DNA of 64,000 bases. It comes from Coriobacteriia bacterium (GTDB lineage Bacteria > Actinomycetota > Coriobacteriia > Anaerosomatales > JAAXUF01). Under the pieces are notes generated by a model, which had not been told where the DNA came from, searched no databases, and was given only the letters and a program-made list of their open reading frames with translations. Both the position numbers and the translations under genes were made by a program. The stretch is from assembly GCA_038245725.1 (NCBI GenBank), contig JBBRSD010000009.1, positions 2,918 to 66,917 on the forward strand. The letters are read 5' to 3'. Below, one piece after another: positions 1-64,000 of this stretch. The first letter of the stretch is position 1. The number at the start of each line of letters is the position of its first letter.

Positions 1-2
1 TG

Positions 3-167
3 GTCTCGGTACTGGGCACGCTCGTCGACTCGGAAGACGAGGACGTCATCCGCCAGGCGATCTCGCAGGTCGTCGACCCTGCCGGGACCTTCTACTGCTT
101 CACGCTGCCGACCTCGATCCTCGGCCGTGCTCGAACCACCGACCCCGCCGAGGAGGTGCGCTCATGA
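3..167 (+). CDS. C-terminal fragment of a [NiFe]-hydrogenase small subunit (MvhG-like); 5' end lies outside the window
   Basis: Frame is open from the window edge and ends ...VVDPAGTFYCFTLPTSILGRARTTDPAEEVRS. Its TGA (165-167) overlaps the ATG of the large subunit (ATGA). It sits directly upstream of the large subunit. The GTFYxFTLP tail resembles MvhG-type small-subunit C-termini (from memory). Confidence 0.5.
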   Translation, partial: VSVLGTLVDSEDEDVIRQAISQVVDPAGTFYCFTLPTSILGRARTTDPAEEVRS

Positions 168-1681
168 CGCGTATCAGCATCGACCCGATCACGCGGCTCG
201 AAGGCCACGGGCGCATCGACCTGTTCCTGGACCACGCCGGCGCCGTCGAGGAAGCGTTCCTCGTCATCCCCGAACTGCGCGGCTTCGAGAAGTTCCTCGA
301 GGGCCGTCCGGTCGAGGAGATGCCGCAGATCACCTCGCGCATCTGCGGCGTGTGCCCCGAGGCGCACCATGCGGCCGCAGCCAAGGCCGCCGACGCCGTC
401 TACAACGTCACGATCCCAGAGGCCGCCGAGGTCGCTCGGCGCCTTCAGTACAACGCCTTCATGGCCGGCGACCACGCGACGCATTTCTACGCGCTCGGCG
501 GACCCGACTTCATCGTCGGTCCCGACGCACCTGCCTCGGAGCGCAACATCATCGGCGTCATCAACAAGGTCGGTCCTGAACTCGCCGGCAAGGTCATCCG
601 CATGCGCAAGGAAGGCCACGAAGTCGCAGAGATTCTCGGCGGCCGCCGCATCCACCCAGTGGGCATGGTGCCGGGCGGCATCTCGAAGCCCGTCTCGGCG
701 GAGTCTGCGGTGCGGCTGCGCGAGATCGGCGCGTACATGGTCGAGTTCGCACAGGAGTCGCTCGCGATCTTCGACGCGATCGTGCTGCAGGACCCGCGTC
801 TTCGCGATCTCGTGCTCTCGCACGCCTACTACAACGAGACCGCGTACCTCGCGCTCGTCAACGACGACAACCAACCCGACGCCTACGACGGCCACGTGCG
901 CGTCGTCGACGCCGATGGCAGCGAGGTCGTGCGCTACCATCCGAGCGACTACCTCGAGCACATCGCCGAGGCGGTCGTGCCGTGGAGCTACCTCAAGCTG
1001 CCGTACCTGAAGTCGTTCGGCTGGCACGGGGTCTCCGACGAGAACTCACGCCACATCATGCGCACCGGCCCGCTCGGCTCGATCAACGCGTCGAGCGGAA
1101 TGCAGACGCCGCGCGCGCAAGCCGAGTACGAGCGGTTCTTCGATACGTTCGGCGGCAAGCCCGTTCACCACACGCTTGCGTTCCACTGGGCGCGCCTCAT
1201 CGAGATGCTGCAGGCCGCAGAGCTTGTCGACCGCCACGCCAACGACGAGCGGCTCACGTCGACCGACGTGCGCTCGGTGCCCACCGGCACGCCGCACGAA
1301 GGGGTGGGCTGCGTCGAGGCGCCACGCGGGCTGCTCACGCACCACTACATCACCGACGACAACGGCATCGTCGAGAAGGCGAACCTCATCGTCGGGACAA
1401 CGTACCAGTACCCCGCGATCCAGCTGTCGGTCGCCACGGCGGCGCGCGAGCTGGTCAAGCCCGGTGCCGAGCTCACCGAGCCGGTCATGAACGGCATCGA
1501 GATGGCATTTCGCGCCTACGACCCGTGCTTCGGCTGCGCGACCCACGCGCTCCCCGGCTCGAGCCCCCTCGAGGTGCGCACCTTCGGCCCGGCGGGCGAA
1601 CTGGTCGGCGGGCTGCGCCGCAACGCCGACGGCTCGCTCGAGCAGATCGACGACGCCTGCGCGAAGGGAGGCACGCGATGA
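164..1681 (+). CDS. [NiFe]-hydrogenase large subunit, group 3 / MvhA-like
   Basis: N-terminal RLEGHGRI and RICGVCPEAHH (RxCGxC Ni-Fe ligands). C-terminal DPCFGCATH (DPCxxCxxH) followed by a 44-aa propeptide. HdrA lies downstream and a maturation protease is in the same operon. Confidence 0.93.
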   Translation: MTRISIDPITRLEGHGRIDLFLDHAGAVEEAFLVIPELRGFEKFLEGRPVEEMPQITSRICGVCPEAHHAAAAKAADAVYNVTIPEAAEVARRLQYNAFMAGDHATHFYALGGPDFIVGPDAPASERNIIGVINKVGPELAGKVIRMRKEGHEVAEILGGRRIHPVGMVPGGISKPVSAESAVRLREIGAYMVEFAQESLAIFDAIVLQDPRLRDLVLSHAYYNETAYLALVNDDNQPDAYDGHVRVVDADGSEVVRYHPSDYLEHIAEAVVPWSYLKLPYLKSFGWHGVSDENSRHIMRTGPLGSINASSGMQTPRAQAEYERFFDTFGGKPVHHTLAFHWARLIEMLQAAELVDRHANDERLTSTDVRSVPTGTPHEGVGCVEAPRGLLTHHYITDDNGIVEKANLIVGTTYQYPAIQLSVATAARELVKPGAELTEPVMNGIEMAFRAYDPCFGCATHALPGSSPLEVRTFGPAGELVGGLRRNADGSLEQIDDACAKGGTR

Positions 1682-3663
1682 GCGGCCAGCACACGCCAAA
1701 GCGGTCGATGGTCTTCCTCTGTGACTGCGGCCCCATCATCCGCGACCTCATGGACCTCGACGCGCTCATGGTCGACGTCGCGCACATGCCCGGCGTCGCG
1801 AGCGTTGAGCGCCACATCACGCTCTGCTCGGCCGAAGGCAAAGCGTTCCTCGCCGAGAAGATGCGCGAGAATCCCGAGCTGCGTCCGGTCGTCGCCGCGT
1901 GCACGCCGCGCGAGCATGCCGCCGACTTCGCCGAAGCGTGCGAGGCAGCCGGCCGTAACCCGTACACGATGAGCCGCGCCAACATCCGCGAACAGGTCGC
2001 GTGGGTCACCCCCGACCGCGACGAAGCGACCGCGAAGGCCGCCGACGTGATCGCTGCGGCGGTCGCCCGCGTGAGCGAGCAGCAGCCCCTCACCGCCCCC
2101 GAGCTCGACGCCGAGACGAGCGTGCTCGTCGTCGGCTCCGGCGTCGCCGGGATGACGGCGGCGCGGCTTCTCGCCGACGCGGGCCGCACCGTCACGCTCG
2201 TCGAGCGCGAGCCGGCCATCGGCGGCAAGGTCGTGCTCCTCTCGGAGATCTATCCCGACATGGAGTGCGCTCCATGCCTGGTCGAACCACTCATGGACGA
2301 TGTCCTCCACCACCCCAACATCGAGGTCATGACGTCGGCCGAGGTCGAAGAGGTTCTCGGTTACCTGGGCAACTTCACCGTGACTGTCCGCCAGCACGCA
2401 CGCCACGTCGACGTCGACGGCTGCTACGGCTGCATCGAGACGTGCTCGGGAGTGTGCCCGGTCGAGGCCCCGAACGAGTACAACGCGGGGATGACGACTC
2501 GCAAGGCGGTGCACATCCCGTATCCCGGCTCGATGCCCAACGCAGCGGCGGTCGATGAGGCGAGCTGCCTGCACTTCACCGGCGGCGAGTGCGTCGCATG
2601 CGTCGGCGCTTGCCCCTTCGGCGTCATCAGCCTCGACGGTGCCGACGAACTCGCCGAGCGCACGGTGGGCGCCGTCATTCTCGCGACAGGCTCGCAGCTC
2701 GCACTCGACGCCGACGGCCCATGGGCGCTTCCCGGCGTGATGACGACGTGGGAGTTCGAGCGCGTCATCAACCCCGACGGCCCCACCGACGGCGAGATCC
2801 GCTTGGCCGACGGCACGGTCCCGAAGCGCATCGCGCTCGTGCACTGCGCCGACGAGTGCGGCTCCGCCCCGGCGGACGCGTGCTCGAAGACGTGCTGCCT
2901 CGCGCTCGCGAAACAGGCGCTCGACACCGCGCACAAGCTCCCGGACGCCGAGATCGTCGAGCTCGCGTTCGACCGGCAGCTCGGCGGCCCGCACTACGCG
3001 CACATGTCGGCGGCCGGCATCACGCCGGCGAATCTGCGCACGGTGCGCCTCGAGGTTGGCGACAGCGTCGCGGTGACCGCCGCTGACGACGGCGCCGTAA
3101 CGGTCACCGCTACCTCGCCCGACCGCGTTCGCGCGGGCGACTTCGATCTCGTCGTGATGGCGCCGCCGCACGTTGGCGACCAGGGAGCCATCGAGATGGC
3201 CAGGCGCATGGGCGTCGACCTTGACGAGTCCGGCTACGTCCTCGTCGCCAACAAGCGCCTGAACGCGAGCTCGAGCCGGATCGAAGGCATCTACGTCGCC
3301 GGCTCGGCACAGGGCGAAAAGGACGTCACGGCCGCGACCTCGCAGGCTGCCGCGGCTGCTGGCGCTGTTCTCTCGGCGCTCATTCCGGGCAGAAAGCTCG
3401 TGCGGGAAGCGACAACCGCCCTCGTTGACGACAAGCTGTGCGGCGGATGCCGCGTGTGCGTCCTCGCGTGCCCTTACAAAGCGATCACCTTCGACGACGA
3501 GCGAGCTATCGCCATCGTCAACGAACTCCTGTGTCACGGCTGCGGCACGTGCGCGTCAGCCTGTCCCTCCTCGGCAATCATGGCCAGGCACTTCACAGAC
3601 GATCAGATCTTGGCCGAGATTCACGCACTGTCATCTAGAGATCATGTCGCAATCATCCGATAG
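1678..3663 (+). CDS. hdrA: Heterodisulfide reductase subunit A-like FAD/FeS protein
   Basis: ATG at 1678 overlaps the hydrogenase stop (ATGA). HdrA N-terminal domain (VFLCDCG...AACTP...NIREQ). FAD fold VLVVGSGVAGMTAARLLADAG...IGGK. DMECAPC, VHCADECG...CSKTCC, and two C-terminal ferredoxin motifs (CGGCRVCVLACP, CHGCGTCASACP). The track ORF starting at 982 is an out-of-context upstream extension. Confidence 0.9.
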   Translation: MSGQHTPKRSMVFLCDCGPIIRDLMDLDALMVDVAHMPGVASVERHITLCSAEGKAFLAEKMRENPELRPVVAACTPREHAADFAEACEAAGRNPYTMSRANIREQVAWVTPDRDEATAKAADVIAAAVARVSEQQPLTAPELDAETSVLVVGSGVAGMTAARLLADAGRTVTLVEREPAIGGKVVLLSEIYPDMECAPCLVEPLMDDVLHHPNIEVMTSAEVEEVLGYLGNFTVTVRQHARHVDVDGCYGCIETCSGVCPVEAPNEYNAGMTTRKAVHIPYPGSMPNAAAVDEASCLHFTGGECVACVGACPFGVISLDGADELAERTVGAVILATGSQLALDADGPWALPGVMTTWEFERVINPDGPTDGEIRLADGTVPKRIALVHCADECGSAPADACSKTCCLALAKQALDTAHKLPDAEIVELAFDRQLGGPHYAHMSAAGITPANLRTVRLEVGDSVAVTAADDGAVTVTATSPDRVRAGDFDLVVMAPPHVGDQGAIEMARRMGVDLDESGYVLVANKRLNASSSRIEGIYVAGSAQGEKDVTAATSQAAAAAGAVLSALIPGRKLVREATTALVDDKLCGGCRVCVLACPYKAITFDDERAIAIVNELLCHGCGTCASACPSSAIMARHFTDDQILAEIHALSSRDHVAIIR

Positions 3664-3688
3664 CCCTACGGAAGGAAGAGGAACCAGA

Positions 3689-3910
3689 ATGACGACCCAC
3701 TCGCTCGATGCAAAGGGCATGCGCTGCCCGCAGCCGATCCTGAAGATTACCGCGATGCTGCCGCAGGTCGCTCCCGGCGATGTGCTCGAAGTCTCCGCCG
3801 ACTGCGCGACGTTCGAGGAGGACGTTCGCAAGTGGTGTGACCGCATGAACAAGACGCTTCTCGCCGTCACCAAGGACGGCGACGTGACCGTCGCTCAAAT
3901 CCAGTTCTAG
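3689..3910 (+). CDS. TusA/SirA-family sulfur-carrier protein
   Basis: 73 aa. LDAKGMRCPQPILKI carries the CPxP active-site motif typical of TusA. GGAAGAGG RBS upstream of ATG 3689. Confidence 0.85.
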   Translation: MTTHSLDAKGMRCPQPILKITAMLPQVAPGDVLEVSADCATFEEDVRKWCDRMNKTLLAVTKDGDVTVAQIQF

Positions 3911-3942
3911 ACCCTTCATAACCCCCCGAACGGAGGAACCCT

Positions 3943-4752
3943 GTGAGTGAGAACTCTGAACAGGGCATGGTGAGTATTACCCGTGCCGAGTACGACGCCC
4001 TGATTTCCGGCCTGGCCAGGATCAGCGACCGCGAGATGACCGAGCGTCTCGACATCAAGTCGTCGAACCCCACCTTCAACGGTCTGCAGGCGGCGATCAA
4101 CGCGCTCGTCGATGATGCCGACAAGGTGCTCGCGGCCGATCGCGATGCGACGATGAACATGGCACTCTCGATGTCGGAGTGCTTCGCCGTGCTCGACAGC
4201 GTGCGACAAGGAAACCTCGAGGCCCGTATCGGCGAAGAGTCGATCAACTCGGCCGACGAGCTCATGCGGCAGTTCGCGGGCACGCTGAACGCCACCATCG
4301 CCGACATCGAGTCGCAGATCGAGACGATCCAACGCCAGCAGAACACGCAGGCCGCGATGGAGAACCTCGTGCGCCAGCTGCAGACGCCCATCCTCCAGCT
4401 GTGGGACGACGTGCTCGCGCTTCCGGTCATCGGCATGGTCGACTCGCGGCGCAGCCAGGACATGATGGAGACGCTGCTGCAAGAGATCGTCGCCCACCGG
4501 TCCAAGTACGTGATCATCGACATCACCGGCGTGGAGATCGTGGACACGCGGACCGCCGACCACTTCGTGAAAGTCATGAAGTCGGCCGAACTTCTCGGCA
4601 CGCGCTGCGTCATGACGGGGATTCGTCCCGCCGTCGCCCAGACCCTCGTCGAGCTGGGTGTCGACCTGTCGAGCATCCGGACTCTGCGCAACCTCGAAGA
4701 GGGCCTTCGCGATTGCCTGCGCGACATGGACGCGCGCAAGGGCGCCCACTAG
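3943..4752 (+). CDS. rsbR: RsbR-like stressosome sensor protein (helical N-terminal domain plus C-terminal STAS)
   Basis: C-terminal STAS region LQLWDDVLALPVIGMVDSRR...YVIIDITGVEIVDTRTADHF...CVMTGIRPAVAQTLVELGVDL closely parallels the B. subtilis RsbR STAS. rsbS and rsbT follow. Confidence 0.8.
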   Translation: MSENSEQGMVSITRAEYDALISGLARISDREMTERLDIKSSNPTFNGLQAAINALVDDADKVLAADRDATMNMALSMSECFAVLDSVRQGNLEARIGEESINSADELMRQFAGTLNATIADIESQIETIQRQQNTQAAMENLVRQLQTPILQLWDDVLALPVIGMVDSRRSQDMMETLLQEIVAHRSKYVIIDITGVEIVDTRTADHFVKVMKSAELLGTRCVMTGIRPAVAQTLVELGVDLSSIRTLRNLEEGLRDCLRDMDARKGAH

Positions 4753-4782
4753 GCTCCTCACTCACACACAGAGAGCTCGCAA

Positions 4783-5208
4783 ATGTCTAACGCCTCACAC
4801 ATCCCGATCATCAAGCTCTACGACACGCTCATCGTGACGATCCAGGTCGAGCTGTCCGACAGCGTCATCATGGCGCTCAAGGACGACATCGGCGAAGCGA
4901 TCCAGAAGCTCGGGCCCAAAGCGCTCATCGTCGACGTCTCGGGAGTCGAGATTATCGACAGCTACATCTCCCGAGCGATTCGCGACATCGGCCTGATCTC
5001 CCGGCTGATGGGCGTGGACGCCGTCATATCCGGCCTCGACCCCAACATCGCGGTGACCCTTATCGAGATGGGCATGGATCTCGAGGGCGTGGAGACCTAC
5101 CTCCACCTCGAGGCGGCTTACGAAGCGATCAACGGCGCCGCGAGTCTCGCACGCATCGACGATCGCAAGCGCGACGAATCCGATGAAACAGCCTGGTGGC
5201 GGAGGTGA
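4783..5208 (+). CDS. rsbS: RsbS-like STAS-domain stressosome scaffold/antagonist
   Basis: IPIIKLYDTLIVTIQVEL...LIVDVSGVEIIDSYISRAI...VISGLDPNIAVTLIEMGMDLEGVETYLHLE is nearly collinear with B. subtilis RsbS, including the phospho-acceptor Ser in the IDS motif. Confidence 0.9.
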   Translation: MSNASHIPIIKLYDTLIVTIQVELSDSVIMALKDDIGEAIQKLGPKALIVDVSGVEIIDSYISRAIRDIGLISRLMGVDAVISGLDPNIAVTLIEMGMDLEGVETYLHLEAAYEAINGAASLARIDDRKRDESDETAWWRR

Positions 5209-5858
5209 CGCCCGCAGCTCATGTCACGGAAGTCCTCAACGACTACGTCGGCATCATCGTCGCGCGCTCGATCGTTACCGGCGCGGCCAGCGCTTGCGGT
5301 CTCGACCAGGAGTCCATCTCCCCCACTCAGGTCCCAGACTATCTGGGCGCGCTCGAGGCGGGGGTCCGGGCGTTCGTAGTGGAGCCCGACCGGCAGCACG
5401 AATGCGCGACGCGTCTTCGGCTGGTTCTCGAGTCGGGCAGCCTGCAGCCGCGAATCACTCCCGCGCTGACGATGATGACCGTCGACGTCAGCTGCGAGAT
5501 AGACATCGTCACCGCGCGCAACCACACGAAGACCATGTGCAACGACCTTGGCTTCAGCGCCTCCGAGCAGGTCAAGGTCGCCACCATCGTCTCCGAGCTG
5601 GCGCGCAACATCGTGCTATACGTGGGACGCGGCCGCATCGAGCTCGAGGCGGTCAACGCGCCGCGTCGTGGCATCGAGATTCGCGCAATCGACAACGGCC
5701 GCGGCATCCCCGACGTCGACAATGTGCTTTCGGGACAGTACCGCTCCAAGACCGGCATGGGCGTCGGCCTGCTGGGCACGAGACGGCTCATGGACGAGTT
5801 CAACGTTGAAACCAGCTCCAGCCTGGGCACGCGTGTCGTCGTTCGGAAGTACCGGTGA
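5196..5858 (+). CDS. rsbT: RsbT-like serine kinase (HATPase_c) with an extra ~95-aa N-terminal domain
   Basis: C-terminal 125 aa: DIVTARNHTK...VSELARNIVLYVGRGRIELE...IRAIDNGRGIPDV...GMGVGLLGTRRLMDEF matches RsbT N/G1/G2 boxes. Overlaps rsbS by 13 nt. The N-terminal extension has coding-like GC3. Confidence 0.85.
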   Translation: MAEVTPAAHVTEVLNDYVGIIVARSIVTGAASACGLDQESISPTQVPDYLGALEAGVRAFVVEPDRQHECATRLRLVLESGSLQPRITPALTMMTVDVSCEIDIVTARNHTKTMCNDLGFSASEQVKVATIVSELARNIVLYVGRGRIELEAVNAPRRGIEIRAIDNGRGIPDVDNVLSGQYRSKTGMGVGLLGTRRLMDEFNVETSSSLGTRVVVRKYR

Positions 5859-6436
5859 TGTCGGTGACCTTCGGCATCGCCCAACGACTGTGTGCCGGCG
5901 AAACCGTGTGCGGTGACGGCTACCTGGTCCGAGAGCTCGAGAACGGCGCCCTCGTCAGTGTCGTCGACGGCCTCGGCCACGGGCCGATCGCGGGCGAAGC
6001 CGCAACGGCATTCACGGACACGTTGCAGCTCGATGTGACCGGGAGCGTGCAAAAGTTGATGGAGGAGGCGAACCGCCGCCTCTCTGGCACGCGCGGAGCT
6101 GCCGCTGCAATCCTTCGCCTCGACGAGGACGCCCGCGCGGTCCACTTCACCGGCGTCGGCAACATCGAGATGCACCATGTCGCCGACGTCAAGATGCAGC
6201 CGGTGTGCGCACCGGGAATCGTAGGGCACCGCGTGCGGAAGTTCCTCACCTTCGACTTCGAGCTGCCCGACGACGTCCTCATCGCGCTGTGCTCCGACGG
6301 CATCTCGAGCCGCCTTCGCCTCTCGGAATACGCACATCTCGAACCGCAGGAGATCGCCGATGCGCTCCTCGAGGACCACGGCAAGTCCCACGACGATGCC
6401 ACGTGCGTTGTCATGCGCTATGCACGCGAAGGGTGA
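5858..6436 (+). CDS. rsbX: RsbX-like PP2C/SpoIIE-family phosphatase
   Basis: GETVCGDGY...VVDGLGHGPIAGEAA...GVGNIE...LCSDGI...HDDATCVV matches the RsbX/PP2C pattern. ATG at 5858 overlaps the rsbT stop (TGATG); a GTG at 5855 is an alternative start. Confidence 0.8.
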   Translation: MSVTFGIAQRLCAGETVCGDGYLVRELENGALVSVVDGLGHGPIAGEAATAFTDTLQLDVTGSVQKLMEEANRRLSGTRGAAAAILRLDEDARAVHFTGVGNIEMHHVADVKMQPVCAPGIVGHRVRKFLTFDFELPDDVLIALCSDGISSRLRLSEYAHLEPQEIADALLEDHGKSHDDATCVVMRYAREG

Positions 6437-6441
6437 GCCAG

Positions 6442-6933
6442 ATGCCGAACAAACGCACATGCCGCAAGACTCTGAAGTGTTTCCTGCACCGGCTCATCGA
6501 CGTGATGGCGTGCACGCAGCAGGCCACCGAACTCATCGCCGCCCATGGCTTTCGCGAGCGCGAGATCTGGGAGATCGGCATCGCCTTCTCGGAACTCGCG
6601 ACGAACGTGACCCGGCACGGTGGTGGCGGGAAGATCACGCTCGAGTTCGTGACCGGGCCCGAGCCCGGACTCCTCATGACCGCCGAGGACAGCGGACCGG
6701 GCATCCCCGACGTGCATGCGGCCTTCGCCGATGACTTCTCGGAGGGGCGGGTGCTCTCGACCAACGTTTCGCCAGCCCACCGGAATGGGCTCGGCAGCGG
6801 GCTCGGCGCGGTCCGGCGGTTCACTGACCACGTGCACATCGTGAGCGCGCCAGGCGCGGGCACGACGGTGCGGGCCTTCAAGCGGCTGCCTGCGGGCAGT
6901 GAGTTCACCTCGGAGCTGGAGTCGGCGGGGTGA
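6442..6933 (+). CDS. Second anti-sigma-factor-type serine kinase (RsbT/RsbW-like HATPase_c)
   Basis: IAFSELATNVTRHGGGGKITLEF...AEDSGPGIPDV...NGLGSGLGAVRRF gives N, G1 and G2 boxes. ATG lies 5 nt after the rsbX stop. The start is somewhat uncertain (an internal VMAC is an alternative). Confidence 0.7.
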   Translation: MPNKRTCRKTLKCFLHRLIDVMACTQQATELIAAHGFREREIWEIGIAFSELATNVTRHGGGGKITLEFVTGPEPGLLMTAEDSGPGIPDVHAAFADDFSEGRVLSTNVSPAHRNGLGSGLGAVRRFTDHVHIVSAPGAGTTVRAFKRLPAGSEFTSELESAG

Positions 6934-7439
6934 CGGCTGCGCCACATGCGGAGTCGAGCGACTCACTGCCGGTTGCGGGCCCCTGGCTGGTTCTCGGCCT
7001 CGGCAACGCGATCCTGTGCGATGACGGCGTCGGCATCAAAGTCGCGCGCCACATCGCCGAGACGGTCTCGGGCCCCGAGGTCGTCGTCAGGGAAGCCGAG
7101 CTCGCCGGCTTCGCGCTCATCGACCTCCTCGAGGGCTTCGAGCGCGCCATCGTGGTCGACGCGGTGAAACTGCGCGACGCCAAGCCCGGCGCCATCGTGG
7201 TCTTCGAGGACTCGCTGCTGAAGCCGTCGCTGCACCTGGTCGCTGGTCACCAGATCGATCTGCCCACGGCACTCGAGATGGGCCGCCGGCTAGGCCGGCC
7301 GGTCCCCGAGACGGTCTACGTCGTCGGCGTGCAGATCGAAGACGACACGACCTTCTCGGAGAGCTGCACGCCCACGGTCGAGGCTGCAATTCCGGCAGCG
7401 GCGGACGCGGTGCTGCGCATCATCGCCGAGGCGCGGTAG
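6930..7439 (+). CDS. Hydrogenase maturation endopeptidase (HycI/HoxM/FrhD family)
   Basis: LVLGLGNAILCDDGVGIKVARHI (GxGNxxxxDDGxG), VVDAV, and GHQIDL. The GTG start overlaps the upstream stop (GTGA). Confidence 0.9.
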   Translation: MTAAPHAESSDSLPVAGPWLVLGLGNAILCDDGVGIKVARHIAETVSGPEVVVREAELAGFALIDLLEGFERAIVVDAVKLRDAKPGAIVVFEDSLLKPSLHLVAGHQIDLPTALEMGRRLGRPVPETVYVVGVQIEDDTTFSESCTPTVEAAIPAAADAVLRIIAEAR

Positions 7440-7528
7440 CGTGCGTCTCACCCGCCGCGGGAGCGACTGGCCAGGGCGTGCGACCGGTTTTCGCCGCGTG
7501 TCATACTTCGCGTGAGGTGAGATTCGAG

Positions 7529-8395
7529 ATGACGCACTCTGCCGATCTGCCCGCCGGTGCGGTCCACATCGCCGGGGACACGCACTACCTGCCAGGCCTG
7601 ACGAACTCCGGCTTCATCGAGGGCCTCGTCATCGACACCGGGCCCGAGCCGGGACCCTACGAGGGCGTCGCTATCGACCGCCTCGCGATCACGCATGGCC
7701 ACGCCGACCACTTCGCGGTCGGATCGGTCCTGCGCACGCACGGGGCCACGGTGGTCGCGGCTCGCGACGACGCGGCACTCGTAGAGAATCCCGACATCAA
7801 CATCCGCGGCATGTTCAGCTGGGCCAAGCCCGGCGACATCCTCGTGACGAAGCTCTTCCTCGGCGTGGGGTGCAAGGTCGATGCGCTCGTCGAGGACTGG
7901 CGGGACCGCCGAGCCACGCCGGCTCCGCTGCCAGGCCACTCTCTCGGGCACACGGCGTTCCTGACGCGCGACGGCGTGCTCTTCACCGGCGACGCGCTCT
8001 ATCAGGAGGCGCTATGGAAGCGCCATCCGCTCCCCTACGCGATCGACCCGGACATGGTCGCCGCCTCGCTCGCCCGCATCCGCGAGCTCGACTTCGACTG
8101 GCTCGTCCCCGGCCACGGCGAGCTTTCAGACCGCGCGACCGCGCTGCGCGACATCGACTTCCACCTCGCGCAGATCCGCGCGATCGAACAGCTGCTCCTC
8201 TCTGAGCTGCGCAAGCCTCACACGACCGAAGAGGCGATCGCGCTCGTCTCGGGCCGCCGAGGCCTGTCCGATAACCCCGCCCAGTACTGGCTGGCCGTCA
8301 CGACAGTGAAGGGTTACCTCGGCAATCTGCTCGGAAGAGGGCTGCTCGAGTTCTCTGTGGTGAATCACGCAGGGGTGTGGAGGAGTGCCGACTAG
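7529..8395 (+). CDS. MBL-fold metallo-hydrolase
   Basis: ITHGHADHFAVGS (HxHxDH), plus later GHSLGH and PGHG motifs. ATG 7529 is preferred over GTG 7478. Confidence 0.8.
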   Translation: MTHSADLPAGAVHIAGDTHYLPGLTNSGFIEGLVIDTGPEPGPYEGVAIDRLAITHGHADHFAVGSVLRTHGATVVAARDDAALVENPDINIRGMFSWAKPGDILVTKLFLGVGCKVDALVEDWRDRRATPAPLPGHSLGHTAFLTRDGVLFTGDALYQEALWKRHPLPYAIDPDMVAASLARIRELDFDWLVPGHGELSDRATALRDIDFHLAQIRAIEQLLLSELRKPHTTEEAIALVSGRRGLSDNPAQYWLAVTTVKGYLGNLLGRGLLEFSVVNHAGVWRSAD

Positions 8396-8942
8396 TGAGC
8401 ATCGGGTGAACCGCGTCACAGCTTTCATCGCGCTTGCGCTCGCCGCCTTCGCGCTGAGCGGGTGCGTCGCGGACCGCGGACCGTCGACCAGCCCGGCCGC
8501 GACGCCTGGCGCCGGCGCATCGCGCGCGGCGACCGCACCGCCGTCGTCTGCCGCCACGCCTACCGCCGAGCAACAATCCGCGCGGCTCTCGGAGGGCGCG
8601 AAGCGTTACGCGACGAGCATCGGCGGCAAGTCGCGTCGGGGTAAGACGCTCTACTTCATCATCGGCGCGAGCACCACGAGCGAGGCCGCGGCGCAAGCAG
8701 CCCTCGACACCGCCAAGCCGTCCTTTGGCGATCTGCAGTCCTACTTCATCGTCCAGAAGTCCGACAACTTCGCAGGAATGCGGCCAGGATGGTGGATCGT
8801 CGTCGAGCCGTATCGGGAGAAGAAGCACGTCGCCGAGCAGCTCGTATTCGCGCAACGCGGCTTCCCGGATGCCTACGTCAGCCGCGCCAAGGTGAAGACG
8901 ACCGACCCCATTCCCGTCTACGAAGACGCGGTGGGGCTCTAG
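8385..8942 (+). CDS. Putative lipoprotein, function unknown
   Basis: Signal peptide with lipobox FALSGC, a Pro/Ala/Ser-rich linker, and a globular C-terminal ~100 aa. Confidence 0.6.
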   Translation: MPTSEHRVNRVTAFIALALAAFALSGCVADRGPSTSPAATPGAGASRAATAPPSSAATPTAEQQSARLSEGAKRYATSIGGKSRRGKTLYFIIGASTTSEAAAQAALDTAKPSFGDLQSYFIVQKSDNFAGMRPGWWIVVEPYREKKHVAEQLVFAQRGFPDAYVSRAKVKTTDPIPVYEDAVGL

Positions 8943-9029
8943 CGATTCAACCCGCGCTGCGCGTTTCGCGACGAACTCGAACGGAAACCCATCAGTGAGA
9001 ACTTCGCGACCGATCAAAGGAGCGCCGCC

Positions 9030-9605
9030 ATGCCCAGCGTCAAGGGAACGCAGACCGAACTCAACCTCCTGAAGGCCTTCGCCGGCGAGAGCCAGGCGCG
9101 AAACCGCTACGGGTTCTTCGCAAGCGTCGCGAAGAAGGATGGCCTCGAGCAGATCGCCGCGATCTTCGACGAGACCGCCGCCAACGAGCGCGAACACGCG
9201 AAGGTCTTCTTCAAGTACCTCGAAGGCGGCGACACGGAGATCACGGCCACCTACCCCGCAGGTAAGATCGGCTCCACCGCCGAGAATCTGCTGGCCGCGG
9301 CGGAAGGCGAGCTTCTCGAGTGGGGCACGCTCTACCCGGACTTCGCGCGGGTCGCCGACGCTGAAGGCTTCACCGAGGTCGCCGAGTCGTTCCGCCAGAT
9401 CGCCACGGTGGAGGCGCATCACGAGAAGCGCTACCGCACGCTGCTTGAGAACGTAAACGGCTACAAGGTCTTTAAGAAGGACGGCGTGGTCTTCTGGAAA
9501 TGCCGCAACTGCGGCTACGTGTTCGAGGGCTCCGAAGCCCCGGAGTGCTGTCCCGCATGCAAGCATCCGCAGGCCTACTACGAGCTGCTCTGCGAGAACT
9601 ACTAG
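9030..9605 (+). CDS. rbr: Rubrerythrin
   Basis: Diiron ferritin-like domain (ESQARNRY, EREHAKVF, EGELLEW, VEAHHEKRY) plus a C-terminal rubredoxin-like CRNCG...CPACKHP. Confidence 0.93.
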   Translation: MPSVKGTQTELNLLKAFAGESQARNRYGFFASVAKKDGLEQIAAIFDETAANEREHAKVFFKYLEGGDTEITATYPAGKIGSTAENLLAAAEGELLEWGTLYPDFARVADAEGFTEVAESFRQIATVEAHHEKRYRTLLENVNGYKVFKKDGVVFWKCRNCGYVFEGSEAPECCPACKHPQAYYELLCENY

Positions 9606-9653
9606 CGGTCCCGCACGAGGCGAGACCAGCCCAGCAACGGGCGCGACCGGATC

Positions 9654-10526
9654 CTACCGCACGATCTTGCTGATGGGGATCTCGAGGATGTCCTCGGCGC
9701 CCGCTGCCTTCAGCTGTGGGATGAGGATGTTGACTGTCGACTTATCGGCGACCGTCGTGACCTCGAGGTCGTTGGAGCCGTAGAGCTTGGCGACGGTGGG
9801 ATGCTTCATCGCAGGCAAACAGCCGATGACCGCGTCGAGCTTGCTCTCCGCAACGTTCATCGAGAGCAGGACACGGCCGCGCGCCTCGATCACTCCCAGC
9901 AGCAGCGTGCGGATCTCTTCGATCTCGCGGCGCTTCTCGGGGTCGGCCCAGCTGGCTTTGTTGGCGAGCAGGCGCGTCGTTGACGTGAGCACGGTATCGA
10001 TGATCTTGAGGCCGTTGCGGCGCAGCGTCGAGCCTGTCTCAGTAAGGTCGACAAGGGCGTCCATCATGTCCGGGACCTTGGCCTCGGTCGCTCCGTAGCT
10101 GAAGTGAATCTCGACCGGAATGCCGAGGTCGTCAAAGTACTTCTTGGTCACCACGGGGAACTCCGTCGTGATGCGACTGCCCGGCGCGATGTCGCGCGCG
10201 CATTCGGCAGGCGAATCGTCTGGCACGGCGAGCACCATCTTCACCACGCCGGTACCGGTCTTGGCGTACGGCAGCTCGGCGACCTCGACGACGTCGGCGC
10301 CGGTCTCGGTCACCCAGTCGAAGCCCGAGATTCCCAGGTCGAAGTAGCCGCTCTCAACGAAGATCGGGATCTCCTGCGGCCGAAGGATCTTCACCTTGCC
10401 GATTCGCGGGTCCGCGATGACCGGGTTGTACTCTCGGCTCGACTTCTTGACTTCGAGGTCCGCCTGCGAGAACAACAGCAGCGTCTGTTCGCCGAGAGAA
10501 CCCTTGGGAAGCGCGATCGTCAGCAT
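9654..10526 (-). CDS. hisG: ATP phosphoribosyltransferase, long form
   Basis: MLTIALPKGSL..., DLGISGFDWV, LVDLTETGSTLRRNGL, and a C-terminal regulatory domain. Confidence 0.93.
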   Translation of the reverse strand: MLTIALPKGSLGEQTLLLFSQADLEVKKSSREYNPVIADPRIGKVKILRPQEIPIFVESGYFDLGISGFDWVTETGADVVEVAELPYAKTGTGVVKMVLAVPDDSPAECARDIAPGSRITTEFPVVTKKYFDDLGIPVEIHFSYGATEAKVPDMMDALVDLTETGSTLRRNGLKIIDTVLTSTTRLLANKASWADPEKRREIEEIRTLLLGVIEARGRVLLSMNVAESKLDAVIGCLPAMKHPTVAKLYGSNDLEVTTVADKSTVNILIPQLKAAGAEDILEIPISKIVR

Positions 10527-10688
10527 CGGTGACTCCTGTCGTGATGGCCGCGCGTCTGAGCGGGCGTCGGCGGATTCCGCTCTATCACTCTACTGAAGTG
10601 TAGCAGACGTCCCTCGCCGAAAGGAACCGCGCGCTCACCCGATGGCCAACAAAGCCGCGCGTTCACCCGGCCGCACACGCCGGCGTAG

Positions 10689-11090
10689 TCAGCGCGTCAG
10701 GGCGAGGCTGCTCGCGAATACCCACAGCGCGCCGAAAGCGCCGGCCAAGTACAGGATCGGCGGCACGAAGAGCAGCCCGACCCAATACCGACGAGCGAAC
10801 CATGCGAAGAGCGAGAAGACGGCCGCATCCCCCACCGAGAAAACCAGCAGCAGGCCGAACGGGCCGAGGTCCCGAGCGAGTCGAAGTCCCATCGGAAGCG
10901 CCGAACCGGCGGCCTCGACGAGTCGCAGCGCGACCGGCGTGAAACTCAGGACGAAGGCGATCTGCCCCACGACGAGCAGCATCGACACGACAAAGGCGAT
11001 CCAGAAGATCACGGCGAAGCGAGACGGCGTCCGTCTCGGCAGGCCGGTTCTCGGCGCTTCTGTTTGCTGGCCTCGCTCCTCCACGCACAC
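10689..11090 (-). CDS. Hypothetical integral membrane protein (about 4 TM)
   Basis: Hydrophobic segments FAVIFWIAFVVSMLLVV, GLLLVFSVGDAAVFSLFAWF and LLFVPPILYLAGAFGALWVF. No recognisable motif. Confidence 0.5.
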   Translation of the reverse strand: MCVEERGQQTEAPRTGLPRRTPSRFAVIFWIAFVVSMLLVVGQIAFVLSFTPVALRLVEAAGSALPMGLRLARDLGPFGLLLVFSVGDAAVFSLFAWFARRYWVGLLFVPPILYLAGAFGALWVFASSLALTR

Positions 11091-11270
11091 CCCCCGGTCG
11101 ATTCCTCAGCGCTTCCACAGTACTTCGCACTGGGCGCGGGTCAAGTGGACGACTCACGGAAACGAGTTGCGATTGCGCCGGAAATGCATAGGCGCCCGCG
11201 GGAAACCCACGGAGCGCCTATTGCTTGGGACTGCCGAGCCGATGGGATGACCGGCTGCGACGCAAGGGGA

Positions 11271-11369
11271 CTAGATCAGGTGGAACAGTGTTGCGAGTAC
11301 CATCACGGCCGCGAGGATAGCCACGGTTCGGCCATAGAAGACGCCGCCTTCGCTGAAGCTGTCATACAT
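11271..11369 (-). CDS. Possible 32-aa small membrane peptide (MYDSFSEGGVFYGRTVAILAAVMVLATLFHLI)
   Basis: Not in the ORF track (too short). ATG is preceded by GGAGGCG at about 7 nt, and there is one clear TM helix. It lies between the LysR gene and the 10689-11090 membrane gene. Confidence 0.25.
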   Translation of the reverse strand: MYDSFSEGGVFYGRTVAILAAVMVLATLFHLI

Positions 11370-11491
11370 CTCAAACGCCTCCTTCGAGTGCGGCCCTGTG
11401 GTGGCCGCGGTCGCTCTACAACTATCTTCGGCCCTTGGACTCAAAAGAACAATTGTCGGCCGCTAACGCATAGCGTAAGATTTACTACATT

Positions 11492-12445
11492 ATGTTGAAC
11501 GTGAACCGGCTCAGAATGCTTCGGGAAGTGGCGTCGCGCGGAACGATCGCAGCGGCGGCTGAAGCGTTGTTCATGACACCGTCGGCGATCTCCCAGCAGA
11601 TGGCGACGTTGGAACGCGAAGCGGGGGCGTCGCTGCTCGAGCGCAAGGGCCGAGGCGTGCGCCTCACAGACGTCGGTCTCAGGCTCGTCGAGAACACTGA
11701 GCGCATCCTCGCCGATCTCGAGCGGGCGGAGGCCGATGTCGCCGCCGCGTCGCACGGCATCGTCGGCCGCGTGCGCGTCTCGGCGTTCCCCACAGCGGCG
11801 AGAGCCTTGCTCGTCCCCGCGCTCGCCGATCTCCAGACGCGCTACCCGAACCTGCACATCTCGATGGTCGACCTCGAGCCCGAGGAATCACTGCCCGCGC
11901 TCAAGAACCGCGACCTCGATGTCGTCGTCGCCTACGAGTGGGGGCTGCTCCCCCGCCTGGCCGACCGCGGGATCGAGCGCGAGAAGCTGCTCACCGAGCC
12001 GGTCTATCTCGCGCTGCCCGCGAGTCACCGGCTGGCGAACACGGGTCCGGTCTCACTCGACGCTCTGCGTGACGAGGAGTGGATCGTCGGCCGCGACTCC
12101 ACGTCGATGCTCGACCTCGTGATCGCAGCGACGCGACGCCGCGGTTACGAGCCGCGCACCGACTTCCACTCGATGGACTTCCAGGTGATCCTCTCGGCCG
12201 TGGGCGCGGGACTCGGCGTTGCGCTTGTGCCGCCTCTCGCGCTCATCGGCAGCTACCCCAACGTCGAGATCACCCACGTCAGCGACGTGACGATCGACCG
12301 CACGATCTGGGCGGCGATCCGCAAGGGGAGCAAGGGGAATCCCGGAATCGCCGTCGTGCTCGCCGCACTGCGGCAAGCCGCCAAGGATGTTGCGGCGCGC
12401 ATTCCAGCGCCCGCAGAGGAGCCGCCGGCCGAGCCGGTGGTGTGA
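11492..12445 (+). CDS. LysR-family transcriptional regulator
   Basis: N-terminal wHTH LRMLREVASRGTIAAAAEALFMTPSAISQQMATLE..LLER.GRGVRLTDVG, then a LysR substrate-binding domain. Confidence 0.9.
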   Translation: MLNVNRLRMLREVASRGTIAAAAEALFMTPSAISQQMATLEREAGASLLERKGRGVRLTDVGLRLVENTERILADLERAEADVAAASHGIVGRVRVSAFPTAARALLVPALADLQTRYPNLHISMVDLEPEESLPALKNRDLDVVVAYEWGLLPRLADRGIEREKLLTEPVYLALPASHRLANTGPVSLDALRDEEWIVGRDSTSMLDLVIAATRRRGYEPRTDFHSMDFQVILSAVGAGLGVALVPPLALIGSYPNVEITHVSDVTIDRTIWAAIRKGSKGNPGIAVVLAALRQAAKDVAARIPAPAEEPPAEPVV

Positions 12446-12469
12446 CCGGACTGAGGGTGCGCGGGCTGA

Positions 12470-13849
12470 CTACTGCGGGACGAACCAGGATGGCGATTCT
12501 CGGTGGATGTTCCCGGAAACCGTCTGCCCGGCGACGTCGACGTACTCGCCCGACGAGGCGTCTGACGTGCCGATGGTGACCGTGGCGACGCCGAAGGAGT
12601 TGGTCACTCCCCACAGCGTCTTGGGGCCGTTCGAGAAGTCCACGACAAACTTCACCGGCAGGCCAGCGACCACTCTGTAGTTCGTGTCGTGGCATGCGGT
12701 CGAAATGGTCACAGGCGAACCCAGGTCAGGAGACTTGTCGGAAACGGTCGTTTTGATGCCCGCGAGACCGCCGGCCAGCTGCGGGGTCGCCATGAACCAT
12801 GCCGAGCCCACTGTGGATGTTCCGCTCGAGCTGACGGTCATCTTGATCGTTTGACGGCTCATCAGTCTCACGTCGCCGATCGACGCCCACAGGTGGGCCA
12901 CGCCGGACGGATTGGTGTAGATCGTCGTCTTCTTGACGCCGCCGGATGCGGTGGGCCAAGCGCATGTCACCGCGACGCCCTCCATCCGATTGCCCTTTGC
13001 GTCGAGACACGTCGCATACGCGCAGATCTTCCCGTTCTGTGCCGGGTACGCCGAAGAGACACTCGCAAGCACGCGCGTTGGCGCCTGTGCGAAACCCTTG
13101 TCCTGCTTCGGCATCGCCAAGATGAGGTCTGCCAAGTCATTGGCAGCTCGGCTCAGGACCGCCCTCGTGATCTTGTAGACCGTGTAGTTCCCGGACTTGG
13201 TGACCTTGTGTACCTTGCCGTACGACTTGATGAGAGGGGTGTAGTAAGCGCGCGAGTAGACGGCGGCGTCGACCCAGCGCTGGCGCACGTCCTTCAGTGG
13301 CTTCGGCGGTACTGCGACGGCCCAGTCGCGCATGTCGGTCGGATGGTGCGTGATGTGGTCGACGGCCTCTTCGTAGCCGATCTTCGGGTCGTCGTGCAGA
13401 GCGCGCTGGAAGATGCCGGCCCATGTCAGATGGAACGGCTGGACGTCGTCACCTGCGAAGTGCGTGAGCCAGCCGAACTCCTTGGAAGCCTGCTGCTTCT
13501 TGCCGGCCTTGAGATTGAGGGCAACCGAGTAGTAGAGAGACGCAATCTTGGATGGCGCCCCGCGGCTCGTGCCCACTTCGCGGAAGAGGCCCCAGTCACG
13601 GTTGAAGTGATATGTGTCGGGGTCGTCCGTGGCGAGCAGCGCTGTCCGCCTGTCCAGCCACCAACCGGCCTTCGGGTCGGTGCGGCGGGCGATGCGCAGA
13701 GCCTGGTCCAGGATCCAGTCGTGGGTTCCGTAGCCGTTCCCCTTGACGCCACTGGCATACGGGCCGTTGCACCACGCGGAGGCGTCCGAGACGCCGAATG
13801 CGAAGATGATCATCACACTTGCGAACGCGACAGCTAGTCTGCGAAACAT
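12470..13849 (-). CDS. Secreted zinc-dependent phospholipase C / S1-P1-nuclease-fold protein with C-terminal Ig-like domains
   Basis: Signal peptide ...GVSDASA|W gives a mature N-terminal Trp, followed by GTHDWILDQAL. His/Asp-rich helices follow (HFAGDDVQPFH, HITHH). Two beta-rich Big-like repeats sit at the C-terminus. ATG 13849 has a GGGAG RBS. Confidence 0.7.
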   Translation of the reverse strand: MFRRLAVAFASVMIIFAFGVSDASAWCNGPYASGVKGNGYGTHDWILDQALRIARRTDPKAGWWLDRRTALLATDDPDTYHFNRDWGLFREVGTSRGAPSKIASLYYSVALNLKAGKKQQASKEFGWLTHFAGDDVQPFHLTWAGIFQRALHDDPKIGYEEAVDHITHHPTDMRDWAVAVPPKPLKDVRQRWVDAAVYSRAYYTPLIKSYGKVHKVTKSGNYTVYKITRAVLSRAANDLADLILAMPKQDKGFAQAPTRVLASVSSAYPAQNGKICAYATCLDAKGNRMEGVAVTCAWPTASGGVKKTTIYTNPSGVAHLWASIGDVRLMSRQTIKMTVSSSGTSTVGSAWFMATPQLAGGLAGIKTTVSDKSPDLGSPVTISTACHDTNYRVVAGLPVKFVVDFSNGPKTLWGVTNSFGVATVTIGTSDASSGEYVDVAGQTVSGNIHRESPSWFVPQ

Positions 13850-13947
13850 CTGAATCTCACTCCCGTACAAGTAGACGCCGTTCCATGGTTGTTATCGGCG
13901 CGCAGGGCACGGCTCGTAAGGGTTTCCACCTTGGACTGTGACTGGCG

Positions 13948-16863
13948 TCACACGATTTCGGCCGCATCGGCCGACGCCCCCTCGGATGAGTCCACCGAAC
14001 CGCCTGCCCGTTTCCTAGCAACAACCACGCCGCCGCCCAACAGCACGAGCGCGAGAACGAACGCCACGGCACTGACGCCTGCACCCACGCCCAGACCCGG
14101 CGTCGAATATCGCAAGGTAAGCTGGTGCGAGCCCGCTCGTACCGGAATGCCGATGAAGCCGAGATTCGCCCGAACGACACTCGCCGAGCGACCGTCGATA
14201 GTGGCCCTCCAGCCGCTGCTGTACGGCACGCTCAGGAAGAGCAGCCCGTCGCGCTTCGCCGAGAAGTTCGCGCGGACGTCGTCCCCGTTCACGTGAACGT
14301 CGTGGAGTGACTCTTCGCGCAATGCCGCGACACTTTCGGCGTAACCCTTCATCGGCACGGCGTAGACCTTCAGCGCCTGATATGTGTAGACGCCCGCCAG
14401 AGTTGGGCGGACGAACGCGGCCGTTGTACCTTCCGCCGAGTAGCCCAAGTTGACGAGCTGCGACTGGTCGCCCCAGAAATAGTTGTTGCTTGGGGATTCG
14501 TTGCGCTCGGTCTTGCGCGCACCGCCCGTGTCGTACACGAGCGTGATGGTCTGCGGCTGAACGACCTTGCCGTCGGCTTTCCAGTATTCCGCCCTCGCCG
14601 CGGCGGATGTCGACGGCTGAGGCAGAGGGAGATTGCGGGCCTTGGGCGACTCCTTGCGATACGTGAAGCCGACAAAGTCGACGTAGAGTTCGGAATCGGG
14701 CACGGCATTGAAGTGCAGCTCGAGCTTGCGCGACAAGGCCAGCGTTCGAAACCGGTGGTTCGCGGTGTCGATCTCGACCGCTTTGGTCGGCGTGACCGAG
14801 AACGGCAGGTCGAGGACGGGAAGGCGGCTGGCGGCTGCGGGAAGCGACACGGGTGTGCCGGTGTCGAGCACCGCGCTCTGAAGCAGTGTCTGCTGTCGCT
14901 CGAGAGGAGTCATGGCGTCGTACTGGGCGCGAGAGACGCCCGAGTGGTAGACGTAACCGAGCGGCAGCGCGTAGCGGTTCTCATAGACGGTGCTGGCCCC
15001 TGAACGCGCGAACGGCGCGAACCCGTAGGGCACATACGCGGCACCGGCATTCGGGGCGATGTAGTACTTGACCGCGTTCAGCGTGAGAAGAGCGGCACGT
15101 TCGTCGAACCCGTTGAAGTCGAAGGAGAGCCGCATCGGCCGATTGTCGAGCTTGCGCAGGTATTCCGAAACGCCGGCATTGAGCACCGAGTAGTAGAAGC
15201 TCGTGCCATCGTAGCCTTGAACGAGTGGGTCGTTGGACGCGGTGACGCCCAGGTCGCTGCCGCGGGCGTCGCGCTGTTTGTCGACCCGGAAGAATCCGTC
15301 CCCCGGTAAACCCGCCGCGAGAGAGCCGGCGTTCACCTGGAAGAGATGGAGAACGCCGCCGAGCGGTTCGAATCGCTTGAGATAGTTGGCGCCGTGCCGG
15401 CTGTAGAGAACTGCGCCGTTGGCGGCGATGTTGAGGACGAGCAGCGCCACGACGCCGTATCGGAACCATCCCATCGCCCGCCCGCGAAGCCTCTTGTCCG
15501 GGCCGTCTTCGTGCGACTTGGCGCTTCGGTCAGCTCGTTGCTTCGCCCAGGACTCGAACGCCAGCGTCGCCCACGTCAGTAGGCCGATGGCGAGCGCTGG
15601 TGAGGCCGCGAGTGCCTGATGCCTCGTACCGAACGCAAGCACGAGCGCGCCGTACACGAGCAGGCTCGTGAGCATCGCGATGAGCTCGCGACGAGAAAAG
15701 GGCTTCGGGTCGGACAGCAGCACCGCCGCACCCGCAGCGAGGAAGATCCCCCACGTGAAGATGAATCGGTAGCTTAGGAACGAGACCCCGTTGAACAGCG
15801 ATCCGAAGAACGGAAACGCCAGGAAGATGAAGTACGCAGCGATCATGACTTTGATGGTGAGATTGCGCCCGCGTCGCATGAGCAGCGGAGGAAACAGCAG
15901 AAAGCCCAGCACCGGGTAGCCTTCGTACGCTGAGTTCGTCCCCGGCAGCGACGACATGAGGCTCATAAGGTAGGACCGGTACGTCCCGATGCTCGCGAAG
16001 AGCCCGATTGCGTGCTGCCCCATCGCGCGCGAACTGCCGAACACCGCGAGTACCACGGGCACGACGCTCACGGCCGCCAGAGCGGTCCCCAGCAGGTAGA
16101 ACCCTGCCGTCTTCGCCGCGACGGAGCCGAAGCGCTTCCAGCGATCCTCGGGAGAGCTCAGCTCGAAGTAGCGCACGACCGCGTAGAGCACTGCCACGAA
16201 CGTAAGCTGGTAGAAGAAGTAGAAGTTACTGAATGCCGAGAGGAACACGCCGAGTACAAGGAGGTACGGGCGCCGCCCATGCAGCACCCGCTCGATGCCG
16301 AGAAGCATCAGAGGGAAGAAGACGATCGGGTCTGCGAAGTAGGGATGCCTGAAGGCGCTGAAGAGCGCGAACGTCGTGAATACGTACATCAGCGATCCCG
16401 CACTGGCCGCCAGTGGTTTGGCGGCCATCGAACGCAGGTAGAGGTACGCGAGTGCTCCGGCAGCGAAGAGGCGCACGAAGAACAGCATCAGGTATGCGAG
16501 TTCAAGGTAATGCATGGGGAATACGAGGCTCACTATCGCGAACGGGTCGAACACGTAGAACGCCAACGTCCCCAGCGTGTCGGCGCCAAGGCCGAGGTTC
16601 CACGTCCACTGGGGAATGCCGGCAAGCGGGTGGTGAAGAAACGCTCTCACTATGGTGTTGTAGAAGTAGAGCGCCGGGAAGTGCTGGGCCATGCCGTCGA
16701 GCCACCACACGTTCGACTTGTGATAGAGCGGCAGGTACCAGAACACGAGGGCTCCGGCGAGTGCGAAGAGCAACGAGAAGCCGAGTGCACGGGTGGCACG
16801 CAGACGCGACGTGCTCGGCTGCCCGGGCGTAGGCGATGTGGGACCGGCTGTCGTCAACCGCAC
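13948..16863 (-). CDS. YfhO-family polytopic membrane protein (putative GT-C-type glycosyltransferase), paralogue 1
   Basis: 971 aa. More than 10 N-terminal TM helices, a large extracytoplasmic C-terminal domain and a terminal TM anchor. Collinear similarity to 50320-53184. Adjacent divergent GT2. Confidence 0.8.
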   Translation of the reverse strand: MRLTTAGPTSPTPGQPSTSRLRATRALGFSLLFALAGALVFWYLPLYHKSNVWWLDGMAQHFPALYFYNTIVRAFLHHPLAGIPQWTWNLGLGADTLGTLAFYVFDPFAIVSLVFPMHYLELAYLMLFFVRLFAAGALAYLYLRSMAAKPLAASAGSLMYVFTTFALFSAFRHPYFADPIVFFPLMLLGIERVLHGRRPYLLVLGVFLSAFSNFYFFYQLTFVAVLYAVVRYFELSSPEDRWKRFGSVAAKTAGFYLLGTALAAVSVVPVVLAVFGSSRAMGQHAIGLFASIGTYRSYLMSLMSSLPGTNSAYEGYPVLGFLLFPPLLMRRGRNLTIKVMIAAYFIFLAFPFFGSLFNGVSFLSYRFIFTWGIFLAAGAAVLLSDPKPFSRRELIAMLTSLLVYGALVLAFGTRHQALAASPALAIGLLTWATLAFESWAKQRADRSAKSHEDGPDKRLRGRAMGWFRYGVVALLVLNIAANGAVLYSRHGANYLKRFEPLGGVLHLFQVNAGSLAAGLPGDGFFRVDKQRDARGSDLGVTASNDPLVQGYDGTSFYYSVLNAGVSEYLRKLDNRPMRLSFDFNGFDERAALLTLNAVKYYIAPNAGAAYVPYGFAPFARSGASTVYENRYALPLGYVYHSGVSRAQYDAMTPLERQQTLLQSAVLDTGTPVSLPAAASRLPVLDLPFSVTPTKAVEIDTANHRFRTLALSRKLELHFNAVPDSELYVDFVGFTYRKESPKARNLPLPQPSTSAAARAEYWKADGKVVQPQTITLVYDTGGARKTERNESPSNNYFWGDQSQLVNLGYSAEGTTAAFVRPTLAGVYTYQALKVYAVPMKGYAESVAALREESLHDVHVNGDDVRANFSAKRDGLLFLSVPYSSGWRATIDGRSASVVRANLGFIGIPVRAGSHQLTLRYSTPGLGVGAGVSAVAFVLALVLLGGGVVVARKRAGGSVDSSEGASADAAEIV

Positions 16864-17030
16864 TCCTCGTTTCCGCGGGCTTCAGCCAGCAGTCTAGACC
16901 TTCACGAGCCCCGTGTGTCTCATCGAATGACCCAACCCACGTACCAAGGTGCTCGAGCGCGCAAAACGGGTGATACACTTGCCTCGCATTTCCCCTCTCA
17001 GCCGCCGTTCCGCCTCCTCGAAAGGCCAGC

Positions 17031-18029
17031 GTGGACGCTCCGTTCGGCGACACGAAGATAGGCGTCGTCATCCCGGCGCACAACGAAGCCGAACACATCG
17101 GCGAGGTGATCCGCGGACTTCCCGAGTGGGTCTCGGCGATTCTGGTCGTCGACGACGTCAGTGATGATGAGACCTGCGCGGTCGTGAAGGCCTTGGCAGA
17201 TCCACGCGTCAAGCTCCTGCGCCATGCCGAGAACACCGGCGTCGGTGGCGCGATGGTCACCGGCTACCGGGCCGGCATCGAGCTGGGCTGCGACATCCTT
17301 GTGAAGATGGACGCCGACGGGCAGATGGCATCCTCGGACCTCCCCAGGCTCATCCGGCCGCTGGTCGAGGGAAACGCCGAGTACACGAAGGGCAACCGGT
17401 TCTACGTCATCAACGCGAATCGGACGATGCCACGGACCCGCAAGCTCGGCAGTGTGATCCTCACCTTCATGACGAAGATGGCCAGCGGCTACTGGCACAT
17501 CTTCGATTCCCAGTGTGGCTTCACCGCGATGCGTTCTCACCTGCTGAAGATGATCGACCTTGATGCCATCGCGCACGATTACTTCTTCGAAAACGACATG
17601 CTCATCTGGCTCAACACGGCGGATGCGCGAGTCGTGGACGTTCCCATCCAGACTCTGTACGGAGCCGAGGTCTCAGACGTTCGTATCGGCCGGGTGGTGT
17701 GGTCGTTTCCGCCTCGGCTGATCCGCGGTTGGTTCTTCCGGGTCGCGCGCAAGTATCTGCTCATGGACTTCGGCGCGATCGGTGCCCTTGGGGTTCTCGG
17801 CACGGGGCTCGCAACGTTTGGCGCGGCGTATGGCGGTTACCGGCTCGTGCTCGCGAACGTCACGGGCGTCCCCACGACGACCGGCACCGTGATGTTTGCG
17901 GTCTTGCCGCTCATCGTCGGCATTCAGTCCGTCCTCCAGGGGTTCATCATGGAGGTCTCGGCCTCGCCCGGCGCCGAGGAGACACGCAGCTACGTCCACC
18001 GGCTTATTGACTCCGGGGATCTCGAGTAG
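17031..18029 (+). CDS. GT2 glycosyltransferase with C-terminal TM helices (GtrB/CsbB-like polyprenyl-phosphate sugar synthase)
   Basis: VVIPAHNEAEHI...VVDDVSDDET...KMDADGQM (DxD) with two C-terminal TM segments. Divergent from YfhO paralogue 1. Confidence 0.85.
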   Translation: MDAPFGDTKIGVVIPAHNEAEHIGEVIRGLPEWVSAILVVDDVSDDETCAVVKALADPRVKLLRHAENTGVGGAMVTGYRAGIELGCDILVKMDADGQMASSDLPRLIRPLVEGNAEYTKGNRFYVINANRTMPRTRKLGSVILTFMTKMASGYWHIFDSQCGFTAMRSHLLKMIDLDAIAHDYFFENDMLIWLNTADARVVDVPIQTLYGAEVSDVRIGRVVWSFPPRLIRGWFFRVARKYLLMDFGAIGALGVLGTGLATFGAAYGGYRLVLANVTGVPTTTGTVMFAVLPLIVGIQSVLQGFIMEVSASPGAEETRSYVHRLIDSGDLE

Positions 18030-18058
18030 CCGCCGAACCAACGCGCGATGTGGCCCCC

Positions 18059-18682
18059 CTACTGCGCGATCACGACCGCTTTGCGCCGGTACGTGTCCGT
18101 CTCGAGCGCCTTGAGTAGCAGCGCGGCGACGTCCGCGCGCGAGACGCGGCTCGTCTTCGGAAGCAGGGCGCCGTCAAGCGAGACGCGGTACTGGCCCGAA
18201 GCTGGCTCATCGGAAAGGCCCACCGGCCGGATGATCGTCCACTCGAGGTCTGACGCCATGATGCGCATCTCCATGGCCTCGAGGTCGTCGTAGACCGGAC
18301 GCAGCGTCGTGGCGATCAAGGCTCGGTAGCCCAGCGAGAGGTGGCGGCTGGTGCGGGCGAACGCACCTGCGGCGCTCACGGCGGCCAACCTGGAGACGCC
18401 GTGGGACGCCATCGCGTGCATCACGTTGGCGATTCCGAGTTCGTGGACGTGTTCGCCGCTGGAGCCCTGCGACAGTGCGAAGACGACGGCGTCTACCGAG
18501 TCCATCGCGTCCGAGACAGCGTCGAAGTCGAGAACGTCGCCGGTGACGGACATGAGGCCTGGGTGCTCCAACCCGAGCGTGGAGTCGCGGAGGAACGCGA
18601 CGACCGTGTGCCCGCGACCCAGTGCGCGCTCGACGACCTGTCGGCCGATTCGCCCGGCGGCTCCGAACACCAGGACCCGCAT
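18059..18682 (-). CDS. NAD(P)H-binding NmrA/SDR-like oxidoreductase
   Basis: MRVLVFGAAGRIGRQVVERALGRGHTVVAFLRD Rossmann motif. Confidence 0.8.
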   Translation of the reverse strand: MRVLVFGAAGRIGRQVVERALGRGHTVVAFLRDSTLGLEHPGLMSVTGDVLDFDAVSDAMDSVDAVVFALSQGSSGEHVHELGIANVMHAMASHGVSRLAAVSAAGAFARTSRHLSLGYRALIATTLRPVYDDLEAMEMRIMASDLEWTIIRPVGLSDEPASGQYRVSLDGALLPKTSRVSRADVAALLLKALETDTYRRKAVVIAQ

Positions 18683-18715
18683 AGGTCTCCTCCTGCTCCC
18701 CGGTCCGCGGAGTCG

Positions 18716-19315
18716 CTAGTTAGATGCTGCCGGCTGTGCCGTTCGCGATACCGTCCCGCCTCGGGCGTCGTGGAACACCTCTCGGACCGTGATCGTCACA
18801 GGCTCGCCGTTCACGATCAGCTGCTTGTCCGCACCGGCCTTCGACGTCGAGGCCGAACTCTTCTCTGACGAACCGCCGCCGCCCATACCGCCGCCCGAGG
18901 CCGATGCCGTCGACGTGAATTCGAATACGTTCGGTTGGCCGCGATCGGCTACGAGCGTAACGATGAATACGTTCGGCATCTTCTTCTTGGGAGTGAGCGA
19001 GACTCTAATATTCGTGCTCTGACCTGCAGAAACTCTCTGCCGACCATACACTTCGCCAGCCTGCCCTCCGGTTCCAACGGGCGCTGCGACCACGAGCCAC
19101 GCATCTGTAGGCGTGACGACTCGCTCGACGACCATCTCTTCCCACCGACTGGTTTGATCCGAAAACTGGATGGCGGCCGCACCCGGCTTCACGCTGTAGC
19201 CATCCGCAGTTCGTGTGGCGTTTCCCGTGAACGTGATGGCGAACAACAGACCAACCTCGGCAATGAGTATCATTCCGCCGATCAGCTGCCAGCGCCGCAT
19301 CTTAAGCCTCGCCAC
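18716..19315 (-). CDS. Membrane-anchored protein with one copy of an unassigned beta-rich domain plus a Gly/Ser-rich insert
   Basis: N-terminal TM LIGGMILIAEVGLLFAITF. The domain VVTPTDAWLVVAAPVGTGGQAGEVYG...AGQSTNIRVSL...FIVTLVADRGQPNVFEF is homologous to the repeats in 19427-20272. Confidence 0.6.
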   Translation of the reverse strand: MARLKMRRWQLIGGMILIAEVGLLFAITFTGNATRTADGYSVKPGAAAIQFSDQTSRWEEMVVERVVTPTDAWLVVAAPVGTGGQAGEVYGRQRVSAGQSTNIRVSLTPKKKMPNVFIVTLVADRGQPNVFEFTSTASASGGGMGGGGSSEKSSASTSKAGADKQLIVNGEPVTITVREVFHDARGGTVSRTAQPAASN

Positions 19316-19426
19316 AACGACTCCCGTCAGTCCTTCTCGATGTGTAGGCGGCCAGCGACCGCTTCACGCTTATACCCGTGTGCGCGCCAGGCGCCGTCGG
19401 CCCGACGCGCCGATGCCCTCAGACGA

Positions 19427-20272
19427 TCAGCGAACACGCACCTTGTTCGCGTACTCGACGCCGTTCACAAGGAACGGCTGATCGACACTGTTGAGCGGGT
19501 CGGCCGGGTCGAAATCGAAGATGTTCGGCGTGCCTCGGTCGGCGTAGAGCGAGACCGCCAGCCTCGAACTCAGTGGAAGCGGATCAAGCGGGACCACAAC
19601 GCCCGTACTCTCACCCGAACGAACGTGTGCGAGCCCGATCCGCTGACCTTGGCCGCCATCCTTGTCGATACGGACGACTACCCACGCCGCTCCCGGTGCC
19701 GACACTCGCGAGATCAGAAGCGACTTCGACGCTCCGATCTGGTCGTCTGCGACGAGCGCGACCTTAGATGCGTCAACTGGGATCCCATACTGGCGCACCG
19801 CCACGACCGCAGCGAGTTCCCTGCCGCCGACGATGATGGGCCGATCAGCGCTTTGCGTCTTGCTCATCGGGTCGAAGTCAAACGTGCCTCGGGTGCCGCG
19901 GTCGGCGTACAGCGTCACGATGACCTGCGGGGTCTTGAGGTTCTCCAGAGGAATAGCAACGTCGCGCGACTCGCCTGAGAGAACGAACGACGTCGCCAGC
20001 TGGTCGCCCGGCTGCCCTCCCACATCGGCGTTGACGACGAGCCACGCATCGTCAGGGGCGAGCACGCGTTTGATGTTGAGCTGCTCGACTCCGATCTGAC
20101 TCGCAGAAACCTCGAGTTGCGCTTTGCTCGGCGACGCCACATAACCCAACAACTTCGCTTGCTGCGCGATCTGGCTGTTGGAGTTCACGCAGCCGGACAT
20201 GGCGACAACAGCGATCGCCGACAGTGTCAGACCTGTGCGGGAGAATCGCTTCATTGGTGGGCGCGCTTTCAC
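19427..20272 (-). CDS. Lipoprotein with two tandem copies of the same unassigned domain
   Basis: Lipobox VAMSGC. The repeats contain [14 protein letters not shown]...[11 protein letters not shown]...[15 protein letters not shown] and [14 protein letters not shown]...[11 protein letters not shown]...[15 protein letters not shown]. The GTG start overlaps the copA stop (GTGA). Confidence 0.65.
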
Positions 20273-23200
20273 GCCGCCGCCACAGGTACTTCAGGTTGAG
20301 AAGAGGGTGCAGGTGCGAACTTGGGCTTGAAGCGCCGCAGCAGAAGGGAGTTCGTCACCACAGAGACCGATGAGAACGCCATAGCCGCGCCCGCGATCCA
20401 AGGGAACGGTGAGAGCAGCCCAACTGCGGCCACCGGAATGAGCACGGTGTTGTAGCCCAGCGCCCAGACGAAGTTCTGGCGTATCTTGCGCATGGTCCGG
20501 CGCGATAGTTCGATCGCGGTCACGACGTCGCGCAGGTCGTTCTTGATGAGCACGATGCCGCCGGTCTCCATCGCGACGTCCGTGCCAGCACCCATCGCTA
20601 TGCCCACGTCGGCCTGCGCGAGCGCTGGCGTGTCGTTGATGCCGTCACCGACCATCGCGACGATGAGCCCTTCGGCCTGCAGCTTCGCGACCTCCTCGGC
20701 TTTGTGCTCGGGGAGCACCTCGGCGAGGACCTGTGTTGCGGGGATGCCCACCAGCTTCGCGATCGCCTCGGCCGTGCGGCGGTTGTCGCCCGTGATCATG
20801 TAGACCTTCACGTCGCCGCTACGGAGGCGTCTGACAGCTTCGGCCGAGTTCGGCTTGAGCGTGTCTGCGACCGCGATGAGCCCTGCGAGCTTCTGCCCGT
20901 TGACGCCAACGAGCATCACGGTCTTGCCCTCGCTCTCGAGCTGAGCGATGCGCTCTTCGAAAGCCCCGATCTCGATGCCCTCGCGCGCCATGAGCTTGCG
21001 GTTGCCGAACGCGACGCGCATGCCGGTCACGACGCCTTCGACGCCGTGACCCGGAATCGCCGAGAACCCCTCGACCTCCGGTATCGCGATCCCGTCGGCC
21101 TTGGCGCGCGCCATGACCGCCTCGGCCAGCGGGTGCTCGGAGTTCTTCTCGAGCGCCGCAGCGAACGTGAACATGCGCGCGGTGTCGTGGCCCTCGGCGA
21201 GTTCGATGTCGGTGACCTCGGGCTTGCCGTGCGTGAGCGTGCCGGTCTTGTCGAAGACGATCGCCGAGATCTTGTACGCGGTCTCAAGCGCGTCGCCGGA
21301 CTTGATCAGGATGCCGTTCTCGGCGCCTCGGCCCGTGCCGACCATGATCGCCGTTGGCGTGGCGAGCCCGAGCGCACATGGACACGCGATTACCACGACG
21401 GCGATGCCGGCGAGCAGCGCGGCAATCCACCAGCCGTTGATCGAGGCGGCCATGAGAATCGGCTGGAGGAGCGCGAAGGAGCCCGTGGGGTCCGGCTGCG
21501 TCCCGAAGATGAGCGGGCCGGCGAAGGCCCAGAACAGGAACGTCAACACGGCCGCAACGATGACCGTCGGCACGAAAACGGCGCTGATCCGATCGGCGAA
21601 GCGCTGCACGGGCGCCTTGCTGCCCTGCGCCTCCTCGACCAGGCGCACGATCTGCGCGAGCGCGGTGTCGGCTCCAACCTTCGTCGCGCGAAACGTGAAC
21701 GATCCGAGCTTGTTCGTGGTCGCGCCGATGACTTGATCACCGGCGTTCTTTTCGACCGGAATCGGCTCTCCGGTCAGCATCGACTCGTCGACCGCGCTGC
21801 TACCGGACATGACGAGGCCGTCGACCGGCACCTTCTCGCCCGGACGCACGACGATGAGGTCACCGACGACGACCTGCTCGATGGGCACGTCGAGCTCTTC
21901 TCCCCCACGCACGATGCGCGCCGTCTTTGCAGCCAGGCCGATCAGCTTCTTGATCGCATCGCTCGTGCGGCCCTTCGCCCGAGCCTCAAGCAACTTGCCG
22001 AGAAGGACGAACGTAATGAGCAACGCGCTCGTCTCGTAGAACGACGGTTCCATCTGGACCGCCGGGACGAACGTAGCGGCAACGGAATAGAAGTACGCCG
22101 CCGAGGTACCGATGGCGACGAGTAGATCCATGCTGCCGCTCAGCCGTTTGATCGCGTGGAATGCTCCCCGGTAGAAGCGCCAGCCGGCGACGAACTGGAC
22201 CGGAGTGGCGAGCGCGAACATGAGGTACTTGGAGACCATCATCGGATTCCACGCACCGCCGACGGCGCTCGCCAGCCACTCGGAAATCTTCAGCGGCACG
22301 AGCGTCATGAACGGCGGAATCATCGCGATCACGACGAGCGGAATCGAGAAAGCCAGCGCGAAGAAGAACATGTGTACTTCGGTCTGGTACGCCTGTGCCT
22401 GCGCTTCTGCCTGCACGTCGACCTTCTCGGAACCAAGAGCTAGATCGACCTTGACGGTCGCGCCGTACCCCGCGCCCTTGATCGCGCTGATGATGTCGTC
22501 GACGCCCACGACCTCCGGGTTGAATTCGACGATGCCGGTGTTCGTCGCAAGGTTCACGCTGACGCTCTCGACGCCATCAATCTTGCCGACGACCTTCTCG
22601 ATGATCGCCGAGCAGGACGCGCACGTCATGCCCGTGATCGCGAGTGTGATGCGACCGGCGGGGCCGGCGGGACGCGAAGCTGCCGCGCTCACGTCACCCA
22701 CCGACGACAGCAGCGTCGCCGTGTAGCCGATGCTTCCGACCTTCTCGGCGATGGCGCCGGGGTCGAGCACGTGAGGATCGTAGGTTGTCGTCAGCCGCTC
22801 CAGCGCCAGATTGACCGTCGCCGAGCCGATGCCCTCGGTCTTGCCGAGAACCTTTTCGATAATCGCCGAGCAAGACGCACAGGTCATGCCACCCACGGCG
22901 AACGTGGCTTCGGAGGTTGCCGACATCGGGGCCGTTTCGGCAGGAGCCGCTGGTTCGGCTTCCTCGGGAACGACCGGGCAGGCGGTGGGTTCGGGTGCCG
23001 CGAGAGACGCGGGCGAGGGCGACGCCGCGAGCTCGGGTGCGGGTACGGGCTCTGGCTCGGGCGGCGGTGCGGGTGTGCGTGCAGGCATGGGAGCCGGCGC
23101 CGAGGTCTCGGCTGCTGGCGCGGGAGCCGGTGTGGGCGCAGACGCGACTGGGCCGACGCCCATCCTGGCGACGCGGGCCGCCACCGCGGCCGAAGCCGCC

Positions 23201-24288
23201 TTGGCGGCCTCTACGGCTGAGGAGGGTGCGGCTTCTGCCTCGGCCTCCGAGGTGTTCGCGCCGACCGCCGAAACAGCTGCAGCCATAGCTGCGACAGGTG
23301 CGGGCACGGGCATTGGTGCGGGCGTTGACGGCGGCTCGACGCGAGCCGCCTCAACCGACGCGGGCCCCATCGGCGCTGCAGCCGGGGCGCTTGCAGCCTG
23401 CTGAGATGCGGCGGGTGCTACGGCGCGGACGGCCTCGCCGGGCAGCGTGCTCACGATCGCCATTCCACGCACGAATGGAGTCCCCGGCGTGAAGCCTGCG
23501 GCCCTCACGGCGCTGGAAAGATCGCTGAGAGGCACCTCGCGATCGAGGTACACGGTCAGTGACTTGTCGCCAGCATCACCTTCGGCAGCAGCCACACCGG
23601 CGACCTGACGCGCTTCCATTGTCACGAGCTTCTCGCAGGCCGCGCAGTGCATGCCTTCAGAGCTCAACTTGAGACGTCGATACGAGCCGGTATGTGCCGG
23701 TGGCTGCGCGGCGACAGGAGACTCAACCGGTTTCGGGGAGACGACCGGTGCCGGTGGCTCGGCGTCGACCGGCGGTGCTGGCAGCTCGACCGCAACCATT
23801 GGTGCGACCGCGACCGGCGAAATCGCCGGCTCGGCGACCGTGGGTGCCGGCGGAGCGCCGACGTCGGGCTCGCGCTCAGCTGTCGGCTTGGAGAACATCC
23901 TCGCTGCCACAGGCACGGCGGACGCCGGCTCAGAGGGAATCGGATCCGGGAGTCCTCCGCTGTGGAGAATGAGCTCCACGTTGCCGATCTCGGTGCGGTC
24001 GGCCTCGATGGGCAACTCGACGGCGATGGCGGCGTCAGTTCCGCTCAGTACGGTCGGCGCGCCAGGCGAGAAGCCCGCTCGCACGATTGCAGTCAACATC
24101 GCGTCTACGGGAACATCATGAGATGCATAGATGACGACCTGACCGTTCGAGTGGTTGGCGAGTACCGCTTCGATTCCGGGAATGTCGCTGAGCCAGGCGG
24201 TCAGGACTTGCTCGCAGGAGTGGCAACGCATTCCGTCGACTCGCAGGCGCACAACGGCGCGTTCGTTACTCGACGGCATCTGAATCAC
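20269..24288 (-). CDS. copA: Cu(I)/heavy-metal P1B-type ATPase with four N-terminal HMA domains
   Basis: [21 protein letters not shown] and [13 protein letters not shown] motifs are GMRCHSC, GMHCAAC and 2x [14 protein letters not shown]. 1339 aa because of two long Ala/Pro-rich linkers. Confidence 0.95.
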
Positions 24289-24324
24289 CTGCCTGATTGA
24301 TGGTTGTGTGCGTCAGCATAACCC

Positions 24325-24894
24325 CTACTCAACTACAATCTTGCCGAATACCATGCTCATGCCGCACGAGAACGAGTACGTCCCCGCCTTCAATGCGGGA
24401 AGTCGGACGACCCTCGGGCCCGCCGAGAGATCCTCGGAGAACCCAAGGTCCGACGAGATGACCTGCGCCGTGCAGCCTCCACCTTGGCCAAACGTGATCT
24501 CAGCCGGAACGCCAGCCTTCAACTTGATGATGTTCGGGGAGTACGTAGTGCCGACCTTCACGCCTATCGCCTGAATGCCCCCACTGAGTAGTGCGTTCCC
24601 TTCCACGGGTGCGCCTGTCACCCCACTCTTCGTAGAGGCACTCGAACCGCCGCCGCAACAAGCGCAGCCACTGCCCCCCGCCGTTCCAGGAGCACAGGTT
24701 CGCTTTCCAGCCGCGCTGGCACCGGCAACGGGGGTGGCCCGGCCCACCGCGACGGCGATACCCGGTGATACGGCCTGCACGGTGCGTGCGGAGGCCAACT
24801 TGTACGCCCCGAGAAACGCCGCCATGAGCAGGCCCGCGATGATCACGAGTTGCAAAGCGTTGTTCTTCTTAGCTGCGCTCTCAGTCATTTCCAT
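24325..24894 (-). CDS. Membrane-anchored cupredoxin-like domain protein with a Cys-rich linker
   Basis: N-terminal TM, then CAPGTAGGSGCACCGGG. The C-terminal domain is ...IIKLKAGVPAEITF...GGCTAQV...ALKAGTYSFSCGMSMVFGKIVV (Cupredoxin_1-type signature). Confidence 0.7.
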   Translation of the reverse strand: MEMTESAAKKNNALQLVIIAGLLMAAFLGAYKLASARTVQAVSPGIAVAVGRATPVAGASAAGKRTCAPGTAGGSGCACCGGGSSASTKSGVTGAPVEGNALLSGGIQAIGVKVGTTYSPNIIKLKAGVPAEITFGQGGGCTAQVISSDLGFSEDLSAGPRVVRLPALKAGTYSFSCGMSMVFGKIVVE

Positions 24895-24912
24895 ACTCCT
24901 TTGAGTATCGGG

Positions 24913-26208
24913 TTACGAGAAGAAACCGCCAAGCGCCAGCCCCACGATTGCCGCGGCAACCAGGCCGCCTGCCAGCAAGACGAGCTGGACAGCCGTGAGG
25001 CCGAGCAGGACCGGCTGCGGAGCAGCAGCGGCCTTCTTACCCTTCTTGTTCGGTGCTGCCGCCGGCGCACGGCGCTTGGCAACGAACAGCGCCGTCGCGG
25101 TGACGACGAGCGTCAACGTGAGCCACAGCAGGGGTGAGCCTGGAACGCCTCCGGCGCTCGTCGGTCCTCCGATGGCGCCAACCGCCAGCGTGCCCGACAT
25201 CATCCCCATGCCACATGTCATCGTATACGTCCCGGCCTTGGTCGGCGGTATGTCGACCTTGGTCACGGCATCATCGGCCAGCGGGACGCTGACGCCTAGC
25301 TGCGGCAACACCAGTTGATTCGAACAGGACACGCTTTCTTGACGGTCGACTACGAGCCTCACGGGCTTGTCGGCGGGGATGTTGACGGTCGTCGGAACGT
25401 ACTGCGTGTTCTTGATGACGAGCGGGACCTCGATCACGCCGTCGGCAGCGGTGGTGTATCCCGCCGTTGAGGCCGTCGCGCCGCCGCCGATCACAGCCGT
25501 CTTGATGGTGGTGAACGTCACCGGCGAGCCGATGAGCGTGGCTGCGCGGTTGATGAAGACGAGGCCGAACAGCATGACCACGACCGCCAAGCCTACGGTC
25601 AGCTGATGTTTCCAGTTCTTCGGGATCATGCTCGAAGCGACGCCGAAGCCCAACATGAGCGGCGCAGTTCCCAGCCCGAAGGCGAGCATCGCAACGCCGC
25701 CGCCCAGGATGCTACCGGTGCCGGCAGCCGCGAGCTGAGCCGCCTGGAGCGGCGCGCATGGCATGAGTCCCGTCAGCAGCCCGAAGGAGATCGGCGTCGC
25801 AATCGAAGTCACACCGTGCTCGGCGTCGGACTTGGCCCTCCGGCGGAGCTTCGAGAGTGCCGTCACAAGGAACTTCGGCGGACGAGGACTCAGGCGCGCC
25901 GCCCACGGCACGCGACCAGTCATCCCCAATCCGAGGACGACCATGAAGCCGCCCGCCGCGAACATGATCCACGGCCGGACGCCGTTCAGGTTGAATGCCG
26001 AGCCGACCGCGCCGAGCAGCAAACCGACGAGTACGTAGCTGACGATCTTGGCGCCTTGATAGGCAAGGTTCGGCACGATCTTGGTGGTCCAATGATCGTC
26101 TTCATCGCCTTTGACGGCGTAGGTGACGACCATGGGGCCGCACATCGAGATGCAGTGGACGCTCGTTGCGAGGCCCAGCGCGAACATCGACAGGAATAGG
26201 GCTATCAC
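24913..26208 (-). CDS. DsbD_2-like transmembrane protein fused to a cupredoxin-like domain and a C-terminal TM pair
   Basis: SVHCISMCGPM (HCxxMCGP) and LMPCAPL motifs in a 6-TM core. Then ...VNIPADKPVRLVVDRQESVSCSNQLV...TKAGTYTMTCGMGMMSGTLAV. GTG 26208 follows a GAGGAG RBS; ATG 26250 is an alternative start. Confidence 0.75.
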   Translation of the reverse strand: MIALFLSMFALGLATSVHCISMCGPMVVTYAVKGDEDDHWTTKIVPNLAYQGAKIVSYVLVGLLLGAVGSAFNLNGVRPWIMFAAGGFMVVLGLGMTGRVPWAARLSPRPPKFLVTALSKLRRRAKSDAEHGVTSIATPISFGLLTGLMPCAPLQAAQLAAAGTGSILGGGVAMLAFGLGTAPLMLGFGVASSMIPKNWKHQLTVGLAVVVMLFGLVFINRAATLIGSPVTFTTIKTAVIGGGATASTAGYTTAADGVIEVPLVIKNTQYVPTTVNIPADKPVRLVVDRQESVSCSNQLVLPQLGVSVPLADDAVTKVDIPPTKAGTYTMTCGMGMMSGTLAVGAIGGPTSAGGVPGSPLLWLTLTLVVTATALFVAKRRAPAAAPNKKGKKAAAAPQPVLLGLTAVQLVLLAGGLVAAAIVGLALGGFFS

Positions 26209-26323
26209 GATGAAAGACTCCTCGTGTGCGGGGGCGGAACGGACGCCCACGATTCGGGGCGCACGCCAATAGCCGCACTAAGGCGCGCGCGAACACGCAA
26301 CCTGGTGCGGACACGAGAAAGGA

Positions 26324-26686
26324 TCAGACTCGGAAGCGCTCTCCGCGAGGACGTACGGGCGGAGGCGGTGGATTGCACGCTCGAGCCAGCACCGGGCGGC
26401 CGGTGACCTGCGGTGCGAGCAGTGCGACAGCGCCCGCGAAGGCCGCAAGGAGCATCAAAAACAGAGCGTCGATGCCGCTCGGGACTGTGCCCGCGGGGGC
26501 GGAGTCGAACGCCCACAGGCCTCCGCAAAGAGACGAGAAGTGCGGACCGTTGAACGGGACGAATCCCATTGCACCCGAGTTCATCGTGCAGCCGACCATG
26601 TGGCACGTCGGAACCGCGATCGCGACGATCGCGACCACGATAGCAAGCGGCAGGGCGAGCCTGCGCATGGTAGCGAATGCGGACAT
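26324..26686 (-). CDS. Hypothetical 2-TM protein with a CHMVGCTM Cys/His/Met motif
   Basis: TM1 LALPLAIVVAIVAIAV, motif PTCHMVGCTMNSG, TM2 IDALFLMLLAAFAGAVALLA. It is first in the minus-strand metal cluster. Competing ORFs on both strands are Arg-rich and look spurious. Confidence 0.4.
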   Translation of the reverse strand: MSAFATMRRLALPLAIVVAIVAIAVPTCHMVGCTMNSGAMGFVPFNGPHFSSLCGGLWAFDSAPAGTVPSGIDALFLMLLAAFAGAVALLAPQVTGRPVLARACNPPPPPVRPRGERFRV

Positions 26687-26794
26687 GGACGCCTTTCCGA
26701 AACCTTCGGCGCAAGTGAACCAACAACTTTCGTGCCGGGCGGTCTGCCGGGACAGGGTGTGCCAAGAGGGCAGCCGCTGGTACGTCGTTCGGAG

Positions 26795-27208
26795 CTATAT
26801 CGACTGTCCGAGCTGACGGTCGGGGCAGAAGCACAGCGAGACCGAGTTGATGCAATATCGCAAACCGGTGGGCTCGGGCCCATCGCCAAAAACGTGGCCG
26901 AGATGACCACCGCATGCAGCGCACCGCACCTCAACCCGGTGCATCCCAAGCGTGTCATCGACGTGCTCGGTGACCAGACGGGGTTCGATCGGCGCGTAGA
27001 AACTCGGCCACCCGCAGCCCGAGTGGAACTTCGTCTCGGAGGTGAACAGCTTCGTCCCACAACCGGCACACTCGTAGTAGCCGGGTTCGGTCAGATCCGT
27101 GAGCGCGCCCGAGTACGCTGGTTCCGTGCCCGCGCGGCGTAGCACGCGGAACTCCTCAGGCGTGAGCATCTCGCGCCATTCATCGTCGGAGCGATCGATC
27201 CTGACCAT
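26795..27208 (-). CDS. msrB: Peptide-methionine (R)-S-oxide reductase
   Basis: EEFRVLR..GTE, CAGCGTKLF, GCGWPSF, CAACGGHLGHVF and RYCINS motifs. ATG 27208 lies 7 nt after GGGGAGG. Confidence 0.92.
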   Translation of the reverse strand: MVRIDRSDDEWREMLTPEEFRVLRRAGTEPAYSGALTDLTEPGYYECAGCGTKLFTSETKFHSGCGWPSFYAPIEPRLVTEHVDDTLGMHRVEVRCAACGGHLGHVFGDGPEPTGLRYCINSVSLCFCPDRQLGQSI

Positions 27209-27306
27209 GCGCACGCCTCCCCAGGCTGCGGCGATCTTCCCTCGGCGAGTGTACTACTTCGACAGAGCAGGTCGCGCATCCTGAGAAGGAATGGCACATT
27301 CGGCGA

Positions 27307-28026
27307 TCAGAACGCCGAGCAGCCAGCCCCGCCAGTCGAGCTCCCGCCCCGGGAGATCAGTCGCGTGCGCCCGGCCTCGCTCAGACCGAAGGCGTCGATC
27401 TCGCGGTCGAGCTGCACGCGGGTTCCGTCGCCAGCGACGTAGCCGTTGACGCGGGCCGCGGCGCTGCTCTCGCGGATCGCGGCCTCGTCGCCACCGAACA
27501 TCTCGGCGAACTCGCGTCCAAGCACACGGTCGTTTCGCAGGTAGTATTTCTGGTGGTAGTCCTCGGCGAGCCAGAAACGGCTCAGCAGCTCGATGCGAGT
27601 GGCGAGTTCGCCGACGCCGCGTTTCGCCGCGAAAACGGCCGCCCGCTCCTGGGCGACGGCAAGTTGCTCGGAGTCACGTGCGAGCACAAGCGAGGCGTAC
27701 TGCGCCTTGTGCGCCCGCCATGTGGGGTTGTGCGACTCGAACGCAAGATCGACGAGATCGGCATAGCGAACCACGCTCGGGTCGAAATCGACCTGAAAGC
27801 ACTCGGTCTGATCGCCAAGCCCGTGATACGTGGGATTCTCGCGGTCGCCACCAGCGTAGCCGACCCGGGTTCTCCAGACTCCTTCGACGATCCCGAACCG
27901 GGCGTCAGGTGTCCAGAATCAACCCACGCCGAACGTAGTCGTGGCAAGGTTCGCAGGGGCAAGCGCGTCGAACGGCGGCGGTGACAGCGGCCGCACGGTC
28001 CGCCCCTGGCGGAGTGATTCGAACAT
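27307..28026 (-). CDS. msrA: Peptide-methionine (S)-S-oxide reductase with in-frame TGA (27919-27921) at the catalytic Cys position; candidate selenoprotein
   Basis: ATG 28026 has a GAGGAG RBS. My translation reads ...ATTTFGVG-TGA-FWTPDARFGIVEGVWRTRVGYAGGDRENPTYHGLGDQTECFQVDFDP...FWLAEDYHQKYY. It aligns with the MsrA GCFW active site and the GYxGGxxxNPTY and DYHQ motifs. The track shows only the 3' part (27307-27774). Confidence 0.8.
27877..27913 (-). promoter_or_regulatory. Putative bacterial SECIS stem-loop downstream of the msrA UGA
   Basis: The mRNA GACACCU-GACG-CCC-GGUUC-GGG-AU-CGUC-GA-AGGAGUC starts 6 nt after the UGA. It forms about 14 bp of imperfect stem. The apical loop GGUUC starts 20 nt after the UGA and begins with G. 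Confidence 0.45.
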
Positions 28027-28080
28027 GTCGTAGCTCCTCTCGGTATACCGATAAGGAGTGCAAATGCCGCACCAGCTGAG

Positions 28081-29313
28081 CTAGTGCTCGGACTTATCGA
28101 GTTCGTTCGCGAGCTGCTCGAGAAACAGGCCCACGTCGGTGACAATACCCACCGTTTGCCAACTGCCACGATCGGCGAGTTTGGTGACGACCGCCGGGTT
28201 GATGTCGACGCATACCGTCGTCGTCGAAGCCGGCAGCATGTTCCCGGTCGCGATCGAATGCAGCATCGTCGACAGCATCAGGCACGCACCGGCACTCTGC
28301 GCGTAGACGCGCATGGCGTTCTGCGCCTCGATCGCGTCAGTGATCACGTCGGGCAATGGCCCGTCGTCACGGATCGAACCGGCGAGCACGAACGGCGTGC
28401 CCTTCTTGACCAGCGTGTACATGAGGCCCTTCGTGATGACTCCTGCCTCGACCGCGGCGCGGATCGAGCCATAGCCGCGCACCGTGTTGATGGCGCGCAG
28501 GTGATGCTCGTGTCCGCCAAGCGTGGGGACGCCATCCTCGAGCCCGACCCCCAGCGACGTCCCGAACAGCGCACTCTCGATGTCGTGCGTCGCCACGGCG
28601 TTGCCCCCGAAGAGCACGGTGATGTAGCCCATCTCGACGAGCCTCGCGAGTTCGCCGGCCGCCCCCGTGTGTACGACGGCGGGCCCCACGACAGCAATCA
28701 CGTCCTTGTGCGCCGAGCGCGCGTCGCGCAGCATCTTCGCGACGTCGGCAACCACCTGCGCCTTCGGCTTCTCCGAGGAGACCGCGCTCGACATGAACTC
28801 GAACGCCTGCTTGTCTCGGGGACGCTCCTGAGGGTGCACCCTAATACCGACGCGACCGACCACGAGCGTATCGCCCGCACGTACGTCGGCCATCGGCACG
28901 GTCGCTGCATCGCACCCTCCGACGGCAACACGCACGCCCAGGTCCATCTCGGGATTGGCGACGCGCACCCAACTCCCGGCAATGCGGACGTCGGTCTCCA
29001 TGTTCGTCGTGGAGTAGAAGTGGTCGGGTAGCACACCGTCCTGCGAAGCAATCGCCAGCCCGGCGTCGGAAGGATCGACTGAGAACACGCCGTGCTCCTG
29101 AATGACGCCCAGGATCTCGTTCAGATGCGTCTGGTCGTTGCCCCGAACGCGCAGGACCGCCACGGAGGAGTCATCGTTCGTCCGACCGACATCGAACGAG
29201 AGTGTTTCGAACTCCCCGCCCATCGCGATGATGTTGTCCATCACCTGAGACATGATGCCTGAATCGATGAGATGGCCCTCGATCCGGACCTCTTCGAATA
29301 CGTCTTGCTGCAT
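28081..29313 (-). CDS. TIGR00300 / LOR-SDH-conserved-region family protein (function uncertain)
   Basis: 410 aa, beginning MQQDVFEEVRIEGHLIDSGIMSQVMD..., with ...VVGPAVVHTGA...LFGGNAVATHD...GGHEHHLRAIN. ATG 29313 follows GGGGAGGG. The family assignment is from memory. Confidence 0.7.
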   Translation of the reverse strand: MQQDVFEEVRIEGHLIDSGIMSQVMDNIIAMGGEFETLSFDVGRTNDDSSVAVLRVRGNDQTHLNEILGVIQEHGVFSVDPSDAGLAIASQDGVLPDHFYSTTNMETDVRIAGSWVRVANPEMDLGVRVAVGGCDAATVPMADVRAGDTLVVGRVGIRVHPQERPRDKQAFEFMSSAVSSEKPKAQVVADVAKMLRDARSAHKDVIAVVGPAVVHTGAAGELARLVEMGYITVLFGGNAVATHDIESALFGTSLGVGLEDGVPTLGGHEHHLRAINTVRGYGSIRAAVEAGVITKGLMYTLVKKGTPFVLAGSIRDDGPLPDVITDAIEAQNAMRVYAQSAGACLMLSTMLHSIATGNMLPASTTTVCVDINPAVVTKLADRGSWQTVGIVTDVGLFLEQLANELDKSEH

Positions 29314-29432
29314 GAACCCTCCCCGCCGGCGGATACGACACCCGAGCGCACTACGAGACGCGGTGGTGTTGCTGCATAGAGCAGTATCCACGAGATTCCG
29401 ACGCTGGGAAAGTTGGCAGGTGGCGCTTGCCG

Positions 29433-29864
29433 CTAGGGAGCGTCGTAGCTGCCATGCGGCCCGAGCGACCCGAAGACGCACGGTATGACGCTGCCGCTCG
29501 AGTCGAGCGTGTACGCGCCTTCAGCCGCGGTGGGATCGCTCAGAACGACGGGTACGGGAGCGTTGGGGCAATGAGGCGCCCGCAAGATGTAGCCGCCGGC
29601 AACGAACGTGTGGCTCAAGTTCACGACGCCGGCGAGCGAGGAGACGGTGTTGTGATTCGGGTCGAGCAGCCAAGTATTGGTGACGCCCTCTATTGTTCGC
29701 TGGTTCGAGAAGCAGGCCTTCGTGTCGGCGGCACCCACGGCCGCGACAAATGTCGGAATAGCGATGGTCAGGAGGATCCCGATGATGAGCACGACGAACA
29801 TGATCTCGGGCAGCGTGAAACCGCCGTCCAGCATCACGTCTCTGCAGCGCTCAACGTCCCTCAT
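29433..29864 (-). CDS. Prepilin-type N-terminal cleavage/methylation domain protein (type IV pilin-like)
   Basis: GGFTLPEIMFVVLIIGILLTIAIPTF is a class III signal with Glu at +5. Start is uncertain (ATG 29864, ATG 29834 or GTG 29885). Confidence 0.7.
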   Translation of the reverse strand: MRDVERCRDVMLDGGFTLPEIMFVVLIIGILLTIAIPTFVAAVGAADTKACFSNQRTIEGVTNTWLLDPNHNTVSSLAGVVNLSHTFVAGGYILRAPHCPNAPVPVVLSDPTAAEGAYTLDSSGSVIPCVFGSLGPHGSYDAP

Positions 29865-29927
29865 CAGGTGCCGAACCTCCCCCACAGGCGGTCATACATA
29901 TTCCCGTATATATCGGCCTGCGGGGAA

Positions 29928-30389
29928 CTACCCTTGAGCCAGCGTCTTCTTGAACGCCACGACGCGTTCCCGGTACTCCGGCATCGAGCTGCCCAGGATC
30001 TGCGTCGCGAGAATCGCCGCGTTCTTCGCACCGTTGATCGCGACGCAGGCCACGGGTACGCCGGTCGGCATCTGGACCATGGACAGCAGCGAGTCGAGAC
30101 CGCCGAGGTCGCTCGTCTTCATCGGCACCGCGATCACCGGCAACGGCGTGAATGCAGCGACGACGCCTCCGAGATGAGCAGCCTTGCCCGCGGCTGCGAT
30201 GATGACCTTCATGCCGCGGTCCGCCGCACCTGATGCCCACTCGCGCACGCGGTCGGGGTCGCGATGTGCGCTCGCGATGACGAGCTCGAAGGGGACTCCG
30301 AGTTCATCGAGTTGCCTGCCGCACTCCTCCATGACGCCGAGGTCGGATTTCGACCCCATGATGATGCCGACGAGCGGCGTCTCGGCCAT
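29928..30389 (-). CDS. purE: 5-(carboxyamino)imidazole ribonucleotide mutase
   Basis: [47 protein letters not shown]. Confidence 0.93.
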
Positions 30390-30549
30390 CGATTCCTCCC
30401 GGTCGCGAATGCATCAGCGAGGCGGCAACGCGTCGCGCACCTGCTCCTCGGCGGAAAGCGTATCAGAATCCGTGATCACCGAGGTCCTGCGAGTCGCAAG
30501 CCACACGCCGAGAAGCGACTGCGACGTCCAGCGTCCCATCGTCGCGTGC

Positions 30550-31914
30550 CTACGGAACGGGCAGCTCCTGCGCCGTTTCGGTGTCACTGGCGCCTTGCGC
30601 GAGCGGGTGCTGGACGCAGCCCCGACCGTCCTCCCCATCGCCGAACAGCAGCTCTCGCTCGACCGGAGAGAGCGCCGATCGCGCCTGGTCTCGGAGGTTG
30701 TTCACCCCAACGAAGAATTCGCGCATCATCGAGACGAGCAGGTAGCGGCCCTTCGGTGAGAGCACGAACTTCTGCGAGTTGTCGACGTCAAAAGCCCCGA
30801 CCGAACGCATATAGGCGAGCTCGACGGGCAGCGCGAGATCGATCGGCACGCGGAAGTCGCGCAGGAAGGCCTGCTTGTCCAAGCTCATGCCGAACAGCGA
30901 CATGAGAAATCGGTATCGCATGCGGTCGTGGAGGCTGAAGACACGCTTCTGGAGTGCAGGCGTCTTTCCCTGCCCGATCCGCTCGGCATGCCGCGCGAGC
31001 GAGAACGAGTTCACGTACAGGGTGCCGTTGAGGAAGCTGAACGCTCCGGAGCCGAGGCCCACGTAGTCTTCGTAGTCGACGATGTACTCGTCGATCATCC
31101 CGCCGCCTGTGCGGGAGAAGGTCCACGCGCTGGCCGGCTCGAATGTATCGCTCATCCCGCTGGAAATCTGCTCGTAGTAGCGAGCCTCGCGGGCGTAGTC
31201 GACCTTGCCCACCGTGCGCCTGAGCGACTCCGCCACGGCCGGCGAAGCCATGAGCGGGTAGAACGTGACCTGGTTAGCACCCGTGCGCTTTACCAACTCG
31301 ATGTCGGCCAGGAGCTTCTCAGGAGTTTGGCTGGGGAAGTTGAAGATCATGTCGACGTTGAGTGAGTGGAAACGGCCCTCGATCGACTGGAGCCGCTCGA
31401 GGATCTCGTACGCCGAGCCATACTTGTCGTAGCGGTCCATCTGCCGCAGCAACTCGTCGTCGAGCGATTGCACGCCCACGCTGAATCGGTCGACGCGATC
31501 TACGAGCGGATCAACCCACTGCGGATACAGGTGGTTCGGGTTCGTTTCCGAGGAGACCTCTCGAATCGAGAAAAGCTCCTTGGCCAAGTCGATCGTGGCG
31601 ACGAGTTCGTTGACGTCAATAGTAGGGGTGCCTCCGCCGACGTACATCGACTGGAAGTCGTAGCCGAGGTCGGCGACCATTCGGATCTCTTCGCGCAGGT
31701 CTTTGAAATAGCGGGTCGCCCGCTCCGAGTCGTAGGGGAAGCGGTTGAACGAGCAGTACGGGCACAGCCGCTCGCAGAAGGGGATGTGCACGTAGAGAAG
31801 GTATGGGCGGCCCGGGACGGGCGCTGGAAGGCGGTCGATACCCGACGGCTTCAGCGTCAGATATGCATTGTTCGCTCGGCGCATTACCGATGAGAGAACT
31901 CTCTCCGAGAGCAT
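30550..31914 (-). CDS. Radical SAM HemN/HemW-like protein
   Basis: YVHIPFCERLCPYCSF (CxxxCxxC), GGGTP, and a HemN_C-like C-terminus. Confidence 0.85.
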   Translation of the reverse strand: MLSERVLSSVMRRANNAYLTLKPSGIDRLPAPVPGRPYLLYVHIPFCERLCPYCSFNRFPYDSERATRYFKDLREEIRMVADLGYDFQSMYVGGGTPTIDVNELVATIDLAKELFSIREVSSETNPNHLYPQWVDPLVDRVDRFSVGVQSLDDELLRQMDRYDKYGSAYEILERLQSIEGRFHSLNVDMIFNFPSQTPEKLLADIELVKRTGANQVTFYPLMASPAVAESLRRTVGKVDYAREARYYEQISSGMSDTFEPASAWTFSRTGGGMIDEYIVDYEDYVGLGSGAFSFLNGTLYVNSFSLARHAERIGQGKTPALQKRVFSLHDRMRYRFLMSLFGMSLDKQAFLRDFRVPIDLALPVELAYMRSVGAFDVDNSQKFVLSPKGRYLLVSMMREFFVGVNNLRDQARSALSPVERELLFGDGEDGRGCVQHPLAQGASDTETAQELPVP

Positions 31915-31944
31915 GTTCTGGGGTCGCTCCTTGGATGTAGGTTG

Positions 31945-33237
31945 TTACTCGCCTCGTGCGCTCTTTTGGAGCGCCCGGTGCCCGATGTCGCGGCGGAAGA
32001 ACGCCCTGTCGAACGTGATCCGCCCCACCGCATCGTAAGCCTTATCGATGGCATCTTTGTAGGTGTTGCCGAATGCGGTGACGTTGAGCACGCGTCCGCC
32101 AGCTGTCACGAGCATGCCGTCCTCGGTAAGCTTGGTGCCTGCGTGATAGACGATAACACCGGGAACCGACTGGGCCTCGGCGATACCTAGGATCGGCTTG
32201 CCGGTGTCATAGTCGCCCGGATACCCGCCGCTCGCCATGACCACCGAGACCGCAACATTCCCGCTCCAGTCCAGGTCGCCGAGCGACTCAAGCTTACCGA
32301 CCGCGGTGGCGTAGAGCACCTCGGCAAGGTCGGTCTCGAGTCGCGGAAGCAGGACTTGGGTCTCCGGATCACCGAAGCGGGTGTTGTACTCGAGCACCTT
32401 GGGACCCTCCGGCGTGAGGATGAACCCGCCGTAGAGCACGCCTCGGAAGTCGATATGCTCGTCGGCGAGCGCGTTTGCGGTGCGCCGCATGATCTCGGCC
32501 ATCTTCGCGTGGTCGCCCGATGAGATGCCGGGAACCGGCGAGTAGACACCCATGCCGCCGGTATTTGGACCGGTGTCGCCATCGCCGACTCGCTTGTGGT
32601 CCTGCGCTGGCGCCATCAACCGTGCGGTTCTGCCGTCGACGAATGCGAGCAGCGAGACCTCGGGGCCCTCGAGGTATTCCTCGATGATGACGGTGGCGCC
32701 AGCATCTCCGAAACGGCCGCCGAAACACTCCTCGACAGCATCGCGTGCCTCCTCAAGAGACATCGCCACGAACACGCCTTTGCCTGCGGCCAGGCCGTCG
32801 GCCTTGACCACGACCGGAGCTCCGATGCTGTCGAGAAACGCAAGCGCCTCGCTTCGCTCCGTGAAGCTCTCGGCGTCCGCCGTGGGGATGTGATTGCGCA
32901 CCATCAGGCTCTTCGCGAAGGACTTGCTGCCTTCCAGGCGTGCGCCCGAAGCTCCCGGGCCGAACGTCGCGATCCCGGCCGCGCGCAGCTCATCGGCGAG
33001 ACCCGCCACGAGCGGAACCTCAGGGCCGATGACCACGAGGTCCAGAGCGTTGTGGCGAGCGAACGCGACGACTGCGTCTCCGTCGGCGGTGTCCAGCATG
33101 ACGTTGGTGGTGACCCGCTCGGTTGCGGTGCCGCCGTTGCCGGGCGCGGCGAAGATCGCATCAACCTGCGGCGACTCTGCAAGCGCATGCACGATCGCGT
33201 GCTCGCGGCCGCCGGAACCGATGACAAGGATGCGCAT
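31945..33237 (-). CDS. purD: Phosphoribosylamine-glycine ligase
   Basis: MRILVIGSGGREHAIVHAL, APGNGG, ATP-grasp core, TGPNTGGMG. Confidence 0.95.
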   Translation of the reverse strand: MRILVIGSGGREHAIVHALAESPQVDAIFAAPGNGGTATERVTTNVMLDTADGDAVVAFARHNALDLVVIGPEVPLVAGLADELRAAGIATFGPGASGARLEGSKSFAKSLMVRNHIPTADAESFTERSEALAFLDSIGAPVVVKADGLAAGKGVFVAMSLEEARDAVEECFGGRFGDAGATVIIEEYLEGPEVSLLAFVDGRTARLMAPAQDHKRVGDGDTGPNTGGMGVYSPVPGISSGDHAKMAEIMRRTANALADEHIDFRGVLYGGFILTPEGPKVLEYNTRFGDPETQVLLPRLETDLAEVLYATAVGKLESLGDLDWSGNVAVSVVMASGGYPGDYDTGKPILGIAEAQSVPGVIVYHAGTKLTEDGMLVTAGGRVLNVTAFGNTYKDAIDKAYDAVGRITFDRAFFRRDIGHRALQKSARGE

Positions 33238-33288
33238 GCAAACCACCTTCTGACGAGAAGGGACAGCTGGCCGGAAGATGCCCGGAGC

Positions 33289-34902
33289 TTACGCCTTTGA
33301 GGCCGACGCGGTCTGCGTCACCGCGAACTTCGGCGTCACTCGGTATCCCAGCGGGATGCCGAGCATCAGACGCGTCTGTGCCTCGAGCGCCGGCAGCGTG
33401 CCGAGATAGAAGCCTATCAGCGGCAGCATCGGCCACAGCAAGAGAATCTCGAGCGCGGTCTTAGCTTTGCTGACACCGTCAGGCGGTGGGCAACGCCACA
33501 GCTCGAAGATGATGGTCGCAGCCATCGAAAGCCCGCCGAGGGTGAACATCACCCGCAGCACGGTGACGTTGTGGGCGATCGATGCGTGGTAGCCAAGGTC
33601 GTACCAGTGCAGGGTTGCGTAGTACGCCATCAAGAGGTAGACGCTCACGAGCACGAACCACATCGCGACACGCATGACGTGATCGTGCAGCACCTGGCCG
33701 AAGCGGAATGCTGTCGATGAGCGCATCGAACTGGGGCGCTCTGTGAGCTGGCCCACGATGTAGCCGACGTCCTCGGCACCCCACGCGTGACGCTTGACCT
33801 GGTGGAAGCGGCTGACCATGGCGTCCTTGAAGCCGTCGCCGTCGGTGGCGTCAGCCAGAGTGGGAAGGAAGACCGCGTGCGTGGTGATCTCCTCGCCCGT
33901 CTCGAAGAGGCAGTTGAGGTACTCGTGCCAGTCCTCCGGGATGACGGCCGGATCCCACCAGCCACACCGCTCGGCAAGGCTGAGGGAAAGCGTGTAAGTG
34001 GAGATGGGCAGCGGGTTGTAGAACGGCATCGCGAGTTCGGCGACCTGCACCGCGTGCGAGAGCCATGTGGTGAAGCGGATGGGTGCAGGGACCTGCCAGA
34101 TGTTGTTGTAGTAGAGCAGCGGCGCCTGCCAGAAGCTTAGGTGGCGGTGGGCCTCCTGGGCGAATTTCTGCCCGATCGCGGAGAAGTACTTCGGGTGCAG
34201 GATCGAGTCTGCATCGCACGAAGTGATCGTCACGAGTTCCGGGTCGAGACCAAGCTCGTTGACCAGCTGGCGGGCGTGCTTAGCGGCCCACGCCTCGTTG
34301 CTCGACTTGCCGGGCTCTTCGCCGACGATGTTGCCGGGGTGCACGGTCACGAGAACGTGCAGGAACTTGTCGGCGTATTCAGCGGCCAGGGCCTCGCCCT
34401 TCGCGCGGGCGTCGGGCTCACGCTCTTCCATGCCGAGCACGGGGATGATGCGCTCGCTTGCGCGGTGTTGTGCAGCGAGTCCGTTGAGGGTACGGCGCAA
34501 GATCTCGTCGGGCTCCTTGTAGTTCGGGATCACGACGATATGGCGAACGACCGAGGGGGCGAAGCCGAACGGCCCCGCCACATCCTCGTCAAGCGTCCAG
34601 TCGCGCTCGCGCGCCTGTCCGGTGAGCTTCTCGCCGTAGAGTGCGAAGCCGAGGGTCGCGAGCATGCGAACCATGAAGTAGGCGATGACCACCGTCGCGA
34701 TGACGAGCCAGACGCGCGGCACGAGCAACGCCCCCAGAAGTGTCAGCGCGATGGCGCTCCACGAGAGAACGCCCGGCAAGGCGTGCCCGAAATTACGGCG
34801 CGAGGTATCCGAGATGTTGATGCCAGTGGTCACATTCACTCCCTGATGGAAAACAGAACCCCTCGAAGCGCAGAAAACGCTTCGAGATATTGTACTCGTC
34901 AC
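33289..34902 (-). CDS. Membrane-bound GT2-family (cellulose-synthase-like) glycosyltransferase
   Basis: N-terminal TM pair, VVIPNYKEPDEIL, SCDADS (DxD), QVKRHAWG (QxxRW-like), and 4 C-terminal TM helices. Confidence 0.7.
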   Translation of the reverse strand: MTSTISRSVFCASRGSVFHQGVNVTTGINISDTSRRNFGHALPGVLSWSAIALTLLGALLVPRVWLVIATVVIAYFMVRMLATLGFALYGEKLTGQARERDWTLDEDVAGPFGFAPSVVRHIVVIPNYKEPDEILRRTLNGLAAQHRASERIIPVLGMEEREPDARAKGEALAAEYADKFLHVLVTVHPGNIVGEEPGKSSNEAWAAKHARQLVNELGLDPELVTITSCDADSILHPKYFSAIGQKFAQEAHRHLSFWQAPLLYYNNIWQVPAPIRFTTWLSHAVQVAELAMPFYNPLPISTYTLSLSLAERCGWWDPAVIPEDWHEYLNCLFETGEEITTHAVFLPTLADATDGDGFKDAMVSRFHQVKRHAWGAEDVGYIVGQLTERPSSMRSSTAFRFGQVLHDHVMRVAMWFVLVSVYLLMAYYATLHWYDLGYHASIAHNVTVLRVMFTLGGLSMAATIIFELWRCPPPDGVSKAKTALEILLLWPMLPLIGFYLGTLPALEAQTRLMLGIPLGYRVTPKFAVTQTASASKA

Positions 34903-34975
34903 GGGGCGGGCGTGCCTCCCCCGAAATAGTGTCGTTACCCGCGGACAGGCAGCACGCCACGAAACGGCAAGGCCG

Positions 34976-36349
<1,374 letters not shown>

Positions 36350-36604
36350 TCAGTATGCCGTACGACAGCCGATGAGCCAAGCGCCAGCGAGTTCCGCCCG
36401 CGCGGAAGGCCGGTCGAAACGATTCGTCATCTCTGAATGACGGCGTACCGAAACTCAGGCCGCGGAAGATAAGAGAACTCTCAGCTCCGTATCATCCATC
36501 CATCACACGCGGTGCCGACCTTTAGGGAGTAGGAGTAGTTTTCACGGACCGTTATCAGCGACCGGACAGGCACCGCGTGCTCGGCCACGGAGGAGACGAT
36601 TGAC

Positions 36605-38047
36605 ATGAGAAGGATCGCGATATCTGGCCTGGCGGTGCTCGCGCTGTGTCTGGCCCTTGCGACTCCGGCGCTCGCCATCACCCAAGGGGTGACCGGTGTC
36701 GTGAGGAGCATCACCACTGGCAAGGTCATCGCCGGTGCGGTCGTCACGAAAGGCACCGTCAAGGTGACCACGAATGTGTACGGCGTCTACGCGGTCAGCG
36801 CAGCTGTTGGCAGGTACACCCTGAGCATCACCAAGCCCGGCTACCTCAGAACCTATCAGATGGCATCGGTCGTCGCGGGCAAGAAGACCTACGTCAACTG
36901 GTATCTCACGAACAAGTATCCAACGAACGCCGTTCCTGTCCGAAGCCTGACGATCCTGGGCTGGAACGACCTTGGGATGCACTGCGATCAGGACAGCTAC
37001 AAGTACATGTGCATTCTTCCGCCTTACAACACCCTGCACGTGCAGCTCTTCGCCGGCGAGGGCGGGGCTCCGAGCGGCGTCACCGTGAGCTACTACTTCC
37101 CGAAGAAGACGAACTCTGCGCTGAGCACGGACTTCTGGACCTACGCGAAGAACTTCGATAGCAGCTGGTCCGCCACGCCCAACGTGGGAATCTCCGGCAC
37201 GAGGCTTTCCGGTCAGATGGTCCGCGACGCCGCGGGCAAGGGCTGGGTCGCCAAGGGCATTCCGGTCACCCCCTACGACGACGACGGCACATGGGATCCG
37301 TACGCCCCGGCGACCGTCGTGGTCAAGAACTCCTTGGGCACCGTGCTTGGCGCGACCAAGGTCGTCACTCCCGTATCGACAGAGATGACGTGCTCGAACT
37401 GCCACAGCGGCTCGAACGCCGCCCAAGTCGCTCAAAACATCCTCACTGCGCACGACGCCGATCAGGGAACGACACTCCTTTCGGATGCGAACGCGGGTCA
37501 CCCTCACGCCTGCTTCGAGTGCCACGCCGACAACGCGCTGGGAAAGCACGGACTTGCCGGCGTCCCGAGCCTCTCGCTTGCAATGCACAAGAAGCACGAC
37601 GGGAAGATCGCGAACACGACGGCTGGGTGTTCCAACTGCCACCCAGGCCCGAAGACCAAGTGCCTGCGCGGCGTGATGGCACGCGCTGGAAAGAGTTGCG
37701 TGAGCTGCCACGGCACGATCAGCACCGTCTGGAAGTCGATCAGCACCGGTCGCCGGCCGTGGGTGGACGAGCCCAAGTGCAGCACGTGTCACGGCGCGAA
37801 GCACGCCGAGAACGCCGGCAAGCTCTACCGCGACTCTTTGCTCACCAACTCACTCACGAGCGACATGAACAACCGGATCTACTGCGAGGCGTGCCACAAC
37901 AGCACGCATGCCGAGTACGTCTCGAGAATCGCTTCTGACGCCATCGTGCCGAAGACGGCTCAAGGCAACAGTTACTGGATCTACAACTGCAAGGTCTGCC
38001 ACAAGAGCGGCGGATTCACCTTCGCGGGTCAGTTGATGCATCGCTAG
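36605..38047 (+). CDS. Secreted heptahaem c-type cytochrome with N-terminal CarboxypepD_reg-like domain
   Basis: Signal peptide ...LATPALA|I. Seven CxxCH motifs (CSNCH, CFECH, CSNCH, CVSCH, CSTCH, CEACH, CKVCH), all in the C-terminal ~200 aa. GGAGGAG RBS. Confidence 0.9.
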   Translation: MRRIAISGLAVLALCLALATPALAITQGVTGVVRSITTGKVIAGAVVTKGTVKVTTNVYGVYAVSAAVGRYTLSITKPGYLRTYQMASVVAGKKTYVNWYLTNKYPTNAVPVRSLTILGWNDLGMHCDQDSYKYMCILPPYNTLHVQLFAGEGGAPSGVTVSYYFPKKTNSALSTDFWTYAKNFDSSWSATPNVGISGTRLSGQMVRDAAGKGWVAKGIPVTPYDDDGTWDPYAPATVVVKNSLGTVLGATKVVTPVSTEMTCSNCHSGSNAAQVAQNILTAHDADQGTTLLSDANAGHPHACFECHADNALGKHGLAGVPSLSLAMHKKHDGKIANTTAGCSNCHPGPKTKCLRGVMARAGKSCVSCHGTISTVWKSISTGRRPWVDEPKCSTCHGAKHAENAGKLYRDSLLTNSLTSDMNNRIYCEACHNSTHAEYVSRIASDAIVPKTAQGNSYWIYNCKVCHKSGGFTFAGQLMHR

Positions 38048-38081
38048 GCGGTTACCGCCAGGAAAGGAACCGGGCCTTCAC

Positions 38082-38114
38082 GGCGACCGGAGCGGCTCAC
38101 TCGCTCCGGTCGCC
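38082..38114 (+). terminator. Intrinsic-terminator-like hairpin after the cytochrome gene
   Basis: Perfect 13-bp stem GGCGACCGGAGCG / CGCTCCGGTCGCC with a 7-nt loop, followed by GTTCGTTGTC. Confidence 0.55.
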
Positions 38115-38160
38115 GTTCGTTGTCATGCAGGGTTTACAGATTCCTCATGCCGGAGTAGGT

Positions 38161-38176
38161 TAGTGATTGATAACTA
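38161..38176 (+). promoter_or_regulatory. Imperfect palindrome TAGTGATTGATAACTA; candidate operator (possibly for the embedded TetR)
   Basis: 12 of 16 positions are self-complementary (TAGT...ACTA arms). It lies in the lower-GC gap about 70 nt upstream of the first HlyD gene. Confidence 0.25.
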
Positions 38177-38245
38177 CGGATGATCTGGGTACGAGCACTT
38201 CATGCGCCGGACTTCTGCTGCCTCAACTCTCGAAAGGGCTGCTTG

Positions 38246-39577
38246 ATGAGCCAGTCGACCCGCAACATAGCGGTCATAGCAGCCGTTCTCGTGGTGCTCA
38301 TCGCGGGCGCCTGGTGGTCGCAAGCGAGCAAAGCATCGCCGGCTGGACGACTCAATATCGCTGGCGACGTTCGCCCTGAGATCCGCACGGTGACCGCGCC
38401 CGCAATCTCATATCCCACGCCCGACTACACCGTCGGCATCCCGAAGCCAGCCGGCTCGGCCGCCCTCACCAGCGGCTCGCAGCGGGGCGGTCATTCATCC
38501 GCGAGGTCCGCGTCGATGGGCCTGCCGGTCGTGGCCGGCATGCTTACCCGTGTCTACGTGCGCGAAGGCGACCGCGTCAAGACCGGTCAGGTCCTCGCCA
38601 CCTTCGACACAACGCTGCTCGACCTGGGCGTCGTGCAGGCCGGGCATGCCGCGACGAAGGCACGCAAGGACGTGCTCGTCCTCGGCAACAACATCGACAA
38701 GCTCGTGAAGGCCGGCGGCAAGCTGGCGAGCGCTCGCGTGAAGCTCGCGACCGCAAAAGCCATGCTCGCCAAGGCTAAGGCCACGCTGCTCAAGGCACGC
38801 AACCAACTGCTGGCGCAACAGAAGAAGCTGCTGCAGGCCAAGGCGCAAAGGCCGCAGCTCAAGGCTCTGCTCGCGATGCTCAAGGCGCAGGCGGCGACCT
38901 TCCCTCCCGGGCACGTGCCGGCCGCTCTGCAGAGGCAGATCGCCAGCATCACGGGCCTGCTCGCCGCAATCGACCCGGGTCTTACGGGCATCTCGGCGGG
39001 GCTCAAGAAGATCGACGCGGGACTCGTGAAGGTGAACGCCGGATTCGTGTTGCTGCCGAAGGCGGCCGCGAAGCTGTCGAGCGCGGCGTCTCAGCTCACG
39101 AAGGCAAAACGGCAGCTGCGCAATGCCAAAGACGTGCTCGGCATCGTTGCGCGTGGTCAGCGGACAGTCATCCAGCTCGCGGAGGCGAAGCGGGCTCTCG
39201 CCGACGTGCGCTCCCCTGTCGACGGAGTCGTCACGTTCGCGCGTCGCAGCGCAACGGTCGCGATGGTGGGAGCACCGCTCGTGCGCATCCATGCCGACGG
39301 GCCACAGCGCATCGACACCTACCTGACCCCCGAGCAAGTCGCGCAGGTCGGCGTCGGCTCGGTGGCGGACATCACGTACGACTCGGCGACGGGGGCCATC
39401 GTTCACGGCGTCGTCAGTGAACTTGGCCCGGGCTACTTCTTCCCGCCAACGAGTTACCCCACGCAGATCGTGCACATGACCCGCACGCTCAAGGTCACCA
39501 TCAAGCTCGACGAGGGTTCCAAGGCGCCGCCCGGCACACCGGTCGACGTATCGATTCACACGAACGCGAACAAGTAA
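38246..39577 (+). CDS. HlyD-family membrane-fusion/adaptor protein with a very long coiled coil
   Basis: N-terminal TM IAVIAAVLVVLIAGAWW, a lipoyl-like motif VREGDRVKTGQVLATFD, about 200 aa of Ala/Lys/Leu-rich coiled coil, and a C-terminal beta-barrel segment. Confidence 0.75.
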   Translation: MSQSTRNIAVIAAVLVVLIAGAWWSQASKASPAGRLNIAGDVRPEIRTVTAPAISYPTPDYTVGIPKPAGSAALTSGSQRGGHSSARSASMGLPVVAGMLTRVYVREGDRVKTGQVLATFDTTLLDLGVVQAGHAATKARKDVLVLGNNIDKLVKAGGKLASARVKLATAKAMLAKAKATLLKARNQLLAQQKKLLQAKAQRPQLKALLAMLKAQAATFPPGHVPAALQRQIASITGLLAAIDPGLTGISAGLKKIDAGLVKVNAGFVLLPKAAAKLSSAASQLTKAKRQLRNAKDVLGIVARGQRTVIQLAEAKRALADVRSPVDGVVTFARRSATVAMVGAPLVRIHADGPQRIDTYLTPEQVAQVGVGSVADITYDSATGAIVHGVVSELGPGYFFPPTSYPTQIVHMTRTLKVTIKLDEGSKAPPGTPVDVSIHTNANK

Positions 39578-39623
39578 GTACTGCGAGACGGCTCAGGCCA
39601 GGCAGAACAGGAGCGTTGAGGAT

Positions 39624-40400
39624 ATGAAGCGCATCATCCCGATCGTGCTCGTGATCGCGGTGCTCGCGGGGCTCGGCTGGTGGGGTTGGACCACCTACGG
39701 CCCGAACGCGCAGGCTGCAGCGGCTGCGCTTGGCGGCAGCGGCACCATCGAAGCAGACCAGATCGCGGTGACCCCGCAGGTCGGCGGTCGCGTCGTCGCG
39801 GCCCCGGCCCAGGAAGGGGCGGCTGTCACGAAGGGCAGCGTGCTCTACCGGCTCGATCCGTCGCTACTCAAGCTTTCGGTCGCGCAGGCCACATCGGGCG
39901 TCAACGCCGCCGATGCGAACTACAAGCACGTGAAGAAGGACAGCGGCTCGACGAAGGCCGACAGGGCCGCGGCCAAAGCGCAGTACCAGCAGGCCCTCGA
40001 CGCCAGACGCATGGCCATCGTCCAGCTTGGCTATGCGACGATCGCGTCCCCGATCGATGGCATTCTGTCGAACCTCGCCGTACATGAGGGCGAGAACGCG
40101 GTGCCGGGCACCACGCTCGCCATCGTGAGCGATATCGGCCACCTCTACGTGACGATCTACGTGCCCGAGAACCGCATCGGCAGCGTCACGGTGGGCCAGA
40201 GCGGCACGCTGACGACCGACTCGACCACGAAGTCCTATTCGGCGCGTGTCACCTTCGTCTCGCCGCAGGCCGAGTTCACGCCGGCCTCTATCGAGACCAA
40301 GGACCAGCGCGTCAAGCTCGTCTACCAGGTCAAGCTCGACATCACCGACGCCGACGCCGCTCTCAAGCCCGGCATGCCTGCCGACGTGGTGCTCAAGTGA
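39624..40400 (+). CDS. HlyD-family membrane-fusion protein (short form)
   Basis: N-terminal TM, then GGRVVAAPAQEGAAVTKGSVLYRLD, SPIDGILSNLAVHEGENAVPG, and KPGMPADVVL at the C-terminus. Confidence 0.8.
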   Translation: MKRIIPIVLVIAVLAGLGWWGWTTYGPNAQAAAAALGGSGTIEADQIAVTPQVGGRVVAAPAQEGAAVTKGSVLYRLDPSLLKLSVAQATSGVNAADANYKHVKKDSGSTKADRAAAKAQYQQALDARRMAIVQLGYATIASPIDGILSNLAVHEGENAVPGTTLAIVSDIGHLYVTIYVPENRIGSVTVGQSGTLTTDSTTKSYSARVTFVSPQAEFTPASIETKDQRVKLVYQVKLDITDADAALKPGMPADVVLK

Positions 40401-41389
40401 CCGACGCCGTCCCCAGCAGCGAACTCGCCATCGACGTCCGCAACCTCTCGAAGGAGTTCCGCGAGGTCAAAGCGGTCGATGATGTCACGCTCGAGATCGC
40501 GAAGGGCGAGGTCTTCGGCCTCGTAGGGCCCGACGGCGCCGGCAAATCGACGCTCATCCGCATGATGGCGACCGTGCTCGCGCCGACATCGGGCGACGCT
40601 TACATCTTCGGCAAGTCCGTCGTGAGCGACCCTCACGACGTCAAGCCGCGTATCGGATACATGTCGCAGCAGTTCTCGCTCTACGGCGATCTCACCGTCT
40701 CCGAGAATCTCAGGTTCTTCGCTGAACTTCGCGGTGTGCCGAGCCGCGAGCTCGCCGGACGCTCGGCTCGACTGCTCGAGTTCTCGGGGCTCACCGAGTT
40801 CGCGAAGCGGCAGGCGCAGTTCCTCTCGGGAGGTATGAAGCAGAAGCTCGCGCTCGCGGCCACGCTCATCTCGGAGCCGGACCTGCTCTTCCTCGACGAG
40901 CCCACGACCGGCGTCGATCCGGTGTCGCGCCGTGAGTTCTGGCGCATCATCAGCGATTTGCACCGCCAGGGCATAACCGTCTTCGTCGCGACGCCGTACA
41001 TGGACGAGGCCGACCGCTGCAACGAGATCGCCTTCATGACGCAGGGCAAGATCATCCTCCGAGACACCCCCGCGGGCATGAAGCGCCGCGTCCCGGGGCG
41101 CGTCGTGGAAGTTGTCCTGTCCGATTACCGCAATGCGATGCCGGTGCTGCGAGCGTTATCCTCGGTTCGCAGCGTCGAGGTCTCGGGCGGTGCACTGCGA
41201 GTGCTCGTCTCAAACGAGGTCGACGACGGCCAGCAGATGCTCGCGACGGCCTTGAGCGATGCTGGCTTCACCGTCGACAGCATGCGGCCGGCGGCAACCG
41301 ATCTCGAGATGGCGTTCGCGACCCTCATCCCAAGCGCTTCGAACTTCGATTCCTCCTCGCACGAAGCGATCCTGGGGGTGTCGGAATGA
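40397..41389 (+). CDS. ABC transporter ATP-binding protein (copy 1)
   Basis: Walker A GPDGAGKST, Q-loop, signature LSGGMKQKLALA, Walker B LLFLDEPT. The GTG overlaps the upstream stop. Confidence 0.9.
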   Translation: MTDAVPSSELAIDVRNLSKEFREVKAVDDVTLEIAKGEVFGLVGPDGAGKSTLIRMMATVLAPTSGDAYIFGKSVVSDPHDVKPRIGYMSQQFSLYGDLTVSENLRFFAELRGVPSRELAGRSARLLEFSGLTEFAKRQAQFLSGGMKQKLALAATLISEPDLLFLDEPTTGVDPVSRREFWRIISDLHRQGITVFVATPYMDEADRCNEIAFMTQGKIILRDTPAGMKRRVPGRVVEVVLSDYRNAMPVLRALSSVRSVEVSGGALRVLVSNEVDDGQQMLATALSDAGFTVDSMRPAATDLEMAFATLIPSASNFDSSSHEAILGVSE

Positions 41390-42513
41390 GGCGTATCTGG
41401 GCCATCACTCGCAAAGAGTTCATCCACGTCATCCGAGACCCGCGGCTCCTCATGGTCATTCTCGCGATGCCACTCATCCAGCTCTTCCTCTACTCGTACG
41501 CGCTGTCCTTCGACGTCAAGCACCTGCCCACCGCCACGTTGGACTTCGACCGCACGACGCAGTCGCGTCAGTACCTCGACGCGTTGCAGCAGTCCAACTA
41601 CTTCACGATCAACCAGAGGCTGGACTCGTACTCTGGTGTCGACAAAGCCTTCGAGTCCAACTCGGACAAAGTGGTCGTGGTGGTCGGCTCCGGTTTCGGC
41701 AGCAACCTCGCTGCAGGCCGCGCTGGAAACGTGCAGATCCTCGTCGATGGCTCTGACGCGAACTCTGCGCAGCTTGGGCGGGGGTACTCGTCGGCGCTCT
41801 CCCGCGTCTACGGCGGCAAGGTCGTCGTGTCGCAGGTCGAGGCGAAAGGCTTCTCAACCGGTTCGCTTGCTTCGCTCGGCTCCAACACAAGGGTCTGGTA
41901 CAACCCTGAGGGCAAATCGGCGGCGTATTACGTCCCGGGACTCATCGTGGTGCTCGTCACCACCGTGTTGGTACTGCAGACCGCCAACACGCTGGTCAAA
42001 GAGAGAGAGATGGGCACGTACGAGCAGCTCCTCGTGTCGCCCATTCGCAAGATCGAGCTCATGCTCGGCAAGATTGCGCCGTGGGCCCTAGTCGGGGCGC
42101 TGCAGATCATCCTCATCTCCACGATCGGGATCGTCGTGTTCCAGATCCCGTTTCGCGGCTCGCTCCTGTTGCTGACCGTCTCCAGCCTGCTCTATGTCAG
42201 CTGCGCCCTCGGCATGGGGCTGATCATCTCGGCGAGGGCGTCGTCGGTCGACTCGGCAAACCAACTCGCTGGGCTCATCGCCTTCCTTCCAACGTTCATG
42301 CTCTCGGGCTTCGTCTTCCCGATCAGCAGCATGCCGTGGGCTTTGCAGGCGGTTTCGTACGCCTTCCCCGGACGCTACTTCATGGTGATCACTCGCACGA
42401 TCTTCCTGAAAGGCGGCGGCCTGGAAGTGCTCTGGCCGCAGATGCTGGCGTTGACGATCTTCGCAGTCACCATCATCACGCTCGCGGCGAGCATGTACCG
42501 CGAGAGGGCGTGA
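41386..42513 (+). CDS. ABC-2 type permease (A1)
   Basis: RKEFIHVIRDPR N-terminus, a large first extracytoplasmic loop, and 6 TM. ATGA overlap with the ATPase gene. Confidence 0.88.
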   Translation: MRRIWAITRKEFIHVIRDPRLLMVILAMPLIQLFLYSYALSFDVKHLPTATLDFDRTTQSRQYLDALQQSNYFTINQRLDSYSGVDKAFESNSDKVVVVVGSGFGSNLAAGRAGNVQILVDGSDANSAQLGRGYSSALSRVYGGKVVVSQVEAKGFSTGSLASLGSNTRVWYNPEGKSAAYYVPGLIVVLVTTVLVLQTANTLVKEREMGTYEQLLVSPIRKIELMLGKIAPWALVGALQIILISTIGIVVFQIPFRGSLLLLTVSSLLYVSCALGMGLIISARASSVDSANQLAGLIAFLPTFMLSGFVFPISSMPWALQAVSYAFPGRYFMVITRTIFLKGGGLEVLWPQMLALTIFAVTIITLAASMYRERA

Positions 42514-42519
42514 TCACGC

Positions 42520-43638
42520 GTGTCGTGGAATAGGATCCGCCTGCTCATCTGGAAAGAGTTCACGCAGCTCAGGCGCGACCGTTCGATGTTGCCCATCCTG
42601 TTCATCATGCCGATCATCATGCTGCTCATGTTCGGCTACGTGGTCGGCAGCGACATCAAGAACCTCAAGCTCGCGGTACTCGACAGCGACAACTCGGCCC
42701 AGTCGCAGCGCGTGGTGGACGCTTTCGTCAGCTCTTCGTACTTCACGGTTGCCGCACGACCGCAGAACGAGGCTCAACTCAAGGAAGCGTTGGACGGGGG
42801 CCAGGCGGCCATCGCGATCGATATCCCGAAAGGGCTCAGCGACGCGGTACGCGAGCATCGCTCGGCACAGATCGGCGTGGTTGTCGACGGCTCCGACAGC
42901 CGGACCAGCCAAGTCGCATTGCAGTACTCGAGCGGCATCCTCTCCAGCCTGGGCGCGGAGTTCTATCCCCGCCCGGGTGGATTGAGCGCCGGCGGCGTCA
43001 ACGTCCAGACACGCATCTTCTACAACCCGACGCTTCGAGCGGTGAACACGATGGTTCCGGCCCTGCTCGCGTTCATTCTGCTCATGTCGACGACGAACAT
43101 CATGTCGCAGGCGATCGTGAAAGAACGCGAGCAGGGCACGCTCGAACAGCTCTTCGTCACGCCGATCGGCAGGACCGACTACCTGCTGGGCAAGGTGCTT
43201 CCCTACATTGGGGTGGCGTTCGTGCAGGTGACCGTCATCTTCGTCGTCGGCGTGCTGTGGTTCCAGGTGCCGTTCAAGGGGTCGCTGTGGGTGATTTTCG
43301 GCGGACTCATGCTCTTCATGCTTGCGGCGATCGGTATCGGTATGCTCGTCTCGCTGATGTCGGGCTCGAGGCAGCAGGCGCAGCAGACGTCGCAACTGCT
43401 GCAGATGCCTCAGATGATGCTGTCCGGCTTCATGTTCCCGATCGATGCGTTCCCTGTCTGGCTCTACTACGCGACCTACCTGATCCCGCTGCGCTACATT
43501 CTCGTCATCGTTCGATCGAACTTCCTCAAAGGCTCCTCGTTTTCAGAGCTGTGGCCTCAATTCGCCGCGATGGCGGTCTTCTCGGTAGCTATCTTCCTTC
43601 TCGGCCTGTCGCGCTTCCACAAGCGCCTCGCCGACTAG
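42520..43638 (+). CDS. ABC-2 type permease (B1)
   Basis: WKEFTQLRRDRS N-terminus with the same architecture. Paralogous to 46536-47657. Confidence 0.88.
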   Translation: MSWNRIRLLIWKEFTQLRRDRSMLPILFIMPIIMLLMFGYVVGSDIKNLKLAVLDSDNSAQSQRVVDAFVSSSYFTVAARPQNEAQLKEALDGGQAAIAIDIPKGLSDAVREHRSAQIGVVVDGSDSRTSQVALQYSSGILSSLGAEFYPRPGGLSAGGVNVQTRIFYNPTLRAVNTMVPALLAFILLMSTTNIMSQAIVKEREQGTLEQLFVTPIGRTDYLLGKVLPYIGVAFVQVTVIFVVGVLWFQVPFKGSLWVIFGGLMLFMLAAIGIGMLVSLMSGSRQQAQQTSQLLQMPQMMLSGFMFPIDAFPVWLYYATYLIPLRYILVIVRSNFLKGSSFSELWPQFAAMAVFSVAIFLLGLSRFHKRLAD

Positions 43639-43656
43639 CAGAAAGAACGAGGCGCT

Positions 43657-44643
43657 ATGCGTTTCCCATGGTCACAGAGAGCAGAAGCCGAAGCGGTCCG
43701 AGACGACGGTGGCGTCGCCATCAACGTCAAAGGCCTGCGTAAGACATTCGGCGACTTCGTCGCGGTCAACGACGTCGACCTCGCGGTCGGACGCGGCGAA
43801 ATCTTCGGATTCCTGGGTCCCAACGGCTCCGGCAAGACCACCACGATCCGCATGCTGTGCGGCACGATCGAAGCGACCGGTGGCAGCGCGAAGATCATGG
43901 GCTACGACATCGAGACCGAGGCCGACAAGGTGCGGCTCAACATCGGCTACATGTCGCAGAAGTTCTCGCTGTTCTCGGATCTGACCGTCGACGAGAACCT
44001 GCGCTTCTACGCCGGCATCTACGGCCTGACCGACGAGAAGTTCATCGAGCGGCGCGCCTACATCCTCAAGATGGCCGACCTCGAAGGCCGCGAGGACGAA
44101 CTCACGAAGAACCTCTCGGTGGGCTGGAAGCAGCGCCTGGCGCTGGGGTGCGCGACGATCCACGAGCCGAAGCTCATCTTCCTCGACGAGCCCACGTCCG
44201 GCGTCGACCCCAACGCGCGTCGCCAGTTCTGGGAGCTCTTGAACGAGCTCGCCTCGCAGGGCGTGACGCTGTTCGTCACCACGCACTACATGGACGAGGC
44301 GACGCACTGCAACCGCCTCGCGTTCATCTACCGCGGCGACATCATCGCCGAGGGGACTCCGCAGGAGATCAAGAGCGCGCTCTCCGCCGACACAATCCTG
44401 CAGATCGAGGTCGCCGACGGCGAGTCGGCCCTCGCCGAACTCCTCAAGCACCCCATGGTCGACGAGGGCTACATGCAAGGCTCGCTGCTCAACATCAACC
44501 TAGGCCATAACAGCGCCAGCGACGCCGACATTCCCGGCTACCTGAAGAAGGCCGGCTTCGACCTGCTGCACATCGAGCCCGTCGAACCCACGCTCGAAGA
44601 CGCGTTCGTGCACCTCGTCGGCCAGCAGGGAGGTCGGGCGTGA
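43657..44643 (+). CDS. ABC transporter ATP-binding protein (copy 2)
   Basis: Walker A GPNGSGKTT, signature LSVGWKQRLALG, Walker B LIFLDEPT. Confidence 0.9.
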   Translation: MRFPWSQRAEAEAVRDDGGVAINVKGLRKTFGDFVAVNDVDLAVGRGEIFGFLGPNGSGKTTTIRMLCGTIEATGGSAKIMGYDIETEADKVRLNIGYMSQKFSLFSDLTVDENLRFYAGIYGLTDEKFIERRAYILKMADLEGREDELTKNLSVGWKQRLALGCATIHEPKLIFLDEPTSGVDPNARRQFWELLNELASQGVTLFVTTHYMDEATHCNRLAFIYRGDIIAEGTPQEIKSALSADTILQIEVADGESALAELLKHPMVDEGYMQGSLLNINLGHNSASDADIPGYLKKAGFDLLHIEPVEPTLEDAFVHLVGQQGGRA

Positions 44644-45353
44644 TGTGCGCGACCATCACGGGCGACTCCGGTCCCGCCCGCTACTTCGCCGACTTCGTCG
44701 AAGGTCGCCGAGGAGAGATCCTCGACGCCGCGCTCGCCGTCTTCGGCGAGAAAGGCTACGAGGCCGGCACGATGCGCGAGATCGCCGCTCGGGTGGGCGT
44801 GAGCGAGCCGGCGCTGTACCGCCACTATGCGAGCAAGGAAGCGATTCTCGGCGACATCGTGGCGACCGCGGGCGACAGGATATCGGGCGAGATGCGCAGA
44901 GGGCTCGGCGCGGTCACCGGTGCCAACGTCGTTGAGATGCTGCACCAGTTCATCGAGATGCGGCGACGAGGCATAGAGACGAAGCGGCAGGCCTTGGCGT
45001 TCGCGGACGCCTCGGCGGCGCAGTCTGACGACGGGACGACCCGCGCGTCGCGCCCCGGAGCCGGCAACGTCATGCACGTCCTGATGCACGCGGCGCCGCA
45101 CAACGACATGTTCATGGGGCTGCTGCGTGCCCATCTCGGCCAGCCGATGATCGAGGCCATGCGCGGCGTCATCCCCCGCGTGGACGCCGATTTCGGCATC
45201 GAGCGCTCCGCCGAGGAGACAGAGTCACACGTGCGCGTGCTCATGAGTTTGTTCGCGGGGTACTTCACGACTTCGCAGCTTCTCGACGCACCTCCCAATG
45301 ACGACGCGATTGTTGACGCGATGCTCGCTATCATGGGGTGGGACGCGCACTAG
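44640..45353 (+). CDS. TetR-family transcriptional regulator
   Basis: ILDAALAVFGEKGYEAGTMREIAARVGVSEPALYRHYASKEAI (HTH). The start overlaps the ATPase stop (GTG 44640 or ATG 44643). Confidence 0.88.
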   Translation: MMCATITGDSGPARYFADFVEGRRGEILDAALAVFGEKGYEAGTMREIAARVGVSEPALYRHYASKEAILGDIVATAGDRISGEMRRGLGAVTGANVVEMLHQFIEMRRRGIETKRQALAFADASAAQSDDGTTRASRPGAGNVMHVLMHAAPHNDMFMGLLRAHLGQPMIEAMRGVIPRVDADFGIERSAEETESHVRVLMSLFAGYFTTSQLLDAPPNDDAIVDAMLAIMGWDAH

Positions 45354-45394
45354 AAGCGTCTGACCGGCCGGGTTCTTCGGGCAGAGGAGATTGG

Positions 45395-46531
45395 ATGCAT
45401 GCAGCGCTTCTGCGCATAGCGACGATCTCCCGCAAGGAGTTCGTCCACATCATCCGCGACTGGCGCATGATCGTCGCTGTCGCGGTGATGCCCTTGCTGC
45501 AGCTGCTGCTGTTCGCCTACGCCATCGGCTTCGACGTGCGCAACGTCCCCACCGTCCTCTACGACGCAGACCACTCGGCTCAAAGTCGTGCATACCTCGA
45601 TGCGGCGACGAACTCCGGCTTCTTCCGAGTGATAGGCAACGTGAACAGCAACTCGCAGATCGACGACGCCTTCAACCAAGGGCGGGCGCGCGTCGCGATC
45701 GTCGTCGGCCAGGGCTTCGGGACCGCGCTGGCCGACGGGCGTGCCGCTCACGCAGCGGTGCTGCTCGACGGCAGCGAGCCGAACTCCGCCGAACTCGGTC
45801 GAGCCTACGCGCTCGCGCTCAACAACGTCTTCGGGCAACGCGTGCTCACGACGTGGGCCGCGACCCGCGGAGCCGCGCTCAACTTCGGCCAGCTCGAGCC
45901 CCGCGTGCGTGCGTGGTACAACCCGGAACGCAGTAGCGCCGACTTCCTCATCCCGGGACTCATGGTGGTCATCATCATGATCGTCACCGTGCAGCAGACT
46001 GCGGTCACGATCGTTCGCGAGCGCGAAAGCGGCACGCTCGAGCAGATCATGGTCTCGCCCGTCCGCCAGGTCGAGCTCATCCTCGGCAAGGTGGCTCCGT
46101 GGGCGGTCCTCGGCTTCGCCGATACCGCGGGCATCACAGCGGTCTCGCTCGTGATCTTCCACGTCCCTCTCCGAGGAGACATCGCGCTTCTCGGCGTGGG
46201 GATGTTCCTCTTCGTTCTGTGCTCGCTTTCGATCGGGCTCGTGATCTCGGCGGTGGCCCCCACCATCGAGTCCGCGAACATGGTGGGGCTGCTTGTCTCC
46301 TTCCTGCCGGGGTTCATGCTCTCGGGTATGGCGTTCCGGCTCTCCTCGATTCCGGTGTTCCTGCAGGTCATCTCATACGCGTTTCCGGGGCGCTACATGG
46401 TCGATATCTCGCGTGGCGTGTTTCTGCGCGGAGCCGGCTGGCCGATTCTGTGGCCGCAAGTAGTCGAGCTCGTGCTCTACGCAATCATCGGACTGGTACT
46501 GGCGACCGCCCTGAACCGAAGGCGGGCGTGA
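45395..46531 (+). CDS. ABC-2 type permease (A2)
   Basis: SRKEFVHIIRDWR. Collinear with 41386-42513. ATG 45395 follows GAGGAG. Confidence 0.85.
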   Translation: MHAALLRIATISRKEFVHIIRDWRMIVAVAVMPLLQLLLFAYAIGFDVRNVPTVLYDADHSAQSRAYLDAATNSGFFRVIGNVNSNSQIDDAFNQGRARVAIVVGQGFGTALADGRAAHAAVLLDGSEPNSAELGRAYALALNNVFGQRVLTTWAATRGAALNFGQLEPRVRAWYNPERSSADFLIPGLMVVIIMIVTVQQTAVTIVRERESGTLEQIMVSPVRQVELILGKVAPWAVLGFADTAGITAVSLVIFHVPLRGDIALLGVGMFLFVLCSLSIGLVISAVAPTIESANMVGLLVSFLPGFMLSGMAFRLSSIPVFLQVISYAFPGRYMVDISRGVFLRGAGWPILWPQVVELVLYAIIGLVLATALNRRRA

Positions 46532-46535
46532 GGCT

Positions 46536-47657
46536 GTGAACTGGCGACGCTACCGGCTCATCGTGTGGAAGGAGTTCCTGCAGCTCAGGCGCGACCCTCT
46601 GCTGCTGCGCATCGTCTTGATCATGCCGGTCCTGCAACTGCTCATGTTCGGCTACGTTGTGGGCGCCGACGTGACGCATCTCCCCACCGCGATCGTCGAC
46701 CACGATCACACGGCGACCTCACGGGCGCTCGTGAACTCCTTCGCGAGCAGCAACTACTTCACGATCGTGGCGAGGCCCACCGCCGAGAAGGACCTCCTGC
46801 CGCTGCTCGACAGCACGAAGGCGCAGGTGGCGATCGTCATCGACGCGGGAACTGAAGTCGGCCTGCTCGCCGGGCGCACGATGCCAGTTGGCATCGTCGT
46901 CGACGGCGCTGACAGCAGGACCGCGTCAGTCGCGAGCGGCTACGCGGCGCAGGTGATAGCGGCGTACAATGCGCGGCGCCTCGCGCTGCAGACCGCTCGG
47001 GTGCATGGGCCCAGCCTCGACTCGCGCGTGCGCGTCGTCTTCAACCCGTCGATCAGAGCGGTCAACGCGATGATTCCGGGGCTGATCGCTGCGATCCTGA
47101 TGATTTCGGTCATGGCGGTCATGAGCCAGGCGGTCGTCCGCGAGCGCGCGCGCGGCACGCTCGAGCAGATGATGGTGACGCCACTCTCGCGCGGCGAATA
47201 TCTTCTCGGCAAGGTCACGCCCTACGTGCTCATCGCGAGCGTGCAGATGGGGTTCGTCGCGTTTCTCGGCAGGGTGTGGTTCCGGGTACCGTTCAACGGC
47301 AGCCTCTGGACGGTTGCGCTGGGACTGGGGCTGTTCACGTTCACGTCGATCGGGATGGCGCTCCTCATATCGCTCGTGTCGCGCACGCAGCAGCAGGCGC
47401 AACAGATGACGATGTTCGTGATGATCCCGACGATGGTTCTGTCCGGCTTCATGTTCCCGCTCGAGTCGATGCCGGCGCCGATACTGCCGCTCACCTACAT
47501 CATCCCTCTGCGCTACGCACTGGTCGTGCTGCGCGGGTCCTTCCTCAAGGGAGCGAGCATCGCCGACCTCGCGGTGCCGCTGGGAGCGATGGCGCTGTTC
47601 AGCCTCGTGATCTTCACAGCGGCGGTCACGCGGTTCTCTCGGACGCTCGGGGACTAG
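46536..47657 (+). CDS. ABC-2 type permease (B2)
   Basis: WKEFLQLRRDPL. Collinear with 42520-43638. Confidence 0.88.
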   Translation: MNWRRYRLIVWKEFLQLRRDPLLLRIVLIMPVLQLLMFGYVVGADVTHLPTAIVDHDHTATSRALVNSFASSNYFTIVARPTAEKDLLPLLDSTKAQVAIVIDAGTEVGLLAGRTMPVGIVVDGADSRTASVASGYAAQVIAAYNARRLALQTARVHGPSLDSRVRVVFNPSIRAVNAMIPGLIAAILMISVMAVMSQAVVRERARGTLEQMMVTPLSRGEYLLGKVTPYVLIASVQMGFVAFLGRVWFRVPFNGSLWTVALGLGLFTFTSIGMALLISLVSRTQQQAQQMTMFVMIPTMVLSGFMFPLESMPAPILPLTYIIPLRYALVVLRGSFLKGASIADLAVPLGAMALFSLVIFTAAVTRFSRTLGD

Positions 47658-47673
47658 GCGGGCACGCGGTGTG

Positions 47674-48972
47674 TCACCCGGCGGACGGCTCGACTTCGCC
47701 GGCGAGCATGACGCCGTTGCCGCCGCTGGCCTTGACCCGGTACATGGCGTCATCCGCGCGGCGCATCAGCGTGTCGTCATCGTCCCCGTCCTCGTAGAGA
47801 GCAACGCCGATGCTGAGCGCCACACAGACGTCCGATTCCCCATGGGGAATCGTGAGGTGGGTCTTCTTGAGAATCTTGCGCGCCACTGTCAACGCAGCTG
47901 CAACCGACTTGACGCGCGGGAGGAGCACAACGAACTCGTCGCCTCCCAATCGAGCCACGGTGTCGCCCGCGCGAACGGCTCCCAGGAGCGAGTCTGCGAT
48001 GGACTGAAGGACGCCGTCTCCTATCACATGCCCCAGCGTGTCGTTGATTGCTTTGAAATCGTCGACATCGCAGAACATGAGGGCCGGATGAGCTTCTCCG
48101 CGCAGGGTTTGCGCCAGTGTCAGCTCTAGCCTGTCGGTGAAGAGCAGCCGGTTGGGTAGCCCCGTCAAAGCGTCATGCGTCGCGAGGTGCTGCGCCAGTT
48201 CCTCCACGGCTTTGCGCTCGGTGATGTCGCGGAAGTCCTCGATGACGCCGACTGTCTTGCCCCCGACAACGAACGGCCGAGACGTGAGCAAGCAGGTCAC
48301 CGTCGTGCCGTCAGAGCGCGTCTTCTGGACCTCGCTTACGAGCTTCTCTTCTCCTCGGAGTGCGCGTCGCAAGGCGCAGTCCGGGGTGTGGCACGTCTTA
48401 CCCGGGAAGGCGTCGTAGCATTTCATCCCGACCGCGGTGTCGTAGTCGATACCGGCGACCTCCGCGAGCGTGTGATTCAGGCGAGTCATGTTGAACTTCT
48501 TGTCGATGATGCGCATCCCATCGGCTGCCGTGTCAAACACCTGGTTGATCTGCGACAGCGCATCCTCGGCGAGCCGCTCCACCCGGCGGCGCTCGGAGAT
48601 GTCGCGGACGACAGCGACAACCATCCTCACCCCATCGACGACAGCGATGCGAGCGCTGTTCTCAACCGGAAAGGCCGTGCCGTCCGCGCGCATGTGAGAG
48701 GCCTCGAAGAGCGCGCCGGCTTCCGTGATCTGACCGCCACGCGTGGAATCGTCCTCCGAGATGTTCGGATCGGCGTGCGCCGGATCGAGAAGATCGAAGA
48801 TGCGCATCCCGACCAGCTTGCCGATGGGGTATCCGTACGTCTCCTCGGCCACGCGGTTCGCCGCGACGATGCTGCCATCGTCCTCGCGAATGAAAAGGAC
48901 GGCGTCGCGCACGTACTCCAGCAGCATGCGGCACTCGTCCGAGAGGTGATTCTCGATGGGTGATTTCTTCAC
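47674..48972 (-). CDS. PAS-PAS-GGDEF diguanylate cyclase
   Basis: Two PAS-like segments, then HDALTGLPNR...DVDDFKAINDTLGH...RLGGDEFVVLL. Confidence 0.9.
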   Translation of the reverse strand: MKKSPIENHLSDECRMLLEYVRDAVLFIREDDGSIVAANRVAEETYGYPIGKLVGMRIFDLLDPAHADPNISEDDSTRGGQITEAGALFEASHMRADGTAFPVENSARIAVVDGVRMVVAVVRDISERRRVERLAEDALSQINQVFDTAADGMRIIDKKFNMTRLNHTLAEVAGIDYDTAVGMKCYDAFPGKTCHTPDCALRRALRGEEKLVSEVQKTRSDGTTVTCLLTSRPFVVGGKTVGVIEDFRDITERKAVEELAQHLATHDALTGLPNRLLFTDRLELTLAQTLRGEAHPALMFCDVDDFKAINDTLGHVIGDGVLQSIADSLLGAVRAGDTVARLGGDEFVVLLPRVKSVAAALTVARKILKKTHLTIPHGESDVCVALSIGVALYEDGDDDDTLMRRADDAMYRVKASGGNGVMLAGEVEPSAG

Positions 48973-49048
48973 AGGGACACTCGTCCTCCAGCGGCGGCTT
49001 GATGTATCTACCCGGGTGGGGCGGCACCAGTCGAAGGATCGGGCGCCG

Positions 49049-50248
49049 CTACGCCTCCCGTAGCGCGCGCTGCGTCCATCCGAAGCCGGCCGCGAGCAGC
49101 GCGGTGAGCCCCACCGCGACCACGAGTATGGGTAGTGCTACTTTATCGGCAAGAGCACCGGTCCCCATGAGGCCCAAGACCATCATGACGCGCGTCGCGG
49201 TGGTGTTTGCGGCCATCACGCGGCCGCGAACGGAGCTGTCAGGCAGCGTCTGGAACAGCGTGATCGCCGGGATGAAGAAGAACATGTTCGCAATCCCAGT
49301 CACCACGATGAGCGCGGCCGCGGTCCATATGCTGTTCGCGAGGGCGACGAGCGCGAACGCCGGTGCGAACAGCGTGACACCGAAGAGGAACTTCGCCCCC
49401 GGGCGACTCGGGCCGCTTCGCGCCACCAGCACCGAGCCGATGAGGATGCCCACAGCACTCGCCGCGTCGAGCAGGGCCAGACCGGGCGCGCCCGCCCGGT
49501 AGCGCTGAAGCGCGAGCGCGTAGCAGACCGCCATCGACGCGGCGCCGAACAGCGCGCTCGGCACGTAGATGCTGAAGAGCTGGCGCAGCACGTCGTTGTT
49601 CGCGATGGCGCGCGCCCCCGCGAGCGTCTCGGCGACGAAGTCCTCGCGCTCGCCGGTGAACGGCAGTTGTGGCTGGCGAAAGCCGATCATCGCGATGGTG
49701 CCCGCCGAGACGAGGAACGTGACGCCGTCGAGCGTGAACGCCCACGCATAGCCGACCGTCGCGACGATTCCCGCGCCGATAGCGAGGCCCGCGATCTCGG
49801 CGATCGCCTCGGAGGCGTTGTCGAGCGAGTTCGCGGCCATGAGCTCGCCCTCGGGGACGATGTCTGGGATGAGCGAGCGTTTCGCGGGCACGAAGAAGAG
49901 CGCGAGCGTCGAGGCGACGAAGGCGAGCGCGTACGCCCACCCGATGCCGTGGGGAACGACGAAAGGGATCGAGACGACGACCGCGGCACGGATGAGATCG
50001 GCGGCGAGCATCGTGCGTCGGCGGTCCCAGCGGTCGACGAAGACGCCGGCCGGCATCCCGAACAGCGCCGCCGGCAGCACCGTCACGCCGAGCATGATGC
50101 CCATCTGCAGCATGGAGCCAGTGACGGCGAATACCATCAGCGCCATGGCGATCTGATTGATCTTGTCGCCGATCACCGATACGACCTGTCCTATCCACAG
50201 GCGGCGGTAATCAACAATGCGCAGCGGCGCAAGCGTGCGTGAGCCCAA
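49049..50248 (-). CDS. MFS transporter
   Basis: 12 predicted TM. YRRLWIGQVVSVIGDKI and FVDRWDRRRTM motifs typical of EntS/MFS_3-like exporters. Confidence 0.85.
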   Translation of the reverse strand: MGSRTLAPLRIVDYRRLWIGQVVSVIGDKINQIAMALMVFAVTGSMLQMGIMLGVTVLPAALFGMPAGVFVDRWDRRRTMLAADLIRAAVVVSIPFVVPHGIGWAYALAFVASTLALFFVPAKRSLIPDIVPEGELMAANSLDNASEAIAEIAGLAIGAGIVATVGYAWAFTLDGVTFLVSAGTIAMIGFRQPQLPFTGEREDFVAETLAGARAIANNDVLRQLFSIYVPSALFGAASMAVCYALALQRYRAGAPGLALLDAASAVGILIGSVLVARSGPSRPGAKFLFGVTLFAPAFALVALANSIWTAAALIVVTGIANMFFFIPAITLFQTLPDSSVRGRVMAANTTATRVMMVLGLMGTGALADKVALPILVVAVGLTALLAAGFGWTQRALREA

Positions 50249-50319
50249 TCGATCCCTCCCATCCCTCAGCCATCATGGCGGGAGAATGCGCGGCTGTCCA
50301 AACCTGCTGAGAAACCCTT

Positions 50320-53184
50320 CTAGCTGCGGGATTCTCGGCGACGACGGGTCGCGGCGAGCGCAAGCAGCATCGCGCTGAGCAGCAGCGCCACGCCAGCTAC
50401 GAGCGACCCGAGCGCGAAGCCGGGCGTCGTGTAGCGCAGCTCGATCGCGTGCTTACCGGCCGTGACCGGGATACCGGTGAACGCCGTGTTGGCGCGCACC
50501 GTGCGCGCGGGCTTGCCGTCGACCGTCGCGCGCCATCCGCTCGAGAACGGGATGCTCAGGAAGAGCAGACCGGCTCTCGGCGAGTCGACTTCACCGGCAA
50601 CGGTGTTGTTGCCCACGCGTATCTCGCGCATCGGGTTGGCGCGCAGCGGGGCGACTCGCGACACGTATGAGGCCATCGGCACCGCGAGGACCTTGAGGCT
50701 TCGGAACGTGAGCGTGCCAGGCACTTCGAGACGCATCGTCGCAGTCGTCACGACCGATCGCTGGTATCCGAGGTTCACGGTCTGCGTGCGGTTGCCCCAG
50801 TAGTAGGGGTACGCCGGCGTCTGCCACAACTCCGACTTCTCCGGTCCGCCCGCGGTGTACCACGTCTTGACCTGCACCGGCGTCCAGAACAGGCGGTTCT
50901 TGGCCTTGAGCGCGGCGACCGCCGCCGGAGTCGGATTCGGGCCAAGCAGGTAGTCCCTGCGCTCGAGCGGCGAACTCGCGACGTCGTCGAACCCGGCAAG
51001 CTGCACGTAGAGCTCAGCGTCGACCGGTGCCGAGAAGCGCAGGTCGATTCGGCTGTTGGCTGCGAGCTTGACGATGCGACCAGCCGCCAGATCGACGTCG
51101 GCACCCTTAGTCGCGACCACCGAAAACGGCACATCGACGACGGTCACGCTCGGCACGACCGACGGTAGCGAGATGCCCGAGCCATCCTCTATGACGGCGC
51201 CCTCGAGCATCGCTTGCTGGCGTGCGATGATCGGCAGTGCCTCGAACGCGGCGCGGCTGATGATGTGGTCGTACACGAAGCCGAGAGGTAGCGAGTACCG
51301 GTTCTCGTAGAGACCACCCTTGGACGACTTCTTCACCAGGTCGTATCCGTAGGGCACGTAGCCCGATCGCTTGCCGGCGGCGGTGTAGTACTTCACGGCG
51401 GTGATCTCGTCGAGAGCGGCACGGTCGTCGAAGCCCGAGTAGGAGAACGACGACCACCCGCCGCGGATGTCGTTGTCGACGATGAAGTTGGTCACATTGC
51501 CGTTCAGAAGGGAGAAGTAGTAGCTCGTCGGGCGAAAGTGCTGTACGAGCGCGTCGTTGTAGAAGAGCGGTTCGCTGTCCTGAACGCGGTAGAACGTGTC
51601 GTCTGAGATGCCGGAGGCAAGCGCACCGGGCGCCTTGAGATACGTGTTGAGAACCTGGCCCACCGCAAGGTTGTCTCGCAGGCTATTGGCGTACCGCGCG
51701 TCGTGCGTGAGACCGCCCGCCGCGACGATGCCTGCGACAAGCAGCGCGAACACCGCCCAGCGCGTAGGTGGGACGTTCCAGTCTCGCTGCTTGCTTCTCG
51801 GCGTCGGATTCCGCGCCTCGCGCCGCGACTCGCGAACGGTTCCGCCCCGGCGGGCGAGCAACCATTCGAGCACGAAGACGCCCCATGTGAGCAAGCCGAT
51901 AGCGAAGGGCATTGTGAGCACGGCGTTGATCGGGACGTCGCTCATGAACACGCACGCCCACATCACGACGTAGGCAGCGAGCATGGCGCCGAGCTCCCGG
52001 CCCGAGAACGCGTTGTCATCGGCGAGCAGAAGACCTACCGCGAGCGCGATGAAGAGGCCCCACTCGAAGCCGTAGCGACCGCTCGGGAACGTGAAGCCGT
52101 TGTAGACGGCGCTCACGACCGGCAAGCCGAGCAGGAACGGGAAGGCAGCGAGCATGACCTTGAGCGCAGTGTTGCCGCGGCGCATGAACACCGCGGGTAT
52201 GACCACGAAACCAAGCGGAGCGAAGCCGAGAACGGTGGAGTTGGGACCGATCGCCGTCGATACGAGCGCGGCAAGATAGCGGCCATAGTCCTGCAGCGAA
52301 AAGAACAGGTGTGGCGCGAATGCGATCTGCCTGCGGACTGTCGTGAAGATGGCAGCCGCGCTCGGGAGGAGCACCGGCCCGGCGAGCAGGATGCCCAGCG
52401 CGACGCTGCCGGCGATCCGCAAGCCATCGGGTGCGAGCCGGCGCCATCGATCCTCTCTCGGCGTGGTCTCGAAGTACCGGGCGATCACGTAGATCACGAG
52501 TGTGAGCGCTTCCATATAGAAGAAGTAGAAGTTGCCCACAGCGCCGAGGAAGACCGCGACCACGAGCACCCAGGAGCGTTTGCGTTCGAGGGCGTACTCG
52601 GCCCCCAACAGCAGCAGCGGGAAGAGTGCCAGAGCGGTCGCGAAGATCGGGTGGCGGGTGGACGAGTACAGCGTAAACGTCGCGAGGCAGTAGATCAGGC
52701 TTCCCGCGAGCGCCGAGATGGGCCGCGCGCCCATCTTGCGCAGATACATCGCCGAGAACACGCCCGCGCACGCGATGCGCACGATATAGACGACCGTGTA
52801 GGCGAGCTCCAGCGACCGCATCGGGAACAGAAGGCTGATCGGCACGAAGGGATCGCCGACCACATAGAAGGAGAGGGTGCTGATCGTATCGGCGCCGAGC
52901 CCCAGCTGCCACGACCAGAACGGGAAGCCCTGGCCCGGGTTGTGGAGGAACTGCCGGACGATCTGGTTCAGGAAGTACATCGACGGGAAGTGTTGCGCGG
53001 CGCCGTCGGGCACCCACACGAGCGACTTGTGGTAGATCGCGAAGTAACGGAAGGCGACCGCGAACACTGCCGAGAAGATCACGCTGCCGATCGCGACGTT
53101 TCGCGCTGCGCGCCACTGCTGGGACGGTTGCGGTGCGACCGCTTCCGAAGCGGTGGGTGGTGGCGCCCACGAGCGATCAGTCAC
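50320..53184 (-). CDS. YfhO-family polytopic membrane protein, paralogue 2
   Basis: Collinear with 13948-16863 (for example IYHKSLVWVPDGAAQHFP vs LYHKSNVWWLDGMAQHFP; C-terminus LLFLSIPFSSGWRATVDGKPA vs LLFLSVPYSSGWRATIDGRSA). GTG 53184 overlaps the GT2 stop (GTGACTGA); ATG 53247 is an alternative start. Confidence 0.8.
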   Translation of the reverse strand: MTDRSWAPPPTASEAVAPQPSQQWRAARNVAIGSVIFSAVFAVAFRYFAIYHKSLVWVPDGAAQHFPSMYFLNQIVRQFLHNPGQGFPFWSWQLGLGADTISTLSFYVVGDPFVPISLLFPMRSLELAYTVVYIVRIACAGVFSAMYLRKMGARPISALAGSLIYCLATFTLYSSTRHPIFATALALFPLLLLGAEYALERKRSWVLVVAVFLGAVGNFYFFYMEALTLVIYVIARYFETTPREDRWRRLAPDGLRIAGSVALGILLAGPVLLPSAAAIFTTVRRQIAFAPHLFFSLQDYGRYLAALVSTAIGPNSTVLGFAPLGFVVIPAVFMRRGNTALKVMLAAFPFLLGLPVVSAVYNGFTFPSGRYGFEWGLFIALAVGLLLADDNAFSGRELGAMLAAYVVMWACVFMSDVPINAVLTMPFAIGLLTWGVFVLEWLLARRGGTVRESRREARNPTPRSKQRDWNVPPTRWAVFALLVAGIVAAGGLTHDARYANSLRDNLAVGQVLNTYLKAPGALASGISDDTFYRVQDSEPLFYNDALVQHFRPTSYYFSLLNGNVTNFIVDNDIRGGWSSFSYSGFDDRAALDEITAVKYYTAAGKRSGYVPYGYDLVKKSSKGGLYENRYSLPLGFVYDHIISRAAFEALPIIARQQAMLEGAVIEDGSGISLPSVVPSVTVVDVPFSVVATKGADVDLAAGRIVKLAANSRIDLRFSAPVDAELYVQLAGFDDVASSPLERRDYLLGPNPTPAAVAALKAKNRLFWTPVQVKTWYTAGGPEKSELWQTPAYPYYWGNRTQTVNLGYQRSVVTTATMRLEVPGTLTFRSLKVLAVPMASYVSRVAPLRANPMREIRVGNNTVAGEVDSPRAGLLFLSIPFSSGWRATVDGKPARTVRANTAFTGIPVTAGKHAIELRYTTPGFALGSLVAGVALLLSAMLLALAATRRRRESRS

Positions 53185-53956
53185 GCGAGCCGTCCGGAGT
53201 CGAAGCGGACTCCTCGAACGCGGGGGCCGCAATCTTGCCACGCCCACCTGTCAGGCGGGCGACACCGAGCGAGGTCGTGCGCACGAGCGCCTCGAAGACG
53301 ATGGCACGCGATATCTTGGACTGGCCATGGCGGCGGTCGACGTAGGAGATCGGCACCTCCACGATGGCCGTGTCGATATCGCGCAGGCCGGCGAGCAGTT
53401 CGATGAGGAAGCTGTAACCCTCGGATCGAATGTCGGCGAAGGGCACGCGCGCCAAGGTCTCGGCGCGGTAGCAGCGGAAGCCGCTCGTGCAGTCGTGGAC
53501 CGGCGTGCCGACCATGATGCGGGCGTAGCCACTCCCCACGAAGCTCACCGCGCGCCGCACGGGACCCCAGTCGACGAGCGATTCCCCGCCATCGCAGTAG
53601 CGCGAGCCGATTGCGAGGTCGGCGCCCTGCTCGACCTTCTCGCGCAGGAACGCAAGCGAGCTCGGGTCGTGGGAGAGGTCGGCGTCCATGGTCGCCACGA
53701 TGTCGAAGCCGTGATCGATGCAGTACGCCATCCCCTCTTTCGAGGCCACCGAGTATCCGCGCTGACCGGTGCGGTGGATGACGTGGAAGCGCGGCTCGGC
53801 AGCGGCGATCTCATCGGCGAGAGCGCCGGTGCCATCGGGTGAGGCGTCATCGACGCAGACTACGTCGAGTTCCGGCTCGAGGGCGAGCAGCAGCTCGGCG
53901 AGCGCACGGATGTTGTCGGCTTCGTTGTAGGTCGGGATGACGACTGCGCAGCGCAT
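53177..53956 (-). CDS. Soluble GT2 polyprenol-phosphate sugar synthase (Ppm1/DPM1-like)
   Basis: VVIPTYNEADNI, CVDDASPDGT, TMDADLSHDP, GSRY. ATG 53956 follows GGGGGAG. The track ORF up to 54820 is an artefactual extension. Confidence 0.85.
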   Translation of the reverse strand: MRCAVVIPTYNEADNIRALAELLLALEPELDVVCVDDASPDGTGALADEIAAAEPRFHVIHRTGQRGYSVASKEGMAYCIDHGFDIVATMDADLSHDPSSLAFLREKVEQGADLAIGSRYCDGGESLVDWGPVRRAVSFVGSGYARIMVGTPVHDCTSGFRCYRAETLARVPFADIRSEGYSFLIELLAGLRDIDTAIVEVPISYVDRRHGQSKISRAIVFEALVRTTSLGVARLTGGRGKIAAPAFEESASTPDGSRD

Positions 53957-54072
53957 ACGAACTCCCCCGATCGATGGTCGGGAGTCACGGTACCTGTTCT
54001 GAGCCGCGCGTGCGAGTGCGAGGGGGCGCGCGACGCATGCGTGCGGGCGTCGCCAGTGTGCAGAAGCATGCG

Positions 54073-55449
54073 CTATCCGGCGAGGATCGCCCTCGCTGCC
54101 ATGACGCCGCTTGCGCTGGCCTGGATGAGACCGCGCGTGATGCCGGCACCGTCGCCGATCGCGAACAGGCCCGGGACCTGCGTCTCGAGGTTCGGCCTCA
54201 CCTGCAGGCGCGAGGAGTAGAACTTCACCTCGACGCCGTAGAGCAGCGTGCTCGGCCCCGAGATTCCTGGGGCGAGAGCCTCGAGCGCCTCGAGGAACTC
54301 GATGATGTCGGCGAGGTGCCGGTACGGCAGGACCGCCGAGAGGTCGCCCGGCGTCGCGTGGGCGAGCGTGGGCTCGGCGAGCGACTGCGCGATACGCTCG
54401 GGCGTCGAGCGGCGGCCGGCCTTCAAGTCCGCGAAACGCTGCACGAGGATCCCGTCGCCGAGCAGATTCGCGAGCTTCGCGATCGAGCGACCGTACGCGA
54501 TGGGATCGCGGAACGGCTCGGTGAAGCGCTGGCTCACGAGCACCGCGAAGTTCGTGTACGGCGTCTTGGCTTCGGCGTAGCTGTGGCCGTTGACGGTCAC
54601 GACGTCGCCGTAGCTTTCTGTAGTGACCTCCCCGTACGGGTTCATGCAAAACGTTCGCACCGTGTCGCCGAACGCCTTCGTGTGGTAAACGAGCTTGGCC
54701 TCGTAAAGCGCATCGGTAAGTCGCTCCATGACGGGGGCGGGGCACTCGACACGTACGCCGATGTCGACGGCGTTGCTGACGAGCGGAAGTCCCAGCAGAT
54801 GGGCCTGCTCGGCGAGCCACTCGGCACCTTCGCGGCCGGGTGCAGCGATGACCGACTCGGCGTGCACGATCTCGCCACCAGAGAGCTCAACGCCGGTCAC
54901 CCCGTCGGCGTCACAGAGGATGCGCTTGGCGGCGCGCTCGGTGGCAACTGTGATGCCGACCGACTCCAGATGCACGCGCATGGCGTCGAGGACCTTCGGC
55001 GAGCGGTCAGTGCCGAGGTGGCGGATGCGCATGGGCACGAGTTTCATGCCGACAAGCGTCGCTTCCTTCTCGAGCGCGGCGGCGATCTGCGGGTCGGGGC
55101 CGTGAACCTCGGTCGTGGCGCCGTATTCGAGCCACAGGCTGTCGGCGTACGCGACGAGCTGCTCGAGCTCGTCGCGCGGAACGAAGTCCCCCAGCCACCC
55201 TCCCACCTCCGTGGTGAGTGTGAGCTTCCCGTCCGAGAACGCTCCGGCGCCGCCCCAGCCGGTCATGATGTCGCACGTCTTGCAGTCCACACACGACGTT
55301 CGCCGAGCAGGACACCTGCGCTTGGCGATCGCGTGGCCCTTCTCGACGATGAGCACATCGGTCACGCCGTTCTTCGCGAGCTCGAGGGCGGCGAAGATGC
55401 CCGCGGGACCAGCACCGACGATGACGACCTTGTAAGCAGGAAACGACAC
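54073..55449 (-). CDS. FAD-dependent oxidoreductase (COG2509-like)
   Basis: KVVIVGAGPAGIFAALELAKNG dinucleotide fold and C-terminal GLFAIGDGAG. GTG 55449 lies 7 nt after GAGGAG. Confidence 0.8.
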   Translation of the reverse strand: MSFPAYKVVIVGAGPAGIFAALELAKNGVTDVLIVEKGHAIAKRRCPARRTSCVDCKTCDIMTGWGGAGAFSDGKLTLTTEVGGWLGDFVPRDELEQLVAYADSLWLEYGATTEVHGPDPQIAAALEKEATLVGMKLVPMRIRHLGTDRSPKVLDAMRVHLESVGITVATERAAKRILCDADGVTGVELSGGEIVHAESVIAAPGREGAEWLAEQAHLLGLPLVSNAVDIGVRVECPAPVMERLTDALYEAKLVYHTKAFGDTVRTFCMNPYGEVTTESYGDVVTVNGHSYAEAKTPYTNFAVLVSQRFTEPFRDPIAYGRSIAKLANLLGDGILVQRFADLKAGRRSTPERIAQSLAEPTLAHATPGDLSAVLPYRHLADIIEFLEALEALAPGISGPSTLLYGVEVKFYSSRLQVRPNLETQVPGLFAIGDGAGITRGLIQASASGVMAARAILAG

Positions 55450-55580
55450 CTTGGGACTCCTCGGCTGGTTAAGCTGGTAGAAGATGCGGGCTGCGCACGG
55501 TTTCGGGCCGTCGGTTATCATACCCGCGACTTCAGTTGCGTGCGTTCAGCGGGCATGTGCCGAGAGCGAAAGGCCAACCC

Positions 55581-55856
55581 ATGCCGACAAGCGGTACTTC
55601 CGGCCACGTTCCGAGAATCACCGTCTACACGAGCCCCTCGTGCCACTGGTGCAGGGTCGCCAAGCGCTATCTCGAGGAGCGCGGGCTTACCTACCGCGAA
55701 GTCGACATCGCCAACGACCCGCGCGGGCGCCAGGAGATGGTGCGCATGACAGGCCAGTACGGCGTGCCGGTGATTCGCGTGGGCGAGCAGGCGATGACCG
55801 GTTGGGACAAGGCCGAGTTAGAGCGACTGCTGAGCGGGAGGTACCGTCGGCGGTGA
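55581..55856 (+). CDS. Glutaredoxin-like protein (YruB-type), CHWC active site
   Basis: ITVYTSPSCHWCRVAKRYLEERG..YREVDI...YGVPVIRVG....GW thioredoxin fold. Confidence 0.8.
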   Translation: MPTSGTSGHVPRITVYTSPSCHWCRVAKRYLEERGLTYREVDIANDPRGRQEMVRMTGQYGVPVIRVGEQAMTGWDKAELERLLSGRYRRR

Positions 55857-55871
55857 GGTGAGGTGAGGTGA
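55852..55871. repeat. Pentanucleotide microsatellite (GGTGA)x4
   Basis: Read directly as GGTGAGGTGAGGTGAGGTGA. It contains the grx stop codon and places TGA in all three + frames. It lies 8 nt from the convergent dnaB stop. Confidence 0.9.
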
Positions 55872-55878
55872 GCCGCTC

Positions 55879-57261
55879 CTACGCCATCCCGCTGGGCGGA
55901 TCGACGAACTTCGTGTACCGGTCGTTGAAGACCAGCTGAATATTGTCGGTGGGGCCGTTTCTGTGCTTAGCGACGATGATCTCCGCGGTGCCCTTCTGCG
56001 GTCGGCCTTCTTCTTCCTCATTGCGCGGGTCGGTGTTGCGATCGATGAACATGACAACGTCCGCGTCCTGCTCGATTGCGCCGGACTCGCGCAGGTCCGA
56101 CAGCTGCGGCCGCTTGCCTGCGCGCTGCTCGACGGCACGAGAGAGCTGCGAGAGCGCCAACACCGGCACGCCCAGCTCCTTGCCTAGGATCTTGAGCCCT
56201 CGGCTGATCTCCGCGATCTCGGTCTGACGGTTCTCGGAACGCTTTCCTTGCGGCTGCATGAGCTGGAGGTAGTCGACGATGATGAGCCCCTTGGGCTTGT
56301 TACGAAGCTGTCGGCGCGCCTTCGCCCGAACTTCGAGGATGGAGATCGACGGCGTGTCGTCGACCCAGAAGTCGAGGTCCGCGAGCTTGCCCATCGCGTT
56401 GTGGATCGCGTACCAGTCCGCGTCCTTAACGTAGCCGGTCCGGACGTCCTGGAGGTTGATGCGCGCCTCGGAGCACAGGACGCGCTGGACGAGCTGCTCG
56501 GCCGACATCTCGAGCGAGAACACCGCGACGGCGGCGCCGGATTTGGCCGCGTTCACCGCGATGTTGAGCGCAAGCGCGGTCTTGCCGACCGCCGGACGCG
56601 CCGCGAGGATGCACAGGTCGCCGGGGTGCAACCCGGCGAGCAGCTTGTCGAGCTTCTTGAAGCCCGTGGGCACGCCCGTGATGTGCTCCTTGCGCTGCGC
56701 GAGTTCCTCGAGCTGGTTGAAGGAGGCCGTGAGCAGCTCGTTGATGTACTTGAAGTTGCTCTGGACGCGCTTGTTGGTGACCTCGAAGATCATGCGCTCC
56801 GCGTCGCCGACGACTTCGTCGAGGTCGTCGGGCGCGTCGTAGCCCATCGCCACGATGCCCGTGCCTGCGCCGATGAGCTGGCGCAGCATCGACATGCGCT
56901 TCACGATCTCGGCGTAGTGCGCCCAGTTCGCCGTGGTGGGGACGACGCCTGTCACGTCGATGAGGTACGGCTTGCCGCCAGCAGCTTCAAGCTCACCGGT
57001 CGACTCGAGACGGTCCGCAACGGAGAGGTGATCGACCGGGATCGAGCGGTTGTGCAGGTCATACATCGCCGAGAAGATCCTAGCGTGTGCCGGCCGATAG
57101 AAGTCCTCGGGCTGCAGTAGCGTGAGTGCGCCCTCGACCGCATCGAGCGACAGGAACATGGCGCCGAGTGTGGCCTGCTCGGCCTCGAGGTTCTGAGGCG
57201 GCACGCGGTCGAACCCGCCGTTCGAGCGGGACGTATACTCTCGATCCAGAACGTCGGCCAT
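55879..57261 (-). CDS. dnaB: Replicative DNA helicase
   Basis: PQNLEAEQATLGAMFLS, Walker A ARPAVGKTALALN, IIVDYLQLM, and SQLSRAVEQR. ATG 57261 follows GGAGGAG. Confidence 0.95.
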   Translation of the reverse strand: MADVLDREYTSRSNGGFDRVPPQNLEAEQATLGAMFLSLDAVEGALTLLQPEDFYRPAHARIFSAMYDLHNRSIPVDHLSVADRLESTGELEAAGGKPYLIDVTGVVPTTANWAHYAEIVKRMSMLRQLIGAGTGIVAMGYDAPDDLDEVVGDAERMIFEVTNKRVQSNFKYINELLTASFNQLEELAQRKEHITGVPTGFKKLDKLLAGLHPGDLCILAARPAVGKTALALNIAVNAAKSGAAVAVFSLEMSAEQLVQRVLCSEARINLQDVRTGYVKDADWYAIHNAMGKLADLDFWVDDTPSISILEVRAKARRQLRNKPKGLIIVDYLQLMQPQGKRSENRQTEIAEISRGLKILGKELGVPVLALSQLSRAVEQRAGKRPQLSDLRESGAIEQDADVVMFIDRNTDPRNEEEEGRPQKGTAEIIVAKHRNGPTDNIQLVFNDRYTKFVDPPSGMA

Positions 57262-57363
57262 TACTCTCCTCCACGCGCGCGGCGCCAAGCTCACGGAATC
57301 CGGTTCCAGTGACGGAGCCGATTCTAGACGAGAGCTCTGACATCTACGTGAGGCCCGAAGGAC

Positions 57364-57423
57364 TGTCCACAGGCCCGCGACACCTGCGACCTGCAATGTT
57401 GTGGACTGTCCACCGAATCCACA
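57364..57423. promoter_or_regulatory. Cluster of four DnaA-box-like motifs in the dnaB upstream region
   Basis: TGTCCACA (57364-71), inverted TGTGGAC (57400-06), TGTCCACc (57407-14) and AATCCACA (57416-23). Compare the consensus TT[A/G]TCCACA. Confidence 0.45.
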
Positions 57424-57459
57424 GATTGCCGAGCATTTCGCGCCCGCCTGCGGAACGCA

Positions 57460-57494
57460 GCGATGCCGCCCCCATTCAACGGGGGCGGCATCGC
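57460..57494 (-). terminator. Perfect 14-bp GC-rich hairpin between rplI and dnaB (terminator/attenuator candidate)
   Basis: GCGATGCCGCCCCC - 7-nt loop - GGGGGCGGCATCGC, 34 nt downstream of the rplI stop. No clear U-tract. Confidence 0.4.
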
Positions 57495-57527
57495 GGGCTT
57501 GCGGCACTACGAGCTTGAACGCGAGTG

Positions 57528-58160
57528 CTAGTCGATGACCTCGCCAGCGGCTGCGTCAACAGCCTCGCCAAAAGCGGCCTCTTCGAGTGCGACCTCGGCA
57601 TCGGCCTGCTCGGGCGTCTCCTCGACGATCTCGACGAACGCTACGCCCTCGGCGTCAACGCCCTCGACCTCGGCAACGATGGTCTCGGGAAGCGAGGCCG
57701 CGACGGCGACTCCGCCTTCGGGAACGACGTTGACGAACAACTCGGCCTTGGTGTCGCGGTAGACAGCCACCTCGATGGGGTGCTGGCCGGCCATCTTGAT
57801 GGCACCGTGCGTCTCGATCTTCCGGCGATCGACATCGAGGCCCAGCTGCTCGCGCAGCGCGTCCTCGATGTGTCCGTGCGTGACCGAACCGAAGAGACGA
57901 CCCTCTTCGCCGATCTTGGCCTCGATGGTGACCACCTTGCCGTTGAGTGCTGCAGCAAGGGTCTCTGCCTCGCCCAGGCGAGTGTCTTCGCGCTTCTGGA
58001 TGTTGTGCGAGCGCTGTTCGAGCTGCTTGAGGTTGCCCTTTGTCGCCTCGATGGCGACCTTACGCGGCAACAGGTAGTTGACTGCGAAACCGCGAGCGAC
58101 ATCGACGACGTCGCCCTCGCCTCCGCGGCCTTTCAGTTCCTGCAACAGGATGACTTTCAT
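57528..58160 (-). CDS. rplI: Ribosomal protein L9 with a ~60-aa acidic C-terminal extension
   Basis: MKVILLQELKGRGGEGDVVDVARGFAVNYLLPRK... The extension is rich in E, A and V. Confidence 0.9.
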   Translation of the reverse strand: MKVILLQELKGRGGEGDVVDVARGFAVNYLLPRKVAIEATKGNLKQLEQRSHNIQKREDTRLGEAETLAAALNGKVVTIEAKIGEEGRLFGSVTHGHIEDALREQLGLDVDRRKIETHGAIKMAGQHPIEVAVYRDTKAELFVNVVPEGGVAVAASLPETIVAEVEGVDAEGVAFVEIVEETPEQADAEVALEEAAFGEAVDAAAGEVID

Positions 58161-58215
58161 GGTTACTCCTTCATGTCGCCGGACAGACTCGCTGCCCGGA
58201 CGGCAGTTCTATCGC

Positions 58216-59172
58216 TTACCAGCGCCGGCCTTCAGGCTCGGCGACTGTTGGCGCTGCACCCTCGCGGGACAGACGCCGAAAGTTGATCCAGAAATCGAGC
58301 AGTCCCGCGAAGCTGACGACGAGCGTGAGCACGTCGAGCGCGGCGAGCGCAGCCAATGCGAGGATGCGCCCGCCGCGGCCGACGCCGGCCCGGTCGAGCA
58401 TCCCCGCCGCGACGCCCATCCCCTGAAGGAAGAAGAGCGTGCGAGCACACAGCACGAGATTCAGCCCCACGATACCTAACGCAACGGATCCAGCGAAGGA
58501 CACTTGCGCAGCAGCCAGCATGAAGAGACCGGCGACGAACGCCCACAAGATGTGAGGCGAAAGGTCCAACCGCGACAGCGGCGGGACATTGAGGCCGAAC
58601 TCCACCCTGCGAGCAGCCCATGCGACTGCGCCAATGGCAAGAACGCCCACGAACACGGCGATCTGGAAGTACGCCCACGGCCACGCCGACACAACCAAGT
58701 GTGCGGCGTCTTGCAGCGAACGAAGCGTATCGGGCGTGCTGGAACCGAGCGTCTTCGTCATCTCCGCAAGAGCGGCTTGCGACTGCCGTGAAACTGTTGC
58801 CGAGAGTGTGGTGCCTTGAGAGCGTGCGAGCAGCGCGTCAGCACCCATGTTCGCGAGAGCGAGCACGGCGATGAGCGCCGCTGCGACCACTTGGAACGAT
58901 TGGTTCGGCAGCAGCACGACCGTGAGAACCACGGCCGCGAGCACCGGAGCGACAAACACCACATCGGACACGTTGAGCACTCCGACGACTGCGACTCCGA
59001 CAGCGGCGGCGAAAGCGGCCACGGCGGTCTGTCCGCGGTACGCCAGCCCGGCGATAGCGGCGGCCGCTATGGGCACGCCGACAAACGCCATGGCCGGAGC
59101 CAGAGCAGTGCCGATGACGATAGCCGCGAACAGCAGTGCGGAGTCAGCGATGCGTGGGATGCCGGCGTCCAA
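58216..59172 (-). CDS. DUF2232/YybS-like polytopic membrane protein
   Basis: About 8 TM. Its position between rpsR and rplI matches yybS in Firmicutes. Confidence 0.6.
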   Translation of the reverse strand: MDAGIPRIADSALLFAAIVIGTALAPAMAFVGVPIAAAAIAGLAYRGQTAVAAFAAAVGVAVVGVLNVSDVVFVAPVLAAVVLTVVLLPNQSFQVVAAALIAVLALANMGADALLARSQGTTLSATVSRQSQAALAEMTKTLGSSTPDTLRSLQDAAHLVVSAWPWAYFQIAVFVGVLAIGAVAWAARRVEFGLNVPPLSRLDLSPHILWAFVAGLFMLAAAQVSFAGSVALGIVGLNLVLCARTLFFLQGMGVAAGMLDRAGVGRGGRILALAALAALDVLTLVVSFAGLLDFWINFRRLSREGAAPTVAEPEGRRW

Positions 59173-59178
59173 GAGAGG

Positions 59179-59442
59179 CTACCTACCGCCCCTGCGGTCG
59201 ATGCGGCCACTCACAACCGGAACGGTGTACGGCACGAGCGCCATTTCACGACCACGCTTGACGGCGATGGACAGCCGGTGCTGGTGCTGGGCGCAGTTGC
59301 CGGACACGCGGCGCGGCTTGATCTTGCCACGGTCGGTCATGAACTTGCGCAGCAGCTGCACGTCCTTGTAGTCGATGTACTCAGTGTGATCCTTGCAGAA
59401 CTGGCAATACTTGCGCCGCGGCTTGCGGGCGAAATCGGACAT
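59179..59442 (-). CDS. rpsR: Ribosomal protein S18
   Basis: [54 protein letters not shown]. Confidence 0.93.
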
Positions 59443-59524
59443 GTCTTCTGACCTCCTTCCGCGATTCTTGGTCGCGGTGTTGATATCGGTGCGCGCCCGG
59501 GGGTCGGGCGCGCCAAGTGGTTTG

Positions 59525-59947
59525 CTAGAACGGAATATCGTCGTCGATGACCGGATCCACCGGCGCCGCCGAGGAAGGCTTCGCTGCCGGCGCGCTGTAA
59601 CCGCCGCTGCCTTCGCCGCGCGCACTCATGAACTCGATGTCATCGACGATGATCTCGACCTTCGAGCGCTTGCCGCCTTCGGGGGTCTCCCACTGGCTCC
59701 AGCGGAGCTTGCCTTCGATGGCGACCTTCGAGCCCTTGTTCAGGAAGCGCGAGACGGACTCGCCGCGCGATCCAAAAAGGACGGCGTCGAAGAAGTTGGG
59801 CACCTCTTCCCACTCACCGGACTGAGCGTTCTTGCGGCGGTCGTTGACGGCGATGCCCATCTTGAGGATGGCCATGCCGCCAGCGGTCGACACCAGCTCG
59901 GGGTCGCGGGTCAGATTGCCAGTGATGTTGACTCGGTTGATGCTCAT
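59525..59947 (-). CDS. ssb: Single-stranded DNA-binding protein
   Basis: [19 protein letters not shown] fold, Gly-rich tail, and C-terminal DDDIPF. Confidence 0.93.
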
Positions 59948-60028
59948 CGTGAAAACCACCTTCTGACGTACACGGATTCGGATTGGGATTCACCCACCGA
60001 GCCCGCAGGATGCGGCCGTACGCGAAGA

Positions 60029-60322
60029 CTACTCGCGGTCTTCGCGGTGCACGAGCATGAAGCGGACTACGGAATCGGTGATGCGCAGCACGCGGTCAAG
60101 CTCGGCGATAGCGGCCGGCGCGGTGTGGAAGTCGATGAGGACGTAATCGCCCTCAGTAACCTTGCCGATCTCGTAAGCAAGCTTGCGCTTGCCCCATCCA
60201 TCGACCGTGTCCACGACGCCCCCGTCAGCGGTAATGATGCCCTGGATCTTGTCCAGAACAGCCGCACGGGCCTCCTCATCGAGAGAAGGGTTGAGCATGA
60301 GCAATAGTTCGTAAGCCTTCAT
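60029..60322 (-). CDS. rpsF: Ribosomal protein S6
   Basis: MKAYELLLMLNPSLDEE...WGKRKLAYEI...GDYVLIDF. Confidence 0.93.
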   Translation of the reverse strand: MKAYELLLMLNPSLDEEARAAVLDKIQGIITADGGVVDTVDGWGKRKLAYEIGKVTEGDYVLIDFHTAPAAIAELDRVLRITDSVVRFMLVHREDRE

Positions 60323-60403
60323 TTAGTCACCTCCCCTGGGCTGACTCGGCCCCGGAACTGTGAAGGCAGCGGTCCGGAGCAGGAAATGAGCCTGTGGAGT
60401 GTA

Positions 60404-61573
60404 TCACCGGCCAGGCGCTGCAGCAACATCCTCTCCCACAGCACTGACCAGAACCTTTCCGATTCCTTTCCGGCGTCCACCGCGCCACAACGGCCACAGC
60501 GCCCCGAGCGCCACAAGCGCGCCGAGAAGCGCGAGGCTCGCGACGCGCAGCGAGCGGGCAACGAACGCTCGCGCGCCCGACACTAGCGCGGCCAGCCACC
60601 GCGGCTCCCCGCCGGTGGCGGTCGCCCGCCCAAGGACTGGGTTCGTCACAGGCGGAACTGCCAGCGCAACGACTTCGCCCGCCCGTATCGGGGCGAGTTG
60701 CGGCGCCGTCGGCATGCATAGCACGCCCGCCCGTCGGCTGCCCGCGGCAACCGAGATCGCTGCCCGTGTGGCCGAGGGAACCGCCAGACTCACGCCAGCT
60801 CCGAGTCCGCCAGCAACCGCCGAGCCCGCGTGGCTCGCTCTCACGCCGTTCGCCCGGGGTGCCAAGCTCACGCCGGCCGGCAAGCCGGCTGGAACCGTCA
60901 CTCCCGCACCAACGCCAGCCCCCGCAGCGCCACCAACGACTACTGGCGCCCCATCGCCTACCGTCACGCCAGCACCTTGTCCCACGCCGACGCCCTCTCC
61001 CTGTCCACCATCGCTCGATGGCGGGGGCGGGGGCGCAATGATTCCGAGCGGATCAACGTACAAGTCCCCCTCGCGCACGCCCACGTGCAGGTGCGTACCA
61101 GCGCTCGAACCGTCGCCCGCAGAAGCGAGCGACCCGATCGCATCGCCTTCGGAAAGCTCATCGCCGCGTGAAACCGAAACGCTTGCCAACGGCAGCAGCG
61201 TGATCTTCCCGCGCGAAGTCTCGATCGTGACGACGGTAACCCGGCCCCCGCCAACCCCCGGCACGCTCCCCGCGAACGTGACGCTGCCCGAAAGCGGCGC
61301 CACCACACGCTCCCCGGTAGCCGCGGCGATGTCGACACCGCGATGTCGCGAGCTGTCGCTACCGCCTGTCGAGTACGTCGCGCCGAACCCCAGCGTCACC
61401 TGCGACGCGTGCGCGAGCGGCCAGCCCGCACAGGCGACCGCCGGATGCCCGAGCGCACCGATGCACAGCGCGAACCACAGCGCCAACGCAATCGTGGACC
61501 TCCGACCCGCTTCTTCGAATCGCGAGACCACCGCGACTGCTGACTCCCCTCGCGACCTCTTCCCAGCGCGCAT
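60404..61573 (-). CDS. M23-family metallopeptidase with a low-complexity linker and C-terminal TM anchor
   Basis: HRGVDIAA..GERVVAPLSGSV...GTHLHVGVREGDLYVDP (HxxxD...HxH), then a G/A/V/P-rich ~150 aa and LALLGALVALGALWPLW. The start was trimmed to avoid the tRNA. Confidence 0.8.
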   Translation of the reverse strand: MRAGKRSRGESAVAVVSRFEEAGRRSTIALALWFALCIGALGHPAVACAGWPLAHASQVTLGFGATYSTGGSDSSRHRGVDIAAATGERVVAPLSGSVTFAGSVPGVGGGRVTVVTIETSRGKITLLPLASVSVSRGDELSEGDAIGSLASAGDGSSAGTHLHVGVREGDLYVDPLGIIAPPPPPSSDGGQGEGVGVGQGAGVTVGDGAPVVVGGAAGAGVGAGVTVPAGLPAGVSLAPRANGVRASHAGSAVAGGLGAGVSLAVPSATRAAISVAAGSRRAGVLCMPTAPQLAPIRAGEVVALAVPPVTNPVLGRATATGGEPRWLAALVSGARAFVARSLRVASLALLGALVALGALWPLWRGGRRKGIGKVLVSAVGEDVAAAPGR

Positions 61574-61710
61574 GCAAACCACCCTGCCTTCTCGGCGAGG
61601 CGCGGATACTGGGGGGTGCGAACGTGTGTTCGATAGTACGCCGAAGGTCTGACGCGTACAACCCCGAAACGCGAAGCGGCCGCCTGTGACGGCGGCCGCG
61701 AAGTGTGCGC

Positions 61711-61785
<75 letters not shown>

Positions 61786-61885
61786 GCGTCGAGTGAGTGT
61801 ATCCCAGCGCAACGAACGCCCGCAAACGCGAAACGCCGCCAGAAGAGGTTCCGGCGGCGCTTCGTTACTTGGTGAAGCTTAGGGC

Positions 61886-62035
61886 CTAGGACTTGCCGAT
61901 CTTGAAGATCTTCGTGCCGCAATCAGGGCACAGACCCTGGGTCGCGGGACGACCGTTCTTCATCGTGATGTCCTGGGGGTCCTTGATGTCCTTCTTGGCC
62001 TTGCACTTGACGCAGTAGCCTTCTTTAGCTGCCAT
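61886..62035 (-). CDS. Small zinc-ribbon protein (49 aa)
   Basis: MAAKEGYCVKCKAKK...GLCPDCGTKIFKIGKS has two CxxC pairs. RBS GAGAGGTGA. Confidence 0.6.
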   Translation of the reverse strand: MAAKEGYCVKCKAKKDIKDPQDITMKNGRPATQGLCPDCGTKIFKIGKS

Positions 62036-62225
62036 TCGTGCAGTCACCTCTCTCTCTTCTTCGTCTGCGATCCCTCTCAGCCACACACCCGGGCAGGCGG
62101 TGCTGCACAGCGATCAGCAATCCCCTCTGGAACGAGTGTGCCCGTTCCCGCCAAGAAGTCTACCGAATCCGCGCCGGTTGTCACGCACGAAACCACGAAT
62201 GACATAAGAGAGAATGAGCCAACGG

Positions 62226-62885
62226 CTAGAGTGACCCCTTCGCTTGCGCGCCCTTGAGCGTGCAGGAGCCGAACGCGAGCACGCCCGCACCCGTCAAAAC
62301 GAGGCCGCCCCAGACCGCGCCCGCGATCGCCCAGAAACCCTCGGGGAAGGTCTCGATGAGAAGCGAGTTGGAGTCAAACGTCCAGGTCCCAGCCTTGAAG
62401 AACAGCCCGTGGAACTCCGTGAAGAACCAGTCGAAGTTCACCGTCGCAGCAACCACACCGAGCGCAACAAACAGCGTTGCCATGAGGGCCCCAGCGCACA
62501 GGGCATCCGAAATCCAACCCGTTCGCTTTCGCAGACCTTCGACCGCCAGCACGATCGCGAGCACGATTGCGAGGATGCCGGTAACGAGGCGCGCACCCGA
62601 GAGCACGCGCCGAACGTCGAGCAGGTGAGATATGGCGCCCGCGTCAAAACCCGGCCGTCCGTCGACGGTCGCGGGCAATACGTCTGGCTTACCATCGATG
62701 ACGAAGGCACGGACCTGCTCGGCGACGCGGGCCATACGCTGCGTGCCCAGACCGGACTGCCGCGCATACGACGTCTTCGATCCGACGATGCTGGTGAACG
62801 CGGGAACCGTGAGAGGGATAACCGATAGGCCAAGAAGGAACAGGGCGAGCGCGATCCCCCCAACCCATGTCGTCAGCCGGCTCAC
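62226..62885 (-). CDS. TIGR01906/DUF1461-family integral membrane protein (Lit-like)
   Basis: FTEFHGLFFKAGTWTFDSNSLLIETFPEGFW signature and 4 TM. GTG 62885 lies 1 nt after the upstream stop. Confidence 0.6.
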   Translation of the reverse strand: MSRLTTWVGGIALALFLLGLSVIPLTVPAFTSIVGSKTSYARQSGLGTQRMARVAEQVRAFVIDGKPDVLPATVDGRPGFDAGAISHLLDVRRVLSGARLVTGILAIVLAIVLAVEGLRKRTGWISDALCAGALMATLFVALGVVAATVNFDWFFTEFHGLFFKAGTWTFDSNSLLIETFPEGFWAIAGAVWGGLVLTGAGVLAFGSCTLKGAQAKGSL

Positions 62886-62886
62886 G

Positions 62887-63996
62887 TCAGTCGTCCAGCG
62901 GGGCCGGATCCGCAGGATCCGAAGCGCCGAAGCCGGTATCGTCCGAGCCGTGCGCGGAGCCGTCTCCGGATTCGTCGACCAACTCGTCTTCGATTCGCTG
63001 AGAGGCGAGCGCTGCTGCGGTGACCACGCGGTTTCCACCAGCCTCGACCGCCTTCGAAAGGGCCGCATCGGCCGAGTCGAGCAGCTCATCGGGGCTGGAG
63101 CCGTCGGTGGGAAGCGACGCGACGCCAAGCGAGACGGTCACGCCTGCACCTTCGTACGTGGTCGCATTGATGGTCGTGCGCACCTGCTCGGCGAGTCGCA
63201 ACGCGTCGGCATCCAGCGGGGTGCGGCCTGTCGCATCATCTTCGATGAACATGATGACGAACTCCTCGCCGCCGAAGCGGGCCGCGATGTTGGTCGTGAC
63301 CGTGGCGTCGCCCGATTCGCTCAGACAACTGTTGATGGCGTCGGCGAGCTTGCGCAAGAGCGCGTCCCCCATCTCGATACCGAAACGGCGATTGAAGTCG
63401 CCGAAGCGGTCGATGTCGACGAGGATGACGTGCAAGGGCCGGCTGTCGCGGTGCGCGCGACGCACTTCGGCCGAGAGCGCACGCAGGAAGAACGCGCGGG
63501 AGTAGAGGCTCGTCGTCCCATCGGAGACTGCCAGCGACTGGCACAGGGCGGCTTCGGCGCGGTGCTGACCGACGAGCTGAGTTGACACGGCCGCCGTACC
63601 GGCGAGTACCGCGACCTGCCACATGTAGCGCACCACGACGAAGATCCTGTCGAGCTGCTGGTTGTTGACGGCGAACGGGATCACAACATGCGGAAGCACG
63701 CGGAAGAGCTCCGAGAACTCGATGAATCCGAGCAGACCCATGCACAAGGCCGCAAGTCCGAACGCCGCGCGGCGAGTGGGCAAGATGAACGCGGCCTCTA
63801 GGATGAACAGCGGATACATCGACCAGAACCACGAGTTCACGCCACCGGAGTAGTAAACCAGCACCGTGACCACCACGGCGTCGAGTGCCAGTTGCAAGTT
63901 GTTCCAGACCGCGATGTTGCCCAGCCGCTTGTAGTTGAGCTGGTAGAACGAGTTGTAGAGGACCACGAGGGCCAGCGTGACCGCGGGCACGAGCAT
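62887..63996 (-). CDS. Membrane-bound GGDEF (GGEEF) diguanylate cyclase; the N-terminus may extend beyond the window
   Basis: At least 5 TM helices, then LVDIDRFGDFNRRFG...ARFGGEEFVIMF. The frame is still open at position 64000. Confidence 0.8.
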   Translation of the reverse strand: MLVPAVTLALVVLYNSFYQLNYKRLGNIAVWNNLQLALDAVVVTVLVYYSGGVNSWFWSMYPLFILEAAFILPTRRAAFGLAALCMGLLGFIEFSELFRVLPHVVIPFAVNNQQLDRIFVVVRYMWQVAVLAGTAAVSTQLVGQHRAEAALCQSLAVSDGTTSLYSRAFFLRALSAEVRRAHRDSRPLHVILVDIDRFGDFNRRFGIEMGDALLRKLADAINSCLSESGDATVTTNIAARFGGEEFVIMFIEDDATGRTPLDADALRLAEQVRTTINATTYEGAGVTVSLGVASLPTDGSSPDELLDSADAALSKAVEAGGNRVVTAAALASQRIEDELVDESGDGSAHGSDDTGFGASDPADPAPLDD

Positions 63997-64000
63997 GCGC

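Follow-up and report, generated by a model that had tools for sequence, protein, structure and literature searches.

In Bacillus subtilis and Listeria monocytogenes, the stressosome (RsbRA-RsbS-RsbT plus RsbX) lies upstream of sigma-B partner switching. RsbT stays bound to the RsbR/RsbS core until it has phosphorylated this core, then leaves it and acts by direct protein contact; known stressosomes reach their targets by the diffusion of free RsbT (PMC9237128). The MtR-MtS-MtT-MtX module of Moorella thermoacetica outputs to a diguanylate cyclase (10.1101/138586). The RsbRSTX systems of Vibrio vulnificus and V. brasiliensis, in which a haem-globin RsbR senses O2, have a two-component output (PMC4976288, PMC9237108), and the Vibrio stressosome controls metabolism in an organism without sigma-B. 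In the actinobacterium Mycobacterium marinum, rsbR-rsbS-rsbT-rsbX-rsbUW feeds sigma-F (PMC8115616); the extra gene there is a PP2C-kinase fusion with an RsbW-like GHKL domain, and its presumed target is an anti-sigma factor.

Hydrogenases have signalling systems of their own. In HoxBC-HoxJ-HoxA and HupUV-HupT-HupR, a hydrogenase serves as the sensor, and a histidine kinase and response regulator control transcription. The last, irreversible step in the maturation of NiFe-hydrogenases is the removal of a C-terminal extension. Endopeptidases of the HycI, HybD or HoxW type are not known to be multi-domain or regulated, and no such case was found in the literature searched.

The window studied here is the whole stretch of 64,000 nucleotides taken from a contig of a Coriobacteriia bacterium. 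The first-pass annotation claimed that it contained a five-gene Rsb module within a + strand hydrogenase operon, and this claim held when Pfam, PDB matches and the sequence were consulted: rsbR-rsbS-rsbT-rsbX-kin2 (3943-6933) are five real, co-oriented + strand genes located between mvhA-hdrA-tusA and hycI. The genes are as follows:

164..1681, + strand: NiFe-hydrogenase large subunit, group 3c, MvhA-VhuA-like (Pfam NiFeSe_Hases 2.9e-35; NCBIfam VhuA 3.8e-112)
1678..3663, + strand: HdrA-like flavin/FeS subunit (NCBIfam HdrA2 1.7e-153; Pfam Pyr_redox_2 and Fer4 families)
3689..3910, + strand: TusA-family sulfur-carrier protein with CPQP cysteine motif (Pfam TusA 8.6e-18; synteny)
3943..4752, + strand: RsbR-type co-antagonist (Pfam STAS 1.9e-14; PDB matches; alignments)
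4783..5208, + strand: RsbS-type single-STAS scaffold protein (Pfam STAS 3.4e-9; PDB matches)
5205..5858, + strand: RsbT-type GHKL Ser/Thr kinase, here RsbT-long (HATPase_c 2.3e-9, HATPase_c_2 6.3e-8; alternative start 5196)
5855..6436, + strand: RsbX-type PPM/PP2C phosphatase, 193 aa (SpoIIE/PP2C 5.4e-9; PDB matches)
6442..6933, + strand: Kin2, a second RsbT-like GHKL kinase (HATPase_c_2 1.5e-12; alignment; fusion clusters)
6930..7439, + strand: HycI/HybD-type hydrogenase maturation endopeptidase (Pfam HycI 4.3e-12; TIGR00072 2.6e-29)
7478..8395, + strand: metallo-beta-lactamase-fold hydrolase (Lactamase_B 1.4e-11)

The operon structure is equally plain. The earlier claims that no gap exceeds 32 nt and that starts and stops overlap held: the intergenic gaps are 25 nt (hdrA-tusA), 32 nt (tusA-rsbR), 30 nt (rsbR-rsbS) and 5 nt (rsbX-kin2), and there are 4-nt overlaps at mvhA/hdrA, rsbS/rsbT, rsbT/rsbX and kin2/hycI. 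The RsbT start was revised, from 5196 to a GTG at 5205, which is the more likely since it gives a GTGA overlap and is used in an independent gene call on a longer contig, L001. The start of Kin2 is ATG 6442, and its stop overlaps the hycI start, again as GTGA. On L001, mvhD and the small-subunit gene are found upstream of mvhA. At the other end, the Lactamase_B-fold gene lies immediately 3' of hycI, a position kept in L002, L003 and L008; it may belong to the operon, but its membership is uncertain. In GC3 (0.82-0.88), the cassette genes resemble the remainder of the window, so there is no signature of foreign DNA. It had also been claimed that the operon leaves no room for an internal promoter or terminator, and a consensus scan of positions 1-9700 agrees: no promoter-like site was found, and the only two terminator-like sites, both weak, are within hdrA (2 observed versus 3.7 expected by chance). 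Finally, a sigma factor, RsbU/RsbV, a response regulator and GGDEF genes had been reported absent in cis. This held locally; none of the first three was found anywhere in the 64-kb window, and the only GGDEF genes in it (47674-48972 and 62887-63996) are on the opposite strand, 41 and 56 kb away.

Profile-HMM searches confirmed STAS, HATPase_c_2 and SpoIIE/PP2C domains in the module, and comparison with solved structures gave family-specific matches, which together uphold the Rsb assignments. RsbS had been described as nearly collinear with B. subtilis RsbS and as having its IDS phospho-serine. Alignment with 6jhk (1.5e-24) bears this out, with collinearity across residues 6-116 and Ser60 in 'IIDS' facing the 'MIDS' motif of phospho-Ser59; Moorella MtS (2vy9, 1.2e-21) is another close solved relative. 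The best solved match to the STAS region of RsbR is V. vulnificus RsbR (7o0i_B, 8e-32); RsbR also matches Listeria RsbR (7e-26), and alignments show that Thr202 and Thr234 are conserved in the C-terminal STAS domain. The N-terminal domain of RsbR matched no Pfam family; it is helical, with an invariant Cys80. The cysteine is also found in a relative unconnected with hydrogenase, L093. Unlike in Vibrio, this domain contains no histidine at all, which excludes a globin-style holding of haem. The phosphatase matches Moorella MtX (3zt9, 5e-19), its closest solved relative and of equal length (193 aa), and B. subtilis RsbX (3w40, 4e-14).

Both kinases retain all their ATP-binding boxes. RsbT-long, for which 633 homologues named RsbT by JGI were found, has a conserved N-terminal four-helix bundle (approximately residues 3-78) ahead of its kinase domain, as seen in an alignment and in an AF2 model (pLDDT 91.4) whose best Foldseek matches are SpoIIAB and RsbW. 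Any role for this bundle is an inference. Kin2 has conserved N, G1 and G2 boxes and an ATP lid with a 12-aa insertion. The sequence taken to be that of B. subtilis RsbT is 40% identical to the kinase domain of RsbT-long and 32% identical to Kin2 over the full length of the latter. Kin2, previously labelled 'RsbT/RsbW-type', is closer to RsbT than to RsbW. The five genes are, then, a genuine stressosome-type module, with RsbR and RsbS as its STAS core, RsbT as its kinase, RsbX as its reset phosphatase and Kin2 as an additional RsbT paralogue.

This module shares with those of B. subtilis and Listeria the R-S-T-X order, the RsbS phospho-Ser motif, both RsbR phospho-Thr positions and an RsbX-matching PP2C. 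It differs from them in the absence of RsbU, RsbV, RsbW and a sigma factor from the 64 kb, in the extra N-terminal domain of RsbT, in the presence of a second RsbT paralogue coupled (or, in relatives, fused) to a hydrogenase protease, and in being embedded in a metabolic operon. Like the Moorella module, it is an RsbRST-X set with a proposed non-sigma output; unlike it, its neighbour and, in relatives, fusion partner is HycI rather than a GGDEF protein. In contrast to Vibrio, the module has neither a hybrid kinase nor a response regulator in cis. An extra gene with a GHKL domain and a patchy presence among close relatives recall M. marinum, but the extra gene here encodes a kinase resembling RsbT, either free-standing or joined to HycI, and there is no linked sigma-F system. 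As in HoxBC-HoxJ-HoxA and HupUV-HupT-HupR, the hydrogenase system has a signalling kinase of its own; unlike these, the locus relies on STAS/GHKL partner-switching, lacks a DNA-binding component and is linked to a maturation protease.

The linkage is no peculiarity of this one genome. The neighbourhood survey for which the first-pass annotation had called was clearly positive: uncultured high-GC bacteria that form a monophyletic clade have this arrangement too, with RsbT identity falling to about 43% and large-subunit identity to about 62%, and every hydrogenase-linked relative examined (L001-L005, L088, L089, L170 and L171) has the cassette inside the mvhDGA-hdrA-tusA-hycI operon. Relatives with 66% to 45% RsbT identity (L002-L005, L088, L089, L170) have the order mvhD-G-A-hdrA-tusA-R-S-T-X-K2-hycI. 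Four architectures exist: separate kin2 and hycI genes that overlap by 4 nt, the form seen in the window; a Kin2-HycI fusion; no Kin2, with hycI directly after R-S-T-X (L171); and Rsb genes on both sides of the same hydrogenase genes (L010), with S-X upstream of mvhD, R-K2 downstream of tusA and a 4-nt PP2C/mvhD overlap. Since L171 lacks Kin2, and L010 has neither RsbT-long nor hycI up to the contig end, no kinase-protease pairing is universal. Two features do persist: tusA directly precedes rsbR in all four architectures, the rearranged L010 included, and wherever a cassette-bearing locus is long enough to show it, the cassette abuts hycI. Two nested relatives, L008 and L011, have cleanly lost the cassette, which shows that the hydrogenase can do without it; in L008, hycI begins 6-8 nt past tusA, and tusA is present in cassette-less operons too. 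In the tree, all known hydrogenase-linked RsbT-long sequences form one clade, and hydrogenase linkage is absent from its sister, P0068, and from members further out. A check of 76 group-3c hydrogenase loci belonging to other phyla yielded no Rsb genes, and one of 80 distant RsbT loci no hydrogenase genes. Related multi-kinase modules in other genomic contexts likewise have no visible output in cis, so an output encoded elsewhere is a general possibility for the family. No description of a stressosome-hydrogenase linkage was found in the literature searched.

In most relatives, Kin2 is fused to HycI. The fusions, drawn from NCBI, ENA, JGI and Logan, fall into 32 distinct clusters at 90% identity, are 306-345 aa long and carry HATPase_c_2 (PF13581) and HycI (PF01750); one of them comes from L088, a clean contig of 518 kb. 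For at least 11 of the fusion contigs, a contig of identical length bears an RsbT-long homologue, and the two are probably the same contig. The fusions reduce to a single cluster at 50% identity, which indicates one evolutionary event rather than recurrent independent fusions, and neighbouring overlapping genes fuse easily. In the alignment, the kinase domain keeps its N, G1 and G2 boxes, and the protease domain all of its invariant acidic and His positions. The AF2 model has good domains (pLDDT 82.6), but its pTM is 0.52 and no defined kinase-protease interface is predicted. Within the fusion, the signalling domain lies N-terminal to the enzyme, which is the usual receiver-then-effector order. 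HycI is the sole covalent partner found for a Kin2-type kinase. Among the weaker matches in the fusion search were fusions of an RsbW-like kinase with a sigma factor or with PP2C (P0223-P0231), a precedent for a kinase joined to its partner. The protease itself is conventional: it matches TIGR00072 and Pfam HycI, its gene lies 3' of the structural genes as in at least 50 outgroup group-3c loci, and its substrate has the usual DPCxxCxxH motif and tail, MvhA ending in DPCFGCATH followed by a 44-aa extension to be cut off by the endopeptidase. What sets it apart is its fusion or translational coupling to a signalling kinase, the 19-aa low-complexity N-terminal tail of the window HycI being the counterpart of the linker in the fused forms.

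The explanation we prefer is that the module would have been recruited once, early in the clade, into a group-3c NiFe-hydrogenase operon (mvhD-G-A, hdrA, tusA, hycI), with the maturation endopeptidase, rather than a transcription factor, as its most likely output. HycI is proposed because Kin2 is translationally coupled to it here, and most relatives have the two as one covalently fused protein. The synteny kept across the clade and in its variant architectures, the monophyly of the linked RsbT-long sequences, the lack of any such linkage in the loci from other phyla and the distant RsbT loci, the domain order of the fusion, the precedent of other kinase fusions and the absence of a known output in cis also favour this explanation. 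By analogy with RsbT, the RsbR/RsbS scaffold would bind or free the Kin2-HycI unit according to a signal read by the RsbR N-domain, so that cleavage of the 44-residue pre-MvhA extension would become conditional on that signal, and the PP2C would reset the scaffold. Against it stand the missing kinase-protease interface in the AF2 model, the single origin of the fusion, the variation in kinase-protease pairing, the two losses of the cassette and the possibility of an output encoded elsewhere. No experiment supports this gating of large-subunit processing, and we would not put its chances above those of its being wrong; the complex itself, the sense of the control (activation or sequestration) and the signal are inferences only.

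Another possibility is that the hydrogenase system is the input. The module would read the state of Mvh/HdrA/TusA, for example via a TusA persulfide on the conserved RsbR cysteine, or maturation status via the HycI domain, and signal to a target elsewhere, such as a sigma-factor partner-switching set, with RsbT-long and its extra domain as the released output kinase. The adjacency of tusA and rsbR in all four architectures, the invariance of Cys80, the conserved and confidently modelled extra domain of unknown role, the related modules without cis output and the diffusion of free RsbT in known stressosomes all favour this. However, the cysteine also occurs in L093 and so is not peculiar to the hydrogenase loci, operons without the cassette have tusA too, a sensor would not usually carry its enzyme C-terminal to the signalling domain, and no output gene was seen in the 64 kb. 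This alternative remains possible.

It is slightly less likely that one or both kinases control activity, by phosphorylating or binding mature Mvh-HdrA or TusA and so switching electron flow, with the hycI adjacency and fusion reflecting mere co-expression. The complete ATP-binding boxes of both kinases, the constant position of the cassette inside the structural operon, the retention of the other Rsb genes without Kin2 in L171 and the adjacency of Rsb genes to mvhD and tusA in L010 favour it. Against it, the only covalent link is to HycI and none is to a structural subunit, the cassette abuts hycI wherever the locus extends far enough, and RsbT-family kinases (RsbT, RsbW, SpoIIAB) are known to phosphorylate STAS partners, not unrelated enzymes. 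Least likely by far is a general stress module that hitch-hiked with the operon without any hydrogenase-specific role. The dispensability of the cassette, twice cleanly lost, and the many unrelated contexts of similar cassettes speak for it, but the linkage has been kept over a deep clade and survives the rearrangement in L010, starts and stops overlap at both flanks, and a fused protein with both domains conserved has been maintained.

The first-pass annotation had left open whether the hydrogenase is the module's input or is controlled by it post-translationally. The wiring itself is supported, and the Kin2-HycI fusion in 32 clusters favours the second option and adds a concrete target, the endopeptidase, which the annotation had not named; the direction of signalling is not established. 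If the maturation-gating explanation is true, these bacteria would possess a hitherto undescribed signalling checkpoint on hydrogenase maturation.

The hydrogenase operon of the window, whose base composition is about 66% GC, is a single run of nine genes in one orientation, from 164 to 7439:

164-1681, + strand, group-3c-like [NiFe]-hydrogenase large subunit, mvhA (NCBIfam VhuA the best match, 3.8e-112, yet below the equivalog cut-off)
1678-3663, + strand, HdrA-like flavoprotein (HdrA2, 1.7e-153)
3689-3910, + strand, TusA (Pfam and NCBIfam)
3943-4752, + strand, RsbR-like STAS protein, 269 aa (Pfam STAS)
4783-5208, + strand, RsbS-like STAS protein, 141 aa (Pfam STAS)
5205 or 5196 to 5858, + strand, GHKL kinase, here RsbT-long, 217 or 220 aa (HATPase_c and HATPase_c_2)
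5855-6436, + strand, SpoIIE/PP2C phosphatase, rsbX, 193 aa (Pfam SpoIIE, 5.4e-9)
6442-6933, + strand, second GHKL kinase, here Kin2, 163 aa (Pfam and NCBIfam)
6930-7439, + strand, HycI-type endopeptidase (TIGR00072, 2.6e-29; Pfam HycI)

The intergenic gaps measure 25 nt (hdrA-tusA), 32 nt (tusA-rsbR), 30 nt (rsbR-rsbS) and 5 nt (rsbX-kin2), and 4-nt start/stop overlaps occur at five junctions, including that between the small-subunit gene and mvhA at 164/167. The small-subunit gene and a partial MvhD gene lie on L001, a longer contig that extends the window's own sequence upstream. The tight operon claimed in the first-pass annotation (no gap above 32 nt, with start/stop overlaps) is borne out by the sequence. 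That annotation would have been refuted by an internal promoter or terminator; a consensus scan of the operon region found no promoter-like site, and the terminator-like sites were below the chance number, both lying within hdrA. The GC3 of the five cassette genes (rsbR to kin2) is typical of the window, within which no rRNA was found.

The large subunit has the Ni-binding motifs RICGVCPEAH and DPCFGCATH, and in L001, in the relative L002 and in other loci, genes for an Oxidored_q6 small subunit and FlpD/MvhD lie upstream of it. These CxxC motifs, the small subunit, MvhD and the adjacent HdrA satisfy what is expected of a group 3c (Mvh type) enzyme with HdrA; neither HdrB nor HdrC was seen in the window. 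TusA is always present in the group-3c operon of this clade, and the acceptor of the Mvh-HdrA enzyme may be a TusA-bound sulfur species. The endopeptidase meets the criterion for the HycI/HybD type, its substrate having a C-terminal extension after DPCFGCATH (window 1520-1681) of 44 aa, compared with 38-44 aa in the clade and 25-28 aa in outgroups. Since the long tail is also present in L008, a relative without the cassette, it is a trait of the clade and not of the cassette.

The RsbS protein matches B. subtilis RsbS at 1.5e-24 (phmmer against the PDB) and is collinear with it over 111 residues (6-116), its 'IIDS' aligning on the 'MIDS' phospho-serine motif ('veiidsyis' and 'VDMIDSFIA'); Moorella MtS is a further match of solved structure. 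It is, as expected of an RsbS, a single-domain STAS protein with a conserved phosphorylatable Ser in a D-S motif. RsbR, with PDB matches to V. vulnificus RsbR (8e-32) and Listeria RsbR (7e-26), likewise has the expected variable N-terminal domain and a C-terminal STAS domain with two conserved Thr, Thr202 (VDT) and Thr234 (AQT), which are invariant in all nine RsbR sequences of one alignment and all seven of another. For the phosphatase, the matches of solved structure are Moorella MtX (5e-19) and B. subtilis RsbX (4e-14), and it has what is expected of an RsbX-type PPM. The first-pass assignment of these three proteins held, on Pfam profiles and family-specific matches of solved structure. 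The N-terminal domain of RsbR is helical, with one invariant cysteine, and a Pfam search gave it no family. A HAMP domain is unsupported, the sole match being faint (E 0.19) and in another locus, L010. Haem sensing, as in Vibrio, is ruled out because the domain has no histidine, and the idea of Cys80 as a hydrogenase-specific sensor residue is weakened because the same cysteine aligns in L093, a relative without the hydrogenase.

Both kinases are of the GHKL type. RsbT-long, encoded directly 3' of rsbS and carrying HATPase_c and HATPase_c_2, meets the criterion for an RsbT-type GHKL kinase, and its N, G1 and G2 boxes are unchanged across 40 homologues. All the ATP-binding boxes are kept in both kinases, the homologues of which carry the JGI name RsbT. 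By sequence, RsbT-long matched no RsbT chain in the PDB but only SpoIIAB (E about 0.008), and Kin2 had only a borderline SpoIIAB match (E 0.007) and no RsbW match. Against the B. subtilis RsbT sequence, a comparison that serves as a lead and not as a test, RsbT-long shows 40% identity over 129 aa and Kin2 32% over 148 aa, its full length. As regards an anti-sigma factor of the RsbW/SpoIIAB type, a GHKL kinase that inhibits the sigma factor to which it binds and is countered by a one-domain STAS protein (RsbV/SpoIIAA), Kin2 has no sigma factor or RsbV in cis. A homology search with Kin2 returned 59 matches, at a sensitivity too low to inform. The kinase assignments of the first-pass annotation are, then, supported by Pfam, and the second kinase, which it had left as RsbT/RsbW-type, leans towards RsbT.

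RsbT-long has in addition an N-terminal domain of about 75 aa (window 5205-5470), a conserved four-helix bundle modelled at pLDDT >90, for which no Pfam family was found even at E up to 10. A fold search gave clear relatives (SpoIIAB and RsbW) for the kinase domain only, and no convincing structural relative for the four-helix domain; the whole-chain likeness to PDK/BCKDK and HK853 has an rmsd of about 20 Å and is merely topological. The domain is common to hydrogenase-linked and unlinked members of this 'long RsbT' family.

The association with the hydrogenase extends beyond the window. The same order (mvhD, small subunit, large subunit, hdrA, tusA, R, S, T, X, Kin2, hycI) is found in the relatives L002 and L003 (66% identity in RsbT-long), L004 (50%), L005 (50%) and L170 (45%), while L171 (43%) has hdrA, tusA, R, S, T, X and hycI without Kin2. 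Those RsbT-long homologues inspected at 38-43% identity (clusters P0068, P0070, P0090 and P0106) are in other contexts, with RsbR of the PAS or GAF type, and a neighbour-joining tree groups all the sequences with a known hydrogenase link in one clade, with the unlinked ones outside it. From the hydrogenase side, a survey of 80 loci, with one genome per species and annotation by tblastn with the window proteins, completed the gene-neighbourhood check that the first-pass annotation had proposed: the cassette is in the operons of the hydrogenase-linked relatives examined, and no Rsb genes lie beside the hydrogenase in any of 76 outgroup loci (Chloroflexota, Planctomycetota, Ignavibacteria and other groups; 53-59% identity in the large subunit). 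The four nearest loci (65-85%) share with the window the unusual order mvhD, small, large, hdrA, tusA; that typical of the 76 outgroup loci is hdrA, mvhD, small, large, hycI. A metagenome scan with an RsbT alignment, which yielded only distant relatives, serves as a negative control; none of its 80 distant RsbT loci had hydrogenase genes.

Of the four nearest loci, L009 (from the same record as L004) has the cassette, and L010 has it rearranged: RsbS and the PP2C are encoded upstream of mvhD, the PP2C and mvhD genes overlapping by 4 nt, and RsbR and a Kin2-type kinase downstream of tusA. On the tblastn annotation it is missing from L008 and L011; in L008, hycI starts 6-8 nt after the tusA stop. 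In the large-subunit tree, L008 is sister to the cassette-bearing L002 (92% identity), L011 is sister to the cassette-bearing L004, and L010 is basal. The simplest history, given this nesting, is a single early acquisition, after which the cassette was cleanly lost at least twice. Several relatives are error-prone assemblies, and all of the evidence is comparative. Taxonomy is also uncertain, the INSDC labels of relatives being 'uncultured Actinomycetes bacterium', as for L011, or simply 'bacterium'. In L011, a long-read MAG (10001-13732), the large-subunit frame stays open across hdrA and tusA, and both hdrA and the small-subunit gene seem split, which may reflect sequencing indels or a decaying operon.

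Other genes recur around the operon. A metallo-beta-lactamase-fold hydrolase lies directly 3' of hycI (window 7478-8395; L002 12228-13109; L008 14264-15127), is kept with or without the Rsb cassette and is possibly an operon member. A radical-SAM/SPASM protein of about 400 aa is found on either side of the operon in relatives (L002 271-1476, L088 11076-12266, L089 811-2019); the only radical-SAM gene of the window, perhaps of another family, encodes 454 aa and lies at 30550-31914. Synteny with the operon extends, in several relatives (L002, L089), to a rubrerythrin gene (window 9030-9605) and to a LysR-type regulator (11492-12445), which is the closest candidate for a regulator of transcription, and a PadR/HAAS-sensor/Toast-rack triad recurs in L002, L004 and L089. 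L170 has a second hycI paralogue (11956-12447), 0.7 kb downstream of the operon hycI, and beyond it lie genes of chemotaxis type (CheB, CheX, CheD and a PAS histidine kinase). The window also encodes a 185-aa protein that has no Pfam family and whose N-terminus ('LSGC') resembles that of a lipoprotein (8385-8942), two membrane proteins of the YfhO family, each of about 970 aa (13948-16863 and 50320-53247), a P-type ATPase of 1339 aa that contains four HMA domains (20269-24288) and a multihaem cytochrome-like protein with Cytochrome_C7 and MtrC-like matches (36605-38047).

In L005 the cassette and the protease are physically joined: a single 311-aa ORF spans the second kinase and HycI. An artefact of long-read frameshifting was first suspected because L005 and another locus, L089, contain split genes. 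This explanation was rejected: a search with the fusion protein returned 32 distinct clusters at 90% identity (306-345 aa, 42-100% identity) from NCBI, ENA, JGI and Logan, every one carrying HATPase_c_2 and HycI, and L088, which has one of these fusions, is a clean contig of 518 kb that carries the complete operon. Functional motifs are kept in both domains, joined by a variable, low-complexity linker; D176/D177, D222 and H252 of the HycI domain, the putative counterparts of the acidic/acidic/His metal ligands of HybD, are invariant across the 32 fused homologues. The window carries a split form of the same unit, since the counterpart of the linker there is the 14-aa tail of Kin2 together with the 19-aa N-terminal tail of HycI. 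The GTGA overlap of kin2 and hycI suggests that their translation is coupled. Independent, recurrent fusions are unsupported: an exhaustive profile search of 1.84 billion representatives found a single full-length fusion representative at the 50% level, which argues for one lineage-specific event. An AF2 model of the natural fusion has confident domains and a disordered linker (pTM 0.52); as docking it is uninformative about an interface and speaks neither for nor against intramolecular contact.

The weaker matches of the fusion search show the same kind of kinase joined to sigma factors or PP2C domains, and GHKL partner-switching kinases do, therefore, become fused to their partners. These matches combine HATPase_c_2 with sigma-70 regions 2 and 4 or with SpoIIE/PP2C (clusters P0223, P0228, P0229, with 192 member sequences, and P0231; P0225-P0227 and P0230); in the sigma-70 group, one polypeptide unites an anti-sigma-type kinase with its presumed partner.

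The outputs described for RsbRST-X are sigma-B (Bacillus, Listeria), GGDEF proteins (Moorella), a two-component system (Vibrio) and sigma-F (Mycobacterium marinum). The first-pass annotation had seen no output in cis, and this held for sigma factors, RsbU, RsbV and response regulators, none of which was found by Pfam among all the called genes of the 64-kb window. The only two GGDEF proteins (47674-48972 and 62887-63996) are on the opposite strand, 41 and 56 kb away, and unlinked. Nor was a canonical output found beside the cassette in the Pfam-annotated flanks of relatives, so that the criterion of a described output in cis (RsbU/V/W-sigma, two-component system or GGDEF) is not met. With this exception, all the testable criteria for membership of the RsbRST-X stressosome family are passed; the assembly of RsbR and RsbS into a large pseudo-icosahedral particle and the sequestration of the kinase by it are inferred.

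The module differs from all the described examples in lying inside a metabolic operon, in having two RsbT-type kinases, and in the N-terminal domain on one kinase and the protease link on the other. The first-pass annotation knew of no described example, and the full-text literature searched, outside which most subscription journals fall, contained no paper that connects hydrogenases or the proteases that process them with stressosomes, RsbT or partner switching. To our knowledge, the only signalling dedicated to hydrogenases is that of H2-sensing histidine-kinase systems, which act on transcription. Modules with two or three RsbT paralogues themselves appear widespread, because a six-gene layout (RsbR, RsbS, RsbT, a Kin2-like kinase, PP2C and a further RsbT-like kinase) is common in soil and sediment metagenomes (L094, L097, L100, L103, L107, L110, L117, L121 and many other loci); such modules are not known to us from any prior description. 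Large Hanks-type Ser/Thr protein kinases adjoin the Rsb modules of L010 (4028-7327, with AAA and TPR regions) and L093 (5990-8494, - strand), one of which is hydrogenase-linked and the other not.

According to published abstracts, the stressosome scaffold of RsbR and RsbS holds RsbT, which phosphorylates both and then leaves; free RsbT binds its effector directly, and RsbX resets the scaffold. HycI-type enzymes have a single known function, the removal of the C-terminal extension from the Ni-loaded large subunit. It is likely that the module serves this hydrogenase system specifically. The most economical reading, because the enzyme that processes the large subunit has an RsbT paralogue as its fusion partner or as its translationally coupled neighbour, is that the RsbR/RsbS scaffold would govern the availability or activity of the protease, and hydrogenase maturation would thereby come under its control. 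This reading rests on analogy and on no experiment, and its chances of proving right fall just short of even. A bolder version, against which the balance tips slightly, is that the scaffold would sequester or release the unit of RsbT paralogue and HycI, such that an intracellular signal would gate the final, irreversible cleavage of the large subunit; the conserved cysteine of RsbR might receive this signal, in thiol or persulfide form, from the neighbouring TusA.

Control of the protease is not the only explanation. The first-pass annotation had proposed the hydrogenase as either the input or the post-translational target of the module. It is possible, though less likely, that the hydrogenase/TusA system is the input and that the output is elsewhere. 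Control over the activity of the mature enzyme is unlikely. That the cassette merely hitch-hikes in the operon, without a specific role, is very unlikely; the clean losses speak for this, and the linkage kept across the clade speaks against it.

If the bolder reading is true, this would be the first known signalling checkpoint on hydrogenase maturation and the first stressosome whose output is directly enzymatic, not transcriptional, and has a defined substrate. Stressosomes are widespread, though their activators and their targets beyond the sigma-B paradigm are largely unknown; this system ties a stressosome to a single, simple read-out, a defined C-terminal peptide cut from one protein, and signalling from scaffold to output could become testable in vitro. 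The RsbT-HycI fusion family is currently annotated just as 'hydrogenase maturation protease' or is unnamed. For the biology of hydrogenases, the proposed system would represent an undescribed layer, the signal-dependent, post-translational control of the last maturation step, in which a pool of metal-loaded precursor could be held and then activated without new transcription or, alternatively, the assembly of an oxygen-sensitive enzyme could be blocked.

Follow-up and report, generated by a model that had tools for sequence, protein, structure and literature searches.

Introduction

Does the UGA triplet that interrupts an msrA reading frame in a Coriobacteriia genome end translation, or could it be read as selenocysteine (Sec)? 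The question arises from a 64-kb stretch of DNA (here called the window, meaning the whole stretch that was analysed), for which an original prediction had proposed a Sec-containing MsrA hidden by truncation in the ORF track. MsrA is among the experimentally verified prokaryotic selenoproteins, with the motif GUFWG/H (PMC13188914, PMC9312934), and as a bacterial selenoprotein the family has already been validated by experiment (PMC4333827, PMC13188914). For the enzyme of Clostridium (Alkaliphilus) oremlandii OhILAs (CoMsrA), Sec incorporation has been shown experimentally, and the Sec form is 20-fold more active than the Cys form (PMC4333827, PMC4479559).

Judged from sequence comparison, the window msrA would be a Sec-MsrA gene, in which a UGA at the position of the catalytic residue is followed by a SECIS-type insertion hairpin, and we give this reading a probability of roughly 0.85. 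The selenocysteine interpretation of the original prediction is thus supported, with corrections to the extent of the hairpin, to the description of the neighbouring genes and to the presumed rarity of Sec-MsrA.

Results

The msrA frame is interrupted once, at the catalytic codon

The following features define the gene.

27307-28026, (-): full-length msrA coding sequence of 239 codons, with Sec proposed at codon 36 and the terminal stop TGA at 27309-27307
28034-28039, (-): Shine-Dalgarno sequence GAGGAG, 7 nt 5' of the ATG at 28026-28024, read from the sequence
27919-27921, (-): in-frame UGA, proposed to encode Sec36, where the G-[C/U]-F-W motif has its catalytic residue
27307-27774, (-): 155-aa fragment reported by ORF finders and gene callers, beginning at the first GTG past the UGA

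Direct reading confirmed the predicted start, with the ATG at 28026 preceded at 7 nt by GAGGAG (28039-28034) and lying 54 nt past the stop of the preceding ArgZ-like gene. From there to 27307, the reverse strand translates as MFESLRQGRTVRPLSPPPFDALAPANLATTTFGVG*FWTPDARFG...GAGCSAF*, and the frame holds a single internal stop, the TGA at 27921-27919. As had been claimed, this stop falls exactly where MsrA proteins have the catalytic Cys of GCFW, since it aligns with the Cys column of the homologues, and conserved MsrA motifs lie on both sides: the Pfam PMSR domain (PF01625) matches the Cys-substituted product across the stop, over residues 30-166, with E = 1.8e-32 and 113.1 bits (cut-off 23.7). 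In the protein alignment A1, residues E75, E155, Y157, H158, Q159 and K160 are invariant, together with the AEDYHQKY block, and the G-C-F-W column is occupied by Cys in all full-length homologues but two, P0002 (Ser) and P0008 (printed as Trp).

The truncation noticed earlier in the ORF track was found again, the mechanical ORF list giving nothing at this locus beyond the 155-aa piece at 27307-27774. Public collections likewise hold the window msrA solely as this 155-aa fragment (P0003), which does not include the catalytic residue.

TGA prevails at the catalytic codon of the closest relatives

In a scan of species-representative genomes, 582 relatives were obtained, and codon states were read from the best 80 of the 582; the catalytic codon was TGA in 70 and TGT or TGC in 10, a TGA share that is biased because the query was a Sec-type protein and the 80 most similar loci were kept. 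Across these best 80 loci the frames are intact and the flanks conserved (...TATFAxG-U-FWGPDAxFG...). By record title, the TGA loci belong to Coriobacteriia, Planctomycetota, Chloroflexota, Deltaproteobacteria, Thermodesulfobacteriota, Bacillota, Nitrospirae, Synergistaceae, Spirochaetales, Myxococcaceae and others, and the archaeal and cyanobacterial members of the best 80 are all Cys forms. Additionally, TGA occupies the codon in all seven closest metagenome relatives (55-69% identity), and the more distant metagenome Cys forms (about 50% identity) carry TGT or TGC.

The alternation of Cys and Sec at the catalytic column, which the original prediction had proposed to look for, is therefore present both in the 70 TGA against 10 TGT/TGC of the best 80 loci and in the TGA, TGT, TGC and TCA states of the orthologues described below. 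It had also been proposed to look in close relatives for lesions elsewhere in the gene; no frameshift or stop at another position was found in the relatives examined, which favours the selenocysteine reading. The statement that Sec-MsrA forms are rare does not hold within the two-domain MsrA subfamily, where the closest relatives have TGA more often than any other codon.

These genes are poorly represented at the protein level. About two thirds of the best 120 protein matches start past the GxFW motif, from whichever start codon comes next, and the full-length proteins among the same 120 carry GCFW. All five truncated proteins that were traced to DNA have TGA at the catalytic codon, the tracing having been made through the identical C-terminal sequence (P0010, P0018, P0021 and P0069) or by direct look-up (P0008). 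The DNA behind P0008 (L116:184-903; JGI 3300050372) is a 965-nt contig with this gene alone, and the public product prints Trp (GWFW) where the DNA reads TGA, evidently because the gene caller's code reads UGA as Trp. A gene code with UGA as Trp is accordingly a second route by which Sec-MsrA becomes mis-annotated.

Several orthologues with matching gene order no longer carry TGA

In the window, msrA stands in the order purD, radical SAM, purE, pilin-like, ArgZ-like, msrA, msrB, small membrane ORF, DsbD/cupredoxin, cupredoxin and Cu-ATPase. The loci L112 and L113 show this order again, and L117 shows its downstream part, up to the second of the cupredoxin genes; the genes around msrA are recorded for L112, L114 and L117. 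Counted with these orthologues is L116, described above, in which the catalytic codon is TGA. The catalytic codon of L112 (6001-6720) is TGC, and CGA and GGA there replace the SECIS-type CGG and GGG. The MsrA of L112 has also lost the Cys of the C-terminal tail (...LGGTRGIR). In L117 the catalytic codon is TGT and the hairpin codons are intact, and in L114 (6106-6147) and L115 (ENA ERZ27256921, ERZ28653468) it is TCA (Ser), one base from TGA. L114 keeps the SECIS-type codons GCC CGG TTC GGG and has the upstream genes as in the window, with msrB displaced by an inserted block of ABC-2 transporter and two-component genes. The TCA form may be inactive as an enzyme, or it may have abandoned Sec very recently.

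Given that orthologues now carry TGT, TGC or TCA, loss of Sec use does occur in this lineage, and L117 and L114 are recently converted genes. Their retained SECIS-type codons, which are a feature of these relatives and not of the window gene, resemble the remnant SECIS-like structures described in Cys homologues of FdhA and HesB-like proteins (Zhang et al. 2006, PMC1794560).

A conserved hairpin follows the UGA codon

Downstream of the UGA, the window RNA can form the following elements.

27886-27906, (-): SECIS-type hairpin; the fold of the 27-nt stretch has -9.7 kcal/mol, and codon bias, covariation and a covariance-model match bear on it
27906-27903 with 27889-27886, (-): lower stem GACG/CGUC, then a 2-nt AU bulge
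27902-27900 with 27894-27892, (-): core CCC/GGG
27899-27895, (-): apical loop GGUUC, starting 19 nt past the UGA
27872-27918, (-): longer outer stem, UUCUGGAC with GUCUGGAG, in the minimum-free-energy fold of the window alone and absent from the consensus structure of the relatives

The stem-loop proposed earlier at 27877-27913 is real and its GGUUC loop was correctly placed, but the conserved part is shorter, covering 27906-27886 and beginning 12 nt past the UGA. Like the bSECIS consensus, it is a stem-loop right after the UGA with an apical loop of 3-5 nt in which G comes first (GGUUC). The loop can be drawn as GGUUC, or as GUU closed by a G-C pair, with a CCCG/CGGG stem plus GACG/CGUC. The bSECISearch criteria are given as a loop of 3-9 nt, an upper stem of 4-16 bp, G at the first two positions of the loop, a distance of 16-37 nt from the UGA and an MFE of -7.5 kcal/mol or below (PMC13188914). 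The window element agrees with all four published constraints, namely loop size, loop G, spacing (19-20 nt) and MFE (-9.7 kcal/mol) (PMC13188914). The claimed compatibility with a bacterial SECIS is therefore borne out, both by these published constraints and by conservation at synonymous sites with covariation, as follows.

Folding of the single sequence was considered as proof of a SECIS and rejected, with a z-score of -1.36 and 8% of synonymous re-codings folding equally well. Because the fold of the window alone is not significant, support for the hairpin rests on comparison with the relatives. For the codons GCC, CGG and GGG of the window, its own codon usage gives a joint probability of 0.009. 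Across relatives, GGG encodes the Gly at +9 in 69 of 71 Sec loci vs 1 of 10 Cys loci, the Cys forms having GGC or GGA there, and the further Cys-form metagenome loci listed all have GGC; GGC, GGT or GGA predominate among the other Gly codons in the same stretch of the Sec sequences. Of the 71 Sec loci, 69 have GCC or UCC as codon +6 and 68 have CGG or CAG as codon +7. Ser at +10 is written AGY in 27 sequences, with no UCN among the eight commonest codons.

The consensus hairpin consists of the CCC/GGG core, a (G/A)GUU(C/U) loop and a lower stem. Covariation is seen at two of its pairs: pair 19:31 is U-A in 31 sequences, G-C in 21 and G-U in 4, and pair 18:32 is C-G in 26, A-U in 9, U-A in 7 and U-G in 6. 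The covariation score reached 0.189 vs 0.079 in shuffles, none of 500 shuffles attaining 0.189, and was maximal at zero slide. Hairpin energies differ as well, with medians of -10.8 kcal/mol for Sec loci and -7.3 kcal/mol for Cys loci (Mann-Whitney p = 1e-4).

A covariance model (R1) was built from 69 Sec loci with the window excluded. Applied to the 64-kb window, it gave a single match, at 27880-27921(-), with 52 bits and E about 3e-11, which lies in the range of held-out Sec loci (48-60 bits). The converted genes scored 42.6 bits (L117) and 39.6 bits (L114), and the other Cys forms 9-35 bits. A search of Rfam returned no family for the element, the nearest match being a chance lncRNA (E = 8).

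In the window hairpin, the covarying pair 19:31 is a G:A mismatch, and the lower stem is shifted and has a 2-nt bulge. The shifted lower stem (columns 16-18 with 34-36) was considered as a family-wide feature and rejected, as it showed no covariation above shuffles, and is taken to be confined to the window and some relatives.

The predicted protein is a two-domain MsrA with a tail Cys

Two further codons are of interest in the predicted protein.

27319-27321, (-): Cys236, in the Gly-rich C-terminal tail GGAGCSAF, a candidate resolving Cys
27799-27801, (-): Cys76, which adjoins the invariant Glu75 and occurs throughout the clade of the window protein

Among solved structures, the 4LWJ group of chains ranks first as a relative (E = 6e-43, query residues 27-220), and 4LWJ is the selenoprotein CoMsrA, which has two domains and requires the helical one (PMC4333827). 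The alignment continues beyond the catalytic domain into the helical domain, reaching query residue 220 and chain residue 198, the CoMsrA helical domain being residues 145-209 (PMC4333827). The Pfam model of that domain (PF20939, MsrA_helical, 'Selenoprotein MsrA, helical domain') gave a weak match of 19.2 bits and E = 0.001, below the cut-off of 23.7. The window MsrA thus belongs to the same two-domain subfamily as CoMsrA, with a match spanning both domains, and shares with it a UGA-encoded catalytic residue in a G-U-F-W motif, at residues 35-38 of the window protein (U being the proposed Sec).

The two proteins also differ. The N-terminus of the window protein is 20 residues longer (Sec36 vs Sec16 in CoMsrA), its motif is GUFWT and not GUFWG, and it has Cys76 and the tail Cys236, whereas CoMsrA has no Cys. 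MsrAs are classed by the number of their resolving Cys residues (PMC4479559), and CoMsrA, with no Cys residues, is of the 1-Cys type, with glutaredoxin and not thioredoxin as reductant (PMC4479559). The 1-Cys type has no Cys besides the catalytic residue, and with Cys76 and Cys236 the window MsrA falls outside it.

These features extend beyond the single sequence. The clade of the window protein is marked by GUFWT, Cys76 beside the catalytic Glu and a Gly-rich tail with Cys, which ends in GGAGCSAF in the window and in GxGC[S/A/P][L/I/V] in the relatives, and the GUFWG Sec-MsrAs of other phyla are mostly without any Cys. Among 85 N-truncated close homologues, 75 have a Cys in the last 14 residues. 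In E. coli and bovine MsrA, the resolving Cys lies within the Gly-rich C-terminal tail, which the GxGC motif of the window clade presumably resembles. The tail Cys of the window protein is likewise a candidate resolving residue. Both of the other enzymes rely on Cys for catalysis, are without the helical domain and show much weaker similarity to the window protein, in the catalytic domain only (E about 1e-17 to 1e-19).

The gene lies beside msrB and copper-related genes

The genes around msrA, and those farther off to which the original prediction referred, are as follows.

26795-27214, (-): msrB (SelR domain, E = 7e-49), directly downstream of msrA, with catalytic Cys (RYCINS)
26324-26686, (-): membrane ORF of 120 aa with several Cys, after msrB
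24913-26250, (-): DsbD-type membrane domain fused to a cupredoxin
24325-24894, (-): second cupredoxin
20269-24288, (-): 1339-aa Cu-type P-type ATPase with four HMA domains
164-3663: NiFe hydrogenase large subunit (DPCFGC) and HdrA-like flavoprotein/ferredoxin

The neighbouring msrB, glutaredoxin-like, HdrA and hydrogenase genes had all been described as using Cys. This stood for msrB (RYCINS) and for the NiFe hydrogenase (DPCFGC), but the hydrogenase and HdrA genes are about 24 kb away, and the ORF at 26324-26686, which had no Pfam match, was not recognisably glutaredoxin-like by eye. The order of msrA and msrB with copper genes suggests that methionine sulfoxide repair is linked to copper handling. 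Two DUF7282 proteins are also encoded in this msrA-msrB-copper gene run (20269-27214, (-)).

Elsewhere in the window, hydrogenase, HdrA-like and TusA-like genes occupy 164-3910, and the hydrogenase small subunit lies just beyond the left end, as seen in L118, a contig of the same organism that extends the window by about 1 kb. Two YfhO-family membrane paralogues of about 970 aa, each adjoining a family-2 glycosyltransferase, are found at 13948-18029 and 50320-54820. A 480-aa ORF at 36605-38047 has multihaem cytochrome c matches (c7, c3 and MtrC/MtrF-like domains) and adjoins HlyD-type and ABC-2 transporter genes.

Other explanations for the UGA codon

The UGA could also be what is left of a selenoprotein gene, if the lineage once made Sec-MsrA and the organism then lost Sec decoding, in which case translation would yield 35 residues and the gene would be in decay. 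In favour of such a loss, no Sec machinery was detected in the window: Pfam annotation of about 70 ORFs across the 64 kb revealed none of selA, selB and selD, and ARAGORN reported no tRNA-Sec in the window, where tRNA-Gly is the only tRNA, or in 118 fetched loci. The same-order orthologues that have left TGA for TGT, TGC or TCA also indicate turnover in the clade. A decaying gene fits poorly with the 239-codon frame, which carries no other lesion and has conserved residues on both sides of the UGA, with the retention of all SECIS-type codons, two of which have already changed in the TGC orthologue L112, and with TGA in seven of the seven closest metagenome relatives. An intact frame and intact SECIS-type codons make a recent pseudogene unlikely, and we hold the loss of Sec decoding in this organism to be improbable. 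Apart from msrA, the scan for in-frame TGA gave no real-looking second selenoprotein gene within the 64-kb window. Surveys have reported Sec decoding in Actinobacteria (PMC1794560, PMC5322559).

A further possibility is that the UGA is translated, but not as Sec, either through a reassigned code or through near-cognate read-through that inserts Cys or Trp. The Trp printed in the public gene call P0008 would agree with this, and in other systems the Sec pathway has been reported to insert Cys at UGA under selenium shortage. At least 12 Pfam-supported genes of the window, however, terminate at TGA with normal C-termini, among them the NiFe hydrogenase large subunit, which ends at TGA after DPCFGCATH.... 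UGA being a normal stop in the window genes, a reassigned code is unlikely; it would moreover need no conserved hairpin, and Trp in place of the catalytic nucleophile would inactivate the enzyme. Decoding of this UGA as anything other than Sec therefore appears very unlikely. Lastly, a sequencing or assembly error that turned a Cys codon (TGC or TGT) into TGA is scarcely credible. Metagenome assemblies do contain single-base errors, and the Logan contig could stem from the reads that also gave the window; against an error, this separate assembly, made from SRR19962014, shows the identical TGA and matches the window at 100% identity over 11,038 nt, 77 further loci (70 genome and 7 metagenome) have TGA at this codon, and the downstream codons carry a Sec-type and not a Cys-type signature.

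Discussion

Based on the conserved reading frame, the state of the catalytic codon in relatives and the comparative support for the hairpin, we propose that the window msrA encodes a Sec-MsrA, and a series of steps can be envisaged from the known bacterial mechanism. First, ribosomes would start at the ATG at 28026, and at the UGA (27921-27919) the hairpin at 27906-27886 would recruit SelB carrying Sec-tRNA(Sec), so that Sec would be inserted instead of termination taking place. In the resulting enzyme, Sec36 of the GUFW motif would attack methionine-S-sulfoxide and become a selenenic acid, which Cys236, in the flexible Gly-rich tail, probably resolves to a selenenylsulfide, and a thiol reductant would then reduce the latter. 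The role proposed for Cys236, as the residue that probably resolves the selenenic acid of Sec36, corresponds to that of the resolving residues in 2-Cys and 3-Cys MsrAs (PMC4479559).

The window gene, mis-called as a truncated ORF, adds a new member to a known selenoprotein family. The organism that carries it is likely a Sec user. The family and the mechanism being known, the only part that goes beyond prior description is the variant in which Sec is combined with a tail Cys. We put forward, as a proposition with about an even chance of being right, that a large uncharacterised Sec-MsrA clade, including Coriobacteriia MAGs and marked by GUFWT, Cys76 and the GxGC[S/A/P][L/I/V] tail, pairs Sec with a resolving tail Cys, that it would recycle through an intramolecular selenenylsulfide, possibly reducible by thioredoxin, and that TGA is the commonest state among the most similar two-domain MsrAs. 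Such recycling would differ from that of the one bacterial Sec-MsrA characterised so far, a 1-Cys enzyme dependent on glutaredoxin.

The scientific value of this case is modest, and its lesson for annotation is useful. About two thirds of the closest database homologues are truncated in the same manner as the window gene; therefore, Sec-MsrA is systematically under-annotated, and selenoproteome counts are too low for anaerobic phyla such as Coriobacteriia. For the family itself, the combination of Sec with a tail Cys would offer a natural experiment on the way in which a resolving Cys affects the recycling of a selenoenzyme.
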